Below, in pieces: positions 1 through 64,000 of a stretch of DNA of 64,000 bases. The translations under genes and the position numbers were made by a program. The DNA lies in contig JAKITS010000001.1 of assembly GCA_021648085.1 (NCBI GenBank), positions 132,948 through 196,947 of the forward strand, read 5' to 3'. The notes beneath the pieces were generated by a model. The model had not been told where the DNA came from and ran no database searches. It was given only the letters and a program-made list of their open reading frames with translations. Source of the stretch: Candidatus Magasanikiibacteriota bacterium (GTDB lineage: Bacteria; Patescibacteriota; Patescibacteriia; Magasanikbacterales; UBA922). Every line of letters starts with the position of its first letter. Within the stretch, counting starts at the first letter, position 1.

Positions 1-293
1 TTGGCAATGCTTATCAAGAAGCTGTAGGAATTTTAAAAATATATGTTTGGTCGGGTGTAGGACTGTTTGTTTTGTGGGGGATACAGCAACACCTTCTAAT
101 TGGAAATAGGTTGAGTACAATTTTTTATATATATTTAGTTTTGATGATTTTGAATATAAGTCTTAATTTTATATTTATTCCGTATTTTGGTTTATTGGGG
201 GCTGCGTGGGCTACCTTTATTTCTTATTCATTGGGTCCTTTTATAGCATTAATTCTATTTAAAAATAATCTTAAAAAATTTACAAGTTTTTAA
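1..293 (+). CDS. C-terminal part of a polysaccharide flippase (Wzx/MOP family). The ORF is open to the window edge.
   Basis: The frame is open from nt 3 to the stop at 293. The hydrophobic tail 'GLLGAAWATFISYSLGPFIALILF' is typical of Wzx C-termini, and the gene sits at the head of a glycan cluster. Confidence 0.45.
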   Translation, partial: GNAYQEAVGILKIYVWSGVGLFVLWGIQQHLLIGNRLSTIFYIYLVLMILNISLNFIFIPYFGLLGAAWATFISYSLGPFIALILFKNNLKKFTSF

Positions 294-311
294 GTTAAAT
301 AAAAAAATTTT

Positions 312-938
312 ATGGACACAAAATATTGGGAAAATATATACAAAAATGGAAGTATAATTAAAAAGCCTTCTTTGTTTGCTAAGTTTGTATTAAATAAGCA
401 TATAAAGGATAACGCATCTTTAATAGAATTAGGTTGTGGTAATGGAAGAGATGCTATTTTTTTTGCTTCTAATAATATAAATGTGCTTGCTGTTGATCAG
501 TGTAAAAATAAAATTTCAGAATTAAATAGTAATAAGTATAAAAATTTAATTTTTAAAGCCGGTGATTTTACCAAATTAAATAAATTTGGAACATTTGATA
601 ATATTTATTCTCGTTTTACATTACATTCAATTACAGAAAAAGAAGAAAATAACTTATTTTTATTTGTAAATTCGTGTTTAAATAAAGATGGAAAAATATT
701 TATTGAAGTGAGGGGGGAGAAAAATGGATTGTTTAAAGTTGGTAAACCTGTTATTGGCGAGATAAATGCATTTATTTATAATGGTCATTTTAGAAGGTTT
801 CTTAATATTAATAATATTTGTAAAAAGTTGGAAAGTATAAAATTAAGAATTATATCAGCAGAAGAAAAGACTGGATTTGCTCCTTTAGAGAATGAAGATT
901 TCTTTTTTATAAGAATTGTTGCTCAAAAGAATAGCTAA
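312..938 (+). CDS. Class I SAM-dependent methyltransferase
   Basis: SAM-binding motif I 'LIELGCGNGRDA'. Confidence 0.7.
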   Translation: MDTKYWENIYKNGSIIKKPSLFAKFVLNKHIKDNASLIELGCGNGRDAIFFASNNINVLAVDQCKNKISELNSNKYKNLIFKAGDFTKLNKFGTFDNIYSRFTLHSITEKEENNLFLFVNSCLNKDGKIFIEVRGEKNGLFKVGKPVIGEINAFIYNGHFRRFLNINNICKKLESIKLRIISAEEKTGFAPLENEDFFFIRIVAQKNS

Positions 939-944
939 AATATT

Positions 945-1748
945 ATGATTAACGAAGAAATAAAAAAACAAACTAGAAAGATTCAATTACGTTTATTAAA
1001 TGAATTTCAAAAAATATGCGAAAAAAATAAATTTAAGTTTTGGCTTGATTTTGGAACTTTGTTAGGTGCAGTTCGTCATAATGGATTCATTCCTTGGGAT
1101 GATGACATAGATGTCTCTATGCCAATAGAAGATTATAAAAAATTTTTAGAAATAGCTGAAAAGGAGTTACCAAAAGATATTTTTTTGCAAACTCCCAAAA
1201 CTGATAAATCATATAAACAGTATTTTACAAAGTTAAGAGACACTGGTTCTACTTTTTTAGAACACCATGAAAATAAAGAACATCAGCAAAAATATCCATA
1301 TCATAAGGGGATATTTATAGACATATTTCCTTCTGTAGCCTATCCAAAAATGCCTAAGTTATTTAGAAAAATAATGTTTCGGACAACTGTTCGGTCTAGA
1401 TATAATGCTGTTGTGCTATCAAAAAATAGGTGGCTTAATTATCCAATATATTTTTTTTGTAAAAGTGTTTGGTTTTTAGCCTCTTTTTTTAAAAAGACAG
1501 CACTTGGGAGAACACCGGAAGATAATGGATATATGTGTACAACACATATATCTTATATTTTTCCTTTAAAAAAAGTAGAATTTGAAGGTAAGTTCTATTT
1601 TGCGCCTAACAATCCAAATAAACACTTATCTCAAATGTATCGTAATCACACAACACCTACACCAATAGAAAAACGTATTCCGCACGCTAATATTATTTTA
1701 CCAGACACGCCATGTAATCATCCTAAAGCATTCAAAAGAATTGTATGA
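945..1748 (+). CDS. licD: LicD-family phosphotransferase (phosphocholine/phospho-alcohol transferase)
   Basis: 'GTLLGAVRHNGFIPWDDDIDVSMP' is the LicD nucleotidyltransferase-fold DxD signature. Length 267 aa. Confidence 0.7.
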   Translation: MINEEIKKQTRKIQLRLLNEFQKICEKNKFKFWLDFGTLLGAVRHNGFIPWDDDIDVSMPIEDYKKFLEIAEKELPKDIFLQTPKTDKSYKQYFTKLRDTGSTFLEHHENKEHQQKYPYHKGIFIDIFPSVAYPKMPKLFRKIMFRTTVRSRYNAVVLSKNRWLNYPIYFFCKSVWFLASFFKKTALGRTPEDNGYMCTTHISYIFPLKKVEFEGKFYFAPNNPNKHLSQMYRNHTTPTPIEKRIPHANIILPDTPCNHPKAFKRIV

Positions 1749-2713
1749 ACAATAAAGAGTATAATAAAATAGCACCTGTAGCACTTTTTGTATATAATAG
1801 GCTTAAAAATACAAAGGAGGTATTAGAGGCTTTACAGAAAAATTATTTAGCAAAAAAAACAGATCTTTTTATTTTTTCTGATTTTTATAAAACTGAAAGC
1901 CACAAAAAAGATGTTTTAAATGTAAGAAAATATATAAAAAATATAAGAGGTTTTAAAACTGTAAATATTATTGAAAGAAGAGAAAATTATTATATTGAGA
2001 AAAATATAATAGAGGGTGTAACTGAAATTGTAAATAGGTTTGGAAAAATTATTGTTTTAGAGGATGATGGTGTTACAGCTAGGAATTTTCTAACATTTAT
2101 GAATGGTGCACTTGATTTTTATGAAAAAGAAGATCAAATTATGCATGTCGCTACATTTACATTTATAAAAATGCCAAATGAATATAAAAAAACTTTTTTT
2201 TGGCGTTATACAGAAAATACTGGTGGAGGTTGGGGAACATGGAAAAATAGCTGGGATAAGTTTGAACAGTTTTTCTCAGAAGAAAAAGCTCTGTCTGCAC
2301 TGTCTCTAAATCAAAAAAATAGAATACAACTAAATGGTTCTTTTAAATGTCTTACCACTTTAAAATTAAACCCAATACCTTGGGATATTTGTTGGTATAT
2401 TGCACTTATCAGAAACAATGGTTTATCTGTAAATTCCCCACACGCACTTATTAAAAATAACGGATTATTTAACGGGACTCATTTTACTATAATTAATCGA
2501 CTACTTGGAAAAAGTCCTTTTGAAGTTGAATTAGATAAAAATGAAGAAATTATTTTTGATGATCATATTGTAGAAAATAAGAATGCTATAAAATTATTGA
2601 AAGTATTTTATGAGAAAATGGAAAAAAGAAAAAGAGCTATTATTTTGAATAAGTTTATTCGTATTTTGGTTGTGTTAAAGATCACAAAATTATTAAAGAA
2701 ATTTTTTAAATAA
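1745..2713 (+). CDS. Putative GT-A fold glycosyltransferase, paralog of 11017..11949
   Basis: Shares 'PVALFVYNR', 'LEDD' (DxD-like) and 'GGGWGTWKNSWDKF' blocks with the 11017 ORF ('PILLVIFNR', 'FEDD', 'GWATWRRSWDKY'). ATGA start/stop overlap with the upstream gene. Confidence 0.4.
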   Translation: MNNKEYNKIAPVALFVYNRLKNTKEVLEALQKNYLAKKTDLFIFSDFYKTESHKKDVLNVRKYIKNIRGFKTVNIIERRENYYIEKNIIEGVTEIVNRFGKIIVLEDDGVTARNFLTFMNGALDFYEKEDQIMHVATFTFIKMPNEYKKTFFWRYTENTGGGWGTWKNSWDKFEQFFSEEKALSALSLNQKNRIQLNGSFKCLTTLKLNPIPWDICWYIALIRNNGLSVNSPHALIKNNGLFNGTHFTIINRLLGKSPFEVELDKNEEIIFDDHIVENKNAIKLLKVFYEKMEKRKRAIILNKFIRILVVLKITKLLKKFFK

Positions 2714-2719
2714 GTGTAT

Positions 2720-3406
2720 ATGTTAAAAAAGCTGTTTAATATTTATCGTTTTTTATTTCCAAAGTCAAAAGTTATATTTAATGACTTACAAAGAATATAT
2801 CCAATAAGTACCATGTTTGGTTTTGATCGCGGAACACCTATTGATAGATATTATATTGAGAATTTTTTATCAGCTAATTCCAAATTTATTACAGGTAAAG
2901 TGTTGGAAATTGGTGATAATATATATACTTTAAAGTACGGTAATAAAAATGTGAAAAGTGAGGTGTTGGGATTTGATAAAACATCTCCAAATGTAACTAT
3001 AATTGGTGATCTAACAAAAATGGAAACACTGCCTAATAAAGAAATTGATTGTTTTATCTGTACTCAGACTTACAATTTTATTTATGATGTAAAAAAAGCT
3101 ATAAAAGGTAGTTATTATATCTTAAAAGAAAAAGGTACTTTGTTAGGTACGGTGTCTGGTATTTCTCAGATTTCACGATATGATATGGATAAATGGGGTG
3201 ATTATTGGCGTTTTACAGATAAATCTATTCGAATTCTTTTGGAAGAAGCAGGTTTTAAAAATATTAATGTATATCCAATGGGAAATGTATTAGCGTCCAT
3301 AGCTTTTTTACAAGGTGTTGTGATAGAGGATATGCCTAAAAAACAATTATTAAATAAACATGATAAAGATTATCAGTTAACAATATGTTTTACCGCAATA
3401 AAATAG
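2720..3406 (+). CDS. SAM-dependent methyltransferase (sugar O-methyltransferase-like)
   Basis: 'GFDRGTPIDRYYIENFL...GKVLEIGDN' block is typical of a methyltransferase family found in polysaccharide clusters. The track ORF starts at GTG 2714; the ATG at 2720 is preferred. Confidence 0.5.
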   Translation: MLKKLFNIYRFLFPKSKVIFNDLQRIYPISTMFGFDRGTPIDRYYIENFLSANSKFITGKVLEIGDNIYTLKYGNKNVKSEVLGFDKTSPNVTIIGDLTKMETLPNKEIDCFICTQTYNFIYDVKKAIKGSYYILKEKGTLLGTVSGISQISRYDMDKWGDYWRFTDKSIRILLEEAGFKNINVYPMGNVLASIAFLQGVVIEDMPKKQLLNKHDKDYQLTICFTAIK

Positions 3407-4389
3407 AGCAAGTTTTTAAAAATATTTTAACATCTGGTATTTCTCAAAAAATATTTAGTTTTTCAGATGGAAGTATAGCAACAATTTTAATGTTGCATAG
3501 AGTAGATAATATTGACACTTGCCGTTTTTTGTGTAATGAGCACTTAAAAATTTCTGAAGTTTTTTTAGAAAATTTAATTTTAGACTTTAAGAAAAAAGGT
3601 TTTATTTTTGTAAGTATTGATGAATTATTTAATAATTTAAATAAAAATGCAAATAATAAAAAGATGGTTGTTATTACTTTGGACGATGGTTATAAAGATA
3701 ATATTACAAAAGGTTTGCCGGTATTTAAAAAACATAACGTGCCATTTGTTGTGTATGTGACTACTGGAATGGTCGAACATGAGTTTATCTATTGGTGGTA
3801 TCTACTTGAAGATTTAATTTCTCAAAATAATAGTATTATTTTGAGCGATGGTAGTGTTTATAATTGCAAAAGTAAAAAAGATAAAGAAGCTACTTTTATG
3901 AGGATACGTCAAAAAATTATGTCTATAAATCCTAAAAATTTTTCAGAAATTTTTACTAAATTATTTTCGAATTATAAAATTGACCTTTACAAGTATAATG
4001 ATATTTTACCAATGTCTTGGGAAGACGTGAGATTATTGGTGGATGAGCCACTTGCAACAGTAGGCTCACATACACATTCACATATAAATTTTAAATTTTT
4101 TAATGAACTCGAGATAGTTAGTGATATAAAAAAGGCTAATATTTTATTTAAACAAAAAGTAAATTTTAAACCTAATCATTTTTGTTATCCTTATGGAGAC
4201 AATTTGAGTCCTAGAGATGAAAGAATTGTTAAATCTTTGGGTTTTAAAACTGCAGTCACAGCAAGTGTTGGTAATATTTATTCAAATTATAAAGATAAGT
4301 TGTTTTCATTACCTCGCATATTTGTTGCAGAAAATGCAAATCCTAATATTTTTAAACATATGACTTGGTTGAAATATAAAAATAAATAA
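3385..4389 (+). CDS. Polysaccharide deacetylase (NodB-homology domain)
   Basis: 'VVITLDDGYKDN' Asp-Asp metal motif and 'VGSHTHSH' His motif. Confidence 0.7.
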   Translation: MFYRNKIEQVFKNILTSGISQKIFSFSDGSIATILMLHRVDNIDTCRFLCNEHLKISEVFLENLILDFKKKGFIFVSIDELFNNLNKNANNKKMVVITLDDGYKDNITKGLPVFKKHNVPFVVYVTTGMVEHEFIYWWYLLEDLISQNNSIILSDGSVYNCKSKKDKEATFMRIRQKIMSINPKNFSEIFTKLFSNYKIDLYKYNDILPMSWEDVRLLVDEPLATVGSHTHSHINFKFFNELEIVSDIKKANILFKQKVNFKPNHFCYPYGDNLSPRDERIVKSLGFKTAVTASVGNIYSNYKDKLFSLPRIFVAENANPNIFKHMTWLKYKNK

Positions 4390-4414
4390 TTTTAGTATTT
4401 ATATTCTTAATATT

Positions 4415-5647
4415 ATGTATAAAAAACTATCTATAATAATGCCGTGTTATAATTGTGAGTCTACGATTGAAGAAGCCGTAAACTCTATTTATAAGCAAGA
4501 TTTACAAATACCGTTTGAGGTGGTTATGGTAAATGATGGGTCAACTGATAATACAGAAAAAATTATAAATAATTTAGTTATTAGGTTTAGTGAAATAAAA
4601 CGTATTATCCATAAGCAAAATAGAGGTGGTGGAGCAACAAGAAATACAGCTGTAAAAAATTCAGACGGAGACTTAATTTTTTGTTTAGATAGTGACGATA
4701 TTTTACCAAAAAATATGCTCTATAAAATGGTGGAATGTATAAGTAAAAAAAAAGTTGATGGAGTTGTTTTTCACGAAGCCAGATTTTTTAAAGGTTTAAA
4801 TAAAAATAAAACTAGTAGTAGTTTTAACAATATAAATAATAGAAATTTTGAAGTAAAAGACTTGTTTAATGAGAATAACGGATCTTTGACATTGGTTAAT
4901 TTTTTATATACTAAAAAAGCTTTTGATATTGCTGGTGGTTATCCGGAAAATCATAATATGGACACCCAAGCTTTTGGATTTCGCTTTATTACTAAGGGTT
5001 TAAAAGCTTGTGTTTGTCCGGATACTTATTATTTTCATAGACAAGCTAATAAAAAATCATATTTTGAAAGAATGTATGAGTCAGGTGAATTCTCATTAAA
5101 CTTTTATTATATATATGAAGAAATATTATATCTTTTTTCCAGAGAAGATGTAAAAAATATTATTAAGTATAATGTTTTTAAAAATTCTAAATTAGGAGAA
5201 AAAAATTTAAAAGTTGAATTGGATCTGAAATATTTGAAAAAAAAAGATAGTTTGTTTATATCTAATTACAAAAATTATGTTATTAAAGATGGTTTTGATA
5301 AATATATAAAAGAAACGCCAGAATGTGAGGAATTTTATAATAAATTTATTAGGGCTGTTTATTTTTATAAAAAACATGAGTTTAATAAGGCATTAGATTT
5401 ATTTATAGAATCGTTAAATTTTGACACTTTCAATAAATTAGTGTACTTTAACATAATACGTTGCGTCGTCGCCCTGTCTGGTGTAAATAGAAATTTAATT
5501 GAAAAAGAGTCTGTAAAAATAACTGAATTACTAGCTTTAAAAAAACAAAAGATAAATTTAAATCCAAATTTTATTAAAAAAATATTAATTTTTTTATGGA
5601 AATTTGTTAAAAAATATAAAAAAGTTTTTAATAATAGGATAAAATAA
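4415..5647 (+). CDS. Family 2 glycosyltransferase with extended C-terminal domain
   Basis: 'LSIIMPCYNCESTIEEAVNSIYKQ...VMVNDGSTDNT...FCLDSDD' GT2 motifs. Confidence 0.75.
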   Translation: MYKKLSIIMPCYNCESTIEEAVNSIYKQDLQIPFEVVMVNDGSTDNTEKIINNLVIRFSEIKRIIHKQNRGGGATRNTAVKNSDGDLIFCLDSDDILPKNMLYKMVECISKKKVDGVVFHEARFFKGLNKNKTSSSFNNINNRNFEVKDLFNENNGSLTLVNFLYTKKAFDIAGGYPENHNMDTQAFGFRFITKGLKACVCPDTYYFHRQANKKSYFERMYESGEFSLNFYYIYEEILYLFSREDVKNIIKYNVFKNSKLGEKNLKVELDLKYLKKKDSLFISNYKNYVIKDGFDKYIKETPECEEFYNKFIRAVYFYKKHEFNKALDLFIESLNFDTFNKLVYFNIIRCVVALSGVNRNLIEKESVKITELLALKKQKINLNPNFIKKILIFLWKFVKKYKKVFNNRIK

Positions 5648-5651
5648 AAAT

Positions 5652-6593
5652 ATGATAAAGGCGATTTTGTTTGATTTGGATGGGGTTTTGGTAAATATGC
5701 CTGATGGGCATTATGAAGCTCTAAATAAGACTTTAAATCTTTTTGGTACGCAGATTGAAAGAGAAGAGCATGTGTTAAACTTCAACGGATTACCAACAAG
5801 AAAGAAGGTTGAAAAATTACAAGAGCAGGGGCGCTTACCTAATGGTTTAGTAGAATTAATAAATAGTGTTAAGCAAATACACACAAAAAAAATTATTCCA
5901 AAATATTGTGTACCAGATTATTCAAAAATTATTTTGTTAAAACAGTTAAAGAAAAAAGGATATAAATTGGCTTGTTGTTCAAACTCTGTAAAAGAAACTT
6001 TACATTTAATGCTTAAATCTGCACAGTTATTTGATTATTTTGATTTTATTATAGGCAATGATGAGGTTGTTAATTCAAAGCCAGATCCAGAAATATATCT
6101 CAAAACATTTGAAAAAATGGGTTTAAAGCCAAATGAATGTATTATTGTGGAAGATGCTCCACCTGGTGTTGAGGCAGCAAAGAGAAGTGGTGGTATTGTA
6201 TACCAAGTAAAAGGTGTTGAGGATGTTAACTTATCTTTGTTTAAAGATTTATTATTGAACAAAATACAAAAAACTTTAAAATTAAGTGATTTTACAAAAG
6301 GTTGGATTATTGGTGATTTTGATTTGAGTATTTTAAAAACTAAGGATTTTGAGGTCGCCATAAAATATTATAAAAAAGGAGATTTAGAACCTGAACATGT
6401 TCACAAAATAGCAAGAGAAATTACAGTTTTCATTTCTGGAATTTTTAAAATGAATGGTAAAGAATTTAGAAAAGGTGAAATCATGGTTTTGGATCCTAGT
6501 GAAAGTAGCAGTTTCGAGTGTTTAGAAGATGGATTTATTATAGTAATTAAAACACCATCAGTTGTGGGGGATAAATATATAATTAATAAGTAA
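5652..6593 (+). CDS. HAD-superfamily hydrolase (beta-phosphoglucomutase-like) fused to a C-terminal cupin domain
   Basis: N-terminal 'ILFDLDGVLV' HAD motif I, 'SNS' motif II and 'GNDEVVNSKPDPE' region. C-terminal ~100 aa 'GWIIGDFDL...EPEHVHK' is cupin-like. Confidence 0.6.
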   Translation: MIKAILFDLDGVLVNMPDGHYEALNKTLNLFGTQIEREEHVLNFNGLPTRKKVEKLQEQGRLPNGLVELINSVKQIHTKKIIPKYCVPDYSKIILLKQLKKKGYKLACCSNSVKETLHLMLKSAQLFDYFDFIIGNDEVVNSKPDPEIYLKTFEKMGLKPNECIIVEDAPPGVEAAKRSGGIVYQVKGVEDVNLSLFKDLLLNKIQKTLKLSDFTKGWIIGDFDLSILKTKDFEVAIKYYKKGDLEPEHVHKIAREITVFISGIFKMNGKEFRKGEIMVLDPSESSSFECLEDGFIIVIKTPSVVGDKYIINK

Positions 6594-6597
6594 TATT

Positions 6598-7353
6598 ATG
6601 TCAAAAACACTAAATATAATAATTCCAATGGCAGGAAAAGGATCTCGTTTTAGAGATGTTGGTTATACATTTCCAAAACCTATTATAGATATAAAAGGAA
6701 AAACAATGATTGAGGTTGTAATAAACAATCTTAAGCCAGATTGTGACCATAAGTTTATTTTTATTTGTCAGAGAGAGCATTATGAAAAATATGATCTTTA
6801 TAATATTTTAAAAAACGCTACAGACAATAAGTTTGAAATTGTACAAATAGATGGTATTACAGAAGGTGCTGTTTGTACAGTTCTTTGTGCTCTACAATAT
6901 ATAAACAATGAAAATGATATTGTGATAGCAAATTCAGATCAGTTTATTAGTATGGGATTGAATGATTTTATTAATGACGCTAGATGTGGGGATAAGGACG
7001 GGTTGATTATGACTTTTAAAGCAAGTCACCCTAAGTGGAGTTATGCTAGAGTAGGTGAGGACGGTAATGTTGTGGAAGTGGCAGAAAAACGAGTAATTTC
7101 AGATAAGGCAACTGTGGGAATTTACTATTTTAAATCAGGTAAAGAATTTATAAGATCTGCACAGTCTATGATAGAAAAGGATATGCGACATAATAATGAA
7201 TTTTATGTTTGTCCTGTGTATAATGAAATGATTTTGGAAGATAAAAATATAGGTATAAAAAACATAGAAGTGGAAGAGATGCACGGTTTAGGAACGCCAG
7301 AGGATTTAAATGAGTTTTTGAAAAAATTAGATGGTGGAAGTGTAAAAATTTAA
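6598..7353 (+). CDS. Sugar-phosphate / phospho-alcohol nucleotidyltransferase (LicC/RmlA-like)
   Basis: N-terminal 'IIIPMAGKGSRF' nucleotidyltransferase P-loop-like signature. Confidence 0.65.
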   Translation: MSKTLNIIIPMAGKGSRFRDVGYTFPKPIIDIKGKTMIEVVINNLKPDCDHKFIFICQREHYEKYDLYNILKNATDNKFEIVQIDGITEGAVCTVLCALQYINNENDIVIANSDQFISMGLNDFINDARCGDKDGLIMTFKASHPKWSYARVGEDGNVVEVAEKRVISDKATVGIYYFKSGKEFIRSAQSMIEKDMRHNNEFYVCPVYNEMILEDKNIGIKNIEVEEMHGLGTPEDLNEFLKKLDGGSVKI

Positions 7354-7359
7354 ATTTTT

Positions 7360-8223
7360 ATGATTATCACGCTTACTCATAGAGGTCTTGAGCCTAAAAA
7401 AAAAGATTTTTTTACTGAAAGCTCTTTTGAGGCTTTTGAGGATCAAGCAAAAAGAGGGTTTGGGCTTGAGTTTGATGTAAATTTTTCCAAAGATAATAAG
7501 GTTGTTATTTTTCATGATCAAGGATTGGAAAGGATAACAAATGGAAAAGACAATAGACTGTTTTCTGGTATGACATTGGATGAAATTAAAAGAGTTAAGT
7601 TTAAAAAAGGAAGGGTGTGTAGTTTGAATGAAGTGTTGTTAATTATAAAGTATGGTAGCAGTAAAATGAATGCACTCCATCTGAAGGGAAAATATCAGGA
7701 TGAAAAATATCTGGAAATTTTGTTGAAATATTTTAAAAAATTTCAACAAATAATGAATAAAATAATTATTTTTGATGTTAAGGTTGAAACTGCTAAATAT
7801 TTACTAGAAAGAATGCCAGATTTAATTCTAGCACCATCAGTATCTCACAAATATGACATAAAGAGATATAATACTTGTGTAAATAATACCTTGCTCACTA
7901 TTGAAGAGGTAATAAGTAATAAAAAGTTATTTCAATGGGTTTGGCTTGATGAGTGGGATAGGCATGACGAGGGTGGACAAAAGAAAACATTTTATAATGA
8001 ACGGGTTTTTTCTTTGCTAAAAAAAGAAGGTTTTAATATTGCCTTGGTTACTCCAGAACTACACGGAACTTCACCTGGATTATTAGGTGGTGAGACTCAT
8101 CAAGATGCAAAAAATTTAAATACAATCAGAAAAAGAATTGAAAAAATTTTGAAATTAAATCCCAATATGGTGTGTACAGATTATCCAGAGTTAATTTTGG
8201 AATGTTTATTACTTGTAAAATGA
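7360..8223 (+). CDS. Glycerophosphodiester phosphodiesterase family protein (GDPD)
   Basis: 'LTHRGL' (HR motif) and 'LEFDVNFSKDNKVVIFHD' (E-x-D ... HD) are GDPD signatures. Confidence 0.6.
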   Translation: MIITLTHRGLEPKKKDFFTESSFEAFEDQAKRGFGLEFDVNFSKDNKVVIFHDQGLERITNGKDNRLFSGMTLDEIKRVKFKKGRVCSLNEVLLIIKYGSSKMNALHLKGKYQDEKYLEILLKYFKKFQQIMNKIIIFDVKVETAKYLLERMPDLILAPSVSHKYDIKRYNTCVNNTLLTIEEVISNKKLFQWVWLDEWDRHDEGGQKKTFYNERVFSLLKKEGFNIALVTPELHGTSPGLLGGETHQDAKNLNTIRKRIEKILKLNPNMVCTDYPELILECLLLVK

Positions 8224-9227
8224 CAAAGATAAAAATAGAAAAATTTAAAAGTTGTAAAAATAGAATTGTTTTACGGTTGAAACATTTTTTTTGTGGTTAT
8301 ATAACTTTTCATATTCGTCCTAAAAATTCTTCAGATATTAATATTTGGCATGATTCTTTGGTTAATTATTCTAAGGTTGCAATAATAATTCAAGGTCCTT
8401 TGTTAAAAAAAAATAATTTTACTTTGGAAACAGTAAGACTTTATAAAAAAATATTTAATAAATATGCAATTATTTTATCCACATGGGAAGATGAGGATGT
8501 TGACTATATAAATGAAATTAAAAAAGAGGGGATAGTAGTTTTGTTAAATAAAAAACCTGATTATTCTGGAATTTCTCATATTAATTATCAAATTGTTTCA
8601 ACTAGTAACGCTATTGCAAAAGCACAAGAAATTGGTGTAGAATACATTCTGAAAACAAGAACTGATTTAAGAATATATAATCCAAATTCAATTGAATTTC
8701 TTGTTAATTTTATAAGTTTATTTCCCGTAGATCCGCTTTATAAACAAAAAAAGAGAATTGCAGGTATTAGTTTGAACACTTTTAAATATCGTCCTTATAG
8801 TATTTCTGATATGGTTTTGTTTGGTTGTGTTGATGATATGGTGGATTATTGGGGGTGTGGTTTGGATATGAGAAAAGATTTTGCAAATCATGAAAAAATA
8901 GGAGATTGGTCGAGAGCTAGGTTGTGCGAGGTGTATCTGTCTGCAAATTATTTAGAAACTAAAGGTAGAAAACTTAAATGGACAATAGAAGACAGTTGGT
9001 CTATGTTTGCAAACTATTTTTGTATATTTGATCAGCAAAGCTTGGATATTTATTGGCATAAATACGCAAGAAATTTAGAATATAGAAGATTAGAATACAA
9101 AAATCTTAAAAATAGTCAGGAGCTAACTTTTTCTGAGTGGTTAAATATGTTTTACAATTTAAACAATAAAAAAAATATTCCAGAATATATTTTAAGTCAG
9201 AAATTTAAAGAAAAAATAAAGCAATAA
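8220..9227 (+). CDS. Hypothetical protein in the glycan cluster
   Basis: Long ORF. The track start 8172 overlaps the upstream gene. The ATG at 8220 (ATGA overlap with the upstream stop) is preferred. No recognisable motif. Confidence 0.35.
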   Translation: MTKIKIEKFKSCKNRIVLRLKHFFCGYITFHIRPKNSSDINIWHDSLVNYSKVAIIIQGPLLKKNNFTLETVRLYKKIFNKYAIILSTWEDEDVDYINEIKKEGIVVLLNKKPDYSGISHINYQIVSTSNAIAKAQEIGVEYILKTRTDLRIYNPNSIEFLVNFISLFPVDPLYKQKKRIAGISLNTFKYRPYSISDMVLFGCVDDMVDYWGCGLDMRKDFANHEKIGDWSRARLCEVYLSANYLETKGRKLKWTIEDSWSMFANYFCIFDQQSLDIYWHKYARNLEYRRLEYKNLKNSQELTFSEWLNMFYNLNNKKNIPEYILSQKFKEKIKQ

Positions 9228-9287
9228 CTTTTTTATTCATATGTTTTAATTTAAATTTCAATAATTAATTTTAAAAATAAATATAAT

Positions 9288-10349
9288 ATGACAGACGACA
9301 CAATAAATGTTCAGGTAAACAGTTTTGATATAGAGAATACGAAAAAAGAAAGTTCATTTACTTCAACAGGAGATAAATTGTTATATCACGAAAAAGCCAT
9401 TGAAGACCTTAGGTGGAAAAAAAATCATCCTATAGTTTTACATATAATGCCTACAGAAATTTGTAATTTGCGGTGTGTATTTTGTTCTGTAGCTCAAAGA
9501 GGTGAAGAGGGGAAATTATTACCAGACCTGACTATGGACCAGATTAAAAGTGTGGTAACAGAATTTAAAAAGATGGGTCTAAAAGCTGTTATTTTAAGTG
9601 GGGGAGGTGAGCCGTCTGTATATCGACATATCAATGAGTTATTAGAGTATCTACATTCAGAAGGTTTGGAAATTGGGATGATATCTAATGGGGTAGTATT
9701 ATCAAATAAGGTTGATGAGGACAAGTTGAAGTATTTAACTTGGTTAAGGATCTCAATAAATGCTCTTGATTATGTTCCAGATATTAAAATACCTAAGTTA
9801 GATTCAGAAAAAACAACATTAGGGTTTAGTTACATTTGGAATCCGCTATCATCAGAAGAGGTTATAAATAAAATAAAAAACAAAGTACAAGAAATTTCAA
9901 CTACAAACAAAGTTGAATACATTAGATTATTACCCGATTGCAATCTTGAAACAGGTGAATTGGAGGCTGCACATGAAAAATTAAGAAAAATTACAAAAAG
10001 ACTTGGTGCACCTTTCTTCCATCAATATAAAACACATATAACACCAAAAGAATGTCATCTCGGAAGAGTTCATCCGGTACTTTATGTGGATGGATATGTG
10101 TATCCATGTGATTCTCTGGTTTTAAATTCCCCAGCTGATGACAAGAAATTTCATAGAGAATTTGCTTTATGTAAATGGGATGAGGTTGAAGAGTTTTATT
10201 CACAAAAAATAAACGGCACATTAATAAATACTGAAAAATGCCACAATTGTGTATTTAGTCGTCAAAATGAACTTTTGTCTAAAATTATTAACACAAAAGA
10301 TGAACTACCTAAACCAAACAAAGACTTAAAACATAAAAATTTTATTTAA
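9288..10349 (+). CDS. Radical SAM enzyme
   Basis: 'TEICNLRCVFCS' CxxxCxxC cluster followed by the glycine-rich 'VILSGGGEPS' SAM-binding motif. Confidence 0.75.
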   Translation: MTDDTINVQVNSFDIENTKKESSFTSTGDKLLYHEKAIEDLRWKKNHPIVLHIMPTEICNLRCVFCSVAQRGEEGKLLPDLTMDQIKSVVTEFKKMGLKAVILSGGGEPSVYRHINELLEYLHSEGLEIGMISNGVVLSNKVDEDKLKYLTWLRISINALDYVPDIKIPKLDSEKTTLGFSYIWNPLSSEEVINKIKNKVQEISTTNKVEYIRLLPDCNLETGELEAAHEKLRKITKRLGAPFFHQYKTHITPKECHLGRVHPVLYVDGYVYPCDSLVLNSPADDKKFHREFALCKWDEVEEFYSQKINGTLINTEKCHNCVFSRQNELLSKIINTKDELPKPNKDLKHKNFI

Positions 10350-10355
10350 TTTTTT

Positions 10356-10997
10356 ATGAAAAATGATTTTGATAGAGAATACTATGAAGACGGGCTTGTA
10401 ACTGGTAAGTCTGGCTATGTTAATTATAGGTGGATGCCAGAGTTAACAATAAAAATGGCGTATAATATTATAAAACATCTTAATCTTAAGGATGGTGAAT
10501 CTGTATTAGATTTTGGATGTGCAAAAGGTTTTGTTGTTAAATCTTTGAAGATATTAGACATAAACGCTTATGGTTGTGATATTTCATCTTATGCAATAGA
10601 TAATCTTGAAACAGAAGTTAGAAATTGTTGTAAATTGATTAATTCTGAATCAAAAAGTGTTATTCCTTTTGAAAAAAAGTTTGATTGGATTATGAGTAAG
10701 GATGTGTTAGAGCACATAAGTGAAGAGGGTCTGGATATATTTTTGGAGGAATCATTTGGTAAAACTGATAAAATGTTTCACATAATTCCTTTGGCTGATA
10801 AAAAAGGGAGTTATATAGTGCCTGATTATGAATTTGACAAAACACATATTTTGAGAAAAGATTTAAATTGGTGGATTCAAAAATTTAAATCAAAAGGGTG
10901 GAATAATGTTTCATTTGAATACAAAATAAAAGGAATAAAGGAGAATTGGACAAATAAATATGCTTTTGGGAATGCTTTTTTTATAGTTAAAAAATAA
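10356..10997 (+). CDS. Class I SAM-dependent methyltransferase
   Basis: 'VLDFGCAKGFV' motif I. Confidence 0.6.
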   Translation: MKNDFDREYYEDGLVTGKSGYVNYRWMPELTIKMAYNIIKHLNLKDGESVLDFGCAKGFVVKSLKILDINAYGCDISSYAIDNLETEVRNCCKLINSESKSVIPFEKKFDWIMSKDVLEHISEEGLDIFLEESFGKTDKMFHIIPLADKKGSYIVPDYEFDKTHILRKDLNWWIQKFKSKGWNNVSFEYKIKGIKENWTNKYAFGNAFFIVKK

Positions 10998-11016
10998 TTC
11001 CGTTAAAATAAAATTT

Positions 11017-11949
11017 ATGTTGAGTTTCAGTGAAAATAATGGGTTATTTCCAACGCCAATTTTATTGGTTATTTTTAATAGACCGGAAAAATTGAAAAAC
11101 TTAATGAAGATTTTGTCTCAAGTTAAACCAGAAAAATTATATATTTCTGCTGACGGCCCTAGAAAAAATAACTTAAAAGACGTGGAGTTTTGTAAAAGAG
11201 CAAGAAATATAGCAACAAATATAAACTGGCCTTGTGAAATTTACACTAATTTTGCTACAGAAAATTTAGGACTTTCTGGAAATAGAGGTTTGGAAACTGC
11301 ATTTAACTGGTTTTTTTCTATTGAACCAGAAGGTATAATTTTTGAGGATGATCATCTACCATCATTGGATTATTTTAATTATGCACAAACTCTTTTGTCT
11401 AAATATCGTGATGAGGAAAAAGTTATGATGATATGTGGAACAAATTTTCAAGGTGAGATTGAGGGTGATGGTGCAAGTTACTATTTCTCTATATATCCAA
11501 CTTGGGGGTGGGCTACTTGGAGAAGGTCGTGGGATAAATATGACCGTGAAATGAAAGGTTTAGATAGTTTTTTGAATTTAAAAAAAATTGACGAAATACT
11601 ATACAATTTAAAACAGAAAAAATATTGGATTAATTTTTTTAAAAAAATTAAAAATGGTAAGTTTCATTTTATGGATTCTAAATTAATGTTTGCAATGTGG
11701 AACTCCAATAGTGTATGTATAATACCGAATAGTAATTTAATAGAAAATATTGGTTTTGGAGAGGGTGCTACAAATACATTTGACGAGTATGGTTTGTCTA
11801 TGGTTAGAAGAGGGTTGAAAGAAATTAATCACCCAAAAACAATAACAGTAAACAGAACTGCAGATGATTTTTTTTATAACAAAGTTTGCAAAAGAAGTTT
11901 ATTCCAAAAAATTAAATACAAAATAAAATTTTTATTTAGGGAATTATAA
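11017..11949 (+). CDS. Putative GT-A fold glycosyltransferase, paralog of 1745..2713
   Basis: See the 1745 feature for the shared blocks. Confidence 0.4.
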   Translation: MLSFSENNGLFPTPILLVIFNRPEKLKNLMKILSQVKPEKLYISADGPRKNNLKDVEFCKRARNIATNINWPCEIYTNFATENLGLSGNRGLETAFNWFFSIEPEGIIFEDDHLPSLDYFNYAQTLLSKYRDEEKVMMICGTNFQGEIEGDGASYYFSIYPTWGWATWRRSWDKYDREMKGLDSFLNLKKIDEILYNLKQKKYWINFFKKIKNGKFHFMDSKLMFAMWNSNSVCIIPNSNLIENIGFGEGATNTFDEYGLSMVRRGLKEINHPKTITVNRTADDFFYNKVCKRSLFQKIKYKIKFLFREL

Positions 11950-11957
11950 ATATAAAA

Positions 11958-12734
11958 ATGAAAAAAAGAATATTACACTTTATTAAATTTTTTTTACGTA
12001 AGTTTGGAGTTATAATTATTAAGCCAAAAGATGTAAATATAATAAGTAGGCTTAAAAAAAAATTTATACATAATGAAAGAAGTTTCGTGTCAGGACTAAC
12101 TAAGAGGCTGGCCGATTCTTTATATTGCCATGCTTCCCCAGGCGTTATCGAATTAATTATTGTTTATTTATCTAAATATTTAAAAAATAACAAAGAAAAT
12201 AATAAATTACTTAATCTGGGTGGAGGAACTGGACAAGTATCTGATATTTTTCGTGAGATTGGTTTCAATGTTTATAATGTGGATCTTGAAGAAAAAAATG
12301 AAAGTGAAAAAAAAATAAGGTTTGATTTAAATAGCAGTAAAGAGCTTCCGTTTTCTTCTTCTTTTTTTAATGTTGTTGTATGTTCGGAAATAATAGAACA
12401 TATTGAGAATCCATGGAAACTCTTCAGGGATGCAAAAAGGGTTTTAAAAAAAGATGGGATTTTAATAGTGACAACTCCAAATGTACAATCGTTGTATAGT
12501 AGGATTAAATTTTTGTTTAAAGGATACTTACATTGGTTTACTCTCGAATGTTTTTCTTATCATATAAATCCGGTATTTAAATGGGAAATAGACTTGATTG
12601 CAAAAAAAAATAATTTCGATGTTTTAAAAATAATGGGTAGTGGAGATTACTTTTTGTCTAGAGATAATAGAAATTATAAAAAAATTATAAGAAATAATGA
12701 AAGTTTGATTATTTTTTTAAAAAATAATGCATGA
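11958..12734 (+). CDS. Class I SAM-dependent methyltransferase
   Basis: 'LLNLGGGTGQVS' motif I and 'VVCSEIIEHIENP' post-II region. Confidence 0.65.
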   Translation: MKKRILHFIKFFLRKFGVIIIKPKDVNIISRLKKKFIHNERSFVSGLTKRLADSLYCHASPGVIELIIVYLSKYLKNNKENNKLLNLGGGTGQVSDIFREIGFNVYNVDLEEKNESEKKIRFDLNSSKELPFSSSFFNVVVCSEIIEHIENPWKLFRDAKRVLKKDGILIVTTPNVQSLYSRIKFLFKGYLHWFTLECFSYHINPVFKWEIDLIAKKNNFDVLKIMGSGDYFLSRDNRNYKKIIRNNESLIIFLKNNA

Positions 12735-13582
12735 TAGTAATTAAACTAAAAGGTGGCTTAGGAAATCAATTATTCCAATATGCATTTGGGAGCCTTCTTG
12801 CTTCTAAAAGAAAAGAGGAACTGTTTTTGGATAAAGATATTTTAGGTGCTAAAAAAGATAGTTATCGTCAGTGTGGTTTAAAACATTTTAACATTGGTAA
12901 TAGTATCGTTACTTTTAATGAAGTGCAGAAAATTAAATATCCTTTTGGTATTATTTCAAAAATTTGGCGTGGATTTAAAGGTAAAATACTGAAAATACAT
13001 AATGTTGGCTGGAATCCACGAATTTTGAATTCTAAAAAGAGTTATTTTGATGGGTATTGGCAGAGTTATAAATATCCAAAAATAATAAGGGAGAAATTAT
13101 TAAAAGAGCTTACTCTTAAAAACCCTATTAAAGATAAATATTATAATATTTTGGAAAAAATTAATAACTCAAATTCAATTTCTTTACATGTCAGAAGGGG
13201 GGATTATGTGAATAATCAAAAAACTGCCAAGGTTCATAATATTTGTAATTTAGAATATTATGAAAAGGCAATAGAAAAAATTTCTAAAAAAATAGACAGT
13301 CCAATATTTTTCATTTTTTCTGACGATATTGGGTGGGTAAAAAATAATTTGAAAATTAAAAATTCTACATTTTTTGTTTCTGACACAAATATTGAAGATT
13401 ATGAGGAGTTAATAATAATGAGTAAATGTAAACATAATATTATTGCGAATAGTACATTTAGTTGGTGGGGTGCTTGGTTAAATCAAAATAAAACTAAAAT
13501 AGTCATCGCACCTGCTAAATGGAATAATAAATATCAAAAAAAATATAAAGACTTAATTCCACCAAGTTGGATAAAAATATAA
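12731..13582 (+). CDS. Alpha-1,2-fucosyltransferase (GT11)
   Basis: N-terminal 'KLKGGLGNQLFQYAFG' is the diagnostic GT11 motif. 'HVRRGDY' is a second GT11 block. Confidence 0.8.
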   Translation: MIVIKLKGGLGNQLFQYAFGSLLASKRKEELFLDKDILGAKKDSYRQCGLKHFNIGNSIVTFNEVQKIKYPFGIISKIWRGFKGKILKIHNVGWNPRILNSKKSYFDGYWQSYKYPKIIREKLLKELTLKNPIKDKYYNILEKINNSNSISLHVRRGDYVNNQKTAKVHNICNLEYYEKAIEKISKKIDSPIFFIFSDDIGWVKNNLKIKNSTFFVSDTNIEDYEELIIMSKCKHNIIANSTFSWWGAWLNQNKTKIVIAPAKWNNKYQKKYKDLIPPSWIKI

Positions 13583-13583
13583 T

Positions 13584-14363
13584 ATGAACTTGTTTAAAAT
13601 CAGTATAATAATGATAAATTATAATCGTACTGAGTATATAAAAGAAGCTATACAGAGCGTTTTAGACCAATCACTCAAAGATTGGGAACTTGTAATTGTT
13701 GACGATGGCTCTACTGATTCTAGTGAAAATATTATAAAATCATTCAGTGAAAAAGATGATAGAATTGTTTATTTTAAAAATGAAGAGAATTTAGGAATAG
13801 TATATTCTAGGAATAAGACATTAAAAAATTCAAAAGCTGATTTAGTTGCAGTGTTAGATAGTGATGATATTTGGGTGGATAATTTTAAATTAGAGAAGCA
13901 AGTTGGTAAATTTAAAGAAAATAAAAATCTTGTTTTGGTTGGCGGTGGTGTTATTGAGATAGATAAAAACGGAAAAGAGAAAAAAAGATATTTAAATCCT
14001 AATAGCGATGAAAAAATACGAAAAAATATTTTATTTAAAAATCCTTTTGCGCATTCTAGTGTAATGTTTAAGAAAAGTATTGTGGAAGGTGTTGGAGGTT
14101 ATAATAATCTAGAGATAGGTGAAGATTATGATCTGTGGTTGCGTTTGGGAAAAGAGGGTAAATTTTTAAATTTAGATGACTATCTTGTAAAATATAGAGT
14201 GCATAGCAAAAATACCTGCAACACAAAAATTATTCAGGCCTTAAAAAATAATATAATTTTAGTGTTGAAATATAGAAAATTTTATGGTAGATTTTATATT
14301 GCTATAACAAGACGATTATTTCGTTATATTGTTGGTTTGGTTTTATTTAAAACAAAAAGATGA
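13584..14363 (+). CDS. Family 2 glycosyltransferase
   Basis: 'ISIIMINYNRTEYIKEAIQSVLDQ...VIVDDGSTD...LDSDD'. Confidence 0.8.
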   Translation: MNLFKISIIMINYNRTEYIKEAIQSVLDQSLKDWELVIVDDGSTDSSENIIKSFSEKDDRIVYFKNEENLGIVYSRNKTLKNSKADLVAVLDSDDIWVDNFKLEKQVGKFKENKNLVLVGGGVIEIDKNGKEKKRYLNPNSDEKIRKNILFKNPFAHSSVMFKKSIVEGVGGYNNLEIGEDYDLWLRLGKEGKFLNLDDYLVKYRVHSKNTCNTKIIQALKNNIILVLKYRKFYGRFYIAITRRLFRYIVGLVLFKTKR

Positions 14364-15472
14364 AAATTCTTTATTTAATTACAAAATCAGAACAGGGTGG
14401 GGCGCAAACACATGTGGCTCAGCTTATGAAACACTTCAAAGAAAAGGATTGGGATATAACTTTGATGTCATCTTCGCAAGACGGCTGGCTTGGAAAAAAG
14501 GCGGCTGATTTTGGTGTTGATTTTATACCGAGTAAATACTTAACCAATACTATAAATCCACTAAAAGTTTGGAAGAGCTTTTTGGAAATTCGCAAGGTTG
14601 TAAATAAGACTAATCCGGACATTGTTCATTGTCATAGTTTTTTTGCTGGTTTCCTCGGGAGGCTTGCTGTAAAAGGTAAATATCCTACAATTTTTACACC
14701 ACACGGTTGGGGTTTCAATGTTGGGGTTTCTTTTTTTCGCAAACATTTTGCAATTCAAGTCGAAAGATTTTCTAGTCGTTTTACAAACAAAATACTTTGT
14801 GTTTCAGAATATGGAAAGAAACTAGCTATTCAATATAAAATAGATAAACCAGAAAAATTTATTGTAATTTATAATGGAATTGAAGATGTTTTACCAACTA
14901 TCGAATGCGCTAAAACACTAAGTGAAAAAGTGAATTTTGTCTTTGTTGGAAGATTGACAGAACCAAAAAAGCCTTCATTTCTATTAAAAGCAATTACTCT
15001 TTTACCAGAAGATATAAAACAAAAAGTTAATGTGACAATAATAGGAAAAGGTGAGAAAGAAAAAGAAATAAAAGAATTTATAATTAAAAACAATTTAGAA
15101 AAAACAGTAATTCTAAAAGGTCTTTTGTCTAGAGAGGATGTTTTTGATCAGCTTTGCAATAAGACTGATGTTTTTACCTTATTTTCAAAGTGGGAAGGTC
15201 TGCCAATTACTATTCTAGAGGCTATGAGCGCCAGCTTGCCGGTAGTAGCATCGAAAGTTGGAGGAATACCCGAGCTTGTCTCAAAAACTAATGGTTTCTT
15301 AATTGAGCGAGATGATATAAATTCTTTGGTAAACGCTATAACAACTCTTGTAAAAGAAAGTGATTTAAGAATAGAAATGGGTAAAAATTCAAGAAAAAAA
15401 ATACAGGAAAATTTCACCCTATCTATAATGTTTAGTAAAGTGGAAGAAGAGTATAATAATTTGTTAAAATAA
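14360..15472 (+). CDS. Family 4 (GT-B) glycosyltransferase
   Basis: 'FSKWEGLPITILEAMSASLPVVASKVGGIPE' GT4 C-terminal signature. Confidence 0.8.
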   Translation: MKILYLITKSEQGGAQTHVAQLMKHFKEKDWDITLMSSSQDGWLGKKAADFGVDFIPSKYLTNTINPLKVWKSFLEIRKVVNKTNPDIVHCHSFFAGFLGRLAVKGKYPTIFTPHGWGFNVGVSFFRKHFAIQVERFSSRFTNKILCVSEYGKKLAIQYKIDKPEKFIVIYNGIEDVLPTIECAKTLSEKVNFVFVGRLTEPKKPSFLLKAITLLPEDIKQKVNVTIIGKGEKEKEIKEFIIKNNLEKTVILKGLLSREDVFDQLCNKTDVFTLFSKWEGLPITILEAMSASLPVVASKVGGIPELVSKTNGFLIERDDINSLVNAITTLVKESDLRIEMGKNSRKKIQENFTLSIMFSKVEEEYNNLLK

Positions 15473-15476
15473 TTTT

Positions 15477-16157
15477 ATGAAGATTGTTTTGATTGGATAT
15501 GGTGAAATAGGAAGTTCATTGTACGAGGTTTTTTCTAATTATGCACAAATAGAAATTTGTGATATTGATAAAAAAGTAGAAGGGAAGTTTGATATGATGT
15601 TTGTGGCAATTCCATATACAGAAAATTTTGTGGAGATTGTAAAAAATTACCAACTAAAACACAAGCCAAAAAGTACTATAATCTTCTCAACAGTTGCAAT
15701 TGGTACTTCAAGTCAGCTGGGTGCTGTACATTCTCCGGTTGAGGGAATGCACCCCACACTTGCAGATAGTATTCGTAGGGCTATAAGATGGGTTGGTGGT
15801 GAATCTACTGATTTTATCGGTCTTTTGGAAAAAGCTGGGATCAAGTTTAAGCAAGTCAAAAAACCAGAACATACAGAATTTTTAAAATTAAGATCCACTT
15901 CTCTTTATGGTGTGAATATTGAGTATGCTAGATATTGTAAAAAAGTAGCAGATGAAATAGAAATGGATTTTGAATATGTAAAAGATTTCGATTTGGATTA
16001 TAATAAACTATATAGAGATTTGGGAAAAGTTAATTATCAACGATATATATTAAATCCACCAGAAGGTAAAATAGGTGGACATTGTGTAGTGCCAAATGCA
16101 AAGATGCTTGATAGTCAATTCCCAGATGATTTTTTAAAAAAAATATTTAAAGATTAA
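15477..16157 (+). CDS. NAD(P)-binding Rossmann-fold protein of unknown function
   Basis: 'MKIVLIGYGEIGSSL' dinucleotide-binding motif. Confidence 0.35.
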   Translation: MKIVLIGYGEIGSSLYEVFSNYAQIEICDIDKKVEGKFDMMFVAIPYTENFVEIVKNYQLKHKPKSTIIFSTVAIGTSSQLGAVHSPVEGMHPTLADSIRRAIRWVGGESTDFIGLLEKAGIKFKQVKKPEHTEFLKLRSTSLYGVNIEYARYCKKVADEIEMDFEYVKDFDLDYNKLYRDLGKVNYQRYILNPPEGKIGGHCVVPNAKMLDSQFPDDFLKKIFKD

Positions 16158-16161
16158 ACAT

Positions 16162-17064
16162 ATGTCAAAATGTATTGTAACAGGTGGAGCGGGTTTTATA
16201 GGGTCTCATATCACAGATAAATTAATTGAACTCGGAAACGAGGTTTTAGTAATAGATAATTTAAGCTTGGGTAAAAAAGAATTTGTTAATTCAAAAGCTG
16301 AATTCCACCAAGTGGATATAAGAAATTTTGAGGAAATTAAAAATTTATTTGAAGGTGTTGGGGTTGTTTTTCATTTGGCAGCCGAGCCAAGACTTCCAAT
16401 TTCTATCGAAAAACCAATTGAAACTAACGATATAAATGTAAGTGGAACTTTGAATATACTTGAAGCTTCTAGGTTAGCGGGTGTAAAAAAAGTAGTTTTC
16501 TCTTCTTCTTGTGCTGTTTATGGAGATTGTGCGGTTATGCCAATTACTGAGAATTATCATAAAAATCCAAAAAGCCCCTATGGACTTCATAAATTGATAG
16601 GTGAGCAATACATGAAACTATACTCAGAACTGTTTGATTTGCCGACAGTTTGCTTAAGATATTTCAATGTCTACGGTCCTAGAAAATTGGCAGATGGGGG
16701 ATATCCAATGGTTATACCTGTATTTTTAAAGCAAATTGCAGAAGGTAAAAAAATGACAGTAATTGGAACAGGAGAAAATACAAGAGATTATGTCCATGTA
16801 AATGATGTTGCAGATGCAAATGTAAAAGCATGGGAATCAGAAGTTGTAAACGGAGAGTCTATAAATATAGGATTTGGAGAACAGACTAGTGTAAATAAAA
16901 TTGCAGAACATATTGGAGGTGAGAAAGAGTATCTTGAGCCTCGTATTGGAGAAATGTGTCGTGCCCAAGCTAATATTGAAAAAGCAAAAGAACTTCTAAA
17001 TTGGGAACCAGCTGTAAAATTTGAAGAGGGTATTGCTGGGTTAAAAAAAGAAATGGGGCTTTAA
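16162..17064 (+). CDS. NAD-dependent epimerase/dehydratase (UDP-hexose 4-epimerase-like)
   Basis: 'IVTGGAGFIGSH' and catalytic 'SPYGLHK' YxxxK. Confidence 0.8.
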   Translation: MSKCIVTGGAGFIGSHITDKLIELGNEVLVIDNLSLGKKEFVNSKAEFHQVDIRNFEEIKNLFEGVGVVFHLAAEPRLPISIEKPIETNDINVSGTLNILEASRLAGVKKVVFSSSCAVYGDCAVMPITENYHKNPKSPYGLHKLIGEQYMKLYSELFDLPTVCLRYFNVYGPRKLADGGYPMVIPVFLKQIAEGKKMTVIGTGENTRDYVHVNDVADANVKAWESEVVNGESINIGFGEQTSVNKIAEHIGGEKEYLEPRIGEMCRAQANIEKAKELLNWEPAVKFEEGIAGLKKEMGL

Positions 17065-17077
17065 GAATAAATTATAA

Positions 17078-17112
17078 AAAAAACACCGAGGCAAGTCTCG
17101 GTGTTTTTTTAT
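17078..17112. terminator. Bidirectional intrinsic terminator between convergent genes
   Basis: An A-run, then hairpin 'CACCGAG-GCAAGT-CTCGGTG', then a T8 run. Confidence 0.7.
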
Positions 17113-17126
17113 ATGTAAGTTTTTTT

Positions 17127-17215
17127 GTCATTCCTCTTAATTACAAAGCAGTCTTAGTATTTAATTCTTAGTTCTATTTTACAAACCCTGGATACCTAAT
17201 CGAGTTGAGGATGAC
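17127..17215. repeat. Family B MITE-like palindromic element (~89 nt)
   Basis: Starts 'GTCATTCCTC' and ends 'CTAATCGAGTTGAGGATGAC'. Same termini as the elements at 38730, 43473 and 56380. Confidence 0.7.
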
Positions 17216-17237
17216 AGTAAGAAAAGTTATTTTGAAT

Positions 17238-17279
17238 CGAGATCCATTCGACTCCGCTTTGCTTCGCTCAGGATGACGT
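17238..17279. repeat. Family A repeat unit (inverse orientation)
   Basis: 'CGAGATCCATTCGACTCCGCTTTGCTTCGCTCAGGATGACGT'. Confidence 0.75.
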
Positions 17280-17389
17280 GTGGAAACAAATTTACAAATT
17301 TTGGATCCCAATCAAATTAAAAATGTCAATGTTAGGTTTTTTGTTTTGTATTATGTTCTGTGTCTTTCCTTATTTAGTCTACTGTTTTC

Positions 17390-18778
17390 TTATTGCCCCA
17401 TAAATCTAATCACCAAATTCACAGTTTTTAATAAAATAGACACGTCCAAAAATATAGATCGGTTTTTTATATAAAACAAATCGTATTGAAGTTTTTGTAA
17501 TGAGCTTTCCATTGTGTCGGTATAGTTTTGGTTTATTACAGCCCAGCCAGTTAATCCGGGTTTTACGACATGTCGCAGTGAATAATATGGCATTTGTTCT
17601 TCTAGTTTTTTTGTTATTTCAGGTCTTTCTGGACGTGGTCCCACTAGTCCAATTTCTCCTTTTAGCATGTTTATTGCTTGTGGCAATTCGTCCAATCTGG
17701 TTTTTCTTAGGAATTTACCAAAACTTGTGATTCGTTTATCACCCTTTTTTGCAAAAGTAGCACCATCTATTTCGGCACTTCCATCTTTTGACAGAGCAAA
17801 CATAGATCTAAATTTGTAGATCATAAAGTGTTTTCCGAAGCGACCAATTCGTTTTTGTTTGAAAAAAACAGGCCCTTTTGATGTTGCTTTAATACCTATT
17901 GCAATAAAAGGAAGTGCTAGAGCAAATATAATAAAAATAAGTACAGCTCCAAAAAAGTCTAAAACAGTTTTAAATTTTTCATACACTGTGTTTTCATGAT
18001 GTCGGAGGTGTTGCAAAAACCAACCTTCAGAAAAAGTAAATGGAGGAATTCTACCCGTCGCAACTTCATAAAAAGATGATAAATCATTGATTTGTACTTT
18101 CCAAAAAAGCAATTCATAAAATTCGCGCATTGCATGATGATCGTCTTTTAAATTTGGAGATATTACTACTAAATGTGCATTATGATTTGTAATTGCCGGT
18201 CTTATTGTATTTAAATTGTAATAAACATCAAAAGAAAATTCAGATGATTTTATGATCTTGTTTGGCTCTATTAATCCTACAATTTTATAGCCTCTTTCTG
18301 GATTTTTTTCGAAAATATCTATTAATTCTTTTGCGTCTTTAGTATAACCAACTAAAAGAACATTTGTTTGTAGTTTTCTTATTCCAGAAAATTTTCTAAA
18401 TAAAAGTCTCCATAAAAAACTTAAACTATATCCAGTAAACACATTTAAAAGTAGTAGTGTTTTTGGAGCTATTTTTGAATTATTTATTAGGTAGAAAAAG
18501 AACACTCCAACAACTAGTGACAGTATGGCAGTCTCCACAAAACGACGATAAAAGGTTTCTTTTTTTGATATTTTAATAAGATCGTATAGACCGTTTATAT
18601 AATTGTTCAAAATCCAAATTATAAAAATAACACTAAATAGGGGTAAGTGTGATTCTATTTTTTCTAATGTGGGTAAGTGAAAGTTTCGTATTAAAAAACT
18701 TAACCAAAATCCGACCAAAAGACTTAGAATATCTCCAGAAAGTAAAATTATTTGTTTGAATCTATAAATAAAACGCAT
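17390..18778 (-). CDS. Polyprenyl-phosphate hexose-1-phosphate transferase (WbaP/WcaJ-like initiating sugar transferase)
   Basis: N-terminal TM segments. The C-terminal bacterial sugar-transferase domain matches 'KFRSMF...GLTGWAVINQ' and 'LVGPRPERPE'. Confidence 0.8.
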   Translation of the reverse strand: MRFIYRFKQIILLSGDILSLLVGFWLSFLIRNFHLPTLEKIESHLPLFSVIFIIWILNNYINGLYDLIKISKKETFYRRFVETAILSLVVGVFFFYLINNSKIAPKTLLLLNVFTGYSLSFLWRLLFRKFSGIRKLQTNVLLVGYTKDAKELIDIFEKNPERGYKIVGLIEPNKIIKSSEFSFDVYYNLNTIRPAITNHNAHLVVISPNLKDDHHAMREFYELLFWKVQINDLSSFYEVATGRIPPFTFSEGWFLQHLRHHENTVYEKFKTVLDFFGAVLIFIIFALALPFIAIGIKATSKGPVFFKQKRIGRFGKHFMIYKFRSMFALSKDGSAEIDGATFAKKGDKRITSFGKFLRKTRLDELPQAINMLKGEIGLVGPRPERPEITKKLEEQMPYYSLRHVVKPGLTGWAVINQNYTDTMESSLQKLQYDLFYIKNRSIFLDVSILLKTVNLVIRFMGQ

Positions 18779-18855
18779 GATGTTTGTTTGCTCTCAATGG
18801 TAAAATGGTATATTATATAAGTAAAGTTACTATTAGTTTATATTGAATTTATAGC

Positions 18856-20883
18856 ATGTTTATGGAAAAAAGACAAGGTTTATTCTGTTTATTTTTTACT
18901 ACTTTAGTCATTATTTTGTTGCCAAATGTTTTGTTTGCACAAGTTTCAAATGATCCAAATGTGAAACAGTGGAGTTATAATGATTTGGGACTCTATAAAG
19001 CTTGGGCTAGTGAAACAGGATCAAAAGATGTTGTAGTTGCGATAATTGATAACGGTTTTGATACTTTTCACCCAGATCTTTATGATAATGTTTGGAAAAA
19101 TTCAGGTGAAATAGCTGGAAACAACATAGATGACGATAAAAACGGATATATAGACGATATTTGGGGTTGGAATTTTTCTTATAAAGATTTAGATGGGAGT
19201 GGTGGTATTTCGGCAGAAGAATCTTTTGGTAATAACGACCCAAGACCAAGTGCTTTTGATATTCCAGCTGTAGAAGATTTTATACATCACGGTACGTTAG
19301 TTGCTGGAATTATTGGATCTGTTGGAAATAATCTAACAGATGGTGTGGGTGTAAATTGGAATGTAAGTCTAATGAATTTGAAGGTAGTTGAAAGTAATGG
19401 AGATGGCTCTGCTAGTGCCTTGGTAAATGCAATTAGATATGCAGTAGATAACAATGCAGATGTGATAAACATAAGTATGGTGACTGGTCTTTTCGACGAA
19501 AAAATAAATGACGCTATAAAATATGCTTATGAAAACAATGTTGCCGTTGTCGCTGCAGCAGGAAATAACTCAAGATCATTAAATGTATCACCTCTTTATC
19601 CTGTTTGTACAGATGAAAAAACAGGGAAAAGAATGGTTTTGGGAGTGAGTGCTATGAATGAAGACCATAGAAAAGCTTTTTTCTCTAACTTTGGATCAAA
19701 CTGTATAGACATCACAGCTCCTGGTACAAATATAGCCAGTACAATGCGTTATGCTCCTCGTTATGGTCTTACAGAACAGTACGGTGGAGGGTGGAGTGGA
19801 ACTTCTTTTGCAACTCCTTTTGTGAGTGGAGCTCTTGCGCTTGTAAAATCTATTCAACCAAGCTGGGGTGTGGATAAACTTTTTGATGCTGTACTTTCTA
19901 CTGTTCACAGAACACCTCCAAAAGATCCAGAGTCTTATGCTCATTTGTTTGGAGCTGGTCTTTTGCAAATAGATAAGGCTGTAAAATTTGCAATGGAAAG
20001 TTTACCAGAAGTTCCAAAAGGAAATACTGTGGTTGCAGTAGACTTGAAAACGGGTTTAATTGAGTACAACGATTTAAAAAAAGAAGAGATTAGTCTGTTT
20101 ACAAAAAAAACAATTGCAGGTATAAATTCAATTACTTCATTTGTTGATAATGGACAGACAAAATTTGCAACTATAAAAAGAGAAAATGGTAAGGTAAAAA
20201 TAAGTATTTTAAATAGTGATTTTAAGGTTGAAAGCTCATTCAATGTGCCATTGTTTAGTAGTGATTTGGGTATAAAAGTCGGAAATGTTTTGGGTAGTGC
20301 AGAGTATGAAATAATATTATTTCCAAAATACAGCTCATTTACAACTTTTATTATTTATAGTAAAACTGGAGAATATCTAGACTCTAAAGAGGTAAAAATA
20401 AAACACACTGGAGTTTCACTAGATTTGGTAAACGGGGTTGAAAAAACAGAAATTGTGCTTGTTTATAAAAATGCTGACGGAAAATTTTCATTGAAGCATT
20501 TTGATACCAATTTAGCAGAAAAAAAGGAGATTCCACTATCTTTCTTCAAGGTTTTGCCAAATTTTAATGTTGGAGATCTAGATGGAGATAAAAAAGAAGA
20601 ATTTGTTGTTTCGTCTCGCAAAAACCAAGAGCCATTTGTGTCAATTTATGAACAAAACGGGGATTGGAGTAGAACATTTTATGCAAATTCGCCATCTTAT
20701 ACTGGTGGTTTTTCTTCCACAATTATAGATTATGACAATGATGGGAAAGATGATATTGTATTAAATTTATTATCAGGAGAAAAAAAGATTTCTGTTTGGA
20801 ATTATAGGTCAAAAAAGATAGGTAAGTGGGTTCCATTTAACGGAAAAAATGTGTCAAATGCTCATCTATTTGCTATTAAATAA
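18856..20883 (+). CDS. Secreted subtilisin-like serine peptidase (S8) with C-terminal FG-GAP/VCBS-like repeats
   Basis: Signal peptide. Catalytic triad blocks 'VAIIDNGFD', 'HGTLVAGIIG', 'GTSFATPFVSGALAL'. The C-terminal 'DLDGDKKEEFVV' and 'DYDNDGKDDIVL' are FG-GAP-like. Confidence 0.8.
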   Translation: MFMEKRQGLFCLFFTTLVIILLPNVLFAQVSNDPNVKQWSYNDLGLYKAWASETGSKDVVVAIIDNGFDTFHPDLYDNVWKNSGEIAGNNIDDDKNGYIDDIWGWNFSYKDLDGSGGISAEESFGNNDPRPSAFDIPAVEDFIHHGTLVAGIIGSVGNNLTDGVGVNWNVSLMNLKVVESNGDGSASALVNAIRYAVDNNADVINISMVTGLFDEKINDAIKYAYENNVAVVAAAGNNSRSLNVSPLYPVCTDEKTGKRMVLGVSAMNEDHRKAFFSNFGSNCIDITAPGTNIASTMRYAPRYGLTEQYGGGWSGTSFATPFVSGALALVKSIQPSWGVDKLFDAVLSTVHRTPPKDPESYAHLFGAGLLQIDKAVKFAMESLPEVPKGNTVVAVDLKTGLIEYNDLKKEEISLFTKKTIAGINSITSFVDNGQTKFATIKRENGKVKISILNSDFKVESSFNVPLFSSDLGIKVGNVLGSAEYEIILFPKYSSFTTFIIYSKTGEYLDSKEVKIKHTGVSLDLVNGVEKTEIVLVYKNADGKFSLKHFDTNLAEKKEIPLSFFKVLPNFNVGDLDGDKKEEFVVSSRKNQEPFVSIYEQNGDWSRTFYANSPSYTGGFSSTIIDYDNDGKDDIVLNLLSGEKKISVWNYRSKKIGKWVPFNGKNVSNAHLFAIK

Positions 20884-20907
20884 ATACTTTAAAGTAATTT
20901 TATTTTT

Positions 20908-21927
20908 ATGAATAATAAAGAAAACCCAATTTTTGAAAAAAAGAATGTTTTAGTGACGGGCGGCGCGGGTTTTATTGGTTCACATTTGTGTGAACGACTC
21001 CTTAGAGAAGCTAAAGTTATTTGTGTTGATGATTTATCAAATTCCTCAATACAAAACATAGATCATTTGCTTCAATACCCAGATTTTGAATTTATTCGTT
21101 ATGATGTAAACAATCCAATCGATTTGGAACAGTTCGACGAACTGGATAAGTTTAAAGTTAAATTTCAAGGAATTCAAGAGATTTATCATTTGGCTTGCCC
21201 TACAAATGTAAAAGATTTTGAAAAATTGAAACTTCAAACTTTGTGGGCAAATTCTAGGGCAATGATTTCTACTCTAGATTTGGCTGTAAAACACAAAGCA
21301 AAATATGTTTTTGCTTCTAGCTCTGTAGTTTACGGTCCTGCCACAGACGAGAGGATTGTGTTCAAAGAAGATGAGGAGGGAATTGTAGATCATCTTTCCC
21401 CAAGAGCTTGTTATGACGAGGGAAAGCGTTTTGCAGAGACTTGTGTGGAAACTTATAGACAAGTACACGGTTTAGATGGTAAGATAGCTAGAATATTTAG
21501 AACATACGGACCTAGAATAAGGTTGCGAAGTGGGCTATTTATTTCAGATTTTATTTTGGATGCGTTGGAAGGAAGAGATTTGGAAATTTACGGTGGAGAG
21601 GAGAAGGCACAGACTCTTTGTTATGTTTCAGATGTTGTAGATGGGCTTGTTAGGCTTATGAAAAGCCCACAAGATTTGAGTGTTGTAAATTTAGGATCAG
21701 ACGCAATGTATAGGCTTGCAGATGTTGCAAATAAAATAATTGATCTTACAGAGTCAACTTCAAAAGTTGTATTTGAAGATGCTATGAAATTTATAAGTAG
21801 ACCTGGGGTTCCAGACCTGTCTTTGGCTCGTGAAAAATTGGGCTGGATTCCACTTGTTCGCGTTGAGGATGGTTTACAGAAAACAGTCGACTACACAATA
21901 GCAAATAAGGCTAGATTATCTCTATAG
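20908..21927 (+). CDS. UDP-glucuronate decarboxylase-like NAD-dependent epimerase/dehydratase (UXS family)
   Basis: 'VLVTGGAGFIGSHLCERL' and catalytic 'CYDEGKRFAE'. Confidence 0.75.
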   Translation: MNNKENPIFEKKNVLVTGGAGFIGSHLCERLLREAKVICVDDLSNSSIQNIDHLLQYPDFEFIRYDVNNPIDLEQFDELDKFKVKFQGIQEIYHLACPTNVKDFEKLKLQTLWANSRAMISTLDLAVKHKAKYVFASSSVVYGPATDERIVFKEDEEGIVDHLSPRACYDEGKRFAETCVETYRQVHGLDGKIARIFRTYGPRIRLRSGLFISDFILDALEGRDLEIYGGEEKAQTLCYVSDVVDGLVRLMKSPQDLSVVNLGSDAMYRLADVANKIIDLTESTSKVVFEDAMKFISRPGVPDLSLAREKLGWIPLVRVEDGLQKTVDYTIANKARLSL

Positions 21928-21954
21928 GTTGTGAGTTTTCTTTAATTTGTTGAT

Positions 21955-22617
21955 ATGATAATAGCGATAGTACCAGCTTACAATGAAGAAAAAAATATAG
22001 GTTCCGTAGTTCAGGACCTTTTTGGAGTTGTGGATAAGGTTGTTGTAGTAGACGATGGATCTAAAGATAATACAACAGAAACAGCGCAAAAGGCAGGAGC
22101 AACTGTATTGAGTCATTTTATAAATCGTGGACAGGGTGCAGCACTTCAGACAGGTCATGATTTTGCAAAAAAGATTGGGGCAGAATTTGTAGTTCATTTT
22201 GATGGTGATGCACAGTTTGCGGCAGGGGACATTTTGACAGCACTAGAAAAAATAAAAAAATATAATGCAGATATTTTGTTTGGCTCTAGATTTTTAGAGA
22301 AAAAATCTAAAATTCCATTTGCAAAAAAGTATGTGGTTTTACCGTTGGCAAGAGTCGTTAGTATTTTTTTTGGAAGTGTAAAATTGTCGGATGCTCATAA
22401 TGGTTTTAGAATATTAAATAGAAACGCATTGGATAAAATTGTAATAACACAAGATAGAATGGCACACGCAACACAAATTCCAGCTTTGGTAAAAAAACAC
22501 AAATTAACCTTTGTGGAATATCCTGTAAATGTAATTTATAGAGAATATGGACAAAACTTTTTTTCAGGATTTAAAATAGTAGAAGATTTGTTTTTTGGTA
22601 AATTTTTAAATAAATAA
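21955..22617 (+). CDS. GT2 glycosyltransferase (dolichyl/polyprenyl-phosphate sugar synthase-like)
   Basis: 'IIAIVPAYNEEKNIGSVV...VVVVDDGSKDNT'. Short 220-aa DPM1-like architecture. Confidence 0.75.
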   Translation: MIIAIVPAYNEEKNIGSVVQDLFGVVDKVVVVDDGSKDNTTETAQKAGATVLSHFINRGQGAALQTGHDFAKKIGAEFVVHFDGDAQFAAGDILTALEKIKKYNADILFGSRFLEKKSKIPFAKKYVVLPLARVVSIFFGSVKLSDAHNGFRILNRNALDKIVITQDRMAHATQIPALVKKHKLTFVEYPVNVIYREYGQNFFSGFKIVEDLFFGKFLNK

Positions 22618-22632
22618 TATGATAATTATTTT

Positions 22633-22700
22633 GTCATTCCTTGCTTAATTAGGAATTTATGAGTCTTTAGTCATAAAATAGGAAGTGGATCCACAGTCAG
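22633..22700. repeat. Partial or divergent family B-like element
   Basis: Begins 'GTCATTCCTTGCTTAATTAGGAATTTATGAG' (family B left terminus). The right terminus is not recognisable. Confidence 0.35.
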
Positions 22701-22754
22701 GCTAAAAATGGCAAATTAGAAAGTTCTAAACTTAATTCTTATATCTTTTCCATC

Positions 22755-22920
22755 ACGTCATCCTGAGCGAAGCCGAAGGATCTCGATTTAAGATCATTAA
22801 AACACAAAATATTCATAGTTCTAATGAAATTAAATCGAGATATTTCGACTCCACTGCGTTCCGCTCAATATGACGTGAGCTTTGATTTTCAACTCCGTTT
22901 CACCCCGCTCAATATGACGT
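22755..22920. repeat. Cluster of three family A repeat units between GT2 and the DUF2304-like gene
   Basis: 22755-22785 'ACGTCATCCTGAGCGAAGCCGAAGGATCTCG'. 22836-22876 'CGAGATATTTCGACTCCACTGCGTTCCGCTCAATATGACGT'. 22893-22920 'CTCCGTTTCACCCCGCTCAATATGACGT'. Confidence 0.75.
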
Positions 22921-22947
22921 ATAATCCATACTTAATACTTTCGTAAT

Positions 22948-23286
22948 ATGATAATTTTATTTCAAATTTTATTTGTACTTTTTTCTATGTTTGCTGTTTT
23001 TGCTGTGTGGAAAAAGAAGGAAAAAGGACTTTTAGGACCAAAAGGAGTGTTTTTTTGGACATCTTTTTGGTTGCTCGCTGTGGTGGCAGTAGTTTGGCCT
23101 GAAAGCACCAGTATTTTAGCCTCAAAATTTGGAATAGGAAGGGGTGTTGATTTAGTTTTTTATTTTGCTTTTGTAATACTTTTTTATATTATTTTTCGTT
23201 TGCATATAAAAATTGAGTCTGTTGGCAGGGATATTACAAAGATTGTTCGCAAAAATGCAATTAATAGTAAACATAGTTCAAAATAA
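22948..23286 (+). CDS. Small membrane protein, DUF2304-like (commonly partnered with DPM1-like GT2)
   Basis: 112 aa with two to three TM helices and a basic tail. The gene order GT2, small TM protein, GT4 is typical of DUF2304 loci. The family assignment is from memory. Confidence 0.45.
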   Translation: MIILFQILFVLFSMFAVFAVWKKKEKGLLGPKGVFFWTSFWLLAVVAVVWPESTSILASKFGIGRGVDLVFYFAFVILFYIIFRLHIKIESVGRDITKIVRKNAINSKHSSK

Positions 23287-23290
23287 TTTT

Positions 23291-24415
23291 ATGAAGATTG
23301 CTCAAATTATTTGTACTTATCCCCCTTATCGTGGTGGAATGGGTAATTCTGTTTTTGAGGCTTCAAAATATCTAAGAAAGTTGGGGAATGAAGTGGAGGT
23401 TTTTACACCATTTTACACTGAAAATGAAATTAAACTTCCAAATGTAAATTATGAAAAACCGATATTTTCTTTTGGAAAAGCTGCAAGAATAAAAAAGTTT
23501 TTAGATGGGTTAACTAATTTTGATATTGTACATTTACATTATCCATTTTTTGGTACAGCTAGTTTGGTCGCAAAATGGAAAAAAGAAAATCCAAAAATTC
23601 CACTCGTGATTACTTATCATATGGACGCCACAGCAAGTGGGTGGAAAGGTTTAATTTTCAAACTTTACTCAAAAATTTTAATGCCAAAAATTTTAAATTC
23701 CGCAGATGCTTTAATTGCATCTACTTTTGATTTTGTTGAAAATAGTCAAGCAAAAAATATACACAAAAAAACAAAAGAAAAATGGCATGAAGTCCCTTTT
23801 GGTGTGGATATCGAAAGGTTTAAAATAAGAGAAAAAGACGAAAAACTTTTTGAAAAATATAATTTGGATAAAAACAAAAAAACTATTTTGTTTGTTGGTG
23901 GAATGGACAAAGGTCATCATTTCAAAGGGGTTCCAGTTTTGCTAGAAGCACTCAAAAAACTTCAAACGAATAATTGGCAGTGTATTTTAGTAGGAGAAGG
24001 TGATTTAAGAGAGGGGTTTATAAAATTAACAAATAAATTAGGTTTAAACGAAAAAGTAAAATTTGTAGGAAATGTATCTGAAGAATTGTTACCAAAATAT
24101 TACAATTTGGCTGATTTGTTTGTGTTACCTTCAGTAAGTAGTGCTGAGGCTTTTGGTATTGTTTTGCTAGAAGCTATGGCAAGTAGTGTTCCTGTGGTTG
24201 CCACAAATTTACCAGGAGTTAGAAAAATAGCCCGAAAAGGTGGGGAAGTGGCAGAAATAAATAATTCAGAAGATTTAATTATTAAAATAGAAAGTGTTTT
24301 AGAAAGATATGAGCATAAAAATTTAAAAATAAAACTTCAAGAAATAATTAAAAAAGAATATTCTTGGGAAATCTCAGTTTGTAAGTTGTTAAAAATATAC
24401 AAAAAACTAATCTAA
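23291..24415 (+). CDS. Family 4 (GT-B) glycosyltransferase
   Basis: 'MKIAQIICTYPPYRGGMGNSV' N-terminus and 'EAFGIVLLEAMASSVPVVATNLPGV' C-terminal GT4 motif. The track ORF starts at 23213, but the internal ATG at 23291 gives the canonical GT4 N-terminus. Confidence 0.8.
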   Translation: MKIAQIICTYPPYRGGMGNSVFEASKYLRKLGNEVEVFTPFYTENEIKLPNVNYEKPIFSFGKAARIKKFLDGLTNFDIVHLHYPFFGTASLVAKWKKENPKIPLVITYHMDATASGWKGLIFKLYSKILMPKILNSADALIASTFDFVENSQAKNIHKKTKEKWHEVPFGVDIERFKIREKDEKLFEKYNLDKNKKTILFVGGMDKGHHFKGVPVLLEALKKLQTNNWQCILVGEGDLREGFIKLTNKLGLNEKVKFVGNVSEELLPKYYNLADLFVLPSVSSAEAFGIVLLEAMASSVPVVATNLPGVRKIARKGGEVAEINNSEDLIIKIESVLERYEHKNLKIKLQEIIKKEYSWEISVCKLLKIYKKLI

Positions 24416-24476
24416 AACATTGGGGTGAAAAGTCAAATTGTGGTATAATCTATATATAATTTTTTACAATAAAAAT

Positions 24477-24806
24477 ATGGGTAGATTTAAAAAAGGTTTA
24501 TTTTTGGGTGCTTTGTTTGGTGCTGGAATGTCGCTGTTAAACACAACTAAAAAAGGTAATAAGATAAAAAAGAATATAAAAGAAACATCCGAAGAGATTT
24601 TTGTGCAAGTTAAAAAAGAGATAAAAGATAGTGGACTTGCAGGAAAAATTACAGATAGTAAGTACGCAAAAATCGCAGAAAAAAAAGTAAAAGCATATAC
24701 AAAGAAAAATCCTTGGGCAAAAACAATGTCGAATTCAATTGTAAAAACATTAAAAGCAAAACACGCAAAATGTAAAAAGAATTGCTGTAAAACATCTAAA
24801 AAATAG
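24477..24806 (+). CDS. YtxH-like small protein (DUF948)
   Basis: 'MGRFKKGLFLGALFGAGMSLL' followed by a lysine-rich coiled region. Confidence 0.4.
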   Translation: MGRFKKGLFLGALFGAGMSLLNTTKKGNKIKKNIKETSEEIFVQVKKEIKDSGLAGKITDSKYAKIAEKKVKAYTKKNPWAKTMSNSIVKTLKAKHAKCKKNCCKTSKK

Positions 24807-24812
24807 TTTGTT

Positions 24813-25847
24813 ATGAAGAGCTTGAGTTCATATTTTCAAACGGTTCTCAAAAAAAATGCATCAGACCTTCATCTTATTGCTGGCAAAAAACCAAGTATGC
24901 GTTTGGAGGGTAAATTGATTCATTTAAGTGAGAAAAAACTTCATCCAAAAGTTTTGAAAAAAGCTATCTTTTCTATTTTATCACCATCTCAAATAAAAAA
25001 GTTCAAAAGAACTTATGATTTGGATTTTAGCTATTCTATTAAAAACGGTAGATTTCGTATAAACTTGCACAAAAGTTTGAGCGGTTTGGGTTTGAGCGCT
25101 AGATATATTCCAAATTCTATTCCAAGTATAAAAGAGTTAAGGTTTGAGCCTTATTTAAAAGAAGCAACAAAATTGCTAGATGGTTTGGTGTTGGTGACAG
25201 GACCTACTGGTTCTGGAAAATCTACTACAATTTCTGCAATGATAGAACAAATAAACAAAACAAGAAAAGCACATATTATTACAATTGAAGATCCTATAGA
25301 ATTTGTTTTTAAAGATGATAAAAGTATAATAGAACAAAGAGAGGTTGGAGCAGATACGCCTTCTTTTGCGTCTGCTTTGAAACATGTTTTAAGACAAGAT
25401 CCAAATATTATAGTAGTTGGGGAGATGAGAGATCCAGAGACCATTGCAACAGTTTTGACAGCTGCAGAAACAGGACATCTTGTTTTTTCCACACTACATA
25501 CCCCAAGTGCCGCTGAGGCTGTAGAGCGTATTGTAGATGTGTTTGAGGGTGCAAAACAAAAGCAGATTTTGATTCAGTTTAGCTCTGTTTTGAGAGGTGT
25601 GATTTCTCAACAGCTAATTCCAGGGAAGAGTGGTAAGCGTGTAGCAGCAAGAGAAATTTTAGTAAATACACCAGCAGTTTCTAATTTAATTAGAGAAAAT
25701 AATATCTCACAACTTTATAGTTCTATTCAAACAGGTGGACGACACAAGATGATAAGTATGCGCAATTCTGTAAAGAAACTTTTAAAAGAAAAATTAATAA
25801 CAAAAGATATCGCTGAAAGGAGGGTTGGTAGATCTCGTAAGGTGTAA
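24813..25847 (+). CDS. pilT: Type IV pilus retraction ATPase PilT
   Basis: Walker A 'GPTGSGKSTT', 'AHIITIEDPIEF', 'VVGEMRD'. Length 344 aa. Confidence 0.8.
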   Translation: MKSLSSYFQTVLKKNASDLHLIAGKKPSMRLEGKLIHLSEKKLHPKVLKKAIFSILSPSQIKKFKRTYDLDFSYSIKNGRFRINLHKSLSGLGLSARYIPNSIPSIKELRFEPYLKEATKLLDGLVLVTGPTGSGKSTTISAMIEQINKTRKAHIITIEDPIEFVFKDDKSIIEQREVGADTPSFASALKHVLRQDPNIIVVGEMRDPETIATVLTAAETGHLVFSTLHTPSAAEAVERIVDVFEGAKQKQILIQFSSVLRGVISQQLIPGKSGKRVAAREILVNTPAVSNLIRENNISQLYSSIQTGGRHKMISMRNSVKKLLKEKLITKDIAERRVGRSRKV

Positions 25848-25852
25848 TAAGT

Positions 25853-27628
25853 GTGAATTTGTATTATTCCAAAAATAGTTTAAATAAAAAAAAGGGGGAT
25901 CGTAGTGATCCTCGTGTTCATATCGCAGCTTCAATGATTATTGTTGTTGCTTTTTTGATTATAACAAAATTATTTATTTTGATGGTTTGGCAAGGTCAGT
26001 TTTACAAAGCTATGGCCGCAGGCTCTCACGAAGTATTTGCACAATTATTTCCAAAAAGAGGGATTGTTTTTATACAAGACACAAGAACAAGTGAAAAATA
26101 TCCACTAGCTTTAAATCGTGACTTTTTTCTTTTGTTTGCAGACACAAGACTTATTGAAAATCAGGATGATATTGAAAATATAATAGAAAAACTTTCTGAT
26201 ATTTTTGAATATGAAGATGAAAAAAAAGATGAAATAAGACTACAACTAAGTAAAAAAGATGACCCATACGAACCAATAGAGAAAAAGGTAGATGAGAAAA
26301 CAAAAGAAATAATAGATGCTTTAGAACTACCAGGAATTGCTTTTATTCGAAGCTCACACAGATTTTATCCAGAAGAAAATCTCGGTGCACATATTATTGG
26401 TTTTTTGGGTAAAGATAGTGGTGGAAATAGTGTTGGGAGGTATGGCGTGGAAGGGTATTGGGATAAGGAATTGTCTGGAAGCGGTGGTTTTTATGAGGGT
26501 TTGAAAAGTGCCGTTGGAAATAGGATAGCTTTTGGAGATGTAAAATTTGAGCCAGCTCGAGATGGTGCGAACATTACACTCACAATAGACAGAACAATCC
26601 AGTTTCAAACCTGCAAGATACTGCAAGAAGCTATGGAAGAGTACGAAGCACAGTCTGCAACAGCAATAGTAATGGATCCAAACACAGGAGCAATTAGAGC
26701 AATGTGTAGTTTGCCAGATTTTAATCCAAATAATTATGGAAGTGTAAAGTCCGTAAGTGTCTTCAATAATTCTGCAATTTTTACTCCATACGAGCCAGGC
26801 TCTATTTTTAAACCAATTGTGATGGCGGCAGCAATAAACGAAAGTGTTTTAACGCCACAAACATATTTTTATGATACTGGTGTAAAAGAGGGTGTTTGTG
26901 ATACACCAATAAAAAATGCAGAAGGGAGAATTTACGAGGATCAAAATATGATTGGAGTTTTGGAAAATTCTATAAATACGGGTATGGTTTTTGTGGTAGA
27001 AAGATTGGGAAAAGAAAACCTACGAACATATATAGAAAATTTTGGTTTTGGTGCAAAAAATGGTCTTAAATTAGATACAGAAGTTGGTGGTACTTTAGAA
27101 TCACTAAGTAGAAATAAATCGAATAAGGTAGGTTGTTATACTGCCACAGCGTCTTTTGGGCAGGGTATAACAGCTACACCACTTCAAATGACAAGTGCTT
27201 TTGGTTCTTTGGCAAATGGCGGTCTTTTTTTAAGACCTTATGTGGTTGAAGAAATTGATTATTCAAATGGCAAAATAGAAAAAACAAAAACTAAAGAAAT
27301 TAGAAGGGTTATCTCTGGTAGCTCTTCATCTTTAATTTCTGGAATGCTTGTAAATGTGGTGGATAATGGTCAGGCTGGCGGAGCAAAAGTATCTGGATTT
27401 TATGTGGCTGGCAAAACAGGTACAGCTCAAATTTCAGGCATAGGTGGTTATACAGATGAGACAAACCATTCTTTTGTTGGGTATGCTCCAATAGACGATC
27501 CACAGTTTGTGTTATTTATAAAATTTGAAAAACCACAGCGTTCATATTCTTCTATGACGGCAGCACCAACTTTTGGTAAAATAGCAAAATTTATTTTAGA
27601 ATATTATGGAGTGCCTCCATCGAGATAA
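25853..27628 (+). CDS. Penicillin-binding protein 2 / FtsI-type transpeptidase
   Basis: N-terminal TM segment. 'GSIFKP' (SxxK), 'SIN' (SxN) and 'AGKTGTAQ' (KTG). GTG start as called in the track. Confidence 0.8.
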   Translation: MNLYYSKNSLNKKKGDRSDPRVHIAASMIIVVAFLIITKLFILMVWQGQFYKAMAAGSHEVFAQLFPKRGIVFIQDTRTSEKYPLALNRDFFLLFADTRLIENQDDIENIIEKLSDIFEYEDEKKDEIRLQLSKKDDPYEPIEKKVDEKTKEIIDALELPGIAFIRSSHRFYPEENLGAHIIGFLGKDSGGNSVGRYGVEGYWDKELSGSGGFYEGLKSAVGNRIAFGDVKFEPARDGANITLTIDRTIQFQTCKILQEAMEEYEAQSATAIVMDPNTGAIRAMCSLPDFNPNNYGSVKSVSVFNNSAIFTPYEPGSIFKPIVMAAAINESVLTPQTYFYDTGVKEGVCDTPIKNAEGRIYEDQNMIGVLENSINTGMVFVVERLGKENLRTYIENFGFGAKNGLKLDTEVGGTLESLSRNKSNKVGCYTATASFGQGITATPLQMTSAFGSLANGGLFLRPYVVEEIDYSNGKIEKTKTKEIRRVISGSSSSLISGMLVNVVDNGQAGGAKVSGFYVAGKTGTAQISGIGGYTDETNHSFVGYAPIDDPQFVLFIKFEKPQRSYSSMTAAPTFGKIAKFILEYYGVPPSR

Positions 27629-27633
27629 TAATA

Positions 27634-27662
27634 TTGACATTTTATTGGTTTTCTTATATAAT
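27634..27662 (+). promoter_or_regulatory. Consensus sigma-70 promoter for the tRNA pair
   Basis: TTGACA (27634-39), 17-nt spacer, TATAAT (27657-62). Confidence 0.6.
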
Positions 27663-27694
27663 GGGACTATTGTTAGATATAATTTATACAATTT

Positions 27695-27766
27695 GGCCTA
27701 TTCGTCTAGTGGTTAGGACGCCGGGTTCTCATCCCGGTAAGAGGGGTTCGATTCCCCTATAGGCTA
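27695..27766 (+). tRNA. tRNA-Glu (anticodon CUC)
   Basis: Cloverleaf with acceptor GGCCTAT/ATAGGCT, anticodon arm 'CCGGG TTCTCAT CCCGG' and T-arm 'AGGGG TTCGATT CCCCT'. No encoded CCA. Confidence 0.75.
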
Positions 27767-27796
27767 CATATAGATCTATTTAAAAATAAATCTAAT

Positions 27797-27870
27797 GGCT
27801 GGGTAGCTCAGTTGGTAAGAGCGCAGGATTCATAACCCTGAGGTCGGGAGTTCGACTCTCCCCCCAGTCA
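27797..27870 (+). tRNA. tRNA with CAU anticodon (elongator Met or Ile2-lysidine type)
   Basis: 'GGCTGGGTAGCTCAGTTGGTAAGAGC' D-arm, anticodon loop 'TTCATAA', T-arm 'GGGAG TTCGACT CTCCC', G1 pairs with C72 so it is not an initiator. Confidence 0.75.
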
Positions 27871-27878
27871 CAGAGGAA

Positions 27879-27914
27879 AGCAAATTAGGCAGAATAAGCA
27901 GATTAAGTAAGTAC
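27879..27914. repeat. Motif C (~32-35 nt), copy 1 of 3
   Basis: 'AGCAAATTAGGCAGAATAAGCAGATTAAGTAAGTAC'. Matches the reverse complements of 47661-47692 (28/31) and 38862-38893. Confidence 0.55.
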
Positions 27915-27950
27915 AAAAACAAAAAAACTCCATTTGGAGTTTTTTTTGTT
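27915..27950 (+). terminator. Intrinsic terminator after the tRNAs
   Basis: 'AAAAAACTCCATTTGGAGTTTTTTTT'. Confidence 0.65.
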
Positions 27951-28103
27951 TTAAGTTTTTACTTAACTACGTAGTAGTCTTAGTTCTTAACCTCGGAGAG
28001 GTCTTGTATAGTGGGTTGCATTATAGCAATAAATCAGAATACATTATATAATATATAGTATTGATAAAATGCAATCTTATGAAAAATAATGTTGTACAAA
28101 AAT

Positions 28104-28136
28104 TTGGGAGTTGAGATTGTAGATTTAATAAAATAA
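28104..28136. repeat. 33-bp direct repeat (left) flanking the rhuM cassette
   Basis: 'TTGGGAGTTGAGATTGTAGATTTAATAAAATAA', 30/33 identical to 29241-29273. Encodes the '...LGVEIVDLIK*' end of a 15-codon remnant ORF. Confidence 0.7.
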
Positions 28137-28138
28137 AT

Positions 28139-29161
28139 ATGATAAAAGACAAACCAAACAATAAAATAATTATATATACGGCTGACGGCGGTAATCCAAC
28201 AATTAATGTTCGTATCGAAGGAAAAACTGTATGGCTTTCACAAATTCAATTGGCTGAACTTTTTGGAACATCAAAAGCAAATATTAGCTTACATATTAAA
28301 AATATCTTTGAAGAAGGTGAATTAAGTAAAGAACCAACTGTTAAGGAATACTTAACAGTTCAAAAAGAAGGAGATAGAGATGTTTCTCGTCATATAGAAT
28401 ATTATAATCTAGACCTCATAATATCTCTTGGTTATCGGGTAAAGTCGCAAATCGCAACTCACTTTCGAAAATGGACAACAGAACGTCTTAGTGAGTATCT
28501 CGTAAAAGGTTTTACCATGGACGACGAACGACTCAAAGGTATGGGTGGAGGAAGCTTTTGGAAAGAATTACTAGATCGTATTCGTGATATCCGAAGCAGT
28601 GAAAAGGTGCTGTACCGCCAAGTGTTGGATTTGTATGCGACTAGTGTTGATTATGACCCAAATAGCTCTGAATCAATCAAGTTTTTCAAAATAGTACAAA
28701 ACAAACTTCATTATGCCACAAACAAAAATACTGCAGCTGAAACTATTTTTACACGCGCGGATGCCGAAAAAGATTTTATGGGTTTGAAAACATTTGCAGG
28801 TATATTACCAATATTGTCAGAAGTTGGGGTTGCCAAAAACTATCTTACCGAAGACGAGTTGTTTATATTAAACCGTATGGTTTCGGCTTTCTTTGATTTG
28901 GCAGAAATAAAAGCAAAAGAACAGAAAAAAATGTATATGGCAGACTGGGTGGCAGAGTTGGATAAATTTGCTGAAAATTATGGAAAGGGTGTTTTGAAAG
29001 ATGCAGGAAAAATAAGCCATAAACAAGCAGTAAAAAAAGCTCAAAAAGAATACAGACAATTTCAAGCTAAAACATTATCACCAGTTGAGGAGGCGTATTT
29101 GAAAAATATCAAAAACATACAAAAAGAGGTTGAACAAAAAACCAAGTCTTCTAAAAAATAA
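28139..29161 (+). CDS. rhuM: RhuM-family virulence/Fic-DOC-related protein
   Basis: N-terminal 'IIIYTADGGNPTINVRIEGKTVWLSQIQLAELFGTSKANISLHIKNIFEEGEL' is the hallmark RhuM block. Length 340 aa. Confidence 0.7.
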   Translation: MIKDKPNNKIIIYTADGGNPTINVRIEGKTVWLSQIQLAELFGTSKANISLHIKNIFEEGELSKEPTVKEYLTVQKEGDRDVSRHIEYYNLDLIISLGYRVKSQIATHFRKWTTERLSEYLVKGFTMDDERLKGMGGGSFWKELLDRIRDIRSSEKVLYRQVLDLYATSVDYDPNSSESIKFFKIVQNKLHYATNKNTAAETIFTRADAEKDFMGLKTFAGILPILSEVGVAKNYLTEDELFILNRMVSAFFDLAEIKAKEQKKMYMADWVAELDKFAENYGKGVLKDAGKISHKQAVKKAQKEYRQFQAKTLSPVEEAYLKNIKNIQKEVEQKTKSSKK

Positions 29162-29162
29162 T

Positions 29163-29273
29163 ATGGAAAAATTAAAAGTAAATTTAGAATCAGGGAAACA
29201 AAATCCAACATTTGAAATAATTGCGAAAATTGTTGAAGAGTTGGGGGTTGAGATTGGAGATTTAATGAAATAA
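29163..29273 (+). pseudogene. C-terminal half of an XRE-type HTH protein (36 codons), probably a gene remnant
   Basis: 'NLESGKQNPTFEIIAKIVEELGVEIGDLMK' matches helix 3 to the C-terminus of HTH_XRE ('ERGKRNPSLETLLKIAKALGVSLDEL'). The N-terminal helices are missing. It starts 1 nt after the rhuM stop and ends with the right 33-bp direct repeat. Confidence 0.45.
29241..29273. repeat. 33-bp direct repeat (right) flanking the rhuM cassette
   Basis: 'TTGGGGGTTGAGATTGGAGATTTAATGAAATAA'. Confidence 0.7.
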
Positions 29274-29319
29274 TTATTATGATAAATTCAAAATAGGCAA
29301 AATCAAGAATAAAAATAAA

Positions 29320-29358
29320 TAAACTCCTTGAAGAGTCAGGTTGGAGTTTTTTTGTTTT
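29320..29358 (+). terminator. Intrinsic terminator
   Basis: 'AACTCCTTGAAGAGTCAGGTTGGAGTTTTTTTGTTTT'. Confidence 0.5.
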
Positions 29359-29439
29359 CTAAGATATTTTGTATTTTTGTAGTTTTTTGCTACCATAATA
29401 ATATATTGTTGAAATAATAAGAAATGTTTAGAATATGGT

Positions 29440-30087
29440 ATGAGAATTAAAAATAAATTAAAAATTGAGCGTCCTAGGGAGAAAATGAAAAAATACGGCC
29501 CTGAAAAACTAAAAGATGAAGAGCTTTTGGCAATTTTATTACGCACTGGTACGAAAAAAATGGATGTAATTAAATTAGCTCAAAAGATATTACGTGATTT
29601 TAAAGATGAGAAAATTCTTGATGTAACTATTGTTGATTTGCAGAAAATTCATGGTTTAGGTTTAGCAAAAGCATGTGAAATCGTGGCATGTTTTGAGCTT
29701 GGACGTAGAAAATTACAAGGAAAGAAAACAAATATTTTACTTACACCAAAAGATGTCTGGGAAGCAATGGTAGATATTCGTAATAGTAAAAAAGAACATT
29801 TTGTTGTTTTTTATCTTAATAGCAGAAGTCAAGAAATCAAACGAGAGATTGTTTCGATAGGTACAATAAATGCGAGTCTTGTCCATCCACGGGAAGTTTT
29901 TGAGAGTGCAATTAAAAACAATGCTTCATCAATAATTCTTGCTCATAATCACCCATCTGGAGATCTTGAACCGTCACAAGATGATATAGAAATTACAAAA
30001 AAACTTGTTTATGCAGGAAAAATTTTGGATATTCAAGTGGTTGATCATGTAATAGTATCTAATAAAGAATTTAAGAGTTTTATATAA
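29440..30087 (+). CDS. radC: RadC-like JAB/JAMM-domain protein
   Basis: 'ILAHNHPSGDLEPSQDD' JAMM motif. N-terminal 'EELLAILLRTG' helix-hairpin-helix region. Confidence 0.85.
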   Translation: MRIKNKLKIERPREKMKKYGPEKLKDEELLAILLRTGTKKMDVIKLAQKILRDFKDEKILDVTIVDLQKIHGLGLAKACEIVACFELGRRKLQGKKTNILLTPKDVWEAMVDIRNSKKEHFVVFYLNSRSQEIKREIVSIGTINASLVHPREVFESAIKNNASSIILAHNHPSGDLEPSQDDIEITKKLVYAGKILDIQVVDHVIVSNKEFKSFI

Positions 30088-30088
30088 A

Positions 30089-31291
30089 ATGCCAAAAAAT
30101 AATATTATAATTAATGATGGGGGATATTATGCTATAAAAGGTTTTGCTTATCAAATAGATAAAGCAATTTTAGAAATCTTAAATACTGATGACGAGAGTA
30201 AAAGTATAAATATTGAGCAAATTCAAGACATAGATTTAGCTGATTCAGTTATACAAGTTAAATATAAAGAAACTACTAAGCTAGTTCCCTCTCAAGTAAA
30301 CAAGCCAATATCACAACTCATTGAAGAATTTAAAGTAGATAACACAAAAAAATATATTTTGTATACTTATTTTGATGACTTAAATGGATATGAGGAAAAA
30401 GTAGATCAAGATAAAAAAATTTCAAAGGATACTTTGGATGAATTTTTAGGGAACCTAAAAAATGATTTTACAGAACAGGAAAGAATAGACTTTGTTAATA
30501 ATTTTTATTTAGATTTTTCTCCAGAGTTTCAATCTCAATTTAATTCTGTAATTTTAAAATTAAAAGAACAGAGTTTTATTGGAAATACTGACGAAGAGGC
30601 AATGTTTTATTATGCAAATATTTCAGACTTTTTGTATAAATTAGTCACAAATAATCCAACCATAAAAATTAAAAACAGGACGTGTACTCAAAAAGAAATA
30701 TTTGATTATTTAAAAAACGGTAAGTGTCTAATCTTTAATTCTAGTTTTAGAGAATATCAAGGTGATCAAAAATATTTTACTTTTATTAAAAAACAACATT
30801 TTTCTAATAGAAATATAGATTATTTTGAAAGATTCATTATTGTAGAATTAAGTAGAAATGAAAGCATTGCAGATATAAAAGAAGTTGTTTTTAAAATTAA
30901 AGATGCATTTTATAACAAATCAGGAACATGGAGAGGTAAAGTAATAAAATCTCCTGCCCCGTATATTTATATGATTAATATTTCAGATGATAGTTTAATT
31001 CAGTTAAAAACTGAATTATTAAAAGAAAGTACAATTTTCAAAGATGGTTTTGATTTTGCTGGTGCTAATTTTTCTTTAGATTCAATAAAACAAAATTCTA
31101 CAATCCACAACAATCTTTGTTTAAAATTAGTTAATAATGAAGATATTTTAAAGCGATTAATAAGTGAAGATTTTCAACATCCAAAAGAAATTTATCAATT
31201 TTACACAAATGAAAGTATTATAATTAAACCTAATATGAAAAATATTGAAATACAAATAAAAAACATATCAGATATTATTTTTATTCTTTAA
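30089..31291 (+). CDS. DUF4297 (Cap4-type nuclease domain)-like protein, putative partner of the HerA-like ATPase
   Basis: The N-terminus 'GGYYAIKGFAYQIDKAIL' resembles the DUF4297/Cap4-nuclease N-terminal signature as recalled. It lies 11 nt upstream of a HerA-type ATPase, matching the gene order of the DUF4297-HerA defence pair. No SIR2 motif. Confidence 0.5.
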   Translation: MPKNNIIINDGGYYAIKGFAYQIDKAILEILNTDDESKSINIEQIQDIDLADSVIQVKYKETTKLVPSQVNKPISQLIEEFKVDNTKKYILYTYFDDLNGYEEKVDQDKKISKDTLDEFLGNLKNDFTEQERIDFVNNFYLDFSPEFQSQFNSVILKLKEQSFIGNTDEEAMFYYANISDFLYKLVTNNPTIKIKNRTCTQKEIFDYLKNGKCLIFNSSFREYQGDQKYFTFIKKQHFSNRNIDYFERFIIVELSRNESIADIKEVVFKIKDAFYNKSGTWRGKVIKSPAPYIYMINISDDSLIQLKTELLKESTIFKDGFDFAGANFSLDSIKQNSTIHNNLCLKLVNNEDILKRLISEDFQHPKEIYQFYTNESIIIKPNMKNIEIQIKNISDIIFIL

Positions 31292-31302
31292 CTTAAAATA
31301 TC

Positions 31303-33012
31303 ATGACAAATTCAACTGATCAAAAACTTGCTTTCGTAACTTCCGTTTATCCAAATAAAGTAAAAATTGAAGTAGAAAATCTAACTGCTTTTAAAGATAA
31401 TATAGATGACGCACTTGGTGATTTAAAAATTGGCTCTTATCTTGAAATTTCTGATAATGAAGGTTGTAAACTTATTGCTATTATTGAAAGCTATCAAATA
31501 GAATTAAAAGAAAGAATTATAGAAAATGAACAAGGTGAAAAAAATAAAGAAACTTACAACGCTTACGTATTAGAAGCTAGTCCTCTCGGTACAATAAAAG
31601 GTAAAGAATTTACTAGAGGTGGCGATGCTTTGACTATTCCACCAACAGAGGTAGGACCTGCAAGTGAAGAAAATATAAAATTAATTTATGAAAATGGATT
31701 TGAGCCACAAGAAAAGTTTTTATTTGCAAAATTAGCACAAGATGAAAATATTGAAGTTCCTGTAAATGGGAATAAATTTTTCAATAAACATTTCGCAATT
31801 GTTGGGTCTAGTGGTTCAGGGAAATCGCATACGATAGCAAAAATTATACAAAAAGCTGTTGCAGAGAAAAATGGTGAATTCGAATTAAACAATTCTCACA
31901 TTATAATATTTGATATTCACAACGAATATAAAACAGCTTTCCCAGATGCCAACTTTTTGGATATTAGCAACTTAGTTTTGCCTTATTGGTTACTCAATAG
32001 TGAAGAATTAGAAGAACTATTTATTGATACGGAAGCTAATGACCACAATCAAAAAAATGTTTTCAAAGAATCAATTGTAACGAATAAAAAGGACAGTTTA
32101 ATTAAAGAAGATGGTGAAAGTCATGAAGATTTTAACAATAGAAAAGAAAAGATTCATTATGATTCTCCTGTTTTGTTTGATATTCAAAAAGTTTTGGAAT
32201 TTGCTCAAAACAAAAATCAAGAAATGGTTCCAGGTGCAAATAATAAAGAAAAACAGGGTTCATTATTTGGAAAATTAACCAATTTTGTCAGTAGATTAGA
32301 GAATAAATTGAATGATAAAAGATTTGAATTTTTATTAGGAGATAATTCAAAAGAAATTTCTTTTGAAGATACTTTGAGACAATTTATTGGATATAAAGAT
32401 GACAATAAATCAAATGTAACAATTATTGATTTAAGTGGTGTTCCTTTTGACGTTCTTAGTGTCACAGTAGCTTTAATTTCAAGAATATTATTTGATTATG
32501 GATATTTTTATAAAAAATATTTAAACGAAGGTGTTGATTTGGAAACTCCATTATTGCTTATATATGAAGAAGCACATAAATATGTACCAAAAAATGATTT
32601 TGCAAAATTTAGAGCATCGAGGAATGCTATTGAAAGAATTGCAAAAGAAGGAAGAAAATATGGTGTAACTTTAGGTATTATAAGCCAAAGGCCATCTGAA
32701 ATATCTGAAACCATCTTCTCTCAATGCAATAACTTTATTGCTATGAGATTAACAAATCCAACTGATCAGAATTATGTAAAAAGATTGTTACCAGATACAT
32801 TGGGGAATCTAATTGATAATTTACCATCATTACAATCTGGAGAAGGACTTTTGCTTGGAGAATCAATAATTATGCCATCTTTAGTTAAAATAGAAAAATG
32901 TGATAACGATAAACAGCCATCTTCAAATGATGTGAAATATTTGGAAACATGGAAAGAGGAATGGAAAGATGTTGATTTTAATAACATAATTAAAAAATGG
33001 AAATATGAATAA
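31303..33012 (+). CDS. HerA/FtsK-superfamily ATPase (DUF87-like)
   Basis: Walker A 'VGSSGSGKSHT', Walker B 'LLLIYEEAHKYVP', the 'AKEGRKYGVTLGIISQRPSEIS' arginine-finger block typical of HerA/VirB4-type ATPases, and an N-terminal beta-barrel-like region. Confidence 0.75.
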   Translation: MTNSTDQKLAFVTSVYPNKVKIEVENLTAFKDNIDDALGDLKIGSYLEISDNEGCKLIAIIESYQIELKERIIENEQGEKNKETYNAYVLEASPLGTIKGKEFTRGGDALTIPPTEVGPASEENIKLIYENGFEPQEKFLFAKLAQDENIEVPVNGNKFFNKHFAIVGSSGSGKSHTIAKIIQKAVAEKNGEFELNNSHIIIFDIHNEYKTAFPDANFLDISNLVLPYWLLNSEELEELFIDTEANDHNQKNVFKESIVTNKKDSLIKEDGESHEDFNNRKEKIHYDSPVLFDIQKVLEFAQNKNQEMVPGANNKEKQGSLFGKLTNFVSRLENKLNDKRFEFLLGDNSKEISFEDTLRQFIGYKDDNKSNVTIIDLSGVPFDVLSVTVALISRILFDYGYFYKKYLNEGVDLETPLLLIYEEAHKYVPKNDFAKFRASRNAIERIAKEGRKYGVTLGIISQRPSEISETIFSQCNNFIAMRLTNPTDQNYVKRLLPDTLGNLIDNLPSLQSGEGLLLGESIIMPSLVKIEKCDNDKQPSSNDVKYLETWKEEWKDVDFNNIIKKWKYE

Positions 33013-34402
33013 AATATACACAACAAAAAATGATGTATTAAAAGAAGCTAAGAAAATTCTTAATCAATCTTTGCGTGATATAATGATTGATAATAATATT
33101 GATATTGAAAAATTGGAACAAAAACTTTTTCAATATAATAAAAGACGAAAAGGACTTTTGGGTGAGTTGGTTGAGGAATTCGTTTTTGGGCTTAATGTAA
33201 ATAATAATGCTGAGGCAGATTTTGTTATTGCTGGTATAGAATTAAAAACCAATCCACTTAAAAAATCTAATAAAAAAGATTTTGTTTCTAAGGAACGTTT
33301 GGTTTTTTCAATGATTAATTATAATAAAATAGTAAATGAAACATGGGAAAATAGTTCATTTCTTAAAAAAAATAAAGTTCTTTTGCTGATGTTTTATCTG
33401 TGGCTTAAAGATCAGAGTATTTTGGATTATGAGTTTAAATTTGTACATTTACTTGACTTACTAAATGGTCTATCTGGTGAAGATATATATCAAATACAAA
33501 AGGATTGGGAATATATTGTCGCAAAAATTAAACGGGGAGAAGCTCATTTGTTGTCTGAAGGGGATACGTATTATTTAGGTGCTTGTACAAAAGCTGCAAA
33601 TAGTAGGGTTGTACGTGACCAACCAAAATCACGTATATTAGCAAAACCAAGAGCTTTTTCTTTTAAACAACAATATTTAAACTTTTTAATTCAAAAAGAA
33701 TTACTCGGTAAGTCTGTAGATACAGAATCAATTTTTAAGAAAAAACGACGATTAGCTACGGTAGAAGATATTGTAAAAGAAAAGTTTTCTAAATTTATAG
33801 GAAAAACAGATCTTGAGATTAAGAATATTGTGGGTTGGGAAATTGAGAAAAAACCAAAAAGTTGGAAACGTCTTTTGGCAAATAGAATGCTCGGTGTTAA
33901 ATCAAATAAAATTGAGGAATTAGAAAAAGGAAATATAAAAATGAAAGTAATTACATTGGAATATACAGGTACTCTTAGGGAATCACTTTCTTTTCCAGCA
34001 TTTAATTATAAAGATTTAATAACACAGGTTTGGTATGATGACGAAAATCAGAAAATGAGTGATTTATATGAGTTATTAGAAACGAAAAAATTTTTATTTG
34101 TTGTATTTCAAAAACAAAAAGATAGTAAAGAGATTATTTTTAGAAAAATAAAATTTTGGAATTTTCCAATGAAAGATTTGTTGGAAGTTAGAAATGTATG
34201 GGATAAAACAATTGATTGTATTAATAATGGAGAATATAAAAATTTACCAAAAATGAGTGAGAATGGTGTTGCTCATGTGCGACCGCATGGAAAAAATTCA
34301 AAAGATACAATAGAAACTCCACAAAAAACACAAGAAACAAAAAGGTCATTTTGGTTAAATGCAAAGTATATTCAAAAAGTACTCGAAAATGATATTGATT
34401 AA
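33005..34402 (+). CDS. MutH/Sau3AI-family type II restriction endonuclease (GATC-family candidate)
   Basis: 'EADFVIAGIELKTNP' aligns with the E. coli MutH catalytic block 'EQDFAALGVELKTIP' (D, E-x-K). Further blocks 'SKERLVFSMINY' and 'QKDWEYI...GEAHLLSEGDTYYLGACTKAANS...AKPRAFSFKQ' resemble Sau3AI as recalled. The start overlaps the HerA stop (ATGAATAA). Confidence 0.65.
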   Translation: MNKIYTTKNDVLKEAKKILNQSLRDIMIDNNIDIEKLEQKLFQYNKRRKGLLGELVEEFVFGLNVNNNAEADFVIAGIELKTNPLKKSNKKDFVSKERLVFSMINYNKIVNETWENSSFLKKNKVLLLMFYLWLKDQSILDYEFKFVHLLDLLNGLSGEDIYQIQKDWEYIVAKIKRGEAHLLSEGDTYYLGACTKAANSRVVRDQPKSRILAKPRAFSFKQQYLNFLIQKELLGKSVDTESIFKKKRRLATVEDIVKEKFSKFIGKTDLEIKNIVGWEIEKKPKSWKRLLANRMLGVKSNKIEELEKGNIKMKVITLEYTGTLRESLSFPAFNYKDLITQVWYDDENQKMSDLYELLETKKFLFVVFQKQKDSKEIIFRKIKFWNFPMKDLLEVRNVWDKTIDCINNGEYKNLPKMSENGVAHVRPHGKNSKDTIETPQKTQETKRSFWLNAKYIQKVLENDID

Positions 34403-34456
34403 AATTTGATCAATATCATTATTTTTGTTAAAATATAATTAATAAATTTTTTTAAT

Positions 34457-35704
34457 ATGAAAATAATAAGAGTGGTTGAATTATTTGCTGGAGTCGGAGG
34501 GTTTCGAATCGGGCTTAAACAAGCAGATAATGAAAAAGTGAAATATAAAACTATTTGGAATAGTCAGTGGGAACCAAGTACAAAAACACAACATGCTTCA
34601 GAAATATACAAAAAACATTTTGGTGAAAAAGGACATTCTTGTGAGGATATTAGAAATGTTGTTGATAATAAATTTCACACAATTCCTGAACATGATTTAT
34701 TAGTTGGTGGTTTTCCTTGTCAAGATTATTCTGTAGCACGTACAGCAAATCAAGCAAATGGTTTAATTGGTAAAAAAGGTGTTTTGTGGTGGTCTATTTT
34801 TGATATTTTAAAAAAAAGTGGAGAAAAAGCTCCCAGTTTTTTATTGTTAGAAAATGTTGATAGACTTCTTAAATCACCAACTAAACAAAGGGGGCGTGAT
34901 TTTGCTGTAATGCTCTCCTCTTTGGCTTCACTTAATTATATAGTGGAATGGAGGATTATTAATGCAGCAGAATATGGTTTTCCACAACGACGAAGACGTG
35001 TTTTTATTTTAGCTTATAAAAAAGGAACAAAACTTAATAAAAAAGCACGGAATATAAATTTAGAAGATTGGATAAATAAAAAGAGTGTAATGGCAAAAGG
35101 TTTTCCTATTTATAAAAATAATAATTTGTTAACCTCGTTTCAGATTAACACTAATCCGGCTAAAGTTTCTGAAGAATTTTCAAAAAATTCTCCAAAAATA
35201 AGTCCTTTTTATAATAGTGGTATAATGATTGATAATAAAATATATACAAAAAAAGTTCATCCAAAATATAATGGTAAAAAAGTAATTCTAAAAGACGTTT
35301 TAATTGATGAGAAACATGTACCGGAAGAATTTTTTATTGATGAGAAAACATTTGAAAGGTGGAAATATTTAAAAAATAGTAAAACAGAAAAGAGATGTAC
35401 TAAAGATGGTTTTGAATATAGTTATTCAGAAGGTGGTATGATTTTTCCAGATAATTTAGAGAATGCATCTAGGACAATTGTGACAGGTGAAGGAGGCTCA
35501 TCACCTTCAAGGTTTAAACACGTTATTAAAACAAAAACAGGACGTTTACGCAGATTAACACCAATAGAATTAGAACGACTTAATATGTTTCCAGATAATC
35601 ATACAGAAGGTGTATCAAATACAAAACGAGCTTTTATAATGGGTAATGCTCTTGTTATCGGTGTTATCAAAAAATTAGGTCAAACACTTTCAGACTTTAT
35701 ATAA
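34457..35704 (+). CDS. DNA (cytosine-5)-methyltransferase
   Basis: Motif I 'ELFAGVGGFRIG', motif IV 'GGFPCQDYS', motif VI 'ENV', and a target-recognition domain between. Confidence 0.9.
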   Translation: MKIIRVVELFAGVGGFRIGLKQADNEKVKYKTIWNSQWEPSTKTQHASEIYKKHFGEKGHSCEDIRNVVDNKFHTIPEHDLLVGGFPCQDYSVARTANQANGLIGKKGVLWWSIFDILKKSGEKAPSFLLLENVDRLLKSPTKQRGRDFAVMLSSLASLNYIVEWRIINAAEYGFPQRRRRVFILAYKKGTKLNKKARNINLEDWINKKSVMAKGFPIYKNNNLLTSFQINTNPAKVSEEFSKNSPKISPFYNSGIMIDNKIYTKKVHPKYNGKKVILKDVLIDEKHVPEEFFIDEKTFERWKYLKNSKTEKRCTKDGFEYSYSEGGMIFPDNLENASRTIVTGEGGSSPSRFKHVIKTKTGRLRRLTPIELERLNMFPDNHTEGVSNTKRAFIMGNALVIGVIKKLGQTLSDFI

Positions 35705-35711
35705 ATTCATA

Positions 35712-35750
35712 AAAAACAAAAAAAACTCCTCTCGGAGTTTTTTTTGTTTT
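35712..35750. terminator. Bidirectional intrinsic terminator (island end / hup end)
   Basis: 'AAAAAACTCCTCTCGGAGTTTTTTTT' flanked by an A-run and a T-run. Confidence 0.7.
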
Positions 35751-35758
35751 GAGTTTTT

Positions 35759-36043
35759 TTATCTTCTTCCTTTCAAAGTATCTTTCAGTGTTTTTCCTGC
35801 TTTGAATTTTGGTACAATTACTGGTGGAATTTCTATTTTGATGCTTGGATTTCTTGGGTTTACGCCAATTCTTCCAGCACGTGTTTTTGCACTAAACGCT
35901 CCAAAACCTGCAATGTTTACAAATCCGCCAGTGTTTAATGTATTTGTGACTATTTCCACAAACGCAGAAACCATTTGCACAGCTTCTTTTTTAGATACAC
36001 CAACTTTTTCAGCTATTTGGTTTGATAGTTCTACTTTGTTCAT
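35759..36043 (-). CDS. hup: DNA-binding protein HU
   Basis: 94 aa, 'MNKVELSNQIAEKVGVSKKEA...GFGAFSAKTRAGRIGVNPRN'. Confidence 0.85.
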   Translation of the reverse strand: MNKVELSNQIAEKVGVSKKEAVQMVSAFVEIVTNTLNTGGFVNIAGFGAFSAKTRAGRIGVNPRNPSIKIEIPPVIVPKFKAGKTLKDTLKGRR

Positions 36044-36101
36044 ATTTTTTATTGAAAGTATAATAGGTTTATTATAGGAGAATTAGCTTAGAATGTCAAA
36101 A

Positions 36102-37631
36102 TTATTTTGCGTATTCTATCACACGCGTCTCTCTTATTACACTTACTTTGATTTCTCCTGGGTATTGAAGTTCACTTTCTACTTTTCTAGCAATATCTTT
36201 TGCAAGGTTGTAAGCTTGGTAATCATCAATTTCGCTAGGCTTTACAAAGATTCTCACTTCGCGTCCAGCTTGAATAGCATAAACTTTTTCAATTCCTGGG
36301 AAGTCCTTTGCAGTTTGCTCCAACTCTTCCAAACGAGCTACATATTTTTCATAAGTATCACGCCGTGCACCAACTCGTGAAGAAGATATTGCATCTGCGG
36401 CTTTTACTATTTGTGTAATTAGTTTTTCTGGTTTGTCTTCGTGATGGTTTGCCGCAGCATCTTGTGAATCTTCATCTAATCCAAATTTCTTTAGAATTGT
36501 AAAACCAATTTCTGGGTGTGTTCCTTGTGTTTCTTGGTCTACTGCTTTTCCAATATCATGAAAGAAACCTGCTTTTTTTGCTTTTATAGGATCAACTCCA
36601 CCAATTTCTTCTGCCATCAAAGCAGAAAGATAAGCAACTTCAATTGAATGGTTCAATACGTTTTGACCATAACTTGTTCTATATTTTAAACGCCCCACAA
36701 TTGAAACTAACTTTGGTACAATACCAGTAAAACCAAGCTTATAAAGTGCTTCCTCACCAGTTTTTTTGATATCAATAGCCAACTCTTTTTTTGAGTCTTC
36801 TATTGCTTGCTCAATTTTTCCAGGATGAATTACACCTTCTTGGATAAGTCTTTCTAGTGCAAGAAAGCATACTCTACGACGAATTGGCGAGAAGCCAGAG
36901 ATTAAGATTACTCCTGGAGTTTCGTCTATTACAAGTTCACAGCCTGTTAATTTTTCAATTGTTTTTATGTTTCTACCATCTTTTCCAATGATTCGACCTT
37001 TCATATCATCGCTTGGCAAATTTACAACAGTAGATGTTGTCTCACTTGCGTGGTTTGAAGAACATCTTTGTATGGCTCCAAGTATAATTTCTCTTGCTTT
37101 TTCTGCATAAATTTCTGCATTTTCTTTTTCAATTTTCATCAATCTGCCAGACAGGTCGTGTGCTGAGTCTTTTTTTATAGCCACCATTAATTCTTCTTTT
37201 GCTTGTTCTTTTGAGTAGTTGGATATTTTTTGCAATTTTTCTACTGCATCTTTGTGGGTGTTATCTATTTTTTGTTTTACAGATTCTATCTCATCTCTTT
37301 TTTGTTGTAATTTACTTTTTTGATTTTCAAAATCCAACAACTTATTGTCGAACATTGATTCTCTTTGGGACATTCTATTTTGAAGATTGCGAATATCTTT
37401 TCGCATATTATTCTCTTCTCTTTTTACTTCATCTAGAATTTTAATTGATTTTTCTTTTGCATCAATTAAAATAGTTTTTTCCTTATTCTTCACTTCTGAA
37501 AGAATTTTTTCTGCTTTTGCCTCTGCTGTATTTATCTTGGATTGTGCTATAAGTTTGCGTACTGCATAACCAATAGCAACACCAATAAAAATACTAATAA
37601 TAGAGGATAAAAATAGTGTTATCTGCGACAT
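36102..37631 (-). CDS. rny: Ribonuclease Y
   Basis: N-terminal TM, coiled coil, KH domain 'GKDGRNIKTIE', HD domain 'FFHDIGKAVD'. Confidence 0.85.
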   Translation of the reverse strand: MSQITLFLSSIISIFIGVAIGYAVRKLIAQSKINTAEAKAEKILSEVKNKEKTILIDAKEKSIKILDEVKREENNMRKDIRNLQNRMSQRESMFDNKLLDFENQKSKLQQKRDEIESVKQKIDNTHKDAVEKLQKISNYSKEQAKEELMVAIKKDSAHDLSGRLMKIEKENAEIYAEKAREIILGAIQRCSSNHASETTSTVVNLPSDDMKGRIIGKDGRNIKTIEKLTGCELVIDETPGVILISGFSPIRRRVCFLALERLIQEGVIHPGKIEQAIEDSKKELAIDIKKTGEEALYKLGFTGIVPKLVSIVGRLKYRTSYGQNVLNHSIEVAYLSALMAEEIGGVDPIKAKKAGFFHDIGKAVDQETQGTHPEIGFTILKKFGLDEDSQDAAANHHEDKPEKLITQIVKAADAISSSRVGARRDTYEKYVARLEELEQTAKDFPGIEKVYAIQAGREVRIFVKPSEIDDYQAYNLAKDIARKVESELQYPGEIKVSVIRETRVIEYAK

Positions 37632-37945
37632 ATTTTTTGTTTCTCACTGGGTTTTTGAGAATACTATATTTTATTGTAGAAGTACACAAAAATAAGCATT
37701 TTTTTTGCTTATATTTTATAGCTCAAGAAGTTTATTTTCGCTAATTTAAGCGTTAAATTTGTTATTTTGCATTTAACATTATTTTCCATATCAGTCGTCT
37801 TCTTTTCTTTCTTACAACAGACCTATTTTTGAACAGGTCTTAATCTATCGTATCCTTTCAAACCCTAATTAATAATTGGGTATAACTGCATTATATCTTT
37901 TTTTACTTTTTGTGTCAATAAAAAACTAGATAATTCACCTAATTT

Positions 37946-38638
37946 TTAAGAAATCTGAAATAATTTTTTAAACCAGTTTTTTCTTTTTAAACTTTTTATT
38001 TTTTTTGCTTTTTTAACTTTATATTTTCCAATTGCTAATCTTCTTAATTCTTCGCAATAAGCTCCTGTCTTCAATTTTTTTCCAATATCAAACGCAAGTG
38101 TTCGTATATATGTTCCGGTTGTTGTGTTTACTTCAATAGTCAAAAATGGATATTTATATTTTTTTAAGGCTATATTTTTTATTGTAATTTTATGTGGCGT
38201 TCTTTTTATCTCAATTCCTTCTCTAGCAAGTTCATACAATTTTTTACCTTGTACTTTTTTGGCAGAATACATTGGTGGGAGTTGATTTTGTTCACCTAGA
38301 AATTCTTTTAATACTTTTTCAACTTCTTTTTTTGTTGGTTTCATTTCTACCTTTATTTTTTTTGTAATTTTCCCAGTTTTATCATAAGTATCAGTTTCTG
38401 CGCCGAGTTTTATTTTTGTAATGTATGTTTTATCCAAGTTTTTGAATTCATCTATTCTTTTTGTAGCTTCTCTTTTTACCGCAACTATCAAAAGTCCCGT
38501 TGCAAAAGGATCTAATGTTCCAGCGTGCCCTATCTTTTTTATTTTTGTGACACCACGAAGATAGCCGACCACATCATGGCTAGTCCAATTGGTTGGCTTA
38601 TCCACCAAAAGAAATCCTGAATATTCTTTTTCTTCCAT
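37946..38638 (-). CDS. truB: tRNA pseudouridine(55) synthase TruB
   Basis: 'GHAGTLDPFATGLL' catalytic Asp motif. Confidence 0.85.
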   Translation of the reverse strand: MEEKEYSGFLLVDKPTNWTSHDVVGYLRGVTKIKKIGHAGTLDPFATGLLIVAVKREATKRIDEFKNLDKTYITKIKLGAETDTYDKTGKITKKIKVEMKPTKKEVEKVLKEFLGEQNQLPPMYSAKKVQGKKLYELAREGIEIKRTPHKITIKNIALKKYKYPFLTIEVNTTTGTYIRTLAFDIGKKLKTGAYCEELRRLAIGKYKVKKAKKIKSLKRKNWFKKLFQIS

Positions 38639-38729
38639 ATTATTAATATAAATTAATAACTAACAATTAGCAATTAACAAAAGTAACTTCACGAGTTTTT
38701 TATTATTTAAAAAGACTCGCGTGTTTTAT

Positions 38730-38825
38730 GTCATATTTTTATTTTTAACTCGATTGGTGATCGAGAGTTTGTATCATTGTTCTGGTTTGTAGATTCCTGG
38801 ATTCCTAGTCAAGTTGAGAATGACA
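38730..38825. repeat. Family B MITE-like palindromic element
   Basis: Ends 'GGATTCCTAGTCAAGTTGAGAATGAC', with an internal 'CTCGATTGGTGATCGAGAG' partner. Confidence 0.6.
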
Positions 38826-38861
38826 AAATAGAAGTTTTTACTTTCTTGTCTTATACATTTT

Positions 38862-38893
38862 CCTTACTTAGTCTGCTTAATCGTTAGTTTGCT
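38862..38893. repeat. Motif C copy (reverse orientation)
   Basis: The reverse complement 'AGCAAACTAACGATTAAGCAGACTAAGTAAGG' is about 26/32 identical to 27879-27914. Confidence 0.45.
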
Positions 38894-38921
38894 ATTATCA
38901 CTTATGATACAATGATTATGT

Positions 38922-39809
38922 ATGAAAAACAATACAAAAATATCAGGTTGGGGAGTAATAACAGAGAGTGGTTCAGAAATATGGCATTCTGAGCCTGTTT
39001 TCCCAAACTCCAAAATAACTTTAAAAGAAAAAGCTAAACTTTTGTTTTATCCAAAGAGGTTTTTTTTGTACAATTTTTTGAAAAAGAATTTAGCAGGTAA
39101 AAAATATAAGGTAAATATTTTGGATGTTGGATGCGCCACAGGTTCTAGTATTATAGATTTCAATAGTATGTTTGGTGATAGTGCAAATCTTTTTGGGGTG
39201 GATGTTGTAAAAATGCAGACAGATATAGCAAAACAAAATTTAAAAAATAAAAAGATAAGCGCAGATATTAAACTGTATAATGGTTCAAAACTTCCATTTG
39301 AAGATAGAATAATAGACGGAATTTACACATCAGATGTTTTGGGGCATGTAGAAAATGTAGATAAATGGTTGGCAGATTTAAATAGGATTTTGGTAAGTGG
39401 GGGAGTTTTGGCAATGTTTAGCGAATCCAAATTGGGAAAGCATGCTTTTGTACGAAATCGTCTTATGAAAAAAGGAGTAAACATAGATCCACACTCAAAA
39501 TTTCATATTTCTCTGTATTCCAAGGACGAGCTAAAACAAAAGATAGAAAAAGCAGGTTTCGAGATTTTGGAAGTTCGTTCTTCGTCTGCATTACATTTTT
39601 TTATAAATCCAAATGAATTTTATAATGCACTAAAAAATAAAAAAGGATTTTTCTTTTTGAAACAAATAAGCAGACTTTTAACTAGTGTAAAAATAAAAAC
39701 CCACCCATATTCCACAGCATTTTTAGAGTTTTATAGTTTTTTGGAAATGCTAATCATTGGAAAAAAAGTAGAAGCTCAGGGCTATATAATACTTGCTAAG
39801 AAAAAATAA
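38922..39809 (+). CDS. Class I SAM-dependent methyltransferase
   Basis: 'ILDVGCATGSS' motif I. Confidence 0.6.
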   Translation: MKNNTKISGWGVITESGSEIWHSEPVFPNSKITLKEKAKLLFYPKRFFLYNFLKKNLAGKKYKVNILDVGCATGSSIIDFNSMFGDSANLFGVDVVKMQTDIAKQNLKNKKISADIKLYNGSKLPFEDRIIDGIYTSDVLGHVENVDKWLADLNRILVSGGVLAMFSESKLGKHAFVRNRLMKKGVNIDPHSKFHISLYSKDELKQKIEKAGFEILEVRSSSALHFFINPNEFYNALKNKKGFFFLKQISRLLTSVKIKTHPYSTAFLEFYSFLEMLIIGKKVEAQGYIILAKKK

Positions 39810-39861
39810 AAATAAGTCTGTAAAGTTATAAAGTCCATAAAGTCGAAAGTTTAGAAAAATG

Positions 39862-39913
39862 GCGTTATCCTGAGTGAAATGGAGTAAAGTAGAGTGAAGT
39901 CGAATGGATCTCG
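39862..39913. repeat. Degenerate family A repeat
   Basis: 'GCGTTATCCTGAGTGAAATGGAGTAAAGTAGAGTGAAGTCGAATGGATCTCG'. Confidence 0.45.
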
Positions 39914-40101
39914 ATACTCCTTGTTCTAATATTTTTCTGTCGATTTCAATTCCTCCTTTTTTTGGGTTGTGAGTTAGCATTCCTTAATAGTAAGGTTGAT
40001 ATAACATACCACAAAAAACACTTTTGTCAAGCTAAAAACTTGCTTTTTTTAGCTAAATTAGGTATTATGGGGCTATTATCAAATATCTTTAATTAAAACC
40101 T

Positions 40102-40644
40102 ATGAATCTTTGGCACGATCTATCACTTGGAGAAAATGCTCCAGAAGAATTTAGAGTTATTGTAGAAATTCCAAAAGGATCTAAAAATAAATATGAAGTA
40201 GATAAGGAAACAGGTCTTATCAAACTAGATCGTGCAATGAAAACTGCACAAGATTATCCATTTGATTATGGTTTCGCGCCACAGACTTTGTGGGAAGATG
40301 GGGATGCACTAGATGTTGTAATTTTGACAACATACCCACTTCACCCAGGAATTATGGTAAATGTTCGTCCTATTGCAGTGATGCGTATGATAGACGGCGG
40401 AGAAGGTGATGATAAAGTAATCGCAGTCCCTGTTAATGATTTACGCTGGAATGAAGTAAAAGATTTAGAAGATATAAATAAACACACAGTAAAAGAAATT
40501 CAACATTTCTTTGAAACATACAAACTAATTGAAGACAAATCTGTAGAAATTTCTGGTTGGGAAGGAAGAGAATCAGCAATGGAAGCAGTGAAGAAATCAG
40601 TTGAATTGTATAAAGAAAAATATACTAAATCTATTACTAAATAA
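40102..40644 (+). CDS. ppa: Inorganic pyrophosphatase (family I)
   Basis: 180 aa, 'EIPKGSKNKYEVDKETG', 'DGDALDVVIL', 'DDKVIAVP'. Confidence 0.85.
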   Translation: MNLWHDLSLGENAPEEFRVIVEIPKGSKNKYEVDKETGLIKLDRAMKTAQDYPFDYGFAPQTLWEDGDALDVVILTTYPLHPGIMVNVRPIAVMRMIDGGEGDDKVIAVPVNDLRWNEVKDLEDINKHTVKEIQHFFETYKLIEDKSVEISGWEGRESAMEAVKKSVELYKEKYTKSITK

Positions 40645-40801
40645 GATTTCGATGAAAATTTTTAGATTTTGAGCGAAACGTAGATAAAAATTATGAGGTA
40701 TTGCGATAGTACTTATGAATAATTTTTATCAAGTTGTAGTCGAAATATATAAATTTTGGCGGAATAATTATTTAGGAATAGATTTATAAACAATAAAATA
40801 C

Positions 40802-42829
40802 ATGAATGTTACAGAGTTAGCTAGAAGATTAAGAGTACGCCCACAACAACTTTTGGAAATTTTGCCAGAGTATGGTTTTGATGTTGGTAGAAAAGCTGTA
40901 AAAGTAGATGACAAAGTTGCTTTTCAGGTAATGCGTAGTTGGAAAAATATCAAAAGAGATATAGATGATAAGCGTAGAAAAGAAGCTGAAGAAAAGATCA
41001 GGCTTGAAAAAGCACTTCGTAAAGAAAGTGGGCTTTCTGCTGTTTTACCAGAAGTGATGACTGTAAAAAGTTTTTCTGAAAGTTTGAATATGCCTGTGAC
41101 ACAGGTTATTGTGGAATTGATGAAAAATGGAATCTTGGCTAACCAAAATCAAAATATTGATTATGATACTGCCGCAATTATGGCAGAAGAGCTTGGTTTT
41201 AGTGTTCAAAAAGAAGAAAGTGGAAAGGGTGTGCAAGAAAAAGAAGAAGAGAAAACTAAAATTTTGGAGGAAGCTTTAGAAAATGCAAAAAATAAAGAAT
41301 CTAGACCTCCAGTCGTTGTTGTAATGGGGCATGTTGACCATGGAAAAACAAAATTATTAGACACAATTCGTAAAGCAAATATAATTTCTGGAGAAAGTGG
41401 TGGAATCACTCAGCATATTGGTGCTTACCAAACTATTTGGAAAGATCCAAAAACAAAAGAAGAACGACCTCTTACTTTTATTGATACTCCTGGACATGAG
41501 GCTTTTACAATTATGAGAAGTCGTGGTGCGCAAGTTGCAGATATGGCTATTTTGGTTGTGGCAGCAGACGATGGTGTAAAACCTCAAACAAAAGAAGCTA
41601 TTCAAATTATAAAAGCTGCAAACCTTCCATATATTGTGGCATTGAACAAAATTGACAAAGATACAGTAGATATAGATAGGGTAAAAACAGAATTATCAAA
41701 AAATGATGTAATTCCAGAAGATTGGGGTGGAGATGTGCCAATAGTTCCAATTTCAGCTTTGGCAAATACAAACATAGACAAACTTTTGGATATTTTACTT
41801 TTAACAGCAGATGTAAATGAAGACAAGATTCAGGCAGATCCAAATGTTGCAGCTGTTGGTACTGTTATTGAGTCTCATTTAGACAAAAATATTGGGGCAG
41901 TGGCTACAATATTAATTCAGGCAGGAACTTTGAAAAAGGGTGAACCTTTGGTAATTGGTGGGGAAATTTATGGAAAAGTTCGAGCGATGAAAGATTATGA
42001 TGGGAATGATTTAAAAGAAGCTAGTCCATCTACTCCTGTTCAGATTATTGGCTTTAAGGTTGCTCCAGTTGTGGGAGATGTTTTGAATAATACAAATGCA
42101 AGCTCTGCAAAAAAGATAGATGTAAAACGCAAAAAGTTAGAGCAGACGGGTGCACAGCAAACATCAATTTCTAGTGATTCAGGCAATGAAGACGATGATA
42201 ATAAAAAGAAATATTTGAACTTGGTGATAAAAGCCGATGTACTTGGTTCTTTGGAGGCTATCATTGCATCTTTAGAAAAAATAGAACACAAAGAAGTTGG
42301 GGTGAAAATTGTAGGAAAAGGACTTGGAAATATCAATGAAAGTGATATTGTGAAGATAGAATCTAGCGGTGGAACTGTGATTGGTTTCAATGTAAACGCT
42401 ACATCAAGCTCGGAAGAGTTGATGCGTGATAAAGATATAGAATTTCTTCGTTTTGAAATTATCTATGGTTTAATAGACTGGGTAAAAGAACAATTACAAT
42501 TCTTGCTTGAAAAAGAAAAAGTTGTAACAGAAATTGGAAAATTGGATGTAAAAGCTATTTTCCGTGAAGAGAAAAATAACAGCACAATTGGTGGTTTGGT
42601 AATAGATGGAAAAATGAGAAAAGATGCTCGTGTTAGAATTACAAGAGGAAATGAAATTAAAGGATATGGAGAATTGATTGGTCTACAAAGTGGAAAGCAA
42701 GATGTAAAAATGGTTCCTGCTGGTTCTGAGTGTGGACTTCGTATTCAAACAAAAGTAAAAATTGAAAAAGAGGATATCTTGGAAGTTTTCGTAGAAGATA
42801 CAAAAGACAGAGAATTGAAATTAAATTAA
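40802..42829 (+). CDS. infB: Translation initiation factor IF-2
   Basis: '[16 protein letters not shown]', 'DTPGHEAF', 'NKIDK'. Short (675 aa) form. Confidence 0.9.
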
Positions 42830-42838
42830 ATTAAATTT

Positions 42839-43162
42839 ATGAGTGAACAAATATTTACAGATGCAAATTTTGAAGAGGAGGTAGTTAATTCAGAAGTACC
42901 AGTTTTGGTAGATTTTTTTGCACCTTGGTGTGGGCCTTGCAAGATGATGGGTCCAATTGTAGAAGAGGTTGCAAATGAAAATGTAGACAAAGCTGTAAAA
43001 ATAGGAAAGTTAAATGTAGATGAAAATAATATTTCAGCTGGAAAATATGGCGTTATGAGCATTCCAACATTTTTAGTTTTCAAAAATGGTGAGGTTGTAG
43101 ATCAAGCTATGGGTGGAATTGGAAAAGAAAAATTGCAAGAACTAATTGATAAAAATATCTAA
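42839..43162 (+). CDS. trxA: Thioredoxin
   Basis: 'WCGPCK' active site, 107 aa. Confidence 0.85.
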   Translation: MSEQIFTDANFEEEVVNSEVPVLVDFFAPWCGPCKMMGPIVEEVANENVDKAVKIGKLNVDENNISAGKYGVMSIPTFLVFKNGEVVDQAMGGIGKEKLQELIDKNI

Positions 43163-43240
43163 CTTGCAATAAGTCGAAAATTGAACTAACATAAATACAC
43201 ACTAGTATATACTAGTGTGTATTTAATTATGTTTTATTAT

Positions 43241-43418
43241 GTCATATTGAGCGAAGTCGAAATATCCCCGTGCAGTATCACTAAAATACAAATAATTAAA
43301 TTTTTGTGATTCTATTTCGAGATCCGTTCGACTTCATTCCGCAATGCTCCATTTCGCTCAGGATGACGTATTTTTTCACATCATATTGAGCGGAACGAAG
43401 TGAAGTCGAAATATCCCC
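43241..43418. repeat. Cluster of three family A repeat units
   Basis: 43241-43275 'GTCATATTGAGCGAAGTCGAAATATCCCCGTGC'. 43318-43369 'CGAGATCCGTTCGACTTCATTCCGCAATGCTCCATTTCGCTCAGGATGACGT'. 43377-43418 'CACATCATATTGAGCGGAACGAAGTGAAGTCGAAATATCCCC'. Confidence 0.75.
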
Positions 43419-43472
43419 TTGCAATTTCACAAAAACATAAATAATTAAAAATAAACATTAGTTCCTTTTTCT

Positions 43473-43559
43473 GTCATCCTCAACTCGATTGGGGATCCAG
43501 AGTCTGAATCACTGTTTAATTATTAAAGTTTCTGGATTCCCGATCAAGTCGGGAATGAC
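43473..43559. repeat. Family B MITE-like element (87 nt), clearest copy
   Basis: 'GTCATCCTCAACTCGATTGGGGATCCAGAGTCTGAATCACTG...TTTCTGGATTCCCGATCAAGTCGGGAATGAC'. The ends form ~26-nt terminal inverted repeats. Confidence 0.75.
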
Positions 43560-43615
43560 AATACTTAAAATGACAAAATTTTTAATTTATATTACTTATT
43601 TAACAGATAAAAACT

Positions 43616-44848
43616 ATGAATAACCCATTCAACTCAGCAATGAAACAGTTAACAAGAGCGTCGGACGCAATGAATTTAGACAAAGATATTTTGGCAGAAT
43701 TATCTTCACCAAAACGCGTGCTTACAATTTCTATTCCAGTAAAAATGGATAATGGCACTACAAAAGTTTTTGAAGGCTACAGAAGTCAATATAACAATGC
43801 TCGCGGACCTTTTAAAGGCGGAATTCGCTATCACTGGGATGTAAATATAAGTGAGGTAAAAGCACTTTCTTTTTGGATGACTCTAAAATGTGCAGTCGTT
43901 GGAATTCCTTTGGGTGGTGGAAAAGGTGGAATTATCGTAGATCCAAAAGAATTGTCCGAGCGAGAACTCGAAGAGCTTTCTCGTGGATATATTCGTGGAA
44001 TTTATAAATACCTAGGCCCAACTCAAGATGTACCAGCGCCAGATGTGTATACAAATGGAAAAATAATGTCTTGGATGCTAGACGAATATGAAAAATTGAC
44101 AGGAACTCATGCACCGGGAATGATAACAGGAAAACCACTTTCGCTTGGTGGTTCCAAAGGGCGTGACAGAGCAACTGCAAGAGGTGGATTTTTTGTACTA
44201 CAAAAAGTTTTGGCAAAAATGAATAAAAGTTTAAGCGATACTACAGTAGCAATTCAAGGTTTTGGGAATGCTGGGCAAGTAATGGCAGATTTTCTTGCAG
44301 AGCAAAATGCAAAAATTGTGGCAGTAAGCGATTCAAAAGGTGGAATTGTAAATACAGAAGGCTTGGATATTTCAGCTGTAAAAGCTCATAAAGCTAGCAC
44401 AGGAAGTGTGGTTGGTTTTGCTGGAGCAGAAGATATTTCAAACGAGGATATTTTGGAATTGAGTGTAAATGTGTTGGTGCCCGCAGCTTTGGAAGGAGTA
44501 GTTACTGCAGAAAACGCAGAGCGTATTCGCGCAAATGTAATTGTAGAATTGGCAAACGGTCCTGTGACTCCAGACGCAGATGAGATTTTACACAAAAATG
44601 GAGTTTTGTTTGTACCAGATATTTTGGCAAACGCCGGTGGTGTGACAGTGAGTTATTTTGAACAAGTTCAAAATGCAACAAATTATTATTGGGAAGAGGA
44701 AGAGGTAAACAAAAAATTGAAAAAAATAATGGACGAAGCTTTTGAATCAGTTTGGAAAGCAAAAGAAAAATACGGAGTTGATATGAGAGTCGCAGCGTTT
44801 ATTGTGGGATTGGAAAGGATTTCTGAGGCGATGGGGGATAGGGGGTAA
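43616..44848 (+). CDS. gdhA: Glutamate dehydrogenase
   Basis: 'GGGKGG' lysine-region motif, 410 aa. Confidence 0.85.
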   Translation: MNNPFNSAMKQLTRASDAMNLDKDILAELSSPKRVLTISIPVKMDNGTTKVFEGYRSQYNNARGPFKGGIRYHWDVNISEVKALSFWMTLKCAVVGIPLGGGKGGIIVDPKELSERELEELSRGYIRGIYKYLGPTQDVPAPDVYTNGKIMSWMLDEYEKLTGTHAPGMITGKPLSLGGSKGRDRATARGGFFVLQKVLAKMNKSLSDTTVAIQGFGNAGQVMADFLAEQNAKIVAVSDSKGGIVNTEGLDISAVKAHKASTGSVVGFAGAEDISNEDILELSVNVLVPAALEGVVTAENAERIRANVIVELANGPVTPDADEILHKNGVLFVPDILANAGGVTVSYFEQVQNATNYYWEEEEVNKKLKKIMDEAFESVWKAKEKYGVDMRVAAFIVGLERISEAMGDRG

Positions 44849-44865
44849 TAAAAATTAAGTTTAAA

Positions 44866-44900
44866 CAAAAAATAACCTTTTTAGGTTATTTTTTGTTTTC
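44866..44900 (+). terminator. Intrinsic terminator
   Basis: 'AAAAAATAACCTTTTTAGGTTATTTTTTGTTTT'. Confidence 0.55.
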
Positions 44901-44954
44901 ATTTGCATTTCCCCTCAAAATTCGCTAAAATTCAAGGGAAAATGAAATAAAAAT

Positions 44955-47408
44955 ATGGAAAAATATAATTTTAGTAAAATAGAGAAAAAGTGGCAGGAAA
45001 AATGGGAGGAAAATAAGACTTTTGAGGTAAAACTAGATGAGAGTAAAGAGAAGTTTTATGTTCTTGTGGAGTTTCCATATCCAAGTGGAGCTGGGCTTCA
45101 TGTAGGGCATCCGCGTTCTTATACGGCAATGGATATAATTGCTCGCAAAAAGAGAATGGATGGAAAAAACGTGTTGTATCCAATTGGCTACGATGCTTTT
45201 GGTTTGCCAACAGAAAATTATGCTATAAAAACTGGGCGTGCGCCAAAAGAGGTGACAAAGGAAAATATAGCGAACTTTAGAAGACAGCTCAAATCTTTGG
45301 GTTTTAGTTTTGATTGGTCTCGTGAGATAGATACAACTGATCCAAAATATTACAAATGGACTCAGTGGATTTTCTTGCAATTGTTTAAAAACGGTTTGGC
45401 TTACAAAAAATCTATGCCAATAAACTGGTGCCCAAGTTGTAAAACTGGCTTGGCAAATGAAGAAGTTGTAAATGGGGCTTGTGAGCGTTGTGGTGGAGAG
45501 GTAGAAAAAAGAGATAAATCCCAGTGGATGCTAGCAATCACAAAATATGCGGATAAACTTCTGGATGGTTTGGAAAATGTGGATTATGTAGAGCGCGCAA
45601 AAACTCAACAAAGAAATTGGATTGGCAAAAGTGAGGGTGCATTAGTTAAGTTTGGTATTAAACAAAAGGGGGATTTTTCGGCTAGCGCTCAAGATGACAT
45701 GCTGGAAGTTTTTACAACTCGCCCAGATACTTTGTTTGGTGCAACTTATTGTGTAGTTTCGCCAGAGCATAGTTTGGTAGAGGAATTAAAAGGTAAAATA
45801 GAGAATTTTGATGAGGTTTTAGAATATATAAAGCAGGCTGGATTGAAATCTGATTTGGAGAGGGTAGAATTACAAAAAGAAAAAACAGGAGTGGAGCTAA
45901 AAGGAATAAAAGCAGTGAACCCAGCAAATAATGAAGAGATTCCAGTTTGGGTCGCGGATTATGTTTTGGCGACTTATGGAACTGGTGCAATTATGTCTGT
46001 ACCTGCTCACGATCAGAGAGATTGGGAATTTGCTGGGAAGTATGGTTTGGATATGGTAGAAGTCATTTCTGGTGGAGATATTTTGGAAGGTGCATTTTTG
46101 GGAGAAGGTGGGGTTGTAAATTCAGACTTTTTAAACGAACTGTCTTCAAAAGAATCAAAAGAAAAAATGATTGCGTGGTTAGAGGAAAAAGGATTAGGAG
46201 AAAGAAAAACAAACTTCAAACTTCGCGATTGGGTATTTTCTCGTCAGCGTTATTGGGGAGAGCCAATTCCTTTGGTTTATTGTGAAAGTTGTGCCGAGAA
46301 AGGTGATTTTCAAAATGAGGGTGAAAAGCAAAATCCAGGTTGGATTATGGATGAGAATTTACCGCTTGAATTGCCAGAAGTAGAAAAATATGAGCCAACA
46401 GACAGTGGTGAATCACCGCTTGCTAGTGTGGAAGAGTGGCTAAAAACAACTTGTCCGCGTTGTGGAGGAGAGGCTCACCGAGAAACAGACACAATGCCAA
46501 ATTGGGCAGGTTCTAGCTGGTATTCTCTAAGGTATGTGGATAATAACAATGATACAGCTTTGGCATCACCAGAAGCTTTGAAATATTGGATGCCAGTGGA
46601 TTGGTACAATGGGGGAATGGAGCACACAACTTTGCATTTGCTTTACTCTAGGTTTTGGAATATATTTTTGTATGATATTGGTGTGGTGCCACAAAGCGAA
46701 CCTTATCAAAAAAGAACAAGTCATGGAATGATTTTGGCAGAAAATGGAGAGAAAATGAGTAAAAGCCGTGGAAACGTAGTGAATCCAGATGAAATTGTAG
46801 AAAAGTTTGGTGCAGACGCACTGCGACTTTATATTATGTTTATGGGTCCATTTGACCAAGCTGTGGTTTGGGATACAAATGGTTTGAAAGGTGTAAAAAG
46901 GTTTTTGGATAAGGTTGTAAATTTACAAGAATTTGTAAAAAAAGATGTGAAACAAAATAAAACTTTACACAAAACAATTAAAAAAGTTGGTGAAGATATA
47001 GAAGAAATGAGTTTCAATACTTCTGTTGCAAAAATGATGGAATTTGTAAATGAAATTACAAAAGTACAAGAAATATCAAAAGAAGATATGGAAAATTTTC
47101 TAAAAATCCTTTCACCATTTGCACCACATTTGGCAGAAGAACTTTGGGAAAAACTTGGGAACACAGAAAGTATCGCATACGAGCTGTGGCCAAGTTATGA
47201 TGAGAATATGATAAAAGATGAAACTGTAAAAGTTGGAATTCAGATAAACGGAAAAGTTCGTGATGATATAGAAGTGCCAGCAGAAATTTCAGAAGAAGAA
47301 ATAAAAGAATTGGTATTGCAAAGAGAAAAAGTACAAAAATGGCTGGAAGGCAATGAACCAAAAAAAGTAATTTATGTAAAAGGGAGATTGGTAAGTATTG
47401 TGGTTTAA
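44955..47408 (+). CDS. leuS: Leucyl-tRNA synthetase
   Basis: 'HVGHPRSY' (HIGH) and 'KMSKS'. Length 817 aa. Confidence 0.9.
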
Positions 47409-47476
47409 AATAACTAATAATTAGTAGCTAACAAAGAACAAGAAGATTACGTTTATTTTAATTATTTATATTTTGT

Positions 47477-47636
47477 GAAATTGTAAGGGGATATTTCGAC
47501 TCCGTTTCACTTCGCTCAACATGACGTGAATATTTGTGTCATCCTTAGCGAAGTCGAAGGATCCCCCAAATTAATTCACAAAATTTTAAATATTAACAAT
47601 TCTGATGATTCTATTTCGAGAACTCTCTCTATCGCT
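47477..47636. repeat. Cluster of three family A repeat units
   Basis: 47477-47517 'GGGGATATTTCGACTCCGTTTCACTTCGCTCAACATGACGT'. 47528-47555 'GTCATCCTTAGCGAAGTCGAAGGATCCC'. 47606-47636 is a degenerate copy. Confidence 0.7.
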
Positions 47637-47660
47637 TGGGATGACATATTTAACTTCGGT

Positions 47661-47692
47661 ACTTGATCTGCATAATCTGCCTAATTTGCTGC
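47661..47692. repeat. Motif C copy (reverse orientation)
   Basis: The reverse complement 'CAGCAAATTAGGCAGATTATGCAGATCAAGTA' is 28/31 identical to 27879-27914. Confidence 0.55.
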
Positions 47693-47699
47693 CTCCGAT

Positions 47700-49190
47700 A
47701 TGCTTCAAAAAATAATAAATTCCAAAAGCAAAACGTTTCTCGCGTTTTGTTTTTGTTTTTTATTTGGGACTGCTTTTGTTTCAATTTTAGATTTTTCATT
47801 TGATTTTGTTTTCATTTATTTTGGAATTTTTGTAGTTGTTGGGTTTTTAATTATTTTTTGGAAATACAAATTTTTTAGACTTACATCACTTTGTGTTTTG
47901 GCAATTTTACTTGCATTTGGCAGGTATATTTTATTTTTTCCCAGCGAAACCAATATTTCAAATTATGCAGAAGAGAATGTTCGATTTTCTGCTATTGTAA
48001 TCCAAGAGCCAGACATTCGTGTGGATAGTGTTCGCTATGTTGTAAATGTCGAAAAAGTAGATAAAAAAGTTGGAGAAGGTAGAGTTTATTTTAAATCAGA
48101 ACTTTATCCTCGCTATGAATATGGAGATAAATTAGAAATATATTGTAAAATAAAAAAACCAACAAAAATAGAAGATTTTAATTTTGATAAATATCTTGCA
48201 CTTAAAAAAGTTTTTGCATATTGCGGTGTTCCGCAAATTCGCAAAATAGGTGAGGATGAAGGAAATATTTTAATGAGTTCTGTGCTATCGGTAAAAAATA
48301 CTTTTGCGCAAAAAATAAATCGTCTGTGGCACGAGCCAAACGCAAGTTTTGTGGCAGGATTACTTTATGGTTATCGTGGGGGTTTGGGGGAGTTGCAAGA
48401 AGATTTCAACACAACTGGCGTTACGCATATTGTCGCGATCTCTGGCTATAATATTGCAATTATTGGTGCAATTTTTATTGTAATTTTGAGCTTTCTGCGA
48501 ATCCCTCGCAAAAAAGCATTTTGGATTATTATTTCTGGGATTGGTGTTTTCGTACTTTTTGCTGGAGCTAGTGCTTCCGTAGTGCGTGCAGGAATTATGG
48601 GACTTCTGGTTTTACTCGCAAAACAGCTTGGTAGAATGTCGCATCCTATAAATTTATTGCTTTTCACTGCCGTAGCAATGGTATTACACAATCCTTATGT
48701 TCTAATTTGGGATGCAGGTTTCCAACTATCTTTTGTGGCAACCGCTGGGCTTATCTACCTCACTCCAAAATTAGAAATTTTCACAGAAAAAATTCCAGAA
48801 CTTTTTGGACTAAAAAAGATTTTTCTGGAAACTTCAGCTGCAATTATCGCAACACTTCCACTAGTTCTATTTCATTTTGGTAGATTTTCTATTGTCGCAC
48901 TTCCTACAAATATTCTCATCCTGTGGATAATTCCATTTATAATGTTGGGTGGATTTTTGGCTGTAATTTCATCTTTTATCTTTTTTCCACTTGCCCAAAT
49001 TATTTCGTGGATTACATGGATTGCACTGGAATATGTTATTCTAATTGTTAGATGGTTTGCAGATTTTTCTTTTGCATCTATAAATTTAAGTATGCCTGCA
49101 ATTGTCGTAGTTTTGTTTTATATTTGTTTAATTTTCTATAAACAAATTTATGATTATTTGGAAATTAGATGGCTTAAATTTAGAATATGA
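47700..49190 (+). CDS. comEC: ComEC/Rec2-like competence channel protein, N-terminal part (DUF4131 plus competence domain)
   Basis: Polytopic membrane protein. 'TGVTHIVAISGYNIAIIG' is the competence-domain signature. Confidence 0.7.
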   Translation: MLQKIINSKSKTFLAFCFCFLFGTAFVSILDFSFDFVFIYFGIFVVVGFLIIFWKYKFFRLTSLCVLAILLAFGRYILFFPSETNISNYAEENVRFSAIVIQEPDIRVDSVRYVVNVEKVDKKVGEGRVYFKSELYPRYEYGDKLEIYCKIKKPTKIEDFNFDKYLALKKVFAYCGVPQIRKIGEDEGNILMSSVLSVKNTFAQKINRLWHEPNASFVAGLLYGYRGGLGELQEDFNTTGVTHIVAISGYNIAIIGAIFIVILSFLRIPRKKAFWIIISGIGVFVLFAGASASVVRAGIMGLLVLLAKQLGRMSHPINLLLFTAVAMVLHNPYVLIWDAGFQLSFVATAGLIYLTPKLEIFTEKIPELFGLKKIFLETSAAIIATLPLVLFHFGRFSIVALPTNILILWIIPFIMLGGFLAVISSFIFFPLAQIISWITWIALEYVILIVRWFADFSFASINLSMPAIVVVLFYICLIFYKQIYDYLEIRWLKFRI

Positions 49191-50065
49191 AAAAGGTAAT
49201 TATAATTTTAGTTTTAATTTTGGTAGTTATTTTTGCCGCATTATTTTTTTTGAAAAAAAGAGATAACTTTTCAGAATATGTACAAGCCGAGAATTTACCA
49301 GAAGTCACAGAATTGTATTTTCTTGATGTTGGACAAGGCGATGCAACTTTTATAGAATTCAAAAATGGAACTCAAGCTTTGGTAGATTGTGGAAAGTCTG
49401 CAAAAGTTTTGGAGGAGTTGGGTAGAGTTATGGATTTTCGTGACAAAAGTATAGATTACCTAATAATCACTCACCCAGACAACGATCATTATGGTGGTTG
49501 TATAGATGTGTTGGAGAGGTTTGATGTTGCAAATGTGGTTTACAATGGTCAGCATAAAAATAACGATGAGTTTTGGAATGAATTTTGGCGACGAGTAAAA
49601 AAAGAGGGTTCAAATTATCATGTCGTAAAAAGTGAGGAAAAGTGGTTTGTAGGAGATGATGTTTTGCATTTTCTTTTTCCAGACGGTAGTTTGATTCAAA
49701 ATCTGTCAGATAACAACAATTCTATAGTTTTTATATTGGAAAGTGCTGGTAAAAAAGTTTTATTTACTGGTGATATGGAGCAAGAGTTAGAGATTTATCT
49801 AATAGAAAAATTTGGTGAAAAGCTAGGTGTGGATATTTTGAAAGTTGGTCATCATGGAAGTGGATCTTCTTCAATAGATAAATTTGTAGATATGGTTTTA
49901 CCATATTATTCTATAATTCCTGTTGGAAAAAATAAATATGGACACCCATCTTTGCGAGTAATGCGAAGACTTGAGCGGTCTGGAAGTAGGATTTTCCGCA
50001 CAGACTTACTGCATGGTGTAAAAATTTTATTGGACGAGGAATTGAGCATGGATCAGATTAAATAA
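49187..50065 (+). CDS. ComEC metallo-beta-lactamase domain, as a separate ORF
   Basis: N-terminal TM segment, 'HPDNDHYGG' (HxHxDH) and 'VGHHGS'. ATGA overlap with the upstream ORF. Confidence 0.7.
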   Translation: MKKVIIILVLILVVIFAALFFLKKRDNFSEYVQAENLPEVTELYFLDVGQGDATFIEFKNGTQALVDCGKSAKVLEELGRVMDFRDKSIDYLIITHPDNDHYGGCIDVLERFDVANVVYNGQHKNNDEFWNEFWRRVKKEGSNYHVVKSEEKWFVGDDVLHFLFPDGSLIQNLSDNNNSIVFILESAGKKVLFTGDMEQELEIYLIEKFGEKLGVDILKVGHHGSGSSSIDKFVDMVLPYYSIIPVGKNKYGHPSLRVMRRLERSGSRIFRTDLLHGVKILLDEELSMDQIK

Positions 50066-50114
50066 ACCTGTACAAATGTATCCTTTTTTGGTATATTAAA
50101 TCCTAATATCATTC

Positions 50115-50224
50115 ACGTCATATTGAGCGGAACGAAGTGGAGTCGAAATATCTCGTGTTTAGTTCATTAATTTTAGTTTTTATGATATTTTCTCGAGATC
50201 CTTCGACTTCGCTCAGGATGACGT
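50115..50224. repeat. Inverted pair of family A units separated by 38 nt
   Basis: 50115-50155 'ACGTCATATTGAGCGGAACGAAGTGGAGTCGAAATATCTCG'. 50194-50224 'CGAGATCCTTCGACTTCGCTCAGGATGACGT'. Confidence 0.8.
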
Positions 50225-50238
50225 AAATTATAATTTTT

Positions 50239-50784
50239 ATGGATATATATAATACAGCAGTAACAGTATTATCGGTCGGAACTATTTTGGCGCAAGTTTT
50301 CATTGTGTTGGTTTTGATTTTTATTTTTGTACCACCACTTCACAAGCAGAAACAAGTAAAAAAGTTCTTGAAGTTTTTAAAAGAACGATCATTTTTACTA
50401 GCTTTTGGTGTGGCACTTTCTTCTATTGTGGGAAGTTTATTTTTTTCAGATGTAGCCTCACTTTTACCTTGTGAGCTTTGCTGGAAGCAGAGAATTTTGA
50501 TGTTTCCACAATCATTATTGTTTGGTCTTGCTGTATGGAAAAAGGAGAAAGTAATTGCAGATTATAGTACTTTACTTTCTGCGATAGGAATTTTATATTC
50601 TATTTATCACTATACTTTACAGATGTTGCCTCGTGATATTACCACTTGCGATACATCTAGCTTTCTATCTAGTTGCTCAGAAAAATTAATATTTGAATTT
50701 GGGTATATTACAATTCCAATGATGACTGCTACGGCTTTCGCATTGCTATTGCTATTTATGTTGATTCATAAAAAATTAAAATAA
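50239..50784 (+). CDS. DsbB/BdbC-like disulfide-formation membrane protein
   Basis: Four predicted TM helices with 'LPCELCWKQR' and a second Cys pair 'TTCDTSSFLSSC'. Confidence 0.5.
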   Translation: MDIYNTAVTVLSVGTILAQVFIVLVLIFIFVPPLHKQKQVKKFLKFLKERSFLLAFGVALSSIVGSLFFSDVASLLPCELCWKQRILMFPQSLLFGLAVWKKEKVIADYSTLLSAIGILYSIYHYTLQMLPRDITTCDTSSFLSSCSEKLIFEFGYITIPMMTATAFALLLLFMLIHKKLK

Positions 50785-50790
50785 TTAATT

Positions 50791-50812
50791 AGAGACTTAG
50801 GTCTCTTTTTTA
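50791..50812 (+). terminator. Intrinsic terminator
   Basis: 'AGAGACTTAGGTCTCTTTTTT'. Confidence 0.5.
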
Positions 50813-50817
50813 AAACT

Positions 50818-51516
50818 ATGAAAAAAAATAAAGAAAAAATTATAGTATTATCACTTGGGGGTTCACTTATAATTCCACCAGAAGGGTTCAATAGAAAATT
50901 TCTAAAAGGTTTCAAAAAAATGATCTTGAGTCATATTGAAAAGAATTACAGATTTATAATTGTATGTGGCGGGGGAGCAACAAGTAGAAAATATCAAGAT
51001 GCGGTGAGCGATGTCACAAAACTTATTTCAGAGGATATAGATTGGATTGGAATTCATGCAACTAGATTGAATGCACATTTTGTACGAACAATTTTTCGTA
51101 AATGGGCAAATCCAAAAGTAATAAAAAATCCAACCAAAAAGATTGAATGGAAAGAAGACATTTTGATAGCTTCTGGCTGGAAACCAGGTTGGTCTACAGA
51201 TTATGATGCTGTAAAATTGGCAGAATTGTACGGAGCAGAAAAAGTTATAAACTTATCCAATATAACTTATATTTATAGCGAGGATCCAAAGAAAAATAAA
51301 GATGCTAAAAAGATAAAAGATATCACTTGGAAAAAATTTAGAAAAATTGTAGGAGACGAGTGGATTCCTGGCTCAAACCTACCTTTTGACCCAATCGCTA
51401 GCCGAGAAGCAGACAAGCTAAAATTGTCTGTAATAGTAATGAATGGAACGAAACTAAAACAAGTAGAAAAAGCAATCAAAGGCAAAAAGTTCAAAGGCTC
51501 TTTGATTCATCCATAA
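50818..51516 (+). CDS. Amino-acid-kinase family protein, archaeal-type UMP kinase-like
   Basis: 'KIIVLSLGGSLI' and 'FIIVCGGGATSRKY' resemble archaeal PyrH blocks. Confidence 0.45.
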   Translation: MKKNKEKIIVLSLGGSLIIPPEGFNRKFLKGFKKMILSHIEKNYRFIIVCGGGATSRKYQDAVSDVTKLISEDIDWIGIHATRLNAHFVRTIFRKWANPKVIKNPTKKIEWKEDILIASGWKPGWSTDYDAVKLAELYGAEKVINLSNITYIYSEDPKKNKDAKKIKDITWKKFRKIVGDEWIPGSNLPFDPIASREADKLKLSVIVMNGTKLKQVEKAIKGKKFKGSLIHP

Positions 51517-51532
51517 ATATAAATTAGTTAAA

Positions 51533-51568
51533 ACAAAAAAGAAGCAATTTAGCTTCTTTTTTGTTTTA
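51533..51568. terminator. Bidirectional intrinsic terminator
   Basis: 'AAAAAAGAAGCAATTTAGCTTCTTTTTTGTTTT'. Confidence 0.7.
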
Positions 51569-51569
51569 T

Positions 51570-52010
51570 TTATTCCTCACCCCTTATCACAATCTTCCTT
51601 CTATTTTCTTCAGCTTGTATCAAATCTATTTCAATTATATCTTTGTCGGCAATTAATTCTTGTACTTTCTCTGGCCATTCTATCAAAGTCAAAGTATCCT
51701 TTTTTCCAATATAATCTTCTGCGCCAATTTCTATCAATGCTTCCTCATCTTTCAATCTGTAAGTATCTATGTGGATAAGTTTTTTTATTCCATTTTTTTC
51801 TTTGTCCAAAGTATACACATTCATCAAAGTAAAAGTAGGACTATTTATAGTTCTTTTTATTTTTAAACCCTGCGCAATTCCTTTTACAAAAGTACTTTTC
51901 CCGGCACCCAATTCACCATTTAGCAAGATAATATCTCCGCCTTTTAATTCTTTTACTAAATTTTTTCCAACTTCTTCTGTTTCTGTTGGTGAATTGGTTA
52001 TAAATTCCAT
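51570..52010 (-). CDS. tsaE: tRNA threonylcarbamoyladenosine biosynthesis ATPase TsaE
   Basis: 'ILLNGELGAGKSTFVKGIAQGL' P-loop, 146 aa. Confidence 0.8.
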   Translation of the reverse strand: MEFITNSPTETEEVGKNLVKELKGGDIILLNGELGAGKSTFVKGIAQGLKIKRTINSPTFTLMNVYTLDKEKNGIKKLIHIDTYRLKDEEALIEIGAEDYIGKKDTLTLIEWPEKVQELIADKDIIEIDLIQAEENRRKIVIRGEE

Positions 52011-52011
52011 A

Positions 52012-53262
52012 TTATTTTTTTAATTCTGGATAGAGTGGAAAATGACTTGTCATTTCCTTCACATCATTTTTTATATTTTCTAGTATAGCATCATCTGTGT
52101 GATTTTCCACAGCTTTATTTATCCACACTGCTATCTGCTCCATCTCTATTTCTTTCATACCGCGTGTGGTTATTGCTGGTGTACCTAGGCGAATTCCACT
52201 TGGATCAAATGGGCTTCTTGTGTCGTCTGGAATCATATTTTTGTTCACTGTAATTCCTGCTTTGTCTAGTGCCTCTTCTGCTTCTTTTCCTGTCACATTT
52301 TTTGGCGACACATCTATGAGAAGTAGGTGATTATCTGTTCCACCAAACATAAGTTTAAAACCAAACTCAGATAATTTTTGTTCCAAAACTTTTGCATTCT
52401 TTTTTATTTGAATTGCATATTCTTTGAAGTCTGGTTGCAAAGCTTCTTTGAAAGCTACAGCTTTTCCGGCGATATTATTTTCGTGTGGACCACCTTGAAG
52501 TCCTGGAAAAACTGCCTTATTCACTCTTTTTGCAAATTCTTTTTTACACATTATCATACCACCTCTTGGTCCACGCAAAGTTTTGTGAGTTGTGGTTGTC
52601 ACAACATCAAAAATAGGCACAGGATTATTCATTTGTCCACCTGCAATTAGCCCAGCAATATGTGCAATATCTGCCATTGTATAAGCTCCAACTTCGTCTG
52701 CAATCTTTTTTACCCCCTTATAATCTATTTCTCGAGAGTAAGCACTATAACCAACCAAAATTAATTTTGGTTTATGCTCCAACGCCATTTGTCTCAAATT
52801 TTCCAAATCAAGCAAACCCTCCTCATTTGTTTTGTATCTTATAAAATTGTACATTTTTGCCATTGCTGTCACAGGATGCCCGTGAGTCAGATGTCCACCA
52901 TGAGACAAATCCATTCCAAGTACAGTATCTCCCATTTCTAGTAATGCAACATAAGCTGCCATATTTGCTGGTGCTCCAGAAAGTGGTTGTACATTTACAT
53001 GTTCAGCTTCAAAAATTTCTTTTGCTCGGTCTATTGCGAGTTGTTCAATTACATCTATATTTTCACAACCACCATAATATCTTCGTCCAGGATAGCCCTC
53101 GGCATATTTGTTTGTAAGTACGGAACCCAAAGTTTCTAAAACTGCCATTGATACAAAATTCTCAGATGGAATCATCTCCAAACCATTTTCCTGTCTCCTA
53201 GTTTCTTTTTTTATAGATTCGTTTACTTGTGGATCAAATTTTTCTAGAGATAGTTTATTCAT
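52012..53262 (-). CDS. glyA: Serine hydroxymethyltransferase
   Basis: '[17 protein letters not shown]' PLP-lysine block, 416 aa. Confidence 0.9.
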
Positions 53263-53389
53263 AAATATTCTTAAAACATTAGTATTTAAAGTTTAACAAA
53301 TTTAAGCAAATTAGTACAAGTCTTGTTTTTTTATTGTAAAAATGATAATTTTAAGCTAGTTCTTTAACATTTTTTAAAAGGAGCGAGTA

Positions 53390-53575
53390 GTGTTTTTCTA
53401 TGTTTTGTTAGTCTGTATTACAATTTTTATAATTTGGTTTTACTTTGCAATTTTGAGAGTTCAAAAAGAGGAAAGGAGGCAAGGTATGATATTGTCTAAA
53501 AAAGAGTTCAATAAAGCAATTTTAAAAGAAATTTTTCTATCTTTCACACTCAAAAAAGGAGGAGGAGATGAGTAA
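53390..53575 (+). CDS. Small membrane protein (61 aa), overlapping the ARH start
   Basis: One TM helix plus a basic tail. The stop overlaps the ATG of the downstream ADP-ribosylglycohydrolase gene (GATGAGTAA). Confidence 0.3.
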   Translation: MFFYVLLVCITIFIIWFYFAILRVQKEERRQGMILSKKEFNKAILKEIFLSFTLKKGGGDE

Positions 53576-54653
53576 AAAAATCCTAAGTAATATTCAAGGT
53601 TGTTTGATGGGAATTATGATTGGTGACGCAATGGGTGCGCCATGTGAAGTAATGACTTTTCAAGAAATTGCAAAAGCTACAAACGGTGGAATAAAAGATT
53701 TTGAAGATCTCTCTGTTTTTGAAAGAAGATTGGACAAGGGTTTACGTTTTAAAGTTGGTGATACCACAGACGATTGGGCTTTTACAAAAGCACTTACAGA
53801 ATCTTTAATTGTAAAAGGCGGCTATAGTCATATGGACTGTGCTCGCAGATTTGTAGAAGTTTACAAAAGTGGCGTGGTTGGAATGGGTCGTACAACCAGA
53901 GAAAGTTTGTATACTGTAAAAAAATTTTTAGATGTTCTTTCTGGTGAGGAAAAGCAGAAATATAGTAATATGGATAGAGTGGATTTGTATGGAACTTTTA
54001 GAAGGTTAATTAACAGGCAAAATTATGGAAATGGGGCTGGTGTGGCTATGAGGATTGCACCTTTAGCAATTCTTAGTTCTGTTTCTGGAGAAAATCTTGA
54101 CTTATTATATGAACAACTTCGTTTAAATAGTTCTATTACCCATTTAAACAAGCAGGCATCTGATTCTGCATGTTTGGTGGGTTGTATAATACACGATATT
54201 TTTTCTGAAAGCCTTGGTGATATTTATTCTAACTATAGTTATTTAAAGTCTATTATTAGTGAAGTTGGTAATGAAATTGAAGGTTTATTGTTAAATTGGA
54301 ATAAAAATAAAAGAACACTGCTTAGTGAAATGTTGTTTGTAGAAGAGAAATATAATGATTTGTTGGCTTTAAAACTTAAGTTTTGTATGGGTAGATCTGC
54401 TTTTTCTGCTTTAAGTTCGGTTGCATTTTCTGTTTCTATATTTGTTCGTAATATGAATAAATTTCGAGCAGGAATTTTGGAAGCGGTAAATGCTGGTGGA
54501 GATACAGATACCACAGCTTCTATGGTTGGCGCTATGCTTGGTGCCCAGTGCGGTTTGGAAGGAATTCCTAAAGAGTGGAGAGACTTTAATCCAGAATTCA
54601 AAGAGGCCGAAGAATTAGGTGAAAAATTGTACAACTTAGCTTTTAACAAATAA
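53568..54653 (+). CDS. ADP-ribosylglycohydrolase family protein
   Basis: 'GCLMGIMIGDAMGAPCE' N-terminal block and 'GGDTDTTASMVGAMLGA' C-terminal block are the two ARH signatures. Confidence 0.8.
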   Translation: MSKKILSNIQGCLMGIMIGDAMGAPCEVMTFQEIAKATNGGIKDFEDLSVFERRLDKGLRFKVGDTTDDWAFTKALTESLIVKGGYSHMDCARRFVEVYKSGVVGMGRTTRESLYTVKKFLDVLSGEEKQKYSNMDRVDLYGTFRRLINRQNYGNGAGVAMRIAPLAILSSVSGENLDLLYEQLRLNSSITHLNKQASDSACLVGCIIHDIFSESLGDIYSNYSYLKSIISEVGNEIEGLLLNWNKNKRTLLSEMLFVEEKYNDLLALKLKFCMGRSAFSALSSVAFSVSIFVRNMNKFRAGILEAVNAGGDTDTTASMVGAMLGAQCGLEGIPKEWRDFNPEFKEAEELGEKLYNLAFNK

Positions 54654-54654
54654 A

Positions 54655-54688
54655 AGCAAAACCATCTCAATTGAGATGGTTTTTTTAT
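54655..54688. terminator. Bidirectional intrinsic terminator
   Basis: 'AAAACCATCTCAATTGAGATGGTTTTTTTATTT'. Confidence 0.7.
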
Positions 54689-56329
54689 TTAAATTTTCCT
54701 CACCATATAAGTACCAACTTTTCGATACCCTAATTTTCTATAATATCCTCTTACTCCAACTCCAGAAATTACAGCCATTTTTTTGTAGCCTTCTTTTTTT
54801 GCAATTTTTTCTGCTTCAACCATTAATTTTTTACCAGTTCCTTTGTGTTGTGCTGCATTTTTCTTGTATTTACCAATTCCCACAAGTTGTCCGTAAGTAT
54901 GAAGCTCTCGTACAAAAGCACAATTTTTTATTTCTGGGAGTAATTTATAAACTCCTATTTTTTTCGGAGTTTTTTCTGGAATTCTAAGTCTCAAAAATCC
55001 AAACAAAGCTTCGCGGTTTTTGGTTTCATAACTTATAAAGTATTCTTTCCCACCAACTGTTTCATACATTTCCACAAATAGGTGGGGAGGTTCATTTGCA
55101 AGTTCTTTGTGTCTGCCAATTTCGCGACAACGCAAACATACACATTTTTCACCTTTTTCTGCCATTTTTTCTTTTAGCATTTCTCGTAGATTTGTAGTGG
55201 AGTTTCCTGCTGTGATTTCTGTACTTGGAATATCGCGAATCAATCTAGAAATTCTACAATAAAGCGGAGTGGCAATTTTCATTTTTATCAAAGACTCAAA
55301 CAAATCTTTTGGATTCTGTGGTTTATATTTTTTATTTTTGTACCATTTATAAAGCTCTGTATTTTTCAAAACTGCGCAAGGATAAATCTTTACCATATCT
55401 GGTCGCAGTGCCTCGTCTACAAACAAACTCTTGTACATCTCTACATCGTGCTGCGGGCTAGATCCAGGCAAGTCTGGCATAAAGTGTAGATCTACTTTAA
55501 AACCAGCTTGTCTTAGTAAAAACATGGCTTTTTTGAATTGCTCTACTGTGTGTCCGCGCTTTGTAAGCTCCAAAATTTTATCGTCTGGTGCTTGAAGTCC
55601 AAGCTCAATTCTAGTGCAACCTTGCCTACGCATATGGAAAATTGTTTTTGGTGTAATTGTGTCTGGGCGTGTTTCCAAAGTTAACCCAATTATTCTAAAT
55701 TTTGCTTTTTCATTTTTCCTTTGTTCTTTTTCTAGTGCTTCTTGAAGTTCTTCTAAGGTTGAATCTAAACTAACCTTCTCCTTCTTAGGTTTTCCATATT
55801 CATTACACGCGCGAAAAGATTCCAAAATAAACCAATATTGATATTTTATTTGGTAAGCATTCCAAGTTCCGCCTTTAATTATAAATTCAATTTTATCTGC
55901 AATATGTCCACTTTCTGTTAAAGCTTCAATTCTTCTACGCATTTGCTCGTAAGGACTAAAGTCCAAAAGTAGAGCTCTTGCTGCTGCAGGTTCAGATGCA
56001 AGATAACTTTTTGGCATTCGCTTTTCTGTTGGGCAATATATGCATTTTCCTGGACAACTATATGGTTTTACAAGTGAGGTCACAACGGCAATTCCAGACA
56101 AACTGCGAATATCTGCTTTTCGCATAAAAAGTTCTAAATTCTTATCTTTTTTTATTTTCTTTTTTTCAACCAATTCTCTATAAACAGCAAAAAGCAACCT
56201 ATTTGAAGGTTGTTTTAGTTTCATTTTTCCTGCAATTATTCTTTTGGCATCATCTACTCCAAATTTGTGTTGCGGTTTTTTTGAAATTATAAATCTTAAT
56301 ATTTTTTCCAATTCTTTCTTTGTGTGCAT
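54689..56329 (-). CDS. elp3: Elp3-like radical SAM / GNAT acetyltransferase (tRNA U34 carboxymethyl modification homolog)
   Basis: 'CPGKCIYCP' (Cx4Cx2C radical SAM cluster) and C-terminal GNAT 'HKGTGKKLMVEAEKIAKKEGYKKMAV'. Confidence 0.8.
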   Translation of the reverse strand: MHTKKELEKILRFIISKKPQHKFGVDDAKRIIAGKMKLKQPSNRLLFAVYRELVEKKKIKKDKNLELFMRKADIRSLSGIAVVTSLVKPYSCPGKCIYCPTEKRMPKSYLASEPAAARALLLDFSPYEQMRRRIEALTESGHIADKIEFIIKGGTWNAYQIKYQYWFILESFRACNEYGKPKKEKVSLDSTLEELQEALEKEQRKNEKAKFRIIGLTLETRPDTITPKTIFHMRRQGCTRIELGLQAPDDKILELTKRGHTVEQFKKAMFLLRQAGFKVDLHFMPDLPGSSPQHDVEMYKSLFVDEALRPDMVKIYPCAVLKNTELYKWYKNKKYKPQNPKDLFESLIKMKIATPLYCRISRLIRDIPSTEITAGNSTTNLREMLKEKMAEKGEKCVCLRCREIGRHKELANEPPHLFVEMYETVGGKEYFISYETKNREALFGFLRLRIPEKTPKKIGVYKLLPEIKNCAFVRELHTYGQLVGIGKYKKNAAQHKGTGKKLMVEAEKIAKKEGYKKMAVISGVGVRGYYRKLGYRKVGTYMVRKI

Positions 56330-56379
56330 ATTTGAGAAGTTCTAATTGTTATATCGTTTCGCTTGTTTTTTGCCTTGTT

Positions 56380-56466
56380 GTCATTCTCAGCTTGACTGGG
56401 AATCCAGAGTCTGCAAACCAGAATGTTGAATCAAATCCTGGACCCCCAATCAAGTTGAGGATGACG
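56380..56466. repeat. Family B MITE-like element (87 nt)
   Basis: 'GTCATTCTCAGCTTGACTGGGAATCCAGAGTCTGCAAACCAG...GGACCCCCAATCAAGTTGAGGATGACG'. Confidence 0.75.
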
Positions 56467-56511
56467 AATAAAATATCCTTTTTTGCTTAGTCTACCTAGT
56501 TTGTTTTCTCA

Positions 56512-57390
56512 TCATTTTCCAGTAATCAAACAAACAATTGCCCCATTCCAACTCCAGCCAGATTCGCGAGCTTTGATAAGTCCAGCCACAGAAAGTGCGC
56601 TGTTTGGTGAAATCTCTATTTCTGTGTCTTCTACTGTTATATTTATTGCGCTTTTTATTTCATTATTTGTGACTATCCAGCCACTTCCTTTTGAGTTTTT
56701 TACAATTTCTGTAACTATATCTTTTCTGTGCGCTACATTATCCACAATTGCTCCAGCTATTGAATCCTCTACATCTATTTTATCCCATTTCATAAATTCA
56801 CTAGCAATTGGATTGCAACTTTCTGTCTGTACTATATGAATTTGTGGATTTTGTTTTAAACTCTCAAAGTGCTTTCCCAAAGCTTCTGCTGTAGTTCCAG
56901 AAGAAGTTGGTACAAAAATAGCCTCCAAATTCTCTATTTCATCTAATTCTTCTGCTAAACTCTTATATCCTTCCAAAGCAGTTTCATCTGTAGATTGTCT
57001 TAAATAAGCGATATTTTCTTTTTTTCCCTCCAAAAAAGCCTGTTGTTTTGGTCTTTCTACTTGTTTTATCTCTATATTTTCGTCTGTAAGCTTATTTAAA
57101 GGTTTTAATTTGCCTTCACTTATCTTTTTACCCACAAAAACCGCTAATTTTACAGCTTTTTGAGCTGTTTTGTTGTGTTTTTTTACAAATAGCATAGCAG
57201 TTAGTCCTGCATTTCCAGAGGAGGATACTACAAATTCAGTAATGCCTGTCTTTATATAGCTTTCAATCATTTTTGGAATAGACCTACCTTTGTGAGATTT
57301 GTACTCATGCATGTCTTCTCTTTTCAAATAAAGCATTGGTACGCCGATACTACTTGCCAAATTTGGGTATGATTTTTGTGGTGTTTGCAT
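56512..57390 (-). CDS. Fold-type II PLP-dependent enzyme (TrpB/threonine-synthase-like), specificity unknown
   Basis: 'EYKSHKGRS' lysine block and the glycine-rich 'VSSSGNAGLT' PLP-phosphate loop. Confidence 0.4.
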   Translation of the reverse strand: MQTPQKSYPNLASSIGVPMLYLKREDMHEYKSHKGRSIPKMIESYIKTGITEFVVSSSGNAGLTAMLFVKKHNKTAQKAVKLAVFVGKKISEGKLKPLNKLTDENIEIKQVERPKQQAFLEGKKENIAYLRQSTDETALEGYKSLAEELDEIENLEAIFVPTSSGTTAEALGKHFESLKQNPQIHIVQTESCNPIASEFMKWDKIDVEDSIAGAIVDNVAHRKDIVTEIVKNSKGSGWIVTNNEIKSAINITVEDTEIEISPNSALSVAGLIKARESGWSWNGAIVCLITGK

Positions 57391-57482
57391 AAATTTAAAA
57401 TAAAATTCTATATTTTAACATGTTAAATATATCAGTTTTTGGCTAAAGTATCAAGTTTTTTCGTGATTTCGTCTTAAAAGAC

Positions 57483-57516
57483 TTGACAAAACATTAAAAA
57501 TGTGCTATTATATTTA
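57483..57516 (+). promoter_or_regulatory. Near-consensus sigma-70 promoter driving the GC-rich RNA
   Basis: TTGACA (57483-88), 17-nt spacer, TGcTATTAT extended -10 (57503-11). Confidence 0.6.
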
Positions 57517-57519
57517 AAT

Positions 57520-57855
57520 AATATGAAAGTATTATTAAAGTTCTTTGTACAGCGGTGTGTAGTCGCAGATCCATTTGCATTAACGCAATTGGTTGGGTAC
57601 GAAGAATGTGTCCTATTTATATTATATAGTGACACCGAAGAATCGGGAAGTGAATCCTCTTGGGTTCCAAGAGTTTCTGAGTATCGTTTGATGGTACTTA
57701 GGAAAATCCCGAACAACCCTGTAGAAGGGTTAGAGAACGGGTCTGATCAGCCCTCTCACTGCACAATCGACTTTTGGTTAGTGGGGTTTCCACATCGTTT
57801 TTCCAAAGCGAGCCAATTGTCACCACCCCCAGACTTTGTCTGGGGGTTTTTTTAT
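57520..57855 (+). ncRNA. Unclassified structured RNA (~330 nt), promoter to intrinsic terminator
   Basis: GC content is about 45% against a ~30% background. The 5' end is set by the consensus promoter and the 3' end by hairpin 'CCCCCAGACTTTGTCTGGGGG' plus T7. The 118-aa ORF here has no RBS and starts inside the promoter. The downstream gene has its own promoter, so this is probably a stand-alone RNA rather than a leader. Confidence 0.5.
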
Positions 57856-57890
57856 TGACAAAAATCATTTTTTTGTGTAAAGTCTAATAA
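57855..57890 (+). promoter_or_regulatory. Promoter of the small membrane protein gene
   Basis: TTGACA, 17-nt spacer, TGTGTAAAGT (extended -10), then RBS GGAGG 8 nt before the ATG at 57903. Confidence 0.45.
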
Positions 57891-57902
57891 GAACCTTTCA
57901 TT

Positions 57903-58211
57903 TTGTTGGAGGTAAAAATGAAAAAGGTAGGAGTTTTCAAAAGTTTAAGTTCTTTATTAAAAGTAAAAAGTTTTCTGAATTTTTTTGCGATTTATGTTCA
58001 TTTTGCAAAAAGTATAAAAGACTCTGGTAAAAAGAAGGTATTTTTGATTGTTTATTTTGGATTGGCTATTCCAACTATTGGATATTATTACGCTTTCGCA
58101 AAAATTTTTAGTTTAACAGTTTTTATTTTTGTGTGGTTTTTTCTTTTCCCGCTTTTCTATTATTGGCTTGGGCAGGGGAATGTGCCAAAGAAGGTAAAAA
58201 CCAAAAAATAG
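57903..58211 (+). CDS. Small membrane protein (102 aa)
   Basis: Strong RBS 'TTGGAGGTAAAAATG', two to three TM helices, own terminator at 58217-58246. Confidence 0.5.
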   Translation: MLEVKMKKVGVFKSLSSLLKVKSFLNFFAIYVHFAKSIKDSGKKKVFLIVYFGLAIPTIGYYYAFAKIFSLTVFIFVWFFLFPLFYYWLGQGNVPKKVKTKK

Positions 58212-58216
58212 TTCAC

Positions 58217-58246
58217 AAGACCGATTCATTTCGGTCTTTTTGTTTG
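58217..58246 (+). terminator. Intrinsic terminator
   Basis: 'AAGACCGATTCATTTCGGTCTTTTTGTTT'. Confidence 0.6.
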
Positions 58247-58604
58247 AAAATTACCGTTAACAATGTTAAACTTTTAATAGTAATGTAAAGTTTTTCTCTG
58301 TCATTTCGAACTAAAGTCAGAAATCCCTTAAACGTGATATATAAGTAAAACTTTTTTTTAAATTCAAAACCCAATCCTTCTCACTTTACCTTTTGAGACC
58401 AAAAGGTAACCAAAAGTGCCGAACGGTTGATAATTTTAGGCTTAATTTATTTTTAAAACTTATTTAATTAACCGCATTCGCTATTTTAATTATCCTTTTG
58501 TATTCTCAAAAGGACCATAAGTTTTAAAAAGAAATTAGTTCAAAAATTTCAAATGTTCGGGAGGTTGGAATTTAGGACGAAAAATAATTTATTAATAAAA
58601 AAAT

Positions 58605-58769
58605 ATGCATTTAGTTTGCCCAGAATGTAAAAATGATGTGGATTTGGAAGCTCATCCAAAAGTGAAAGTTGGACAAGTTGTAGAATGTGATAAATGTGGA
58701 ATTACTCTTTCTGTTCTAGGAATAGACGGAGACGAGATAAACGCAGAAGTTGTGGATGAAGGAAAATAA
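58605..58769 (+). CDS. LysW/ArgW-like zinc-ribbon small protein (54 aa), not in the ORF track
   Basis: 'MHLVCPECKNDVDLEAHPKVKVGQVVECDKCGITLSVLGIDGDEINAEVVDEGK' fits the LysW pattern (CPEC...ECxxCGxxLxV..xD, acidic C-terminus). The terminal EDWGE is replaced by DEGK. Confidence 0.35.
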   Translation: MHLVCPECKNDVDLEAHPKVKVGQVVECDKCGITLSVLGIDGDEINAEVVDEGK

Positions 58770-58822
58770 TTGCGATAATAGACTAAGTAAAAAAGTTGTT
58801 TTATTTAATTAAAATAAAAAAT

Positions 58823-59398
58823 ATGAAATTTAAAGTAGTATTAATAGGTGTGGTATTAGTAGGTGTTCTTGTAATTTCTGGTTGTAGTTTGTTTGAGGAA
58901 AGGGATACAAAATTGGAAAACTCGTTAAACAATCAAGCAAATTTAGAAATAAATAACGTGCAGTTTGCAAATGTACCTGAGGTAGGCAAAGACATAGAGG
59001 ATGAAAGAGGTTTGCATTCTCAGGTTATTCGCGACATAGATGGAATAAAGTATTCCAATAATATCTATCGTTTTTCTTTTATTGTGCCTAATAAATGGGG
59101 TAATGTAAAAGATGTGGTTTCAGAAGGTATGACTGGAACAAAGTTTGTGGAAAGTATTAGGATAATTGATGTGAATAATACTGAAAAGTTTATTGATATA
59201 TATGTTGTAAAAACTGAAGATAAAAACCATGCTACTATCACAGATGCGCCAATTACGTATTTAGCAGGCGACTCAACTTACAGTTTTTATTGGTCAGGAA
59301 GTGCCGATGGTGCAGGAATGCCTGGGCTTGAGGATCAAAAGTATATGGATATATTAGTAGAATTAAATAAAGTAAAAAATACTTTTAAACTTTGGTAA
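58823..59398 (+). CDS. Lipoprotein (signal peptide plus lipobox)
   Basis: 'MKFKVVLIGVVLVGVLVISGCSLF' with lipobox ISGC. The track uses an upstream TTG start at 58796. Confidence 0.55.
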   Translation: MKFKVVLIGVVLVGVLVISGCSLFEERDTKLENSLNNQANLEINNVQFANVPEVGKDIEDERGLHSQVIRDIDGIKYSNNIYRFSFIVPNKWGNVKDVVSEGMTGTKFVESIRIIDVNNTEKFIDIYVVKTEDKNHATITDAPITYLAGDSTYSFYWSGSADGAGMPGLEDQKYMDILVELNKVKNTFKLW

Positions 59399-59410
59399 AA
59401 GAATAAAAAT

Positions 59411-59446
59411 AAAAAAGACGCTGAAATGAATTAGCGTCTTTTTTAA
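59411..59446. terminator. Bidirectional intrinsic terminator
   Basis: 'AAAAAAGACGCTGAAATGAATTAGCGTCTTTTTT'. Confidence 0.7.
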
Positions 59447-59469
59447 TCTTTAAATTTGTGAATTGTTCA

Positions 59470-59511
59470 CGAGATCCATTCGACTCCACTTCATTCCACT
59501 CAGGACGATGT
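59470..59511. repeat. Family A repeat unit overlapping the 3' end of the Mur-ligase gene
   Basis: 'CGAGATCCATTCGACTCCACTTCATTCCACTCAGGACGATGT'. Its terminal 'TCAGGACGATGT' is the reverse complement of the gene's last codons ACA TCG TCC TGA (T S S stop). Confidence 0.7.
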
Positions 59512-61566
59512 AAGTTTGTCTACCAAATTTTTAATCATTCCGCGGAAGCCGTGGGAACCTAGGAAAACTATAACATTTCCAGCTTCACTATTTTTTTCTA
59601 AATATTCTAGAAGTTCAGCGTCTTGCTCTAAATATAAAACATTGTTGTGAGTTTTCTTTATAATTTCTGCCAATTCTTTTCCGTCTGCAGGTTTACTTTC
59701 TTCGCTGGCAGATTTTACTTTTGTAAGTCTTGGGATGATTACAGTATCCGCATTTTCAAAAGCATTGTCATAAAAAGGAAAAGACTGACTTTTTCTATTT
59801 CCTGTATTTGGTTCGTAAATTGCAATAACTTTTTCAGAATAAAGCTTTTTGAGTGTGGATAATACAGAAATTGCTTTTGTAGGTGAGTGGGAGATATCGT
59901 CGTAAATATCTATTTCTCCACTAAATCTTTTTTCTAATCTTCTTTTTATTCCACGGAAACTTCCCAGTGCGTTTATTATTTTTTCTGGTTCAATTCCAGT
60001 TTGGTGCGCCATAGCAAAACATCCGCAGATATTTTCTGCCATATATTCTCCAATAATTGGCAGTATTATTTTGTAAATTTCTCTATTGTGGATAATATCA
60101 AAACTTAAACCTTCTTTTGTTTGAACTATGTTTTTATAGCTATAATCGTTTTCTACAGATTCACCATATTTTATCAATTTTCCACTGTATTCTTCTAAAA
60201 CTTCGGCAATATTTTTTCCATCTGTACAAGCCACAAGAAGCCCATTTTCTGGAATCATTTTTACTAAATTTTTGAAAGCATTTTTGTAATCTTTTTCTGT
60301 TGGGTAAATATCTGCATGATCCCAAGCTGAGGCTGTCAAAAGTACATGAGTGGGGGAATAAAGACTAAATTTTGGCTTTATATCCCAGCGAGCAGTTTTA
60401 TATTCATCACCTTCCAAAATACTCCATTTTCCGTCTGTAATTTCTGCACTTTCCTTCATATTTGCAGAAAGCCCACCAAACATATAGCTTGGGTTCATTT
60501 CTGAATTTTTGAAAATCCAAGTCAAAAGTGTTGTGTTTGAAGTTTTTCCATAAGTTCCTGCGCAAACAAGTGAATTTTCTTTCAAAAAATATTTTGCAAT
60601 TACTTCTGGATAAGACATATATGGAATTTTATTTTCCAAAACAAACTTCCATTCTGCATTTGTAGAACTTGCTACATTTCCCACAACTACCAAATCTGGA
60701 TTTCCATTTGCTGCCATTTTTTCTGGATGCCAGCCTGGGTAAAATGTCACCTGCTTTTCTTTTAAGTGTGTAGAAATTGGTGGAAAAAATCCAGCATCAC
60801 TTCCTGTGACAGCCCAACCTTTTTTCTTGAATGCAATTGCCAGAGCGCTCATGGCAACTCCACAAATTCCTATGAAATGTATGTGTTTTGGTTTTTTTAC
60901 TAATATCTCTTTCAATTTTTCTAAATCATCACTCCAATTTTCTCCATCAAACCATTCCAAACCTTTAAATTGTAATTTGTAAATATCGGTTGGTCTTTGT
61001 GCTGAGCCCAAATAAATATATTTTGCACCAATAGTTTTGGCGTATTCAATAGCTTTTAGCATCATCCCCATTCCTGTATTTTTGTTGTCTGTATTCAAAT
61101 TGTAAAAAGGATAAGAATAGTGAAATATTTCTGAATTTTCATAAGCTATACAATATCCAACAGGTTCGTTGTTTGTGGTGTATTTAAAAACTTTATTGAA
61201 ATTGCTTTTTTCTGGATTTGTAAAAATTTCTTTGATTTTGTTTGCGCTAAAAACCCCTTCACCAAACTTAGTTTCGTAAAAATCTTTACCCATTTTGTGA
61301 ATATTCCAATGATAATTTTCAAGTGGTAAATTTTTAAGCTCAAGATGTATTTCTTCTGTTTTTCTGAGTATTCTACGATTTTCGCTAGACAATTCAAATT
61401 TACTTAAATCAATACGAACACTACGAGTTTTGTTCATCAATCCTTTTTCTACGCGTGTAAAAACATAACCTTGGTTGTACAAAGAGTTTATGTTTTCTTC
61501 GCTAAAATCATTTATATTTTTTTCGTCCCAAGACAGGTATTTCATAATTAAAACAGCGCTATCCAA
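59500..61566 (-). CDS. Mur ligase (MurC/Mpl-type UDP-N-acetylmuramate:amino acid/peptide ligase) with a ~230-aa N-terminal extension
   Basis: The C-terminal 460 aa have 'HIHFIGICGVAMSALAIAFKKKGWAVTGSD' (MurC/Mpl N-domain), 'VCAGTYGKTSNTT' P-loop and 'GSHGFRG'. The N-terminal 230 aa ('NSLYNQGYVFTRVEKG...SSENRRILRK...MGMMLKAIEYAKTIGAKYIYLG') form a separate domain. Confidence 0.7.
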   Translation of the reverse strand: MDSAVLIMKYLSWDEKNINDFSEENINSLYNQGYVFTRVEKGLMNKTRSVRIDLSKFELSSENRRILRKTEEIHLELKNLPLENYHWNIHKMGKDFYETKFGEGVFSANKIKEIFTNPEKSNFNKVFKYTTNNEPVGYCIAYENSEIFHYSYPFYNLNTDNKNTGMGMMLKAIEYAKTIGAKYIYLGSAQRPTDIYKLQFKGLEWFDGENWSDDLEKLKEILVKKPKHIHFIGICGVAMSALAIAFKKKGWAVTGSDAGFFPPISTHLKEKQVTFYPGWHPEKMAANGNPDLVVVGNVASSTNAEWKFVLENKIPYMSYPEVIAKYFLKENSLVCAGTYGKTSNTTLLTWIFKNSEMNPSYMFGGLSANMKESAEITDGKWSILEGDEYKTARWDIKPKFSLYSPTHVLLTASAWDHADIYPTEKDYKNAFKNLVKMIPENGLLVACTDGKNIAEVLEEYSGKLIKYGESVENDYSYKNIVQTKEGLSFDIIHNREIYKIILPIIGEYMAENICGCFAMAHQTGIEPEKIINALGSFRGIKRRLEKRFSGEIDIYDDISHSPTKAISVLSTLKKLYSEKVIAIYEPNTGNRKSQSFPFYDNAFENADTVIIPRLTKVKSASEESKPADGKELAEIIKKTHNNVLYLEQDAELLEYLEKNSEAGNVIVFLGSHGFRGMIKNLVDKLTSS

Positions 61567-62678
61567 ATACTAAGCATTACAAAAGCTAAGTGAATCATCC
61601 AAAAACGCATTACGGTTTTTTCTTCCTTCCAACCACGAAGTTCAAAGTGGTGGTGAATCGGTGCCATTTTGAAAATTCTTCTGCCAAGTGTATAACGACC
61701 TCCAACTTGTATGATTACACTCAATAATTCTATATAAAAAATAAATGCCAAAAATGGTAAAAGTAACATTTTGTTTATAACGATTGCGTTGATAGCCAGC
61801 AGTGCTCCAAGCCCAAGAGAGCCAACATCTCCCATTTGAAATCTAGCTGGTTTGATGTTGAAATAAGTATAAGTAATCAATGCGCCAACGGTCGTAGCGT
61901 TTAAAATTGTAATTTCTTCGTATCCAATAATCCAACTCAAAACTGTGAGTGCCATGAAAGTTGTGATAAGAGAGCCACCAGCCAAACCATCCATACCGTC
62001 TGCTACATTTACTGCGTTTGCTGTGAACATTACAAAAAGGATAATAAGAGGGATTATCCACCAGCCAATATTCAAAAATCCATCGAACGGGATGTAAATT
62101 TCTCGCCAATGCTCGCCAAGTTTAAAGTAAATCCAATATGCTGTAATTGCACCAGCTATAAATTGTAAGATTAATTTTTCGTGAACATGTACACCTTTTC
62201 CTGGGTGAGAACCAAGCCAAAGTGTAGCTCTTTTGAAAACTGTCCATGGAAAAGTGATTGCAAACCAAATTCTATGACTTATTTTTTTGTGAACACGAAT
62301 TAGTTTTAAAATATGTTTTACGGTTCTGTGTTTTCTTTTTTGTCCAAAAATATTCATGATGTCGTCTAGTGCTCCCAAAGTCGCAGCCAAAAGCATGACA
62401 CCAATTGGAACCCAAGTAAACTCACGCTCCCAATTGAACAGCATTGTGATTATTGCGACTGTGATAATTACGAGTAATCCACCCATCACTGGAACACCAA
62501 CTTTACTTTTTCTAGCTCCCATCGCAAGTGTTGCATCGTATTCAGCTCTTCTGGTTATTTTGTATTTGTACAAAAATTTTGTAAGAAGTGGTGCCCACAA
62601 AAAAGCAATAAAGCACGAAACAAGACCGAATCCAACGGCCGTTTTAAGTAAGTCTAATGATTCTGGTGCTATAGTCAT
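61548..62678 (-). CDS. mraY: Phospho-N-acetylmuramoyl-pentapeptide transferase MraY
   Basis: 'NAVNVADGMDGLAGG' and 'FKMAPIHHHFELRGW' signatures. Confidence 0.85.
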   Translation of the reverse strand: MTIAPESLDLLKTAVGFGLVSCFIAFLWAPLLTKFLYKYKITRRAEYDATLAMGARKSKVGVPVMGGLLVIITVAIITMLFNWEREFTWVPIGVMLLAATLGALDDIMNIFGQKRKHRTVKHILKLIRVHKKISHRIWFAITFPWTVFKRATLWLGSHPGKGVHVHEKLILQFIAGAITAYWIYFKLGEHWREIYIPFDGFLNIGWWIIPLIILFVMFTANAVNVADGMDGLAGGSLITTFMALTVLSWIIGYEEITILNATTVGALITYTYFNIKPARFQMGDVGSLGLGALLAINAIVINKMLLLPFLAFIFYIELLSVIIQVGGRYTLGRRIFKMAPIHHHFELRGWKEEKTVMRFWMIHLAFVMLSIWIALF

Positions 62679-62968
62679 AATTGGTAAATTTTAACGCTAA
62701 GAATTTATTTAATCTTTTTTTTAGGTCAGTTTTATTATATTTTGAGCGAAAACATTATAAAAAAGTGAAAAATAGCAGTACTATATTGAACTTTTTTAGA
62801 ATTTTTGTAGCAAAAATAGAGTAAAGAGGAGCTAAGAAAGAAATTTTAAATGCATTTTTACTATAGTGAAATAGTATCAAAAAGTAGTGTTTTTTACAAG
62901 TTGACCTTGATTTTTTTGTAAATATATGATAGATTGCATAGAACACTCTCAAACAAAAGGAGAAAATC

Positions 62969-63163
62969 ATGAAAAAAAGTAAAGACATGGATGTGAGTGG
63001 TCAGGAAAAAGGTGTAAAATGGATTTGTAGGTGTACTGTTCTTTGTCTAGTAGCACTCCTTGTTTATAAAATTATTATAGGAGATACTAACGATATTCAT
63101 TTTTTTTGGGAAAAGAAAAATATGTTGGAAGTATTTGCCAACCATATAAAAAACTTGCATTAA
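62969..63163 (+). CDS. Small membrane protein (64 aa)
   Basis: Strong RBS 'AAAGGAGAAAATCATG', one TM helix, downstream hairpin terminator 'CTTGCATTAATTTGCAAGTTTTATTTTT' (63144-63180). Confidence 0.4.
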   Translation: MKKSKDMDVSGQEKGVKWICRCTVLCLVALLVYKIIIGDTNDIHFFWEKKNMLEVFANHIKNLH

Positions 63164-63205
63164 TTTGCAAGTTTTATTTTTGTATAAAATTTGTTAATCA
63201 AAATA

Positions 63206-63287
63206 GGGGATCCTTCGACTGTCGCTTAGGATGACGTGGTAATATTACGTCATATTGAGCGAAGTGAAACGGAGTCGAAATATCCCC
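63206..63287. repeat. Back-to-back family A units (divergent inverted pair)
   Basis: 63206-63237 'GGGGATCCTTCGACTGTCGCTTAGGATGACGT'. 63247-63287 'ACGTCATATTGAGCGAAGTGAAACGGAGTCGAAATATCCCC', nearly identical to the reverse complement of 47477-47517. Confidence 0.8.
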
Positions 63288-63362
63288 ATGCAATATCACA
63301 AAATATAAATAATAAAATTAAACGTCAGTCCTTTATTTTTCTAACCTAAATAAGGTGATCTA

Positions 63363-63965
63363 TTATTTTTGAAAAGCTGTCAAGCGTCTTATCCCAAACC
63401 ATTTTGCATCTGTAAATCTTTGAAGGGTTTCGTTTTCTTTTCCTGTCTTTTTATTTTCAGTCCATTTTTGTTCCAAAATGGATTTTTTGGGATCAGATAT
63501 TTCTATTGTGCCTTCTTTTATTCCATGACTAGGGTTTGTATCGACAGACCATTTTAGTGAGTGAGTATAGTGAATAATTGTCGGTAGATCATTTTCATAG
63601 CCAACTTTGTGTGCAATCAAAACATGATCAAAACTATTTTTTTCTCCAGCGCCGGTAAGTGCAATTAAATCTCCTGGCTCTACTTGGCTTAGCATTACCT
63701 CAAAACTATTTTTGTTGTGTACTAGATTTTTTACATTTGTATTTTCTATTGGTCTAAATTGAGCCAAAATTTTGCGCAACGGATTTTTTATCAAAGGAAA
63801 TCTTAGGTGTCTTTTTAATCCACCAAGTTTGCGAGATTTTATCTCTGCGTCCAAAACATAAAAAACAAAACCAGAGCAGTCTATTCCAATATTGTTATCT
63901 ACAAAAAATTGATTTAATGTTTTTTTGTCCAACTTTTTCAAATCAACTTTTTTTCGTAATGCCAA
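63363..63965 (-). CDS. Putative NlpC/P60- or CHAP-like cysteine peptidase (cell-wall hydrolase candidate)
   Basis: 'IGIDCSGFVFYVL' (Cys nucleophile context) and a downstream 'HVLIAHKVG' (His). Adjacent to mraY and the Mur ligase. Confidence 0.35.
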   Translation of the reverse strand: MALRKKVDLKKLDKKTLNQFFVDNNIGIDCSGFVFYVLDAEIKSRKLGGLKRHLRFPLIKNPLRKILAQFRPIENTNVKNLVHNKNSFEVMLSQVEPGDLIALTGAGEKNSFDHVLIAHKVGYENDLPTIIHYTHSLKWSVDTNPSHGIKEGTIEISDPKKSILEQKWTENKKTGKENETLQRFTDAKWFGIRRLTAFQK

Positions 63966-64000
63966 TAGTTCAATCTCTTTTTTTATATCTTCCGGACTTC

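Follow-up and report, generated by a model that had tools for sequence, protein, structure and literature searches.

A 7,751-bp segment (28008-35758) in the chromosome of a Candidatus Magasanikbacteria member was found to be an accessory, fairly ordinary acquired defence island without an integrase of its own. The window referred to throughout is the whole 64,000-nt stretch of DNA that was analysed. It is probable that the segment was acquired horizontally and assembled module by module via host recombination. The predicted cargo is a RhuM-family candidate toxin, two truncated XRE-HTH remnants and a tight five-gene operon (Table 1).

Table 1. Features of the defence island and its flanks, in window positions.
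Feature	Position	Strand	Description
tRNA-Glu (anticodon CTC)	27695..27767	+	ARAGORN; Rfam tRNA 60.4 bits; ancestral left flank
tRNA-Met (anticodon CAT)	27797..27871	+	ARAGORN; Rfam 66.8 bits; ancestral left flank
Motif C	27879..27909	+	In tRNA trailer; outside the insert
T1	27914..27960	.	Bidirectional terminator hairpin of the tRNA operon (hairpin 27914-27952); ancestral; left repeat copy
Spacer S	27961..28007	.	Ancestral; between T1 and the insertion point
Inserted segment	28008..35758	+	Alignment with L103; 7,751 bp
HTH-tail copy 1	28104..28136	+	Orphan remnant of ~12 codons, 3' end of an XRE-HTH gene; ends 2 nt before the rhuM ATG
rhuM	28139..29161	+	RhuM-family protein; PADLOC candidate defence gene PDC-S05
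Truncated XRE-HTH gene	29163..29273	+	36 codons, C-terminal half only; holds HTH-tail copy 2 (29241-29273)
T2	29324..29360	+	Degenerate third terminator copy; between the rhuM module and the radC operon
radC	29440..30087	+	Full-length RadC, HhH N-terminal and JAB domains; first operon gene
DUF4297	30089..31291	+	Predicted nuclease subunit of DUF4297-HerA system
herA	31303..33012	+	Predicted ATPase subunit of DUF4297-HerA system
Sau3AI-family type II endonuclease	33005..34402	+	Start overlaps the herA stop by 8 nt
C5 cytosine DNA methyltransferase	34457..35704	+	Putative partner of the endonuclease; starts 54 nt downstream
T3	35711..35758	.	Final 48 nt of the insert; right repeat copy
hup	35759..36043	-	Pfam; ancestral right flank
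rny	36102..37631	-	Pfam; ancestral right flank

Boundaries of the insert and empty sites in relatives

The three nearest relatives found, with PBP2 identities of 80% (L103), 68% (L107) and 58% (L001), all lack the island and carry PBP2, tRNA-Glu, tRNA-Met, hup and rny contiguously. The closest of them, L103, is colinear with the window over at least ten genes on each side, with core DNA about 79% identical. Its empty site consists of tRNA-Met, the terminator hairpin, spacer S and hup with nothing between, and global alignment places just the letters CTC where the window has the insert. In BLASTN the colinear stretch breaks off near 27990 and starts again at exactly 35759, from which position hup and rny are again colinear. 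Since the closest relatives are without the segment, we regard it as a real acquired island. The search yielded no island-free strain of the same species, which is why the insertion can be neither dated nor reconstructed.

The left flank is ancestral up to 28007. A perfect promoter match (TTGACA-17-TATAAT, 27634-27662) lies upstream of tRNA-Glu, which occupies the same position in all three relatives. The L103 empty site also holds a shortened version of motif C and a hairpin homologous to T1. Spacer S, common to the window and L103 only, aligns up to the letters TCTTGT, where the L103 homology ends. Thus the insert begins 136 nt beyond tRNA-Met, past the terminator of the tRNA operon itself, and it ends at the hup stop codon. 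On the right, hup and rny are 66% and 62% identical to their L001 orthologues. The host genome is tiny, and the flanks and the insert are all found on one 984-kb contig.

The insert is more AT-rich than its surroundings, with a GC content of 28.0% (about 32% in the rest of the window) and a GC3 of 16.6% (23.7% in core genes). Window positions 1-10 kb deviate more strongly, and the deviation of the insert is a modest one. None of the dispersed intergenic repeats of this genome occurs inside the insert, which has just two non-coding gaps, of 131 and 278 nt.

The first-pass annotation had proposed an accessory segment and had listed the tRNAs, terminators, rhuM, HTH, radC, defence genes, hup and rny; all of these features are present where it placed them. 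The order of genes in the three relatives bears out the accessory status, and the lower GC3 agrees with it, at the modest size given above. Its placing of the island directly downstream of the tRNA terminator needs to be amended: the tRNAs, motif C, T1 and the 47-nt spacer are ancestral, and the insert follows them. It had also described a four-gene defence operon. The four defence genes (30089-35704) are there, and with radC the operon has five genes, comprising two systems plus RadC.

Gene content of the island

The first gene of the insert, rhuM, matches the RhuM domain over its full length (Pfam PF13310, E 6e-103, model positions 2-248 of 252) and the PADLOC model PDC-S05 (E 8e-144). RhuM has been proposed as a toxin domain linked to restriction-modification (R-M) loci (PMC3710099), and we consider the protein a candidate toxin-type effector with a putative role in defence. 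Remnants of XRE-HTH genes lie on both sides of it. The downstream remnant matches only positions 28-55 of the 55-position Pfam HTH_3 model (E 6e-5); the upstream one ends in a translated NLGVEIVDLIK followed by a stop, and stop codons occur upstream of it in all frames.

The operon comprises RadC, DUF4297, HerA, the Sau3AI-family endonuclease and the C5 methyltransferase, separated by 1, 11, -8 and 54 nt, and no internal plus-strand terminator was found in it. Judged from the sequences, RadC heads a DUF4297-HerA system, of a kind already characterised by experiment, and a type II R-M pair. The catalytic motifs that were checked in the island proteins are all intact.

RadC matches both of its domain models (Pfam RadC, E 1e-41; UPF0758_N, E 3.5e-23), passes the cut-off of the NCBIfam RadC equivalog and contains the HNHPSG motif; its gene ends 1 nt before DUF4297. 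RadC is predicted in the literature to be a nucleic-acid-processing enzyme. The DUF4297 protein has the N-terminal Cap4-like PD-(D/E)xK nuclease domain of its system. It matches the PADLOC model (E 3e-60) and aligns over its full length to chain G of PDB 8xav (E 1e-26), and its score against NCBIfam DUF4297_antiphage is 224 bits, below the 300-bit cut-off. In this alignment the segment DIDLAD-SVIQVKY pairs with DVDVYN...AIQCKY, and the D...QxK residues are on that basis taken to be the presumed nuclease motif. The adjacent gene, 11 nt further on, encodes a HerA-type hexameric ATPase with a Walker A motif (GSSGSGKS, residue 168). HerA was identified with PADLOC (E 1e-244) and PDB 8xau (E 2e-179), and its NCBIfam score of 812.6 bits lies slightly under the equivalog threshold of 850. 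It is 100% identical to NCBI MCF6276355.1 from a Candidatus Magasanikbacteria metagenome-assembled genome.

The endonuclease has the MutH/Sau3AI fold of its family, with 417.6 bits against the NCBIfam restrict_Sau3AI equivalog (cut-off 300 bits), E 1e-51 to Sau3AI itself (PDB 4pxg, residues 46-410) and E 1.5e-25 to Pfam MutH. Its adjacent cognate partner matches Pfam DNA_methylase (E 1.6e-61) and PADLOC MTase_II (E 1e-165), and the catalytic motifs I (FAGVG), IV (GFPCQ), VI (ENV), VIII (QRRR) and X (GNA) are all present. The tetranucleotide GATC has an observed/expected ratio of 0.81 in the window, a mild under-representation and too weak a signal to count as separate evidence that an active GATC-specific enzyme is at work.

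The block from RadC to the methyltransferase recurs in other Patescibacteria contigs with 77-82% nucleotide identity in unrelated contexts. In L097 the part from radC to herA is 82% identical and the R-M part 69%, and in L098 the block is 77% identical; the surrounding genes are unrelated in both, and radC heads the block in both. A different arrangement was observed in L100, in which RadC is fused to the Dam-type methylase of an AlwI-type R-M pair and DUF4297-HerA comes after that pair. The end of herA, at window position 33003, is the point where homology with L097, L099 and L100/L101 breaks off. The HerA homologues are 85-92% identical, compared with 80% for the best PBP2 homologue. In three loci radC and DUF4297 are closely coupled, lying 1 nt apart in one and 2 nt apart in another and overlapping by 4 nt in the third, and herA overlaps the endonuclease gene in two loci.

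Repeats, mobility genes and the mode of acquisition

Two kinds of direct repeats accompany the modules of the island. The first consists of copies of the terminator T1. This hairpin was called on both strands by the terminator scan, with a fold energy of -20.3 kcal/mol (z -6.2), and T3 repeats it over 47 nt with 43/47 positions identical (score 67, against 30 for the best of 2000 shuffles). T3 forms a perfect, bidirectional 17-bp hairpin (35713-35750; about -20 kcal/mol on either strand, z about -6) which serves the converging methyltransferase and hup genes and was likewise called by the scan. The degenerate copy T2 fits the pattern with 3 mismatches, its partial repeat copy spanning 29331-29358, and has the 3' arm of T1 save for one T fewer in the T-run. 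Its hairpin is weak (z -1.1), and the region upstream of it has a weak similarity to motif C that 23 of 2000 shuffles also reach. The T1/T3 repeat brackets the region, and apart from these three copies the T motif is absent from the 64 kb. Sequence after the homologous block in L098 is unrelated to T3, and the terminators of L107 and L001 differ; T3 is thus a lineage-specific copy of T1.

The second kind is a pair of 33-bp repeats around rhuM (28104-28136 and 29241-29273; 91% identical, E 3e-6 in the window), which are duplications of the 3' end of an HTH gene. In L100 this tail adjoins the radC start codon directly (93% over 30 nt), and in L098 a degenerate form of it does. Motif C, outside the insert, is 28/31 identical to a single inverted copy (47660-47690) upstream of a comEC homologue at 47700-50065, and shuffles give no match. 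The 33-bp repeats and the motif C copy had both been recorded in the first-pass annotation and are real, but its statement that they were the only repeat structures does not hold, as the 47-nt T1/T3 repeat and T2 had been missed.

Neither the ORFs of the island nor those scanned with Pfam from 23.2 to 61.6 kb contain an integrase, recombinase or transposase domain, in agreement with the earlier observation that no integrase or recombinase was visible. The 64-kb window is only a part of the 984-kb genome, and an integrase encoded elsewhere in it could act in trans. No tRNA-derived match of at least 12 nt occurs in or beside the island and there are no partial tRNA-Met copies elsewhere in the window, so the check proposed in the first-pass annotation, for an attL/attR pair containing the tRNA 3' end, comes out negative. 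The tRNA is probably not the insertion target, as the insert begins 136 nt past tRNA-Met and beyond the terminator, ends at the hup stop codon and has no tRNA-derived repeat. The adjacency of the island to the tRNA pair, as described in the first-pass annotation, stands.

We favour stepwise recombination, to which the mosaicism of modules and the short direct repeats point, both here and in four related loci (L098, L097, L102 and L099) where modules are likewise flanked by direct repeats, all of them different in sequence. Most likely, host recombination put the island together from imported DNA one module at a time, with no recombinase encoded by the island itself. The first-pass annotation had suggested either an old decayed island or a cassette-type acquisition, and the findings do not decide between these two. 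Natural transformation is a plausible route of import given the presence of comEC in the window; competence genes are reported to be prevalent in Patescibacteria (PMC12455944). The joining may have left short direct repeats at the borders, such as the HTH tails around rhuM, and T1, T2 and T3 would act as local terminator copies that close each transcription unit. A simple single crossover at the terminator does not fit the geometry: spacer S is found to the left of the insert and T3 directly against hup, so that such a crossover does not account for T3.

The same repeats could also be read as the traces of a decayed integrative element, with T1 and T3 as attL and attR, T2 as a second tandem integration, and an integrase that was lost or is encoded elsewhere. 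A 47-nt repeat at both ends, found in a third copy between the modules and nowhere else in the window, would suit such an element, and the truncated HTH genes show decay. A classical integration scar does exist in a related genome: in L108, the final 18 nt of a tRNA-CAT gene form part of a direct repeat of 117 nt (97% identical). We nevertheless judge a decayed element to be decidedly unlikely. The ancestral spacer S separates T1 from the insert and no copy of S follows T3, so the two do not make up a simple attL/attR pair, except if L103 has itself arisen by deletion. The island has no integrase gene, and its gaps of 131 and 278 nt are too short to hold a remnant of one. None of the repeats contains tRNA sequence, and with differing repeats around the modules of the related loci, no single site-specific enzyme explains them all.

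A reading in which this lineage had the segment ancestrally, and the relatives examined lost it in separate deletions, is very improbable. Deletion could be mediated by the T1/T3 direct repeats, and spacer S, shared by the window and L103 only, could be the leftover of a former island in L103. Recombination between T1 and T3 would, however, remove spacer S, which L103 has retained. Three relatives at increasing distance all lack the segment, its gene block turns up elsewhere in unrelated surroundings, and the GC3 of the segment is below that of the core genes.

A chimeric join at the repeated terminator deserves mention for a metagenome-assembled genome with a repeat near both ends of the insert, but it is exceedingly improbable: the left junction (28007/28008) lies outside any repeat, the T copies differ at 4/47 positions, a single contig of 984 kb spans flanks and insert, and in GC content and codon usage the segment is similar to other low-GC stretches of the window. 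Virtually no weight can be given to an integron-like cassette array without an integrase (CALIN) in which the hairpins would act as attC sites. Such an array would account for hairpins between gene modules and for the missing local integrase, but the hairpins are plain A/T-rich intrinsic terminators (A-run, short GC stem, T-run) without the RYYYAAC...GTTRRRY boundaries of attC, T1 already ended the tRNA operon ancestrally, the second 'cassette' would be a five-gene operon, and neither an IntI gene nor other dedicated cassette machinery was found in the window.

Comparison with known systems and implications

The gene systems of the island are already known. The DUF4297-HerA system of E. coli (PDB 8XAU/8XAV; Cell Res 2024, PMC11291478) has the same two adjacent genes in the same order. 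It forms an ATPase-nuclease complex that degrades dsDNA indiscriminately; phage protection by abortive infection, which needs both ATPase and nuclease activity, is known for the E. coli system only (PMC11291478). Here, in contrast, the pair is embedded in a five-gene operon with RadC ahead of it and a Sau3AI-type endonuclease gene overlapping herA. Two proteobacterial plasmid loci with DUF4297-HerA that we inspected have neither RadC nor a Sau3AI-type endonuclease as neighbour, and our literature search found no paper naming both RadC and DUF4297.

The R-M genes correspond to the type II Sau3AI system (GATC; C5 methyltransferase partner) in having an endonuclease of the same family and an adjacent C5 methyltransferase, and a Mesomycoplasma record contains the same gene pair. 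In the island, the pair does not stand alone and would be co-transcribed with DUF4297-HerA, and its GATC specificity is presumed. From homology, the endonuclease is predicted to cleave incoming DNA that lacks the modification, with GATC as the presumed site, and the methyltransferase to protect the host. RadC would be co-transcribed at the head of the operon. Together, DUF4297-HerA, the R-M pair and RhuM may provide layered anti-phage protection.

Defence hotspots in the core genome of Pseudomonas aeruginosa without identifiable mobility genes (cited in PMC10121019) and Patescibacteria genomic islands carrying R-M systems (PMC12455944) are the closest parallels to the setting. They share with the locus variable defence cargo between conserved core genes, the lack of an integrase or transposase and a site that is empty in relatives. 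This exact site was found occupied in a single state, which does not establish it as a hotspot; L108 has unrelated cargo of a non-defence type nearby, though between different tRNAs. The terminator copies at module ends have not been described for those hotspots. Islands built by tyrosine integrases at tRNA genes resemble the locus in their position near tRNA genes, atypical composition, absence from relatives and flanking direct repeats. They differ from it in that here there is no integrase, the repeats are without tRNA sequence and the insertion lies 136 nt past the tRNA. On these points the locus departs from a classical tRNA-targeting integrative island, the flanking repeat being the terminator hairpin rather than the tRNA 3' end.

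A broader proposal would hold jointly that RadC is a working part of the combined R-M and DUF4297-HerA operon and that modules are gained independently of a recombinase with duplication of 30-100 nt. We put it forward as a speculative and rather unlikely combination. The duplication reading would apply here to T1/T3 and to both HTH tails, and elsewhere to L098, L097, L102 and L099. If the proposal were true, the Patescibacteria RadC, ancestrally accompanied by an upstream XRE-HTH gene, could be a DNA-processing or regulatory component of such operons, and small genomes would duplicate the 3' tail of a local gene or a local terminator around each incoming module.

Insertion borders and absence of the island from relatives

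All elements listed by the first-pass annotation were found in place. The window HerA and PBP2 are 100% identical to NCBI entries MCF6276355.1 and MCF6276350.1, both encoded on one 984,181-bp Candidatus Magasanikbacteria MAG contig, and exact-protein look-ups of the window HU, RNase Y and RhuM gave no recorded match.

Relatives were found by a PBP2 protein search followed by contig look-ups. In the closest of those described here, the Candidatus Magasanikbacteria MAG GCA_002790555.1 (L103; PBP2 80% identical), the genes run in the order YtxH, PilT, PBP2, tRNA-Glu, tRNA-Met, hup, rny, truB, methyltransferase, ppa, infB, trx and gdh. On either side of the insert this order matches that of the window, with a nucleotide identity of about 79%, and the interval between tRNA-Met and hup is empty. 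The site is also empty in L107 (PBP2 68% identical) and L001 (58%), the latter being the sole syntenic relative in the PBP2 scans of genomes and metagenomes, where elsewhere other genes follow PBP2. The segment is therefore accessory, as had been proposed.

In a global alignment with L103, homology covers the tRNAs, a shortened motif C (in the tRNA trailer), the tRNA operon terminator (T1) and, as far as position 28007, a 47-nt spacer S, and restarts exactly at 35759, the hup stop codon, with only "CTC" between these borders in L103. The insert thus spans 28008-35758 (7,751 bp). Its left border lies 136 nt beyond tRNA-Met, after the terminator of the tRNA operon, so that the tRNA adjoins the island as first described and is probably a neighbour and not the target. 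Consistent with this, a search for the suggested attL/attR pair containing the tRNA 3' end recovered no tRNA-derived repeat.

Island GC (28.0-28.5%) and GC3 (16.6%) lie below those of the core genes (34.1% and 23.7%) in a window of about 25-38% GC. The suggested composition check thus found a deviation, modest and weaker than that of window 1-10 kb, which also exceeds the island's moderate tetranucleotide distance; GC skew tracks gene orientation. Composition fits a foreign origin and lends it modest, not decisive support.

A long same-strand cluster at 1-24415 has low GC as well (24-30% across the first 13 kb), and its di- and tetranucleotide deviation from the rest of the window exceeds that of the defence island. 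Its ORF translations, judged by eye, resemble glycosyl- and methyl-transferases, a radical-SAM enzyme and sugar epimerases, and the only ORF scanned (23213-24415) encodes a GT4-family glycosyltransferase. This cluster is probably a second accessory region, for surface polysaccharide.

Neither the island nor the Pfam-scanned ORFs at 23.2-61.6 kb contain an integrase, recombinase or transposase domain, in agreement with the first-pass annotation; the scanned ORFs are housekeeping genes (PilT-like ATPase, PBP2, truB, methyltransferase, ppa, infB, trx, gdh, leuS, comEC and others). Coverage of the island by any one record of the phage and plasmid collections stays within 10%, and no relatives of HerA or RadC were found on viral contigs. 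Viral contigs frequently carry RhuM homologues (42-63% identical), though with no HTH gene upstream and with none of the other island genes. These searches do not support an origin of the island from a phage or plasmid.

Coordinates of the annotated features in the window and in related loci
Feature	Locus	Positions	Remarks
Perfect sigma-70 consensus match	window	27634-27662	5' of tRNAs
tRNA-Glu(CTC)	window	27695-27767	
tRNA-Met(CAT)	window	27797-27871	
Motif C, copy 1	window	27879-27909	tRNA trailer
Hairpin terminator	window	27914-27952	
Terminator copy T1	window	27914-27960	tRNA operon end
Spacer S	window	27961-28007	
HTH-tail copy 1	window	28104-28136	
rhuM	window	28139-29161	Pfam E 6e-103; PADLOC PDC-S05 E 8e-144
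Truncated XRE-type gene	window	29163-29273	36-codon ORF; HTH_3 positions 28-55 of 55 only (C-terminal half)
Terminator copy T2	window	about 29324-29360	
radC	window	29440-30087	full-length; above NCBIfam equivalog cut-off
DUF4297 gene	window	30089-31291	
herA	window	31303-33012	
Sau3AI-family endonuclease gene	window	33005-34402	
C5 methyltransferase gene	window	34457-35704	
Terminator copy T3	window	35711-35758	
Perfect 17-bp bidirectional hairpin	window	35713-35750	
hup, rny	window		opposite strand to island genes
Motif C, copy 2	window	47660-47690	minus strand
comEC ORF 1; ORF 2	window	47700-49190; 49187-50065	
Palindromic repeats	window	17182-17280, 22755-22921, 38747-38826, 43235-43561, 47435-47621, 50111-50228, 56378-56465, 63186-63334	
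Palindromic repeats	L103	8081-8389, 12533-12862	
radC, DUF4297, herA, MutH-type REase, methyltransferase gene start	L097		82% nt radC to herA, 69% R-M part
MazG-like tail repeat	L097	4861-4915/8071-8125	
Divergent rhuM (43% aa), then whole five-gene block	L098		77% nt to window
98-nt repeat	L098	6429-6526/7819-7916	
59-nt repeat	L098	5511-5569/7769-7827	
cvfB-like tail repeat	L099	9793-9852/10793-10854	
RadC fused to Dam-type (D12) methylase, AlwI-type REase, N4/N6 methylase, DUF4297, HerA	L100/L101		85% nt DUF4297 to herA
RadC-methyltransferase fusion	L100	29-1840	
45-nt repeat	L102	4330-4373/9878-9922	
117-nt repeat	L108	9932-10048/10099-10215	
Cargo genes	L108	3383-9756	

Two defence systems in a five-gene operon

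Chain G of PDB 8xav aligns with the whole of the DUF4297 protein (E 1e-26), whose D...QxK segment falls on the matching stretch of the solved protein, and HerA matches PDB 8xau (E 2e-179) and has the Walker A motif GSSGSGKS. By homology, these genes are a DUF4297-HerA pair. The endonuclease scores above the NCBIfam Sau3AI equivalog cut-off and matches PDB 4pxg (E 1e-51), and the canonical motifs of the C5 methyltransferase are all present, which identifies the second pair by sequence as a Sau3AI-family endonuclease and its C5 methyltransferase. What had been read as a four-gene defence operon is really two known systems, and with radC included the operon has five genes: the gaps are short (1, 11, -8 and 54 nt in order) and a terminator scan found no internal plus-strand terminator, which places radC in the same transcription unit.

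The DUF4297-HerA of E. coli is a promiscuous dsDNA nuclease whose activity depends on assembly with HerA and which defends by abortive infection (PMC11291478). The pair in the island would likewise act as an abortive-infection nuclease, the restriction-modification (R-M) pair would restrict unmodified DNA, and RhuM, a candidate toxin (PMC3710099), may contribute to such layered protection. Depletion of GATC, the presumed endonuclease target, is mild in the window (ratio 0.81) and is weak evidence of enzyme specificity. GGCC is strongly rare in the whole window (16 observed, 42 expected; ratio 0.38) and ACGT has a ratio of 0.58, a hint that other restriction systems, encoded elsewhere in the genome, exert or once exerted pressure.

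HerA homologues in other metagenome contigs have 92, 92, 89, 89, 89, 88 and 85% identity, the best PBP2 homologue having 80%, and one of these contigs is labelled "Patescibacteria group bacterium". The same gene block circulates among other Patescibacteria. The genes flanking the block in L097, L098 and L100/L101 differ each time, and homology of L097, L099 and L100/L101 to the window stops at 33003, the herA end; together these indicate that the island is a mosaic of exchangeable modules.

RadC comes first in the unit in each of the four loci whose upstream side is visible. The two proteobacterial plasmid DUF4297-HerA loci inspected are without RadC; in the literature searched, no paper names RadC together with DUF4297. 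L100 encodes a 603-aa fusion of full-length RadC (HhH and JAB) to a D12-class (Dam-type) adenine methyltransferase, heading an AlwI-type R-M pair and then DUF4297-HerA. This fusion could indicate a functional link of RadC to DNA modification.

Repeats within and around the modules

The two 33-bp repeats flanking rhuM each reproduce the 3' tail of an XRE-HTH gene, stop codon included (...LGVEI.DL.K-stop). Copy 1 is an orphan of about 12 codons with the rhuM ATG 2 nt after its stop, and copy 2 is the end of the 36-codon fragment. The HTH tail abuts the radC start codon in L100 (93% over 30 nt) and, in a degenerate version, in L098, which suggests that the ancestral unit was probably HTH-radC-DUF4297-herA. 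Splicing of rhuM into the HTH/radC junction would have duplicated the tail.

These repeats and motif C had been taken as the sole repeat structures, and copies of the terminator hairpin were overlooked. T3, the final 48 nt of the insert, is a copy of T1 (43/47 identical; alignment score 67, against a maximum of 30 among 2000 shuffles). T2, between the rhuM module and radC, is a degenerate third copy whose 3' arm is that of T1 minus one T, so that all three transcription units end in the same hairpin; the 64 kb hold no further copy. T3 is now the terminator for the converging methyltransferase and hup genes. T1 is ancestral, since L103 has it; the L107 and L001 terminators differ and the sequence after the homologous L098 block is unrelated, which argues that T3 was copied from T1 within the lineage and not imported with the operon. 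A plain single crossover at the hairpin is contradicted as a sufficient model by spacer S, which lies left of the insert and is absent after T3.

Direct repeats of 45-103 nt (87-93% identity) also flank modules in the HerA-homologue contigs. A 98-nt repeat (90%) lies on both sides of rhuM in L098, where a 59-nt repeat brackets Bro-N and rhuM jointly, and a 45-nt repeat (93%) surrounds 5.5 kb ending in a rhuM gene in L102. Two of these repeats consist of the 3' tail of the preceding gene: the 55-nt repeat (91%) of L097, a MazG-like gene tail, flanks a radC-nSTAND3 module with its right copy just 5' of the operon radC, and the 62-nt repeat of L099, a cvfB-like gene tail, flanks an aldo-keto reductase gene. 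No integrase was found near these modules, and control CPR loci of similar size contain few such repeat pairs. The repeats all differ in sequence, which argues against a single site-specific recombinase; recombination of imported DNA through short homologies appears to fit better. The GC-rich rhuM-flanking repeat of L098 was ruled out as a structured RNA (no Rfam match; fold z-score +0.14).

Two further repeats were observed. Palindromic repeats of one family (about 40-140 nt, both orientations), with cores including GTCATCCTGAGCGAAG..GAAGGATC and GTCATATTGAGCG..GTCGAAATATC, are scattered over at least eight intergenic spacers of the window and have no match in Rfam; they are missing from the island and from the first 17 kb of the window, and are kept at orthologous L103 spacers (truB/methyltransferase and trx/gdh). 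Motif C has another copy, with 28/31 positions shared with the first, that adjoins one of these palindromes just 5' of comEC. These are the only two copies in the window, none occurs in any fetched locus, and a conserved small ORF was ruled out as the copies have no common start codon. The comEC gene itself is apparently split into two ORFs overlapping by 4 nt, the first with DUF4131 and Competence domains and the second with a metallo-beta-lactamase domain. The usual ComEC is a single protein with these domains fused.

Origin and significance of the island

We consider it very likely that the segment is an acquired defence island without an integrase, offering layered protection and built stepwise by host recombination. 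Natural transformation would be a plausible entry route because comEC is present in the window and competence genes are reported to be prevalent in Patescibacteria, for which R-M-carrying genomic islands have already been described (PMC12455944). In other bacteria, defence hotspots are known that have no recognisable mobility genes (PMC10121019).

A decayed integrase-type element that used the hairpin as its att site is unlikely: the terminator copies would suit it, as would a tRNA-containing repeat in another relative, L108, but where spacer S lies counts against it, as does the absence of any integrase remnant. In L108 (PBP2 62% identical) that repeat (117 nt, 97% identical) starts with the last 18 nt of a tRNA-CAT gene; its copies lie almost back to back and form a classical integration-type scar. 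Between tRNA-Glu and that tRNA-CAT, L108 also carries two-component-system and Big-domain genes, 6.4 kb in all. Ancestral presence with repeated loss is unparsimonious and very improbable, and an assembly chimera is less credible still, the left junction lying outside any repeat. An integron-like array can practically be dismissed, as attC features are absent and the hairpins were ruled out as attC sites on sequence. The initial observation of a defence island without an integrase is thus confirmed once the borders are corrected and the list of repeats is extended, and the accompanying interpretation is partly supported.

Genomes of CPR/Patescibacteria are about 1 Mb in size and mostly lack CRISPR, and the anti-phage means of these bacteria and their acquisition are for this reason of some interest. 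The locus combines a complete DUF4297-HerA pair and a Sau3AI-type R-M pair in one operon at a precisely defined site, the insert making up 0.8% of the 984-kb genome. It extends and does not change the known picture, R-M islands in Patescibacteria and integrase-less hotspots elsewhere being already known. To our knowledge, no function has been assigned to RadC so far. The RadC-headed composite operon and the recurrent module-flanking direct repeats are the features most worth following: if confirmed, the recurrence of RadC at the operon head and, in several independent loci, of short direct repeats bordering modules could matter more, and both together could point to a function of RadC or to an integrase-free route of gene gain.

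Follow-up and report, generated by a model that had tools for sequence, protein, structure and literature searches.

We show that, in a 64,000-nucleotide stretch of a Candidatus Magasanikiibacteriota genome (hereafter, the window), the candidate defence gene rhuM lies between two direct repeats, H1 (TTGGGAGTTGAGATTGTAGATTTAATAAAATAA) and H2 (TTGGGGGTTGAGATTGGAGATTTAATGAAATAA), which are identical at 30 of 33 positions and, judged by their sequence, are the tails of decayed XRE-family regulator genes, comprising the last ten codons, the stop codon and the bases up to the next start codon. These repeats most likely mark a joint for single-gene swaps within a 7.7-kb island that has no integrase, rather than a trace left by a transposon or an integrase. 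The evidence comes from the repeats themselves, from a metagenomic contig (L124) that carries the same pair of tails without rhuM, from a close relative (L144) that lacks the island, and from a survey of rhuM genes across many phyla. The features of the repeat region are as follows.

28089 to 28136, + strand: stub ORF of 15 codons (MLYKNLGVEIVDLIK, then stop), its stop codon 2 nt ahead of the rhuM ATG
28104 to 28136, + strand: H1, left repeat, matching both H copies of L124
28136 to 28141, + strand: AATATG stop/start junction, left boundary of the rhuM indel relative to L124
28139 to 29161, + strand: rhuM, intact, 340 aa (PF13310, E=6e-103; PADLOC PDC-S05, E=8e-144)
29160 to 29165, + strand: AATATG stop/start junction, right boundary of the rhuM indel; wider motif AAAATAATATG
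29163 to 29273, + strand: 5'-truncated XRE ORF of 36 codons (C' plus H2), beginning 1 nt past the rhuM stop
29241 to 29273, + strand: H2, right repeat, 32/33 identical to H2 of L124
29279 to 29296, + strand: mini-ORF ATGATAAATTCAAAATAG, the empty slot behind H2; in L124 a 198-aa gene begins at the equivalent ATG

Allowing up to three mismatches, we found exactly two copies of the 33-mer in the 64-kb window and none in 100 shuffled versions of it. The ungapped similarity between the two copies covers 45 nt at 84% identity (28099-28143 and 29236-29280), running past the stop codon into ...ATGAT, and each copy constitutes the final 10 codons and stop codon of an XRE-HTH gene. The preliminary description of this locus was thus right that the similarity is not due to chance, that both copies encode in frame the C-terminal tail of an XRE-HTH protein, that the left copy ends a 15-codon ORF and the right copy a 36-codon half-HTH ORF, and that the HTH N-terminus is absent from both sides, neither copy being joined to an intact XRE gene. 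Its statement that rhuM sits exactly between the repeats holds in part: the gene does lie between them and is abutted by H1, but the spacing is asymmetric, with H2 beginning 79 nt past the rhuM stop codon. DNA folding predicted no hairpin for either copy on either strand (-0.3 to -0.8 kcal/mol, no better than for shuffled sequences), Rfam returned 0 families within H, and no inverted repeats bracketing the rhuM unit were found.

The 36-aa product of the right-hand ORF covers only positions 28 to 55 of the 55-position HTH_3 profile (PF01381) and is colinear with residues 36 to 69 of the intact 69-aa XRE protein P0243, the one useful intact relative from a full HMMER scan. The complete five-helix domain (positions 1 to 55) is present in neither copy, the left one keeping 10 codons, and a 47-aa extended frame used as a protein query retrieved itself only. 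The truncated ORF is most likely a relic because its counterpart in L124 has no in-frame start codon, and the 36-aa "helix-turn-helix domain-containing protein" annotated here is probably a gene relic, not a regulator. Upstream of H1 we detected no significant homology, whether to the XRE half-gene or to L124; a permissive gapped alignment of ~75 nt, considered as a hidden N-terminal half or a longer left copy, was rejected as no better than shuffles. We also judged as spurious a resemblance to XRE proteins seen in another reading frame across the 3' end of rhuM, which lies in a Lys-rich, A-rich native tail that is common to P0003. The intact XRE genes ending in ...LGVEIGDL[IM]K that the preliminary description had suggested seeking do exist, in other Patescibacteria (L098, L102, L107). 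At the DNA level H1 and H2 are 91% identical to each other, compared with only 76% to an intact XRE gene with a near-identical peptide tail. A degenerate-pattern DNA scan of metagenomes returned 54 loci, of which 45 were irrelevant and the relevant ones were solely L124 and intact XRE genes. The 45 comprise contigs of ~51-60% GC that encode a conserved ...FGVEIADLIK... protein, and three eukaryote-like low-complexity contigs (L101, L104, L112). In viral contigs, the H core gave chance matches only.

One of these loci, L124, is a 1.1-kb contig unrelated to the window; it carries the same two XRE tails in unchanged order but lacks rhuM between them (H1, ATATG, C', H2, ATATTATG, 198-aa gene). C' is ~78% identical between the two loci and the flanks outside H1 and H2 are unrelated, while the rhuM indel is ORF-precise, amounting to 1024 nt with AATATG at both bounds. 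Because L124 shares H1-C'-H2 without rhuM and has unrelated outer flanks, homology between the two loci breaks on the left border of H1, at the junction that directly follows H1, and immediately behind H2. All three breakpoints fall at the edge of a repeat copy, an apparent hotspot that consists of three breakpoints from a single comparison with one related locus. Both genomes share copy-specific junctions, with the stop codon followed by ATATG behind copy 1 and by (A/T)TATTATG behind copy 2, and the duplication is therefore older than the difference in rhuM presence; rhuM may have given rise to it in an earlier ancestor, and L124 could represent a secondary loss of the gene. In terms of slots, the window holds rhuM in slot 1 and nothing in slot 2, whereas L124 has an unoccupied slot 1 and another gene in slot 2. 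The recurrence of the stub and the half-XRE gene in a different context also fits one of the options raised in the preliminary description, namely joint movement of the cassette and a partial HTH.

The wider motif at the rhuM 3' junction is identical to the hsdM/rhuM and rhuM/hsdS junctions of close relatives. It also resembles the hsdM/rhuM junction of L082 (19/20 positions), a short, A-rich match that we treated as a junction motif and not as a second rhuM remnant. The junction microhomology is not specific, because gene junctions of the form AATATG/TAATATG are generic in a genome as AT-rich as this one, whose + strand has 13 copies where 19 would be expected. Ahead of rhuM, the 15-codon stub ORF may act as a coupling leader, and stub ORFs built from the ends of neighbouring genes also precede rhuM in L010 and L018, ending 1-9 nt before its ATG. 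This idea is weakened because the best promoter-like site (28061-28090, a match no better than chance) would put the start of transcription beyond the ATG of the stub. No Shine-Dalgarno-like sequence was found near the ATG behind H.

On a larger scale, the rhuM module belongs to a block of DNA that is variable between relatives. The closest relative, L144 (PBP2 80% identical), is colinear with the window except for ~7.7 kb (~28013-35758) that are missing between tRNA-Met and hupB, giving the order pilT-PBP2-tRNA-Glu-tRNA-Met-T-S-hupB-rny-truB..., and a more distant relative carries a different insertion in the same interval. The elements of this island and its borders are listed below.

27797 to 27871, + strand: tRNA-Met(CAT), from ARAGORN and Rfam
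27912 to 27960: T1, resident bidirectional terminator hairpin behind tRNA-Met, from a terminator scan and the L144 empty-site alignment
27961 to 28012: S, homologous to the tRNA-Met/hupB intergenic region of L144, from the L144 alignment
29321 to 29358: T2, terminator-like hairpin that closes the rhuM module
29440 to 30087, + strand: radC (Pfam/PADLOC), absent from L144
30089 to 31291, + strand: DUF4297-like gene (Pfam/PADLOC), absent from L144
31303 to 33012, + strand: HerA (Pfam/PADLOC), absent from L144
33005 to 34402, + strand: MutH/Sau3AI-like REase (Pfam/PADLOC), absent from L144
34457 to 35704, + strand: C5 DNA methylase (Pfam/PADLOC), absent from L144
35710 to 35758: T3, second copy of the 49-nt terminator repeat, abutting the hupB stop codon at 35759 and forming the right island edge

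The tRNA-Met gene and the tRNA-Glu gene before it (27695-27767) form a conserved left anchor of the variable region, since the pair is also present in L144, and the left edge of the island lies at ~28012, where the homology of S to L144 ends. T1 and T3 are the two copies of a 49-nt direct repeat with 86% identity; the 3' arm and T-tract of T2 (TTGGAGTTTTTTTGTTTT) recur in both, a low-complexity similarity of moderate weight. We rejected T1, T2 and T3 as simple target-site duplications, as segment S lies on the wrong side. The cargo consists of defence-type genes only (rhuM, radC, a DUF4297-HerA pair and a type II R-M system), and annotation of all island ORFs with Pfam and PADLOC revealed no integrase or transposase. 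The 3' end of tRNA-Met occurs once in the window and is not duplicated at the distal border of the island.

The rhuM gene itself is a full-length family member, aligning to positions 2-248 of 252 of PF13310 with 344 bits (cut-off 33.7), and PADLOC classes it as the candidate defence gene PDC-S05. Homologues from Patescibacteria are 75-82% identical to it and occur in type I R-M or rhuM-GmrSD contexts, the closest ones lying between hsdM and hsdS/hsdR or ahead of a GmrSD-like gene; no DNA-level match to it was found in E. coli genomes. RhuM-family genes are typically embedded in restriction-modification operons (Anantharaman et al. 2013, PMC3710099), a context that does not define the family, and the window gene resembles these and other PDC-S05 genes of defence islands in being a full-length RhuM among defence genes, but it is solitary, with no adjoining hsd gene, and bracketed by XRE gene tails. 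XRE genes do not appear to be conserved partners of rhuM, as a search of 80 loci gave 0 matches to an XRE fragment near rhuM and only 3 of 111 loci have an XRE gene no more than 2.5 kb away from rhuM. The literature describes RhuM coding sequences annotated with a dinD domain. A role of RhuM as a nuclease or recombinase is unsupported, given a poor AF2 model (pLDDT 64.5), weak, DdrC-like fold matches and no sequence relative in the PDB.

A survey of other rhuM loci revealed a strong enrichment of flanking direct repeats around this gene. Direct repeats of 25-240 nt flank 11 of 71 rhuM genes from genome and metagenome loci and 2 of 29 from viral contigs, so that ~13% of ~100 rhuM loci from many phyla are repeat-flanked, compared with 2 of 311 neighbouring ORFs (Fisher p ~1e-7). 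These repeats consist of local sequence (the tail of the upstream gene, the head of the downstream gene, or a terminator) and differ from locus to locus, and the right copy begins within 15 nt of the rhuM stop codon in 8 of the 13 repeat-flanked loci. In L064, L025 and L065 the tail of the upstream gene is duplicated around rhuM, and the reverse arrangement, with the head of the downstream gene, is seen in L010 and L018; in L064, L025, L010 and L018, unlike in the window, one copy is continuous with an intact target gene. In L065, two tandem rhuM genes are 92-98% identical over a common stretch of 190 nt (hsdM tail plus rhuM head) and 57-63% identical outside it, which marks sharp recombination boundaries. 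L078 contains a cassette array with four direct repeats of 50-58 nt, and in L002/L004 and L078 short repeats are locally dispersed. The differences between coding repeat copies affect 18 codons synonymously and 9 nonsynonymously, with 22 of 32 changes at third positions, a bias that fits copies that diverged within functional genes and were then joined by recombination. We found no account of neighbour-derived direct repeats around rhuM in the searchable literature.

Taken together, these observations lead us to propose that cassettes are exchanged independently of a recombinase at a joint formed by the XRE tail and its stop/start junction, a reading to which we give a little less than even weight. 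Under this proposal, the stub tail H1, slot 1, the 5'-truncated XRE gene (C'-H2) and slot 2 would form a portable module at the tRNA-proximal edge of the integrase-less 7.7-kb defence island. The XRE tail and the A-rich stop/start junction (TAA-n-ATG) would serve as the recombination joint, at which segments could be gained, exchanged or lost by host homologous or microhomology-mediated recombination, with no involvement of a dedicated recombinase. Possible routes include single-crossover integration of a circularised cassette, unequal crossing-over, and slippage between AATATG junctions. The truncated gene tails would be scars left over from these events, and may double as leaders that couple translation to the following ORF. 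The route of recombination, the sequence of events and a possible role as leader are what we infer from the comparisons above. A broader version places the mobility in rhuM (PDC-S05) itself, as a recombinase-less, single-ORF mobile cassette that would copy 25-240 nt of its neighbour each time it enters an operon junction, a gene end or a terminator by short-homology recombination. The copied relic, whether tail or head, would afterwards serve as an expression leader and supply homology for a further transfer, the two XRE tails of the window would represent one joint of this kind, and RhuM, a wHTH protein, might promote recombination; we regard this version as unlikely.

The closest competitor to the joint model is a one-step duplication, in which rhuM inserted behind an intact XRE gene and copied its last ~111 nt (C+H), the upstream XRE gene was later cut down to the H1 stub, and L124 lost rhuM through a deletion between the two AATATG junctions. 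The duplicated segment begins 1 nt past the rhuM stop, in keeping with the short distances seen at most other repeat-flanked loci, where upstream-tail copies and their mirror image both occur, and repeats are ~20-30 times commoner around rhuM than around its neighbours, which makes a connection with rhuM itself the economical assumption. Nevertheless, in its simple form, as the preliminary description had it, the insertion of rhuM with duplication of the tail of an intact target gene is not supported, as no intact XRE gene is joined to either H copy and the pair occurs in L124 without rhuM. At least three extra events would be required. Ahead of H1, neither genome retains a detectable remnant of the XRE body, and with unrelated flanks there the truncation would need to have happened twice within ~5 nt, or before transfer; moreover, the synonymous bias at other loci argues against an identical start followed by neutral decay. 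We consider a one-step origin possible but doubtful. It is also conceivable that the tails are plain relics of two adjacent paralogous XRE genes, for example from a phage-type immunity region, that decayed independently, with ordinary paralogy behind the similar tails, no mechanistic role for them and rhuM between them by chance. The pair in L124 does adjoin an Ant-like anti-repressor, a phage-like regulatory setting, its half-gene is without a start codon, and the same peptide tail ends intact XRE proteins. However, the two copies are far closer to each other in DNA than either is to an intact gene with nearly the same tail, all three breakpoints fall at H edges, and unrelated repeats bracket a given gene by chance in only ~0.6% of cases (the 2 of 311 control ORFs), making independent decay distinctly unlikely in our view.

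Other explanations attribute the repeats to function or to machinery acting in trans. H could be a cis-element, such as an operator or a signal for translation initiation or coupling, kept by selection or gene conversion rather than left as a recombination scar. Between the window and L124, H is conserved at 41 of 45 positions and C' at 63 of 81, a difference that is suggestive only (p=0.085, not significant); one H copy per genome directly precedes an intact gene (rhuM here, the 198-aa gene in L124), and stubs in front of the rhuM ATG recur in L010 and L018. Against this, the other copy in each genome precedes no functional gene and is still conserved, and H comes with no Shine-Dalgarno-like sequence, RNA structure or Rfam match; we give the cis-element little credence. 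Even less probable, in our estimate, is an attachment site for a site-specific recombinase provided in trans, of the integron attC, Xer/dif or tRNA-island att type. The alternation of filled and empty slots behind each H copy, the repeat array of L078 and the adjoining tRNA genes speak for such a site, but the island ORFs include no recombinase gene, H lacks dyad symmetry and hairpins on both strands, and the far side of the island has no copy of the tRNA-Met 3' end. In addition, rhuM-flanking repeats elsewhere vary in sequence and in length (25-240 nt), and they are therefore incompatible with one recognition site. Of the site-specific insertion or cassette exchange put forward in the preliminary description, cassette-like variable DNA is supported and a site-specific event is not, with no integrase or transposase in the island, no hairpin and no flanking inverted repeats. 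Finally, a dispersed REP- or MITE-like repeat, chance similarity or an assembly artefact is hardly credible. Local short repeats do occur in L002/L004 and L078, and the perfect repeats of L087 (25 nt) and L002 (38 nt) could be related to assembly, but the H copies differ at 3 positions, follow the reading frame of an XRE tail and recur as the same pair in an independent assembly. The window holds two copies against none in the shuffles, and the metagenome and viral scans gave only L124, intact XRE genes and chance matches, which is not the picture of the dispersed repeat that the preliminary description had kept in mind as its alternative.

The genomes of Patescibacteria are very small and contain few classical mobile elements. 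The locus described here appears as a defence island that was assembled and remodelled without an integrase, with relic tails and duplicated terminators at its module borders. If true, the joint model would account for the spread of single defence genes, rhuM among them, from phylum to phylum and for their entry into operons, as at hsdM/hsdS, without disrupting these. Regardless of the model, the excess of neighbour-derived direct repeats around rhuM is a regularity that can be checked in well-sampled pan-genomes.

The arrangement shares features with several known systems. As in Campbell-type integration, the direct repeats on either side of rhuM are homologous to part of a resident gene, the copies at other rhuM loci show the synonymous bias expected of donor and recipient alleles, and the tandem genes of L065 have sharp homology boundaries; by contrast, neither copy in the window is continuous with an intact target gene, and the homologous segments are very short (25-190 nt). 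Like tRNA-adjacent islands, the 7.7-kb defence block lies beside tRNA-Glu and tRNA-Met and is absent from L144, but it has no integrase and no duplicated tRNA 3' end, and it is bounded by two copies of a resident terminator. Integron cassettes and Xer dif modules also consist of single-ORF cassettes in slots between short repeated sequences; here, however, there is no attC-like palindrome or hairpin, no IntI or other recombinase among the annotated island ORFs, and the repeat varies by locus. In contrast to insertion sequences and transposons, the rhuM unit comprises rhuM and ~110 nt only, with no transposase or terminal inverted repeats, and in contrast to a short target-site duplication of fixed length, the repeat is 33-45 nt long with 3 mismatches and the pair is present in L124 without rhuM. 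REP and MITE elements differ too, as H has two copies in the window, one other locus in the metagenome scan and none in viral contigs.

The orphan modules of rhs and cdiA-CT arrays offer a possible further parallel. In these arrays a short 3' fragment of the upstream gene precedes each cassette, and the fragments are homologous to one another, which allows the downstream cargo to be exchanged without a dedicated recombinase. The window differs from them in having only two copies and no intact master gene, and in that its fragment derives from a regulator gene rather than a toxin gene. In the window, H1 stands before rhuM, and C'H2 stands before slot 2, unoccupied here but filled in L124, an arrangement of fragment and cargo that may correspond to theirs.

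The rhuM gene lies between two 33-bp direct repeats, a left copy (H1) and a right copy (H2), which agree at 30 of 33 positions and are the sole matches to each other in the 64-kb window when up to three mismatches are allowed (0 in 100 shuffles). Ungapped similarity spans 40-45 nt (28099-28143 and 29236-29280), running beyond the stop codon into ...ATGAT. The module is arranged as follows:

28089-28136: 15-codon ORF ended by the left repeat copy, with its stop 2 nt ahead of the rhuM ATG
28139-29161: rhuM, encoding a full-length PF13310 protein (E=6e-103)
29163-29273: 36-codon truncated XRE ORF ended by the right repeat copy, beginning 1 nt past the rhuM stop

Of the 55 positions of the HTH_3 profile, the 36-aa product covers 28-55 only, and it is colinear with residues 36-69 of P0243, an intact XRE protein of 69 aa. 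Repeat positions, ORF ends and profile matches thus confirm the preliminary description, which had reported two copies at these positions, the right one closing a 36-codon partial HTH ORF and the left one a 15-codon ORF.

Metagenome contigs were scanned with the degenerate pattern LGVEIxDLxK, and the majority of matches were irrelevant. The scan recovered intact 69-aa XRE genes with the tail ...ALGVEIGDLIK in L098, L102 and L107, as well as L124, a 1.1-kb contig of 28% GC that carries the repeat pair without rhuM. There, H1 is a short tail copy, GAGTTGAGATTGGAGATTTAACAAGATAG, and ATATG and the remaining half-XRE part (C') follow directly; this C' is ~78% identical to that of the window and has no in-frame start codon. 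H2 matches the window H2 at 32 of 33 positions, and ATATTATG after it starts an ORF of 198 aa, behind which lies an Ant-like anti-repressor whose N-terminus (phrog_5817) occupies 1002-1130 at the contig end. The XRE relics of L124 are placed in a phage-like regulatory region, and beyond H1 and H2 we found no homology to the window. The same stub and half-XRE pair in these unrelated flanks supports the earlier proposal that the cassette moves together with a partial HTH. Compared with L124, the window has an extra 1024 nt, the rhuM ORF plus one base, between AATATG junctions at 28136-28141 and 29160-29165. In both loci, the first copy is followed by stop+ATATG and the second by stop+(A/T)TATTATG, and these shared, copy-specific junctions make the duplication older than the difference in rhuM presence. 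In this comparison with one sister locus only, and a short one, all three homology breakpoints fall at repeat-copy edges: one where H1 begins on the left, and one each at the junctions that follow H1 and H2.

On a larger scale, we compared the window with L144, the closest relative reached (PBP2 80% identical), which is colinear with it in the order pilT, PBP2, tRNA-Glu, tRNA-Met, terminator, ~70 nt, hupB, rny, truB and onward. In L144, only ~136 nt separate tRNA-Met from the hupB stop (compare L144 5032-5170), whereas the same interval in the window holds ~7.7 kb absent from L144. The island and its flanks are laid out as follows:

Upstream of the rhuM module: tRNA-Glu, tRNA-Met and the bidirectional terminator T1
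27912-27960: T1, copy of the resident terminator at the left end of the island
27961-28012: S, 52-nt segment homologous to the L144 tRNA-Met/hupB intergenic region
~28013-35758: island with rhuM (PADLOC candidate defence class PDC-S05), the truncated XRE ORF, radC, a DUF4297-HerA pair, a MutH/Sau3AI-like restriction enzyme and a C5 methylase
29321-29358: T2, weaker third terminator copy directly after the rhuM module
35710-35758: T3, copy of the resident terminator at the right end of the island

T1 and T3, which are 86% identical, make up a direct repeat of 49 nt. The position of S, to the left of the island in the window and behind the one terminator that L144 has, rules out T3 as a simple target-site duplication. 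Neither an integrase nor a transposase is present among the island genes (~28013-35758), and a repeat of the tRNA-Met 3' end was not found. L147 3441-9947, from a more distant Magasanikbacteria relative, is a different insertion of 6.5 kb between tRNA-Glu and tRNA-Met, with genes for a histidine kinase, response regulators and Big-domain proteins. In the Magasanikbacteria lineage, the tRNA-Glu/tRNA-Met/hupB interval is a variable spot, and the rhuM unit, given the lack of the island in L144 and the other insertion in L147, is the first module in a defence island located there. Within the island, the end of the HerA ORF (33012) and the start of the restriction enzyme ORF (33005) overlap by 8 nt, so the DUF4297-HerA pair and the type II R-M genes appear translationally linked in one operon.

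The aspect most worth pursuing is the cross-phylum excess of neighbour-derived repeats at rhuM. For loci of many phyla, the 400 nt 5' of rhuM were compared with the 400 nt 3', and a direct repeat was counted at a score of at least 20. The genome and metagenome set yielded 11/71 positives, namely nine independent loci and two rhuM genes found among the 'controls' (L010 5389-6420 and L078 3814-4800), and an independent set of viral contigs yielded 2/29; the 311 controls, ORFs near rhuM in the same loci and each 250 aa or longer, include only 2 that score as high (Fisher p ~1e-7). These repeats measure 25-240 nt, have a different sequence in each locus and are built from adjacent sequence. In L064, L025 and L065 this is the 3' end of the upstream gene (its final 14-28 codons); in L010 (5324-6486) and L018 (861-1955) it is the opening 10-17 codons of the downstream gene, which leave a stub ORF with its stop 1-9 nt ahead of the rhuM ATG; and in L002/L004, L087 and L192 it is a terminator. 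The duplicated head derives from a GmrSD-like gene in L010 and, in L018, from a putatively type III res-like ORF. The right copy begins at most 15 nt past the rhuM stop in 8 of 13 cases. Direct repeats at the Moraniibacteriota rhuM genes of L004 (237 nt; 5731-5967 and 7083-7319) and L002 (48 nt; 5898-5945 and 7047-7093) have the same terminator inside, and several dispersed 66-80-nt repeats lie near these genes.

Two loci carry more than one rhuM. Behind a fragmented hsdM, the tandem rhuM genes of L065 (5916-8178) have in common a segment of ~190 nt, made of the hsdM tail and the initial 35 codons of rhuM, at 92-98% identity, with about 57-63% elsewhere, a step that marks sharp recombination boundaries. 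L078 (3742-7060; Bacteroidales, downstream of asnB) is an array in which a repeat of 50-58 nt, R, present as four direct copies, separates three cassettes (asnB, R, rhuM(-), R, MNT/HEPN-like pair, R, rhuM(+), R); no recombinase was found within this 10-kb locus. Coding repeat copies differ chiefly at synonymous sites (18:9 codons), third positions accounting for 22 of 32 changes. This bias fits poorly with identical duplication and a neutrally decaying relic copy. It is more in keeping with copies that accumulated their differences as parts of functional genes before recombination joined them, or with a functional copy later replaced by an allele.

The nearest rhuM homologues (75-82% identical) were found in other Patescibacteria, in three contexts: type I R-M operons (XRE-hsdM-rhuM in L081; hsdM-rhuM-...-hsdR in L082-84, L196 and L198), ahead of a GmrSD-like gene (L085, L200), and solitary (L087). 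XRE genes were not regular rhuM neighbours in the loci compared. The hsdM/rhuM and rhuM/hsdS junctions of the operons both read AAAATAAT-ATG, identical to the rhuM 3' junction of the window, although TAATATG is a generic gene junction in the window's genome. Window 29156-29175 (AAAATAATATGGAAAAATTA, rhuM stop/next-ORF start) matches L082 2992-3011 (hsdM stop/rhuM start) at 19 of 20 positions of a short, A-rich sequence, a score reached by 0 of 500 shuffles. At the contig end of L081 (3940-3976), the RhuM ORF (C-terminus of P0002) continues into ...SPHILRHSFATHL, similar to conserved box II of tyrosine recombinases, and may thus adjoin a fragment of a recombinase gene there. Published work treats RhuM as a predicted toxin that is embedded in R-M loci (PMC3710099) and describes its enrichment near programmed inversions (PMC9881135); the literature searched contained no mention of flanking repeats around rhuM.

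The AlphaFold model of RhuM (window 28139-29161; model m39a71b6e183a), for which 45 homologues were used, has low confidence (pLDDT 64.5), with an N-terminal winged helix and a helical C-terminal part; its best solved-structure matches are weak ones to the Deinococcus DNA-binding protein DdrC (E 4e-3, TM 0.23-0.33), and RhuM has no sequence relative in the PDB. As model, structure matches and PDB sequence comparison gave no nuclease or recombinase signs, that RhuM might mobilise its own gene remains a speculative idea only.

We tentatively favour the reading that the XRE tail and the stop/start junction form the recombination joint of a modular, recombinase-less cassette system. Segments would be swapped at this joint via host homologous or microhomology-mediated recombination, rhuM would be one exchangeable ORF, and the truncated XRE tails would be scars that may also act as coupling leaders. 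The main rival is the one-step model of the preliminary description, in which the insertion of rhuM duplicated the C-terminal half of XRE, truncation of the left gene came later and rhuM was secondarily lost from L124. Such a scenario neatly accounts for the start of the half-XRE 1 nt past the rhuM stop and draws support from the general association of rhuM with flanking repeats, but it requires several additional events and an H1 truncation that was independent or preceded transfer, and its simplest form is disfavoured by the rhuM-less arrangement of L124; we consider it unlikely.

Ranked below these, the H pair could simply be what remains of two paralogous XRE genes, which we hold to be improbable. 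The window has no other XRE paralogue. H matches no Rfam family, and neither of its strands folds into a hairpin or shows dyad symmetry; its being a conserved cis-element is quite improbable. Slimmer still is the chance that a recombinase acting in trans uses it as a site; no inverted repeats bracketing H were found. The preliminary description had named a general dispersed repeat as the finding that would overturn it; scans of the window, metagenome contigs and viral contigs speak against this, and we reject it, a dispersed repeat or assembly artefact being the most improbable origin of all.

The cassette idea itself was right in spirit, whereas site-specific insertion duplicating its target is not shown, and L124, which has the pair without rhuM, tells against the simplest version of it. 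The locus is an instance of cassette turnover bounded by homology within a defence island, a known kind of process.

Follow-up and report, generated by a model that had tools for sequence, protein, structure and literature searches.

A DUF4297-HerA cassette between radC and a Sau3AI-type restriction-modification unit in a Candidatus Magasanikbacteria genome

Four co-directional genes on the forward strand of a 64-kb stretch of a Candidatus Magasanikbacteria (CPR) genome, here called the window, raise the question of whether they encode one composite defence machine or two known systems lying side by side. An ORF check of the window places them at 30089-31291 (400 aa), 31303-33012 (569 aa), 33005-34402 (465 aa) and 34457-35704 (415 aa), with a gap of 11 nt, an overlap of 8 nt and a gap of 54 nt between successive genes, in agreement with an earlier sequence-only reading of this DNA. 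Such packing is usual in the host genome: of 47 same-strand gaps, with a median of 11 nt, 24 measure 15 nt or less and eight are overlaps. It also begins one gene before gene 1, as the stop codon of radC (30085-30087) lies 1 nt ahead of the gene 1 ATG. The comparisons described below make it very probable that the DUF4297-HerA cassette (genes 1 and 2) and the Sau3AI-type restriction-modification (R-M) unit (genes 3 and 4) are two known, independent anti-phage systems, the former having been slotted beside a resident R-M unit.

Gene identities and island context

Gene 1 codes for a DUF4297 protein, a Cap4-like PD-(D/E)xK nuclease effector, which is matched by the PADLOC DUF4297 model (3e-60), the NCBIfam DUF4297_antiphage model (224.1 bits) and, over its full length, PDB 8XAV_G (1.2e-26). 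The case for its homology is carried by these three sources, as no Pfam family was returned for gene 1 at E values up to 0.1. The profile assignments proposed earlier were thus borne out in PADLOC, NCBIfam and Pfam with the exception of a Pfam DUF4297/Cap4_nuclease match for this gene, while the suspicion that it might lack DUF4297/Cap4 homology altogether can be set aside. Residues Q56/K58 align to the catalytic Q53/K55 of 8XAV_G, the residues whose mutation inactivates the nuclease (PMC11291478), and D47/D49 align to D40/D42. Gene 2 encodes a HerA hexameric ATPase/translocase (Pfam DUF87, 7e-35; NCBIfam NF042944 HerA_antiphage_2, 812.6 bits; PDB 8XAU_A, 2.4e-179) with an intact C-terminus and both the Walker A (GSSGSGKSHT) and Walker B (LLLIYEEAH) motifs. 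These and the other motifs quoted in the sequence-only reading, namely EGRKYG, EADFVIAGIELKTNP, GGYYAIKGFAYQIDKAIL and FAGVGG / GFPCQ / ENV, were all found in the translations. Both PADLOC models of the system (PDLC02187 and PDLC02188) are matched, and the NCBIfam matches are full-length yet fall under the curated equivalog cut-offs (NF042945, 224.1 vs 300 bits; NF042944, 812.6 vs 850 bits), which makes genes 1 and 2 divergent members of the DUF4297-HerA system, with catalytic residues that are intact in the alignments. In the solved complexes, a HerA hexamer is joined by twelve DUF4297 subunits in an assembly that hydrolyses ATP and degrades dsDNA non-specifically (An et al. 2024 Cell Res, PMC11291478), and DUF4297-HerA is active on its own in E. 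coli (PMC11291478). By analogy, the pair in the window should work alone as an abortive-infection system, as an active 12:6 ATPase/nuclease assembly.

The product of gene 3 exceeds the 300-bit cut-off of the NCBIfam restrict_Sau3AI model (NF040973) with 417.6 bits over residues 6-460, and phmmer aligns its residues 46-410 to PDB 4PXG (1.2e-51) and residues 252-410 to the C-terminal domain structure 2REU. It carries a MutH-like D-(x)6-E-x-K site (D72/E79/K81 in EADFVIAGIELK) as well as the matched C-terminal effector domain. Gene 4 codes for a C5 cytosine DNA methyltransferase (Pfam DNA_methylase, 1.6e-61, 209 bits, dcm; PADLOC PDLC03329, 550 bits) that has a full-length identity of 42-48% to the dcm partners of Sau3AI-family nucleases on Firmicute plasmids. 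The plasmid nuclease genes are always paired with dcm and never with HerA, and a C5 methyltransferase gene follows the nuclease gene (R) in every one of 54 Sau3AI-anchored metagenome loci that has sequence downstream of R. The division of the four genes into a DUF4297-HerA and a Sau3AI-C5 methyltransferase pair, correctly drawn in the sequence-only reading, is upheld by PADLOC, NCBIfam, Pfam and PDB, and genes 3 and 4 represent a known type of type II R-M system. Judging indirectly, from the family and from a conserved GATC in the methyltransferase promoter described below, unmethylated GATC is presumably the target of the nuclease, and host sites would be protected by the methyltransferase as GATm5C; GATC is mildly under-represented (O/E 0.81), which lends no independent support to this specificity.

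The genes form part of a low-GC defence island (28.1-35.7 kb of the window) that harbours new members of known systems. Immediately upstream are the genes for tRNA-Glu and tRNA-Met (27695-27871, + strand; ARAGORN, Rfam), and the island is bracketed by a 49-nt terminator-like hairpin repeat (direct repeat D2), the left copy of which (27912-27960) is 86% identical to the right copy (35710-35758). In the 64 kb there are exactly two copies of the hairpin core, against 0.02 expected by chance. The terminator scan flags the left copy as well, and the right copy is predicted to be a strong intrinsic terminator with a 17-bp stem that ends the unit. A RhuM-family gene (28139-29161, + strand; Virulence_RhuM, 6e-103), assigned to the PADLOC candidate defence family PDC-S05 (8e-144), is a further neighbour in the island; RhuM homologs are also found near the unit in L005, L120, L128 and L146.

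The slot between radC and the nuclease gene

RadC (29440-30087, + strand), with UPF0758_N and JAB domains and an NCBIfam PRK00024 score of 237 bits vs a 180-bit cut-off, forms the conserved left anchor of a cargo slot of which R is the right anchor. In 35 of the 54 Sau3AI-anchored loci it is encoded upstream of R, with no gene between the two in about 25. At the nucleotide level, two empty-slot loci (L086 and L127) align to the window up to position 30088/30089 and again from 33002, while two cassette-bearing loci (L001 and L006) resemble the window only over 30113-33018, which places the cassette exactly in the space from the radC stop to the R start codon. Other occupants of the slot comprise AbiU, an OLD/GajA-like nuclease, PDC-M43 (A/B), PDC-S53, an SNF2 module and a NOV_C protein. 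In the proposed course of events, the radC-nuclease-methyltransferase unit would be the older resident, into which a mobile 2.9-kb DUF4297-HerA cassette (approximately 30089-33002) was inserted precisely after the radC stop codon and before the ATG of the nuclease gene. The junction is a hotspot, which in relatives is occupied by different defence cargo.

A copy of the cassette with 89% identity is found on a mobile element of a Flavobacterium MAG. In L006, it is flanked by genes for a T4SS coupling protein, RadC and a D12 methyltransferase on one side and a serine recombinase on the other, while the cassette of L144 lies beside integrases. Neither a recombinase nor a clear att site that would account for the entry of cargo into the slot was found.

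Expression and linkage of the two pairs

A putative promoter (34406-34434, + strand) precedes the methyltransferase gene, with a -35 element TTGATC (34406-34411), a TG dinucleotide (34427-34428) and a -10 element TAAAAT (34429-34434). This architecture, with GATC inside the -35 element, is kept in 42 of 44 related loci, and the architecture recurs in three of four distant plasmid loci. The conservation suggests that gene 4 is read from its own promoter, so that the locus would not be one obligate transcription unit. No terminator was detected between DUF4297-HerA and the R-M genes in the terminator scan, and the two systems therefore probably share a transcript.

The 8-nt stop/start overlap of the HerA and nuclease genes (ATGAATAA, 33005-33012) had been taken for an unusual translational coupling. 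The same geometry is found in 12 of 46 loci in which the upstream genes are unrelated (RadC in five, AbiU, NOV_C-like and others), and the R start, ATGAnTAA, provides stop codons in both other frames; the overlap is a property of the start of the R gene. It is not kept in the sole other loci with the same arrangement, where HerA and the Sau3AI-type gene are spaced by +2 nt (L005) and +66 nt (L003), and comparison of the window with these loci shows a micro-indel at the HerA C-terminal end. In this lineage, R abuts whatever gene precedes it and begins with stops in the two alternative frames, so that it probably shares a transcript, and at times translational coupling, with radC or the cargo.

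That the four genes constitute one integrated, possibly modification-dependent machine, with the nuclease functionally and translationally coupled to HerA, would fit the co-directional genes, their overlap, the missing internal terminator and the occurrence of the arrangement in three contigs. The related loci, which are unbinned metagenome contigs, and the GTDB genomes nevertheless separate the pairs. Among 80 GTDB DUF4297-HerA loci from other species, DUF4297 lies beside HerA in 78 and no Sau3AI gene is found within 10 kb of any of the 80, and DUF4297-HerA is absent from all 54 Sau3AI-anchored loci. Seven close HerA relatives, 72-92% identical, occur without Sau3AI (L001/L002, L004, L006, L144-L147), leaving only three of ten distinct close HerA loci (the window, L003 and L005) with both. 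Taken together with the variable spacing, the identical overlap behind RadC, AbiU and NOV_C genes, the promoter of the methyltransferase and the completeness of each pair as a self-sufficient known system, these surveys largely refute the fused or new module that the sequence-only reading had envisaged, and its correctness appears highly improbable.

It is also improbable, if less so, that the systems are independent but their adjacency is selected, the R-M serving as first-line and abortive infection as second-line defence from one transcript, in a layered or synergistic manner; DNA ends made by the Sau3AI-type nuclease could possibly give the HerA translocase and the DUF4297 nuclease their entry points. 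A role of HerA-family motors in DNA-end processing is known from the HerA-NurA literature, the slot consistently takes co-directional, tightly abutting Abi or nuclease-NTPase cargo, and three diverged loci keep HerA directly upstream of R, which may reflect some persistence or co-selection. The slot shows no specificity, however, with at least six unrelated cargo types and most loci empty, DUF4297-HerA needs no partner in E. coli, and there is no direct evidence for synergy. Close relatives also differ in cargo, pointing to turnover, the HerA-bearing loci interleaving with NOV_C, PDC-S53 and empty loci in a neighbour-joining R tree without support values. RadC might alternatively be a functional part of a RadC-(cargo)-R-M operon, its JAB-domain protein processing nucleic acid or regulating restriction and DUF4297-HerA being accessory. 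The RadC-R-M linkage stays while the outer flanks vary completely, RadC shares the 8-nt overlap with R, is fused to the D12 methyltransferase of an AlwI-type R-M in L001 and accompanies a D12 methyltransferase upstream of the cassette in L006, and it has been proposed as a domain that processes nucleic acids and occurs in mobile elements (PMC5512222). This remains unlikely, as Sau3AI-family R-M systems on Firmicute plasmids and some CPR-type loci (L103, L111 and L126) lack RadC, and the window RadC scores as an ordinary full-length family member that may be a conserved chromosomal neighbour. Two independent systems, with the cassette beside the resident R-M, thus remain the favoured explanation.

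Implications and comparison with known systems

These results remove a tempting false lead, as in a compact genome neither the proximity of genes nor a stop/start overlap between them makes a new composite defence system. They document DUF4297-HerA and Sau3AI-type R-M in a member of the CPR, where few defences have been characterised, and near-identical cassette DNA common to the CPR window and a Flavobacterium mobile element. The radC/R-M-anchored slot, with its six or more alternative defence cargos, could be searched for cargo genes not yet known, and the family-wide GATC-containing -35 element before Sau3AI-type methyltransferase genes suggests a simple, testable autoregulatory circuit; both may be more useful than the claim originally made for the locus. 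More speculatively, and with little likelihood at present, these CPR bacteria could use the radC|R-M junction as a dedicated docking site, at which exchangeable cargo of the abortive-infection or nuclease-NTPase type (DUF4297-HerA, AbiU, OLD, PDC-M43, PDC-S53, SNF2/NOV_C) would be placed with codon precision and expressed jointly, in many cases with translational coupling, with a restriction nuclease gene that showed no conserved promoter. Regulation would then treat restriction and second-line defence as a single unit, and the two might cooperate in mechanism, for example through restriction-made DNA ends that feed the HerA/DUF4297 complex. The control point would be the R-M target site within the promoter of the methyltransferase gene.

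DUF4297-HerA was reportedly described as a two-gene anti-phage system by Gao and co-workers in 2020. The window shares with this system (PDB 8XAU-8XAY, 8ZIQ, 9C1M) the adjacent, co-directional order of DUF4297 then HerA, full-length matches to the solved subunits, the Q-x-K residues, the upstream aspartates and Walker A/B. It differs in scoring slightly below the equivalog cut-offs, in its CPR host and in the placement of the cassette within a radC/R-M operon, probably without a terminator of its own and on a shared transcript. Compared to the Sau3AI R-M of Staphylococcus aureus 3A (PDB 4PXG, 2REU), the two-domain nuclease, its D...E-x-K site, the MutH/Sau3AI fold, the adjacent C5 methyltransferase and a score above the equivalog cut-off are in common, with the archetype match limited to residues 46-410 and the specificity and methylation type here putative. 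Unlike in that system, the nuclease gene abuts the upstream radC or cargo, and no conserved promoter of its own was identified in the related lineage.

In some R-M systems, such as CfrBI, the methyltransferase promoter contains the system's own target site. The presumed recognition site in the -35 element here is similar, and would permit feedback via methylation or methyltransferase binding, with the difference that it is deduced purely from sequence conservation; a literature search found no report of a target site in the methyltransferase promoter of Sau3AI-type systems. Conserved genes reportedly also border the defence islands and hotspots described by Makarova in 2011 and in studies of E. 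coli and Pseudomonas. The locus resembles these in its conserved flanks, the swapping of unrelated defence systems within the slot among close relatives, its low GC content and the nearby tRNA genes. It differs in that one flank is itself a defence system (R-M), that the cargo lies between a stop and a start codon with codon-level precision in a co-oriented, operon-like arrangement, and that the hosts are CPR bacteria.

Gene identities and island setting

Four co-directional, tightly spaced genes occupy the forward strand, and all of the motifs quoted in the sequence-only reading were found in the ORF listing. The first gene (30089-31291) codes for a DUF4297 protein (PADLOC DUF4297, 3e-60; NCBIfam DUF4297_antiphage, 224 bits) and the second (31303-33012) for HerA (Pfam DUF87; NCBIfam HerA_antiphage_2, 812.6 bits), while the third (33005-34402) encodes a Sau3AI-family nuclease, R (Pfam MutH; NCBIfam restrict_Sau3AI, 417.6 bits), and the fourth (34457-35704) a C5 methyltransferase, M (C5 DNA methylase, 209 bits). 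They are separated by 11 nt, an 8-nt overlap (ATGAATAA) and 54 nt, respectively. Measured against the NCBIfam cut-offs of 300, 850 and 300 bits, the DUF4297 score falls below, the HerA score just below and the nuclease score above. The DUF4297 protein matched no family in the Pfam scan, and its homology is therefore set by PADLOC, NCBIfam and the PDB instead. It aligns over its full length with the solved DUF4297 8XAV_G (1.2e-26), with residues Q56/K58 aligning to Q53/K55 of that structure, mutation of which abolishes nuclease activity (An et al. 2024, PMC11291478). The second protein matches the solved HerA 8XAU_A (2.4e-179) and the third the solved Sau3AI 4PXG (1.2e-51), its C-terminal domain included. 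An end-to-end comparison of the methyltransferase with the plasmid dcm partners of Sau3AI-family genes, variable target-recognition region included, gives 42-48% identity. The family scans agree with the identities originally proposed, and the solved structures confirm them. HerA shows 100% identity to a protein encoded on a 984-kb contig of a Candidatus Magasanikbacteria MAG.

Close gene spacing is the norm for this genome: the window has 47 same-strand neighbour pairs with a median gap of 11 nt, of which 24 lie 15 nt or less apart and eight overlap. The packing also starts one gene sooner, as the stop codon of a forward-strand RadC gene (29440-30087) lies 1 nt before the DUF4297 gene. Family scans identify a RhuM/PDC-S05 gene upstream of RadC, and a strong terminator (35713-35750) closes the unit. 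The island from RhuM to the methyltransferase has a GC content of 0.24-0.29 versus ~0.35 in its flanks, and is bracketed by two copies of a 49-nt hairpin (27912-27960 and 35710-35758; 86% identical) with an A-tract/CTCC-loop-GGAG/T-tract form, the sole two in 64 kb. A degenerate third copy (29311-29359) lies between RhuM and RadC. The left copy is situated just past tRNA-Glu and tRNA-Met, ~40 nt downstream of the latter; Rfam detected two tRNAs and nothing else in the window. The hairpin, which was not found in the related loci searched, may mark the edge of the island or terminate a module. Elsewhere in the window (312-17064), 19 co-directional genes are separated by gaps of mostly -4 to +8 nt, with a GC content of 0.24-0.31.

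Linkage of HerA to the Sau3AI-family nuclease

The sequence-only reading had taken the translational coupling of HerA to the nuclease to suggest a possible fused or new modification-dependent defence module. Two sets of loci were compared: 80 HerA-anchored loci from GTDB species representatives of many phyla, in which Sau3AI was sought within 10 kb, and 54 nuclease-anchored metagenome loci (38-77% identical). In 78 of the former, the gene immediately preceding HerA is DUF4297, and none of the 80 contains a Sau3AI homolog within that distance. Likewise, none of the 54 metagenome loci encodes DUF4297-HerA, while R is followed by a C5 methyltransferase in every one having downstream sequence. RadC is found upstream of R in 35/54, immediately adjoining it in ~25. 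Of the loci with the nearest HerA relatives (72-92% identical), L001/L002, L004, L006 and L144-L147 are without Sau3AI, and the HerA-then-Sau3AI arrangement of the window recurs in L003 and L005 only. Distant Sau3AI-family genes on Firmicute plasmids always have dcm as their partner, the two genes lying in tandem, divergently or convergently, and HerA never takes this place. No relative of the window nuclease was found on viral contigs. The HerA-Sau3AI association is not conserved; the gene identities stand, but the notion of a four-gene fusion is not borne out.

The R gene usually starts with ATGACTAA (ATGAATAA in the window), and its start sequence holds TGA and TAA in both other frames. An 8-nt overlap is the commonest geometry between R and its upstream gene (12 of 46 loci), the latter being RadC in five loci, NOV_C-like in three, AbiU in two, an unknown gene in one and HerA in the window only; the upstream stop lies no more than 27 nt from the R start in 36/46 loci. 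Unrelated cargo proteins share a common "...ND-stop" tail because it is encoded by the R start. A 4-nt ATGA overlap with the R start, although equally available, occurs in none of the 46 loci, versus 12 for the 8-nt form. The HerA relatives end in "...KKWKE-stop", with 2 nt in L005 and 66 nt in L003 between this stop and R, and the "...KKWKYE-stop" end in the window reflects a small junction indel. The recurrence of this geometry with unrelated genes, together with the spacers in L003 and L005, shows that the overlap is neither conserved at homologous loci nor specific to HerA.

RadC stays linked to the restriction-modification genes as the genes further out vary. Synteny of these outer genes (PBP2, HU, RNase Y, TruB), sought as a sign of vertical inheritance of RadC-R-M, is not shared with the related loci, save for HU in L088. 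In the cassette-bearing locus L001 (29-1840), RadC forms a fusion with a Dam-like D12 methyltransferase; an AlwI-type nuclease and an N6/N4 methyltransferase come next, upstream of DUF4297-HerA. A RadC-JAB gene and D12 methyltransferase are found upstream of the cassette in L006 (4794-6084). This gene content hints that RadC may have a functional link with DNA modification or restriction. RadC has been proposed to act in mobile elements as a domain that processes nucleic acids (PMC5512222).

Cargo slot between RadC and the nuclease

The position between RadC and R is a hotspot taking at least six kinds of alternative defence cargo. Where genes separate RadC from R, they are co-directional and belong to other defence modules: AbiU/AIPR (L094, L100), an OLD/GajA-like ATPase-TOPRIM nuclease (L098), PDC-M43A and PDC-M43B (L102), a 910-aa PDC-S53 helicase (L105), an unknown protein with an SNF2 helicase and NOV_C (L115, L126), or a small NOV_C protein (L099, L087, L088). 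The unknown protein of L115 (516-1892; 458 aa) matched no family, and L124 also has an unannotated protein, of 411 aa. Nucleotide similarity of the window to the cassette-bearing L001 (85%) and L006 (89%) is restricted to 30113-33018, and the empty-slot loci L086 and L127 align to 30088/30089 and again from 33002, by which comparison the limits of the insert are precisely set.

In a neighbour-joining tree of 38 R proteins, calculated without support values, the three HerA-bearing loci fall in the same subclade of eight but are not monophyletic, L005 pairing with a locus that carries NOV_C and L003 with the PDC-S53 locus. Elsewhere in this unsupported tree, loci with AbiU, OLD or PDC-M43 cargo are intermixed with empty ones. 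Cargo thus appears to turn over among close relatives, although on such a tree HerA may also have been gained once, long ago, and replaced later in some loci.

The repeat search found no repeats, inverted or direct, at the limits of the 2.9-kb cassette, and no recombinase bounds it in the window. In L006, a contig of 79 kb from a Flavobacterium MAG, the cassette (8031-11006) is flanked by genes for a T4SS coupling protein, RadC-JAB and a D12 methyltransferase and, at its opposite end, by one for a large serine recombinase. This setting is a mobile element; in L144 the cassette adjoins integrases. The L006 and window cassettes share 89% nucleotide identity over the first 1.9 kb and 82% over the last 0.7 kb, a likeness between CPR and Flavobacterium that reflects either a recent transfer across phyla or mis-binning of the contig. 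The window cassette is mosaic, its DUF4297 and HerA being 88% and 75% identical to those of L006 versus 64% and 85% to those of L005.

The restriction-modification pair also shows decay or variation in some loci. In L124 (1165-2400), R and M are separated by an rve-family IS, and nuclease similarity in L132-L135 is limited to the N-terminal ~225 residues. In L133-L135, ~680 nt lie between this matching part and an intact methyltransferase, and L132 stops before any M gene.

Predicted methyltransferase promoter and presumed GATC target

In 42 of 44 CPR-type loci (among L086-L139 and the window), TTGATC lies upstream of M, with 16-17 nt that close with TG between it and TAnnnT. In the window, this promoter-like element (34406-34434) comprises a TTGATC -35 and an extended -10. 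The -35 context is often TTGATCAA or TTGATCGA, and the -10 ends ~7 nt before the M ATG in about half of the loci, where the transcript looks leaderless. TTGATC-17-TATAAT is likewise present in three of the four distant Firmicute plasmid loci (L141, L142, L143), whatever the R/M orientation. M is thus predicted to have its own conserved promoter, by which the four genes would not form one obligate transcription unit. As the -35 holds the presumed target GATC, feedback by methylation or methyltransferase binding is suggested, making methylation-sensitive autoregulation of M a candidate mechanism; no description of this promoter feature was found in a literature search on Sau3AI regulation. No conserved promoter was identified for R. 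It is probably transcribed together with RadC or the cargo, as the scan found no forward-strand terminator between 30089 and 35704.

GATC occurs 114 times in the window versus 141 expected (O/E 0.81), a mild depletion that says little about specificity. GGCC (O/E 0.38) and ACGT (O/E 0.58) are much more strongly depleted over the whole 64 kb, which suggests past or present restriction by other enzymes, e.g. of HaeIII or MaeII type. Nine GATC sites lie inside the locus, so an active R would call for protective methylation. Next to the restriction-modification genes, several loci share a ~153-aa ORF (L103, 219-680; L104; L106; L099, 4940-5398; L131), whose C-terminal sequence "...GWKVISIWDTD..." looks like that of a candidate Vsr very-short-patch-repair endonuclease. 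Vsr is a usual companion of C5 methyltransferases; the window island has no such gene.

The main value of the locus lies in the cargo slot and promoter feature, rather than in the proposed four-gene fusion. The Sau3AI-type nuclease would cut unmodified GATC while the C5 methyltransferase would shield host DNA, and DUF4297-HerA would provide a separate defence layer. By homology, the window DUF4297 and HerA should form a ~1-MDa 12:6 complex with activated ATP hydrolysis and non-specific dsDNA cleavage, leading to abortive infection (PMC11291478); in E. coli, two genes are enough for this system to work. The four genes are new representatives of two known systems that lie side by side in a hotspot of a defence island.
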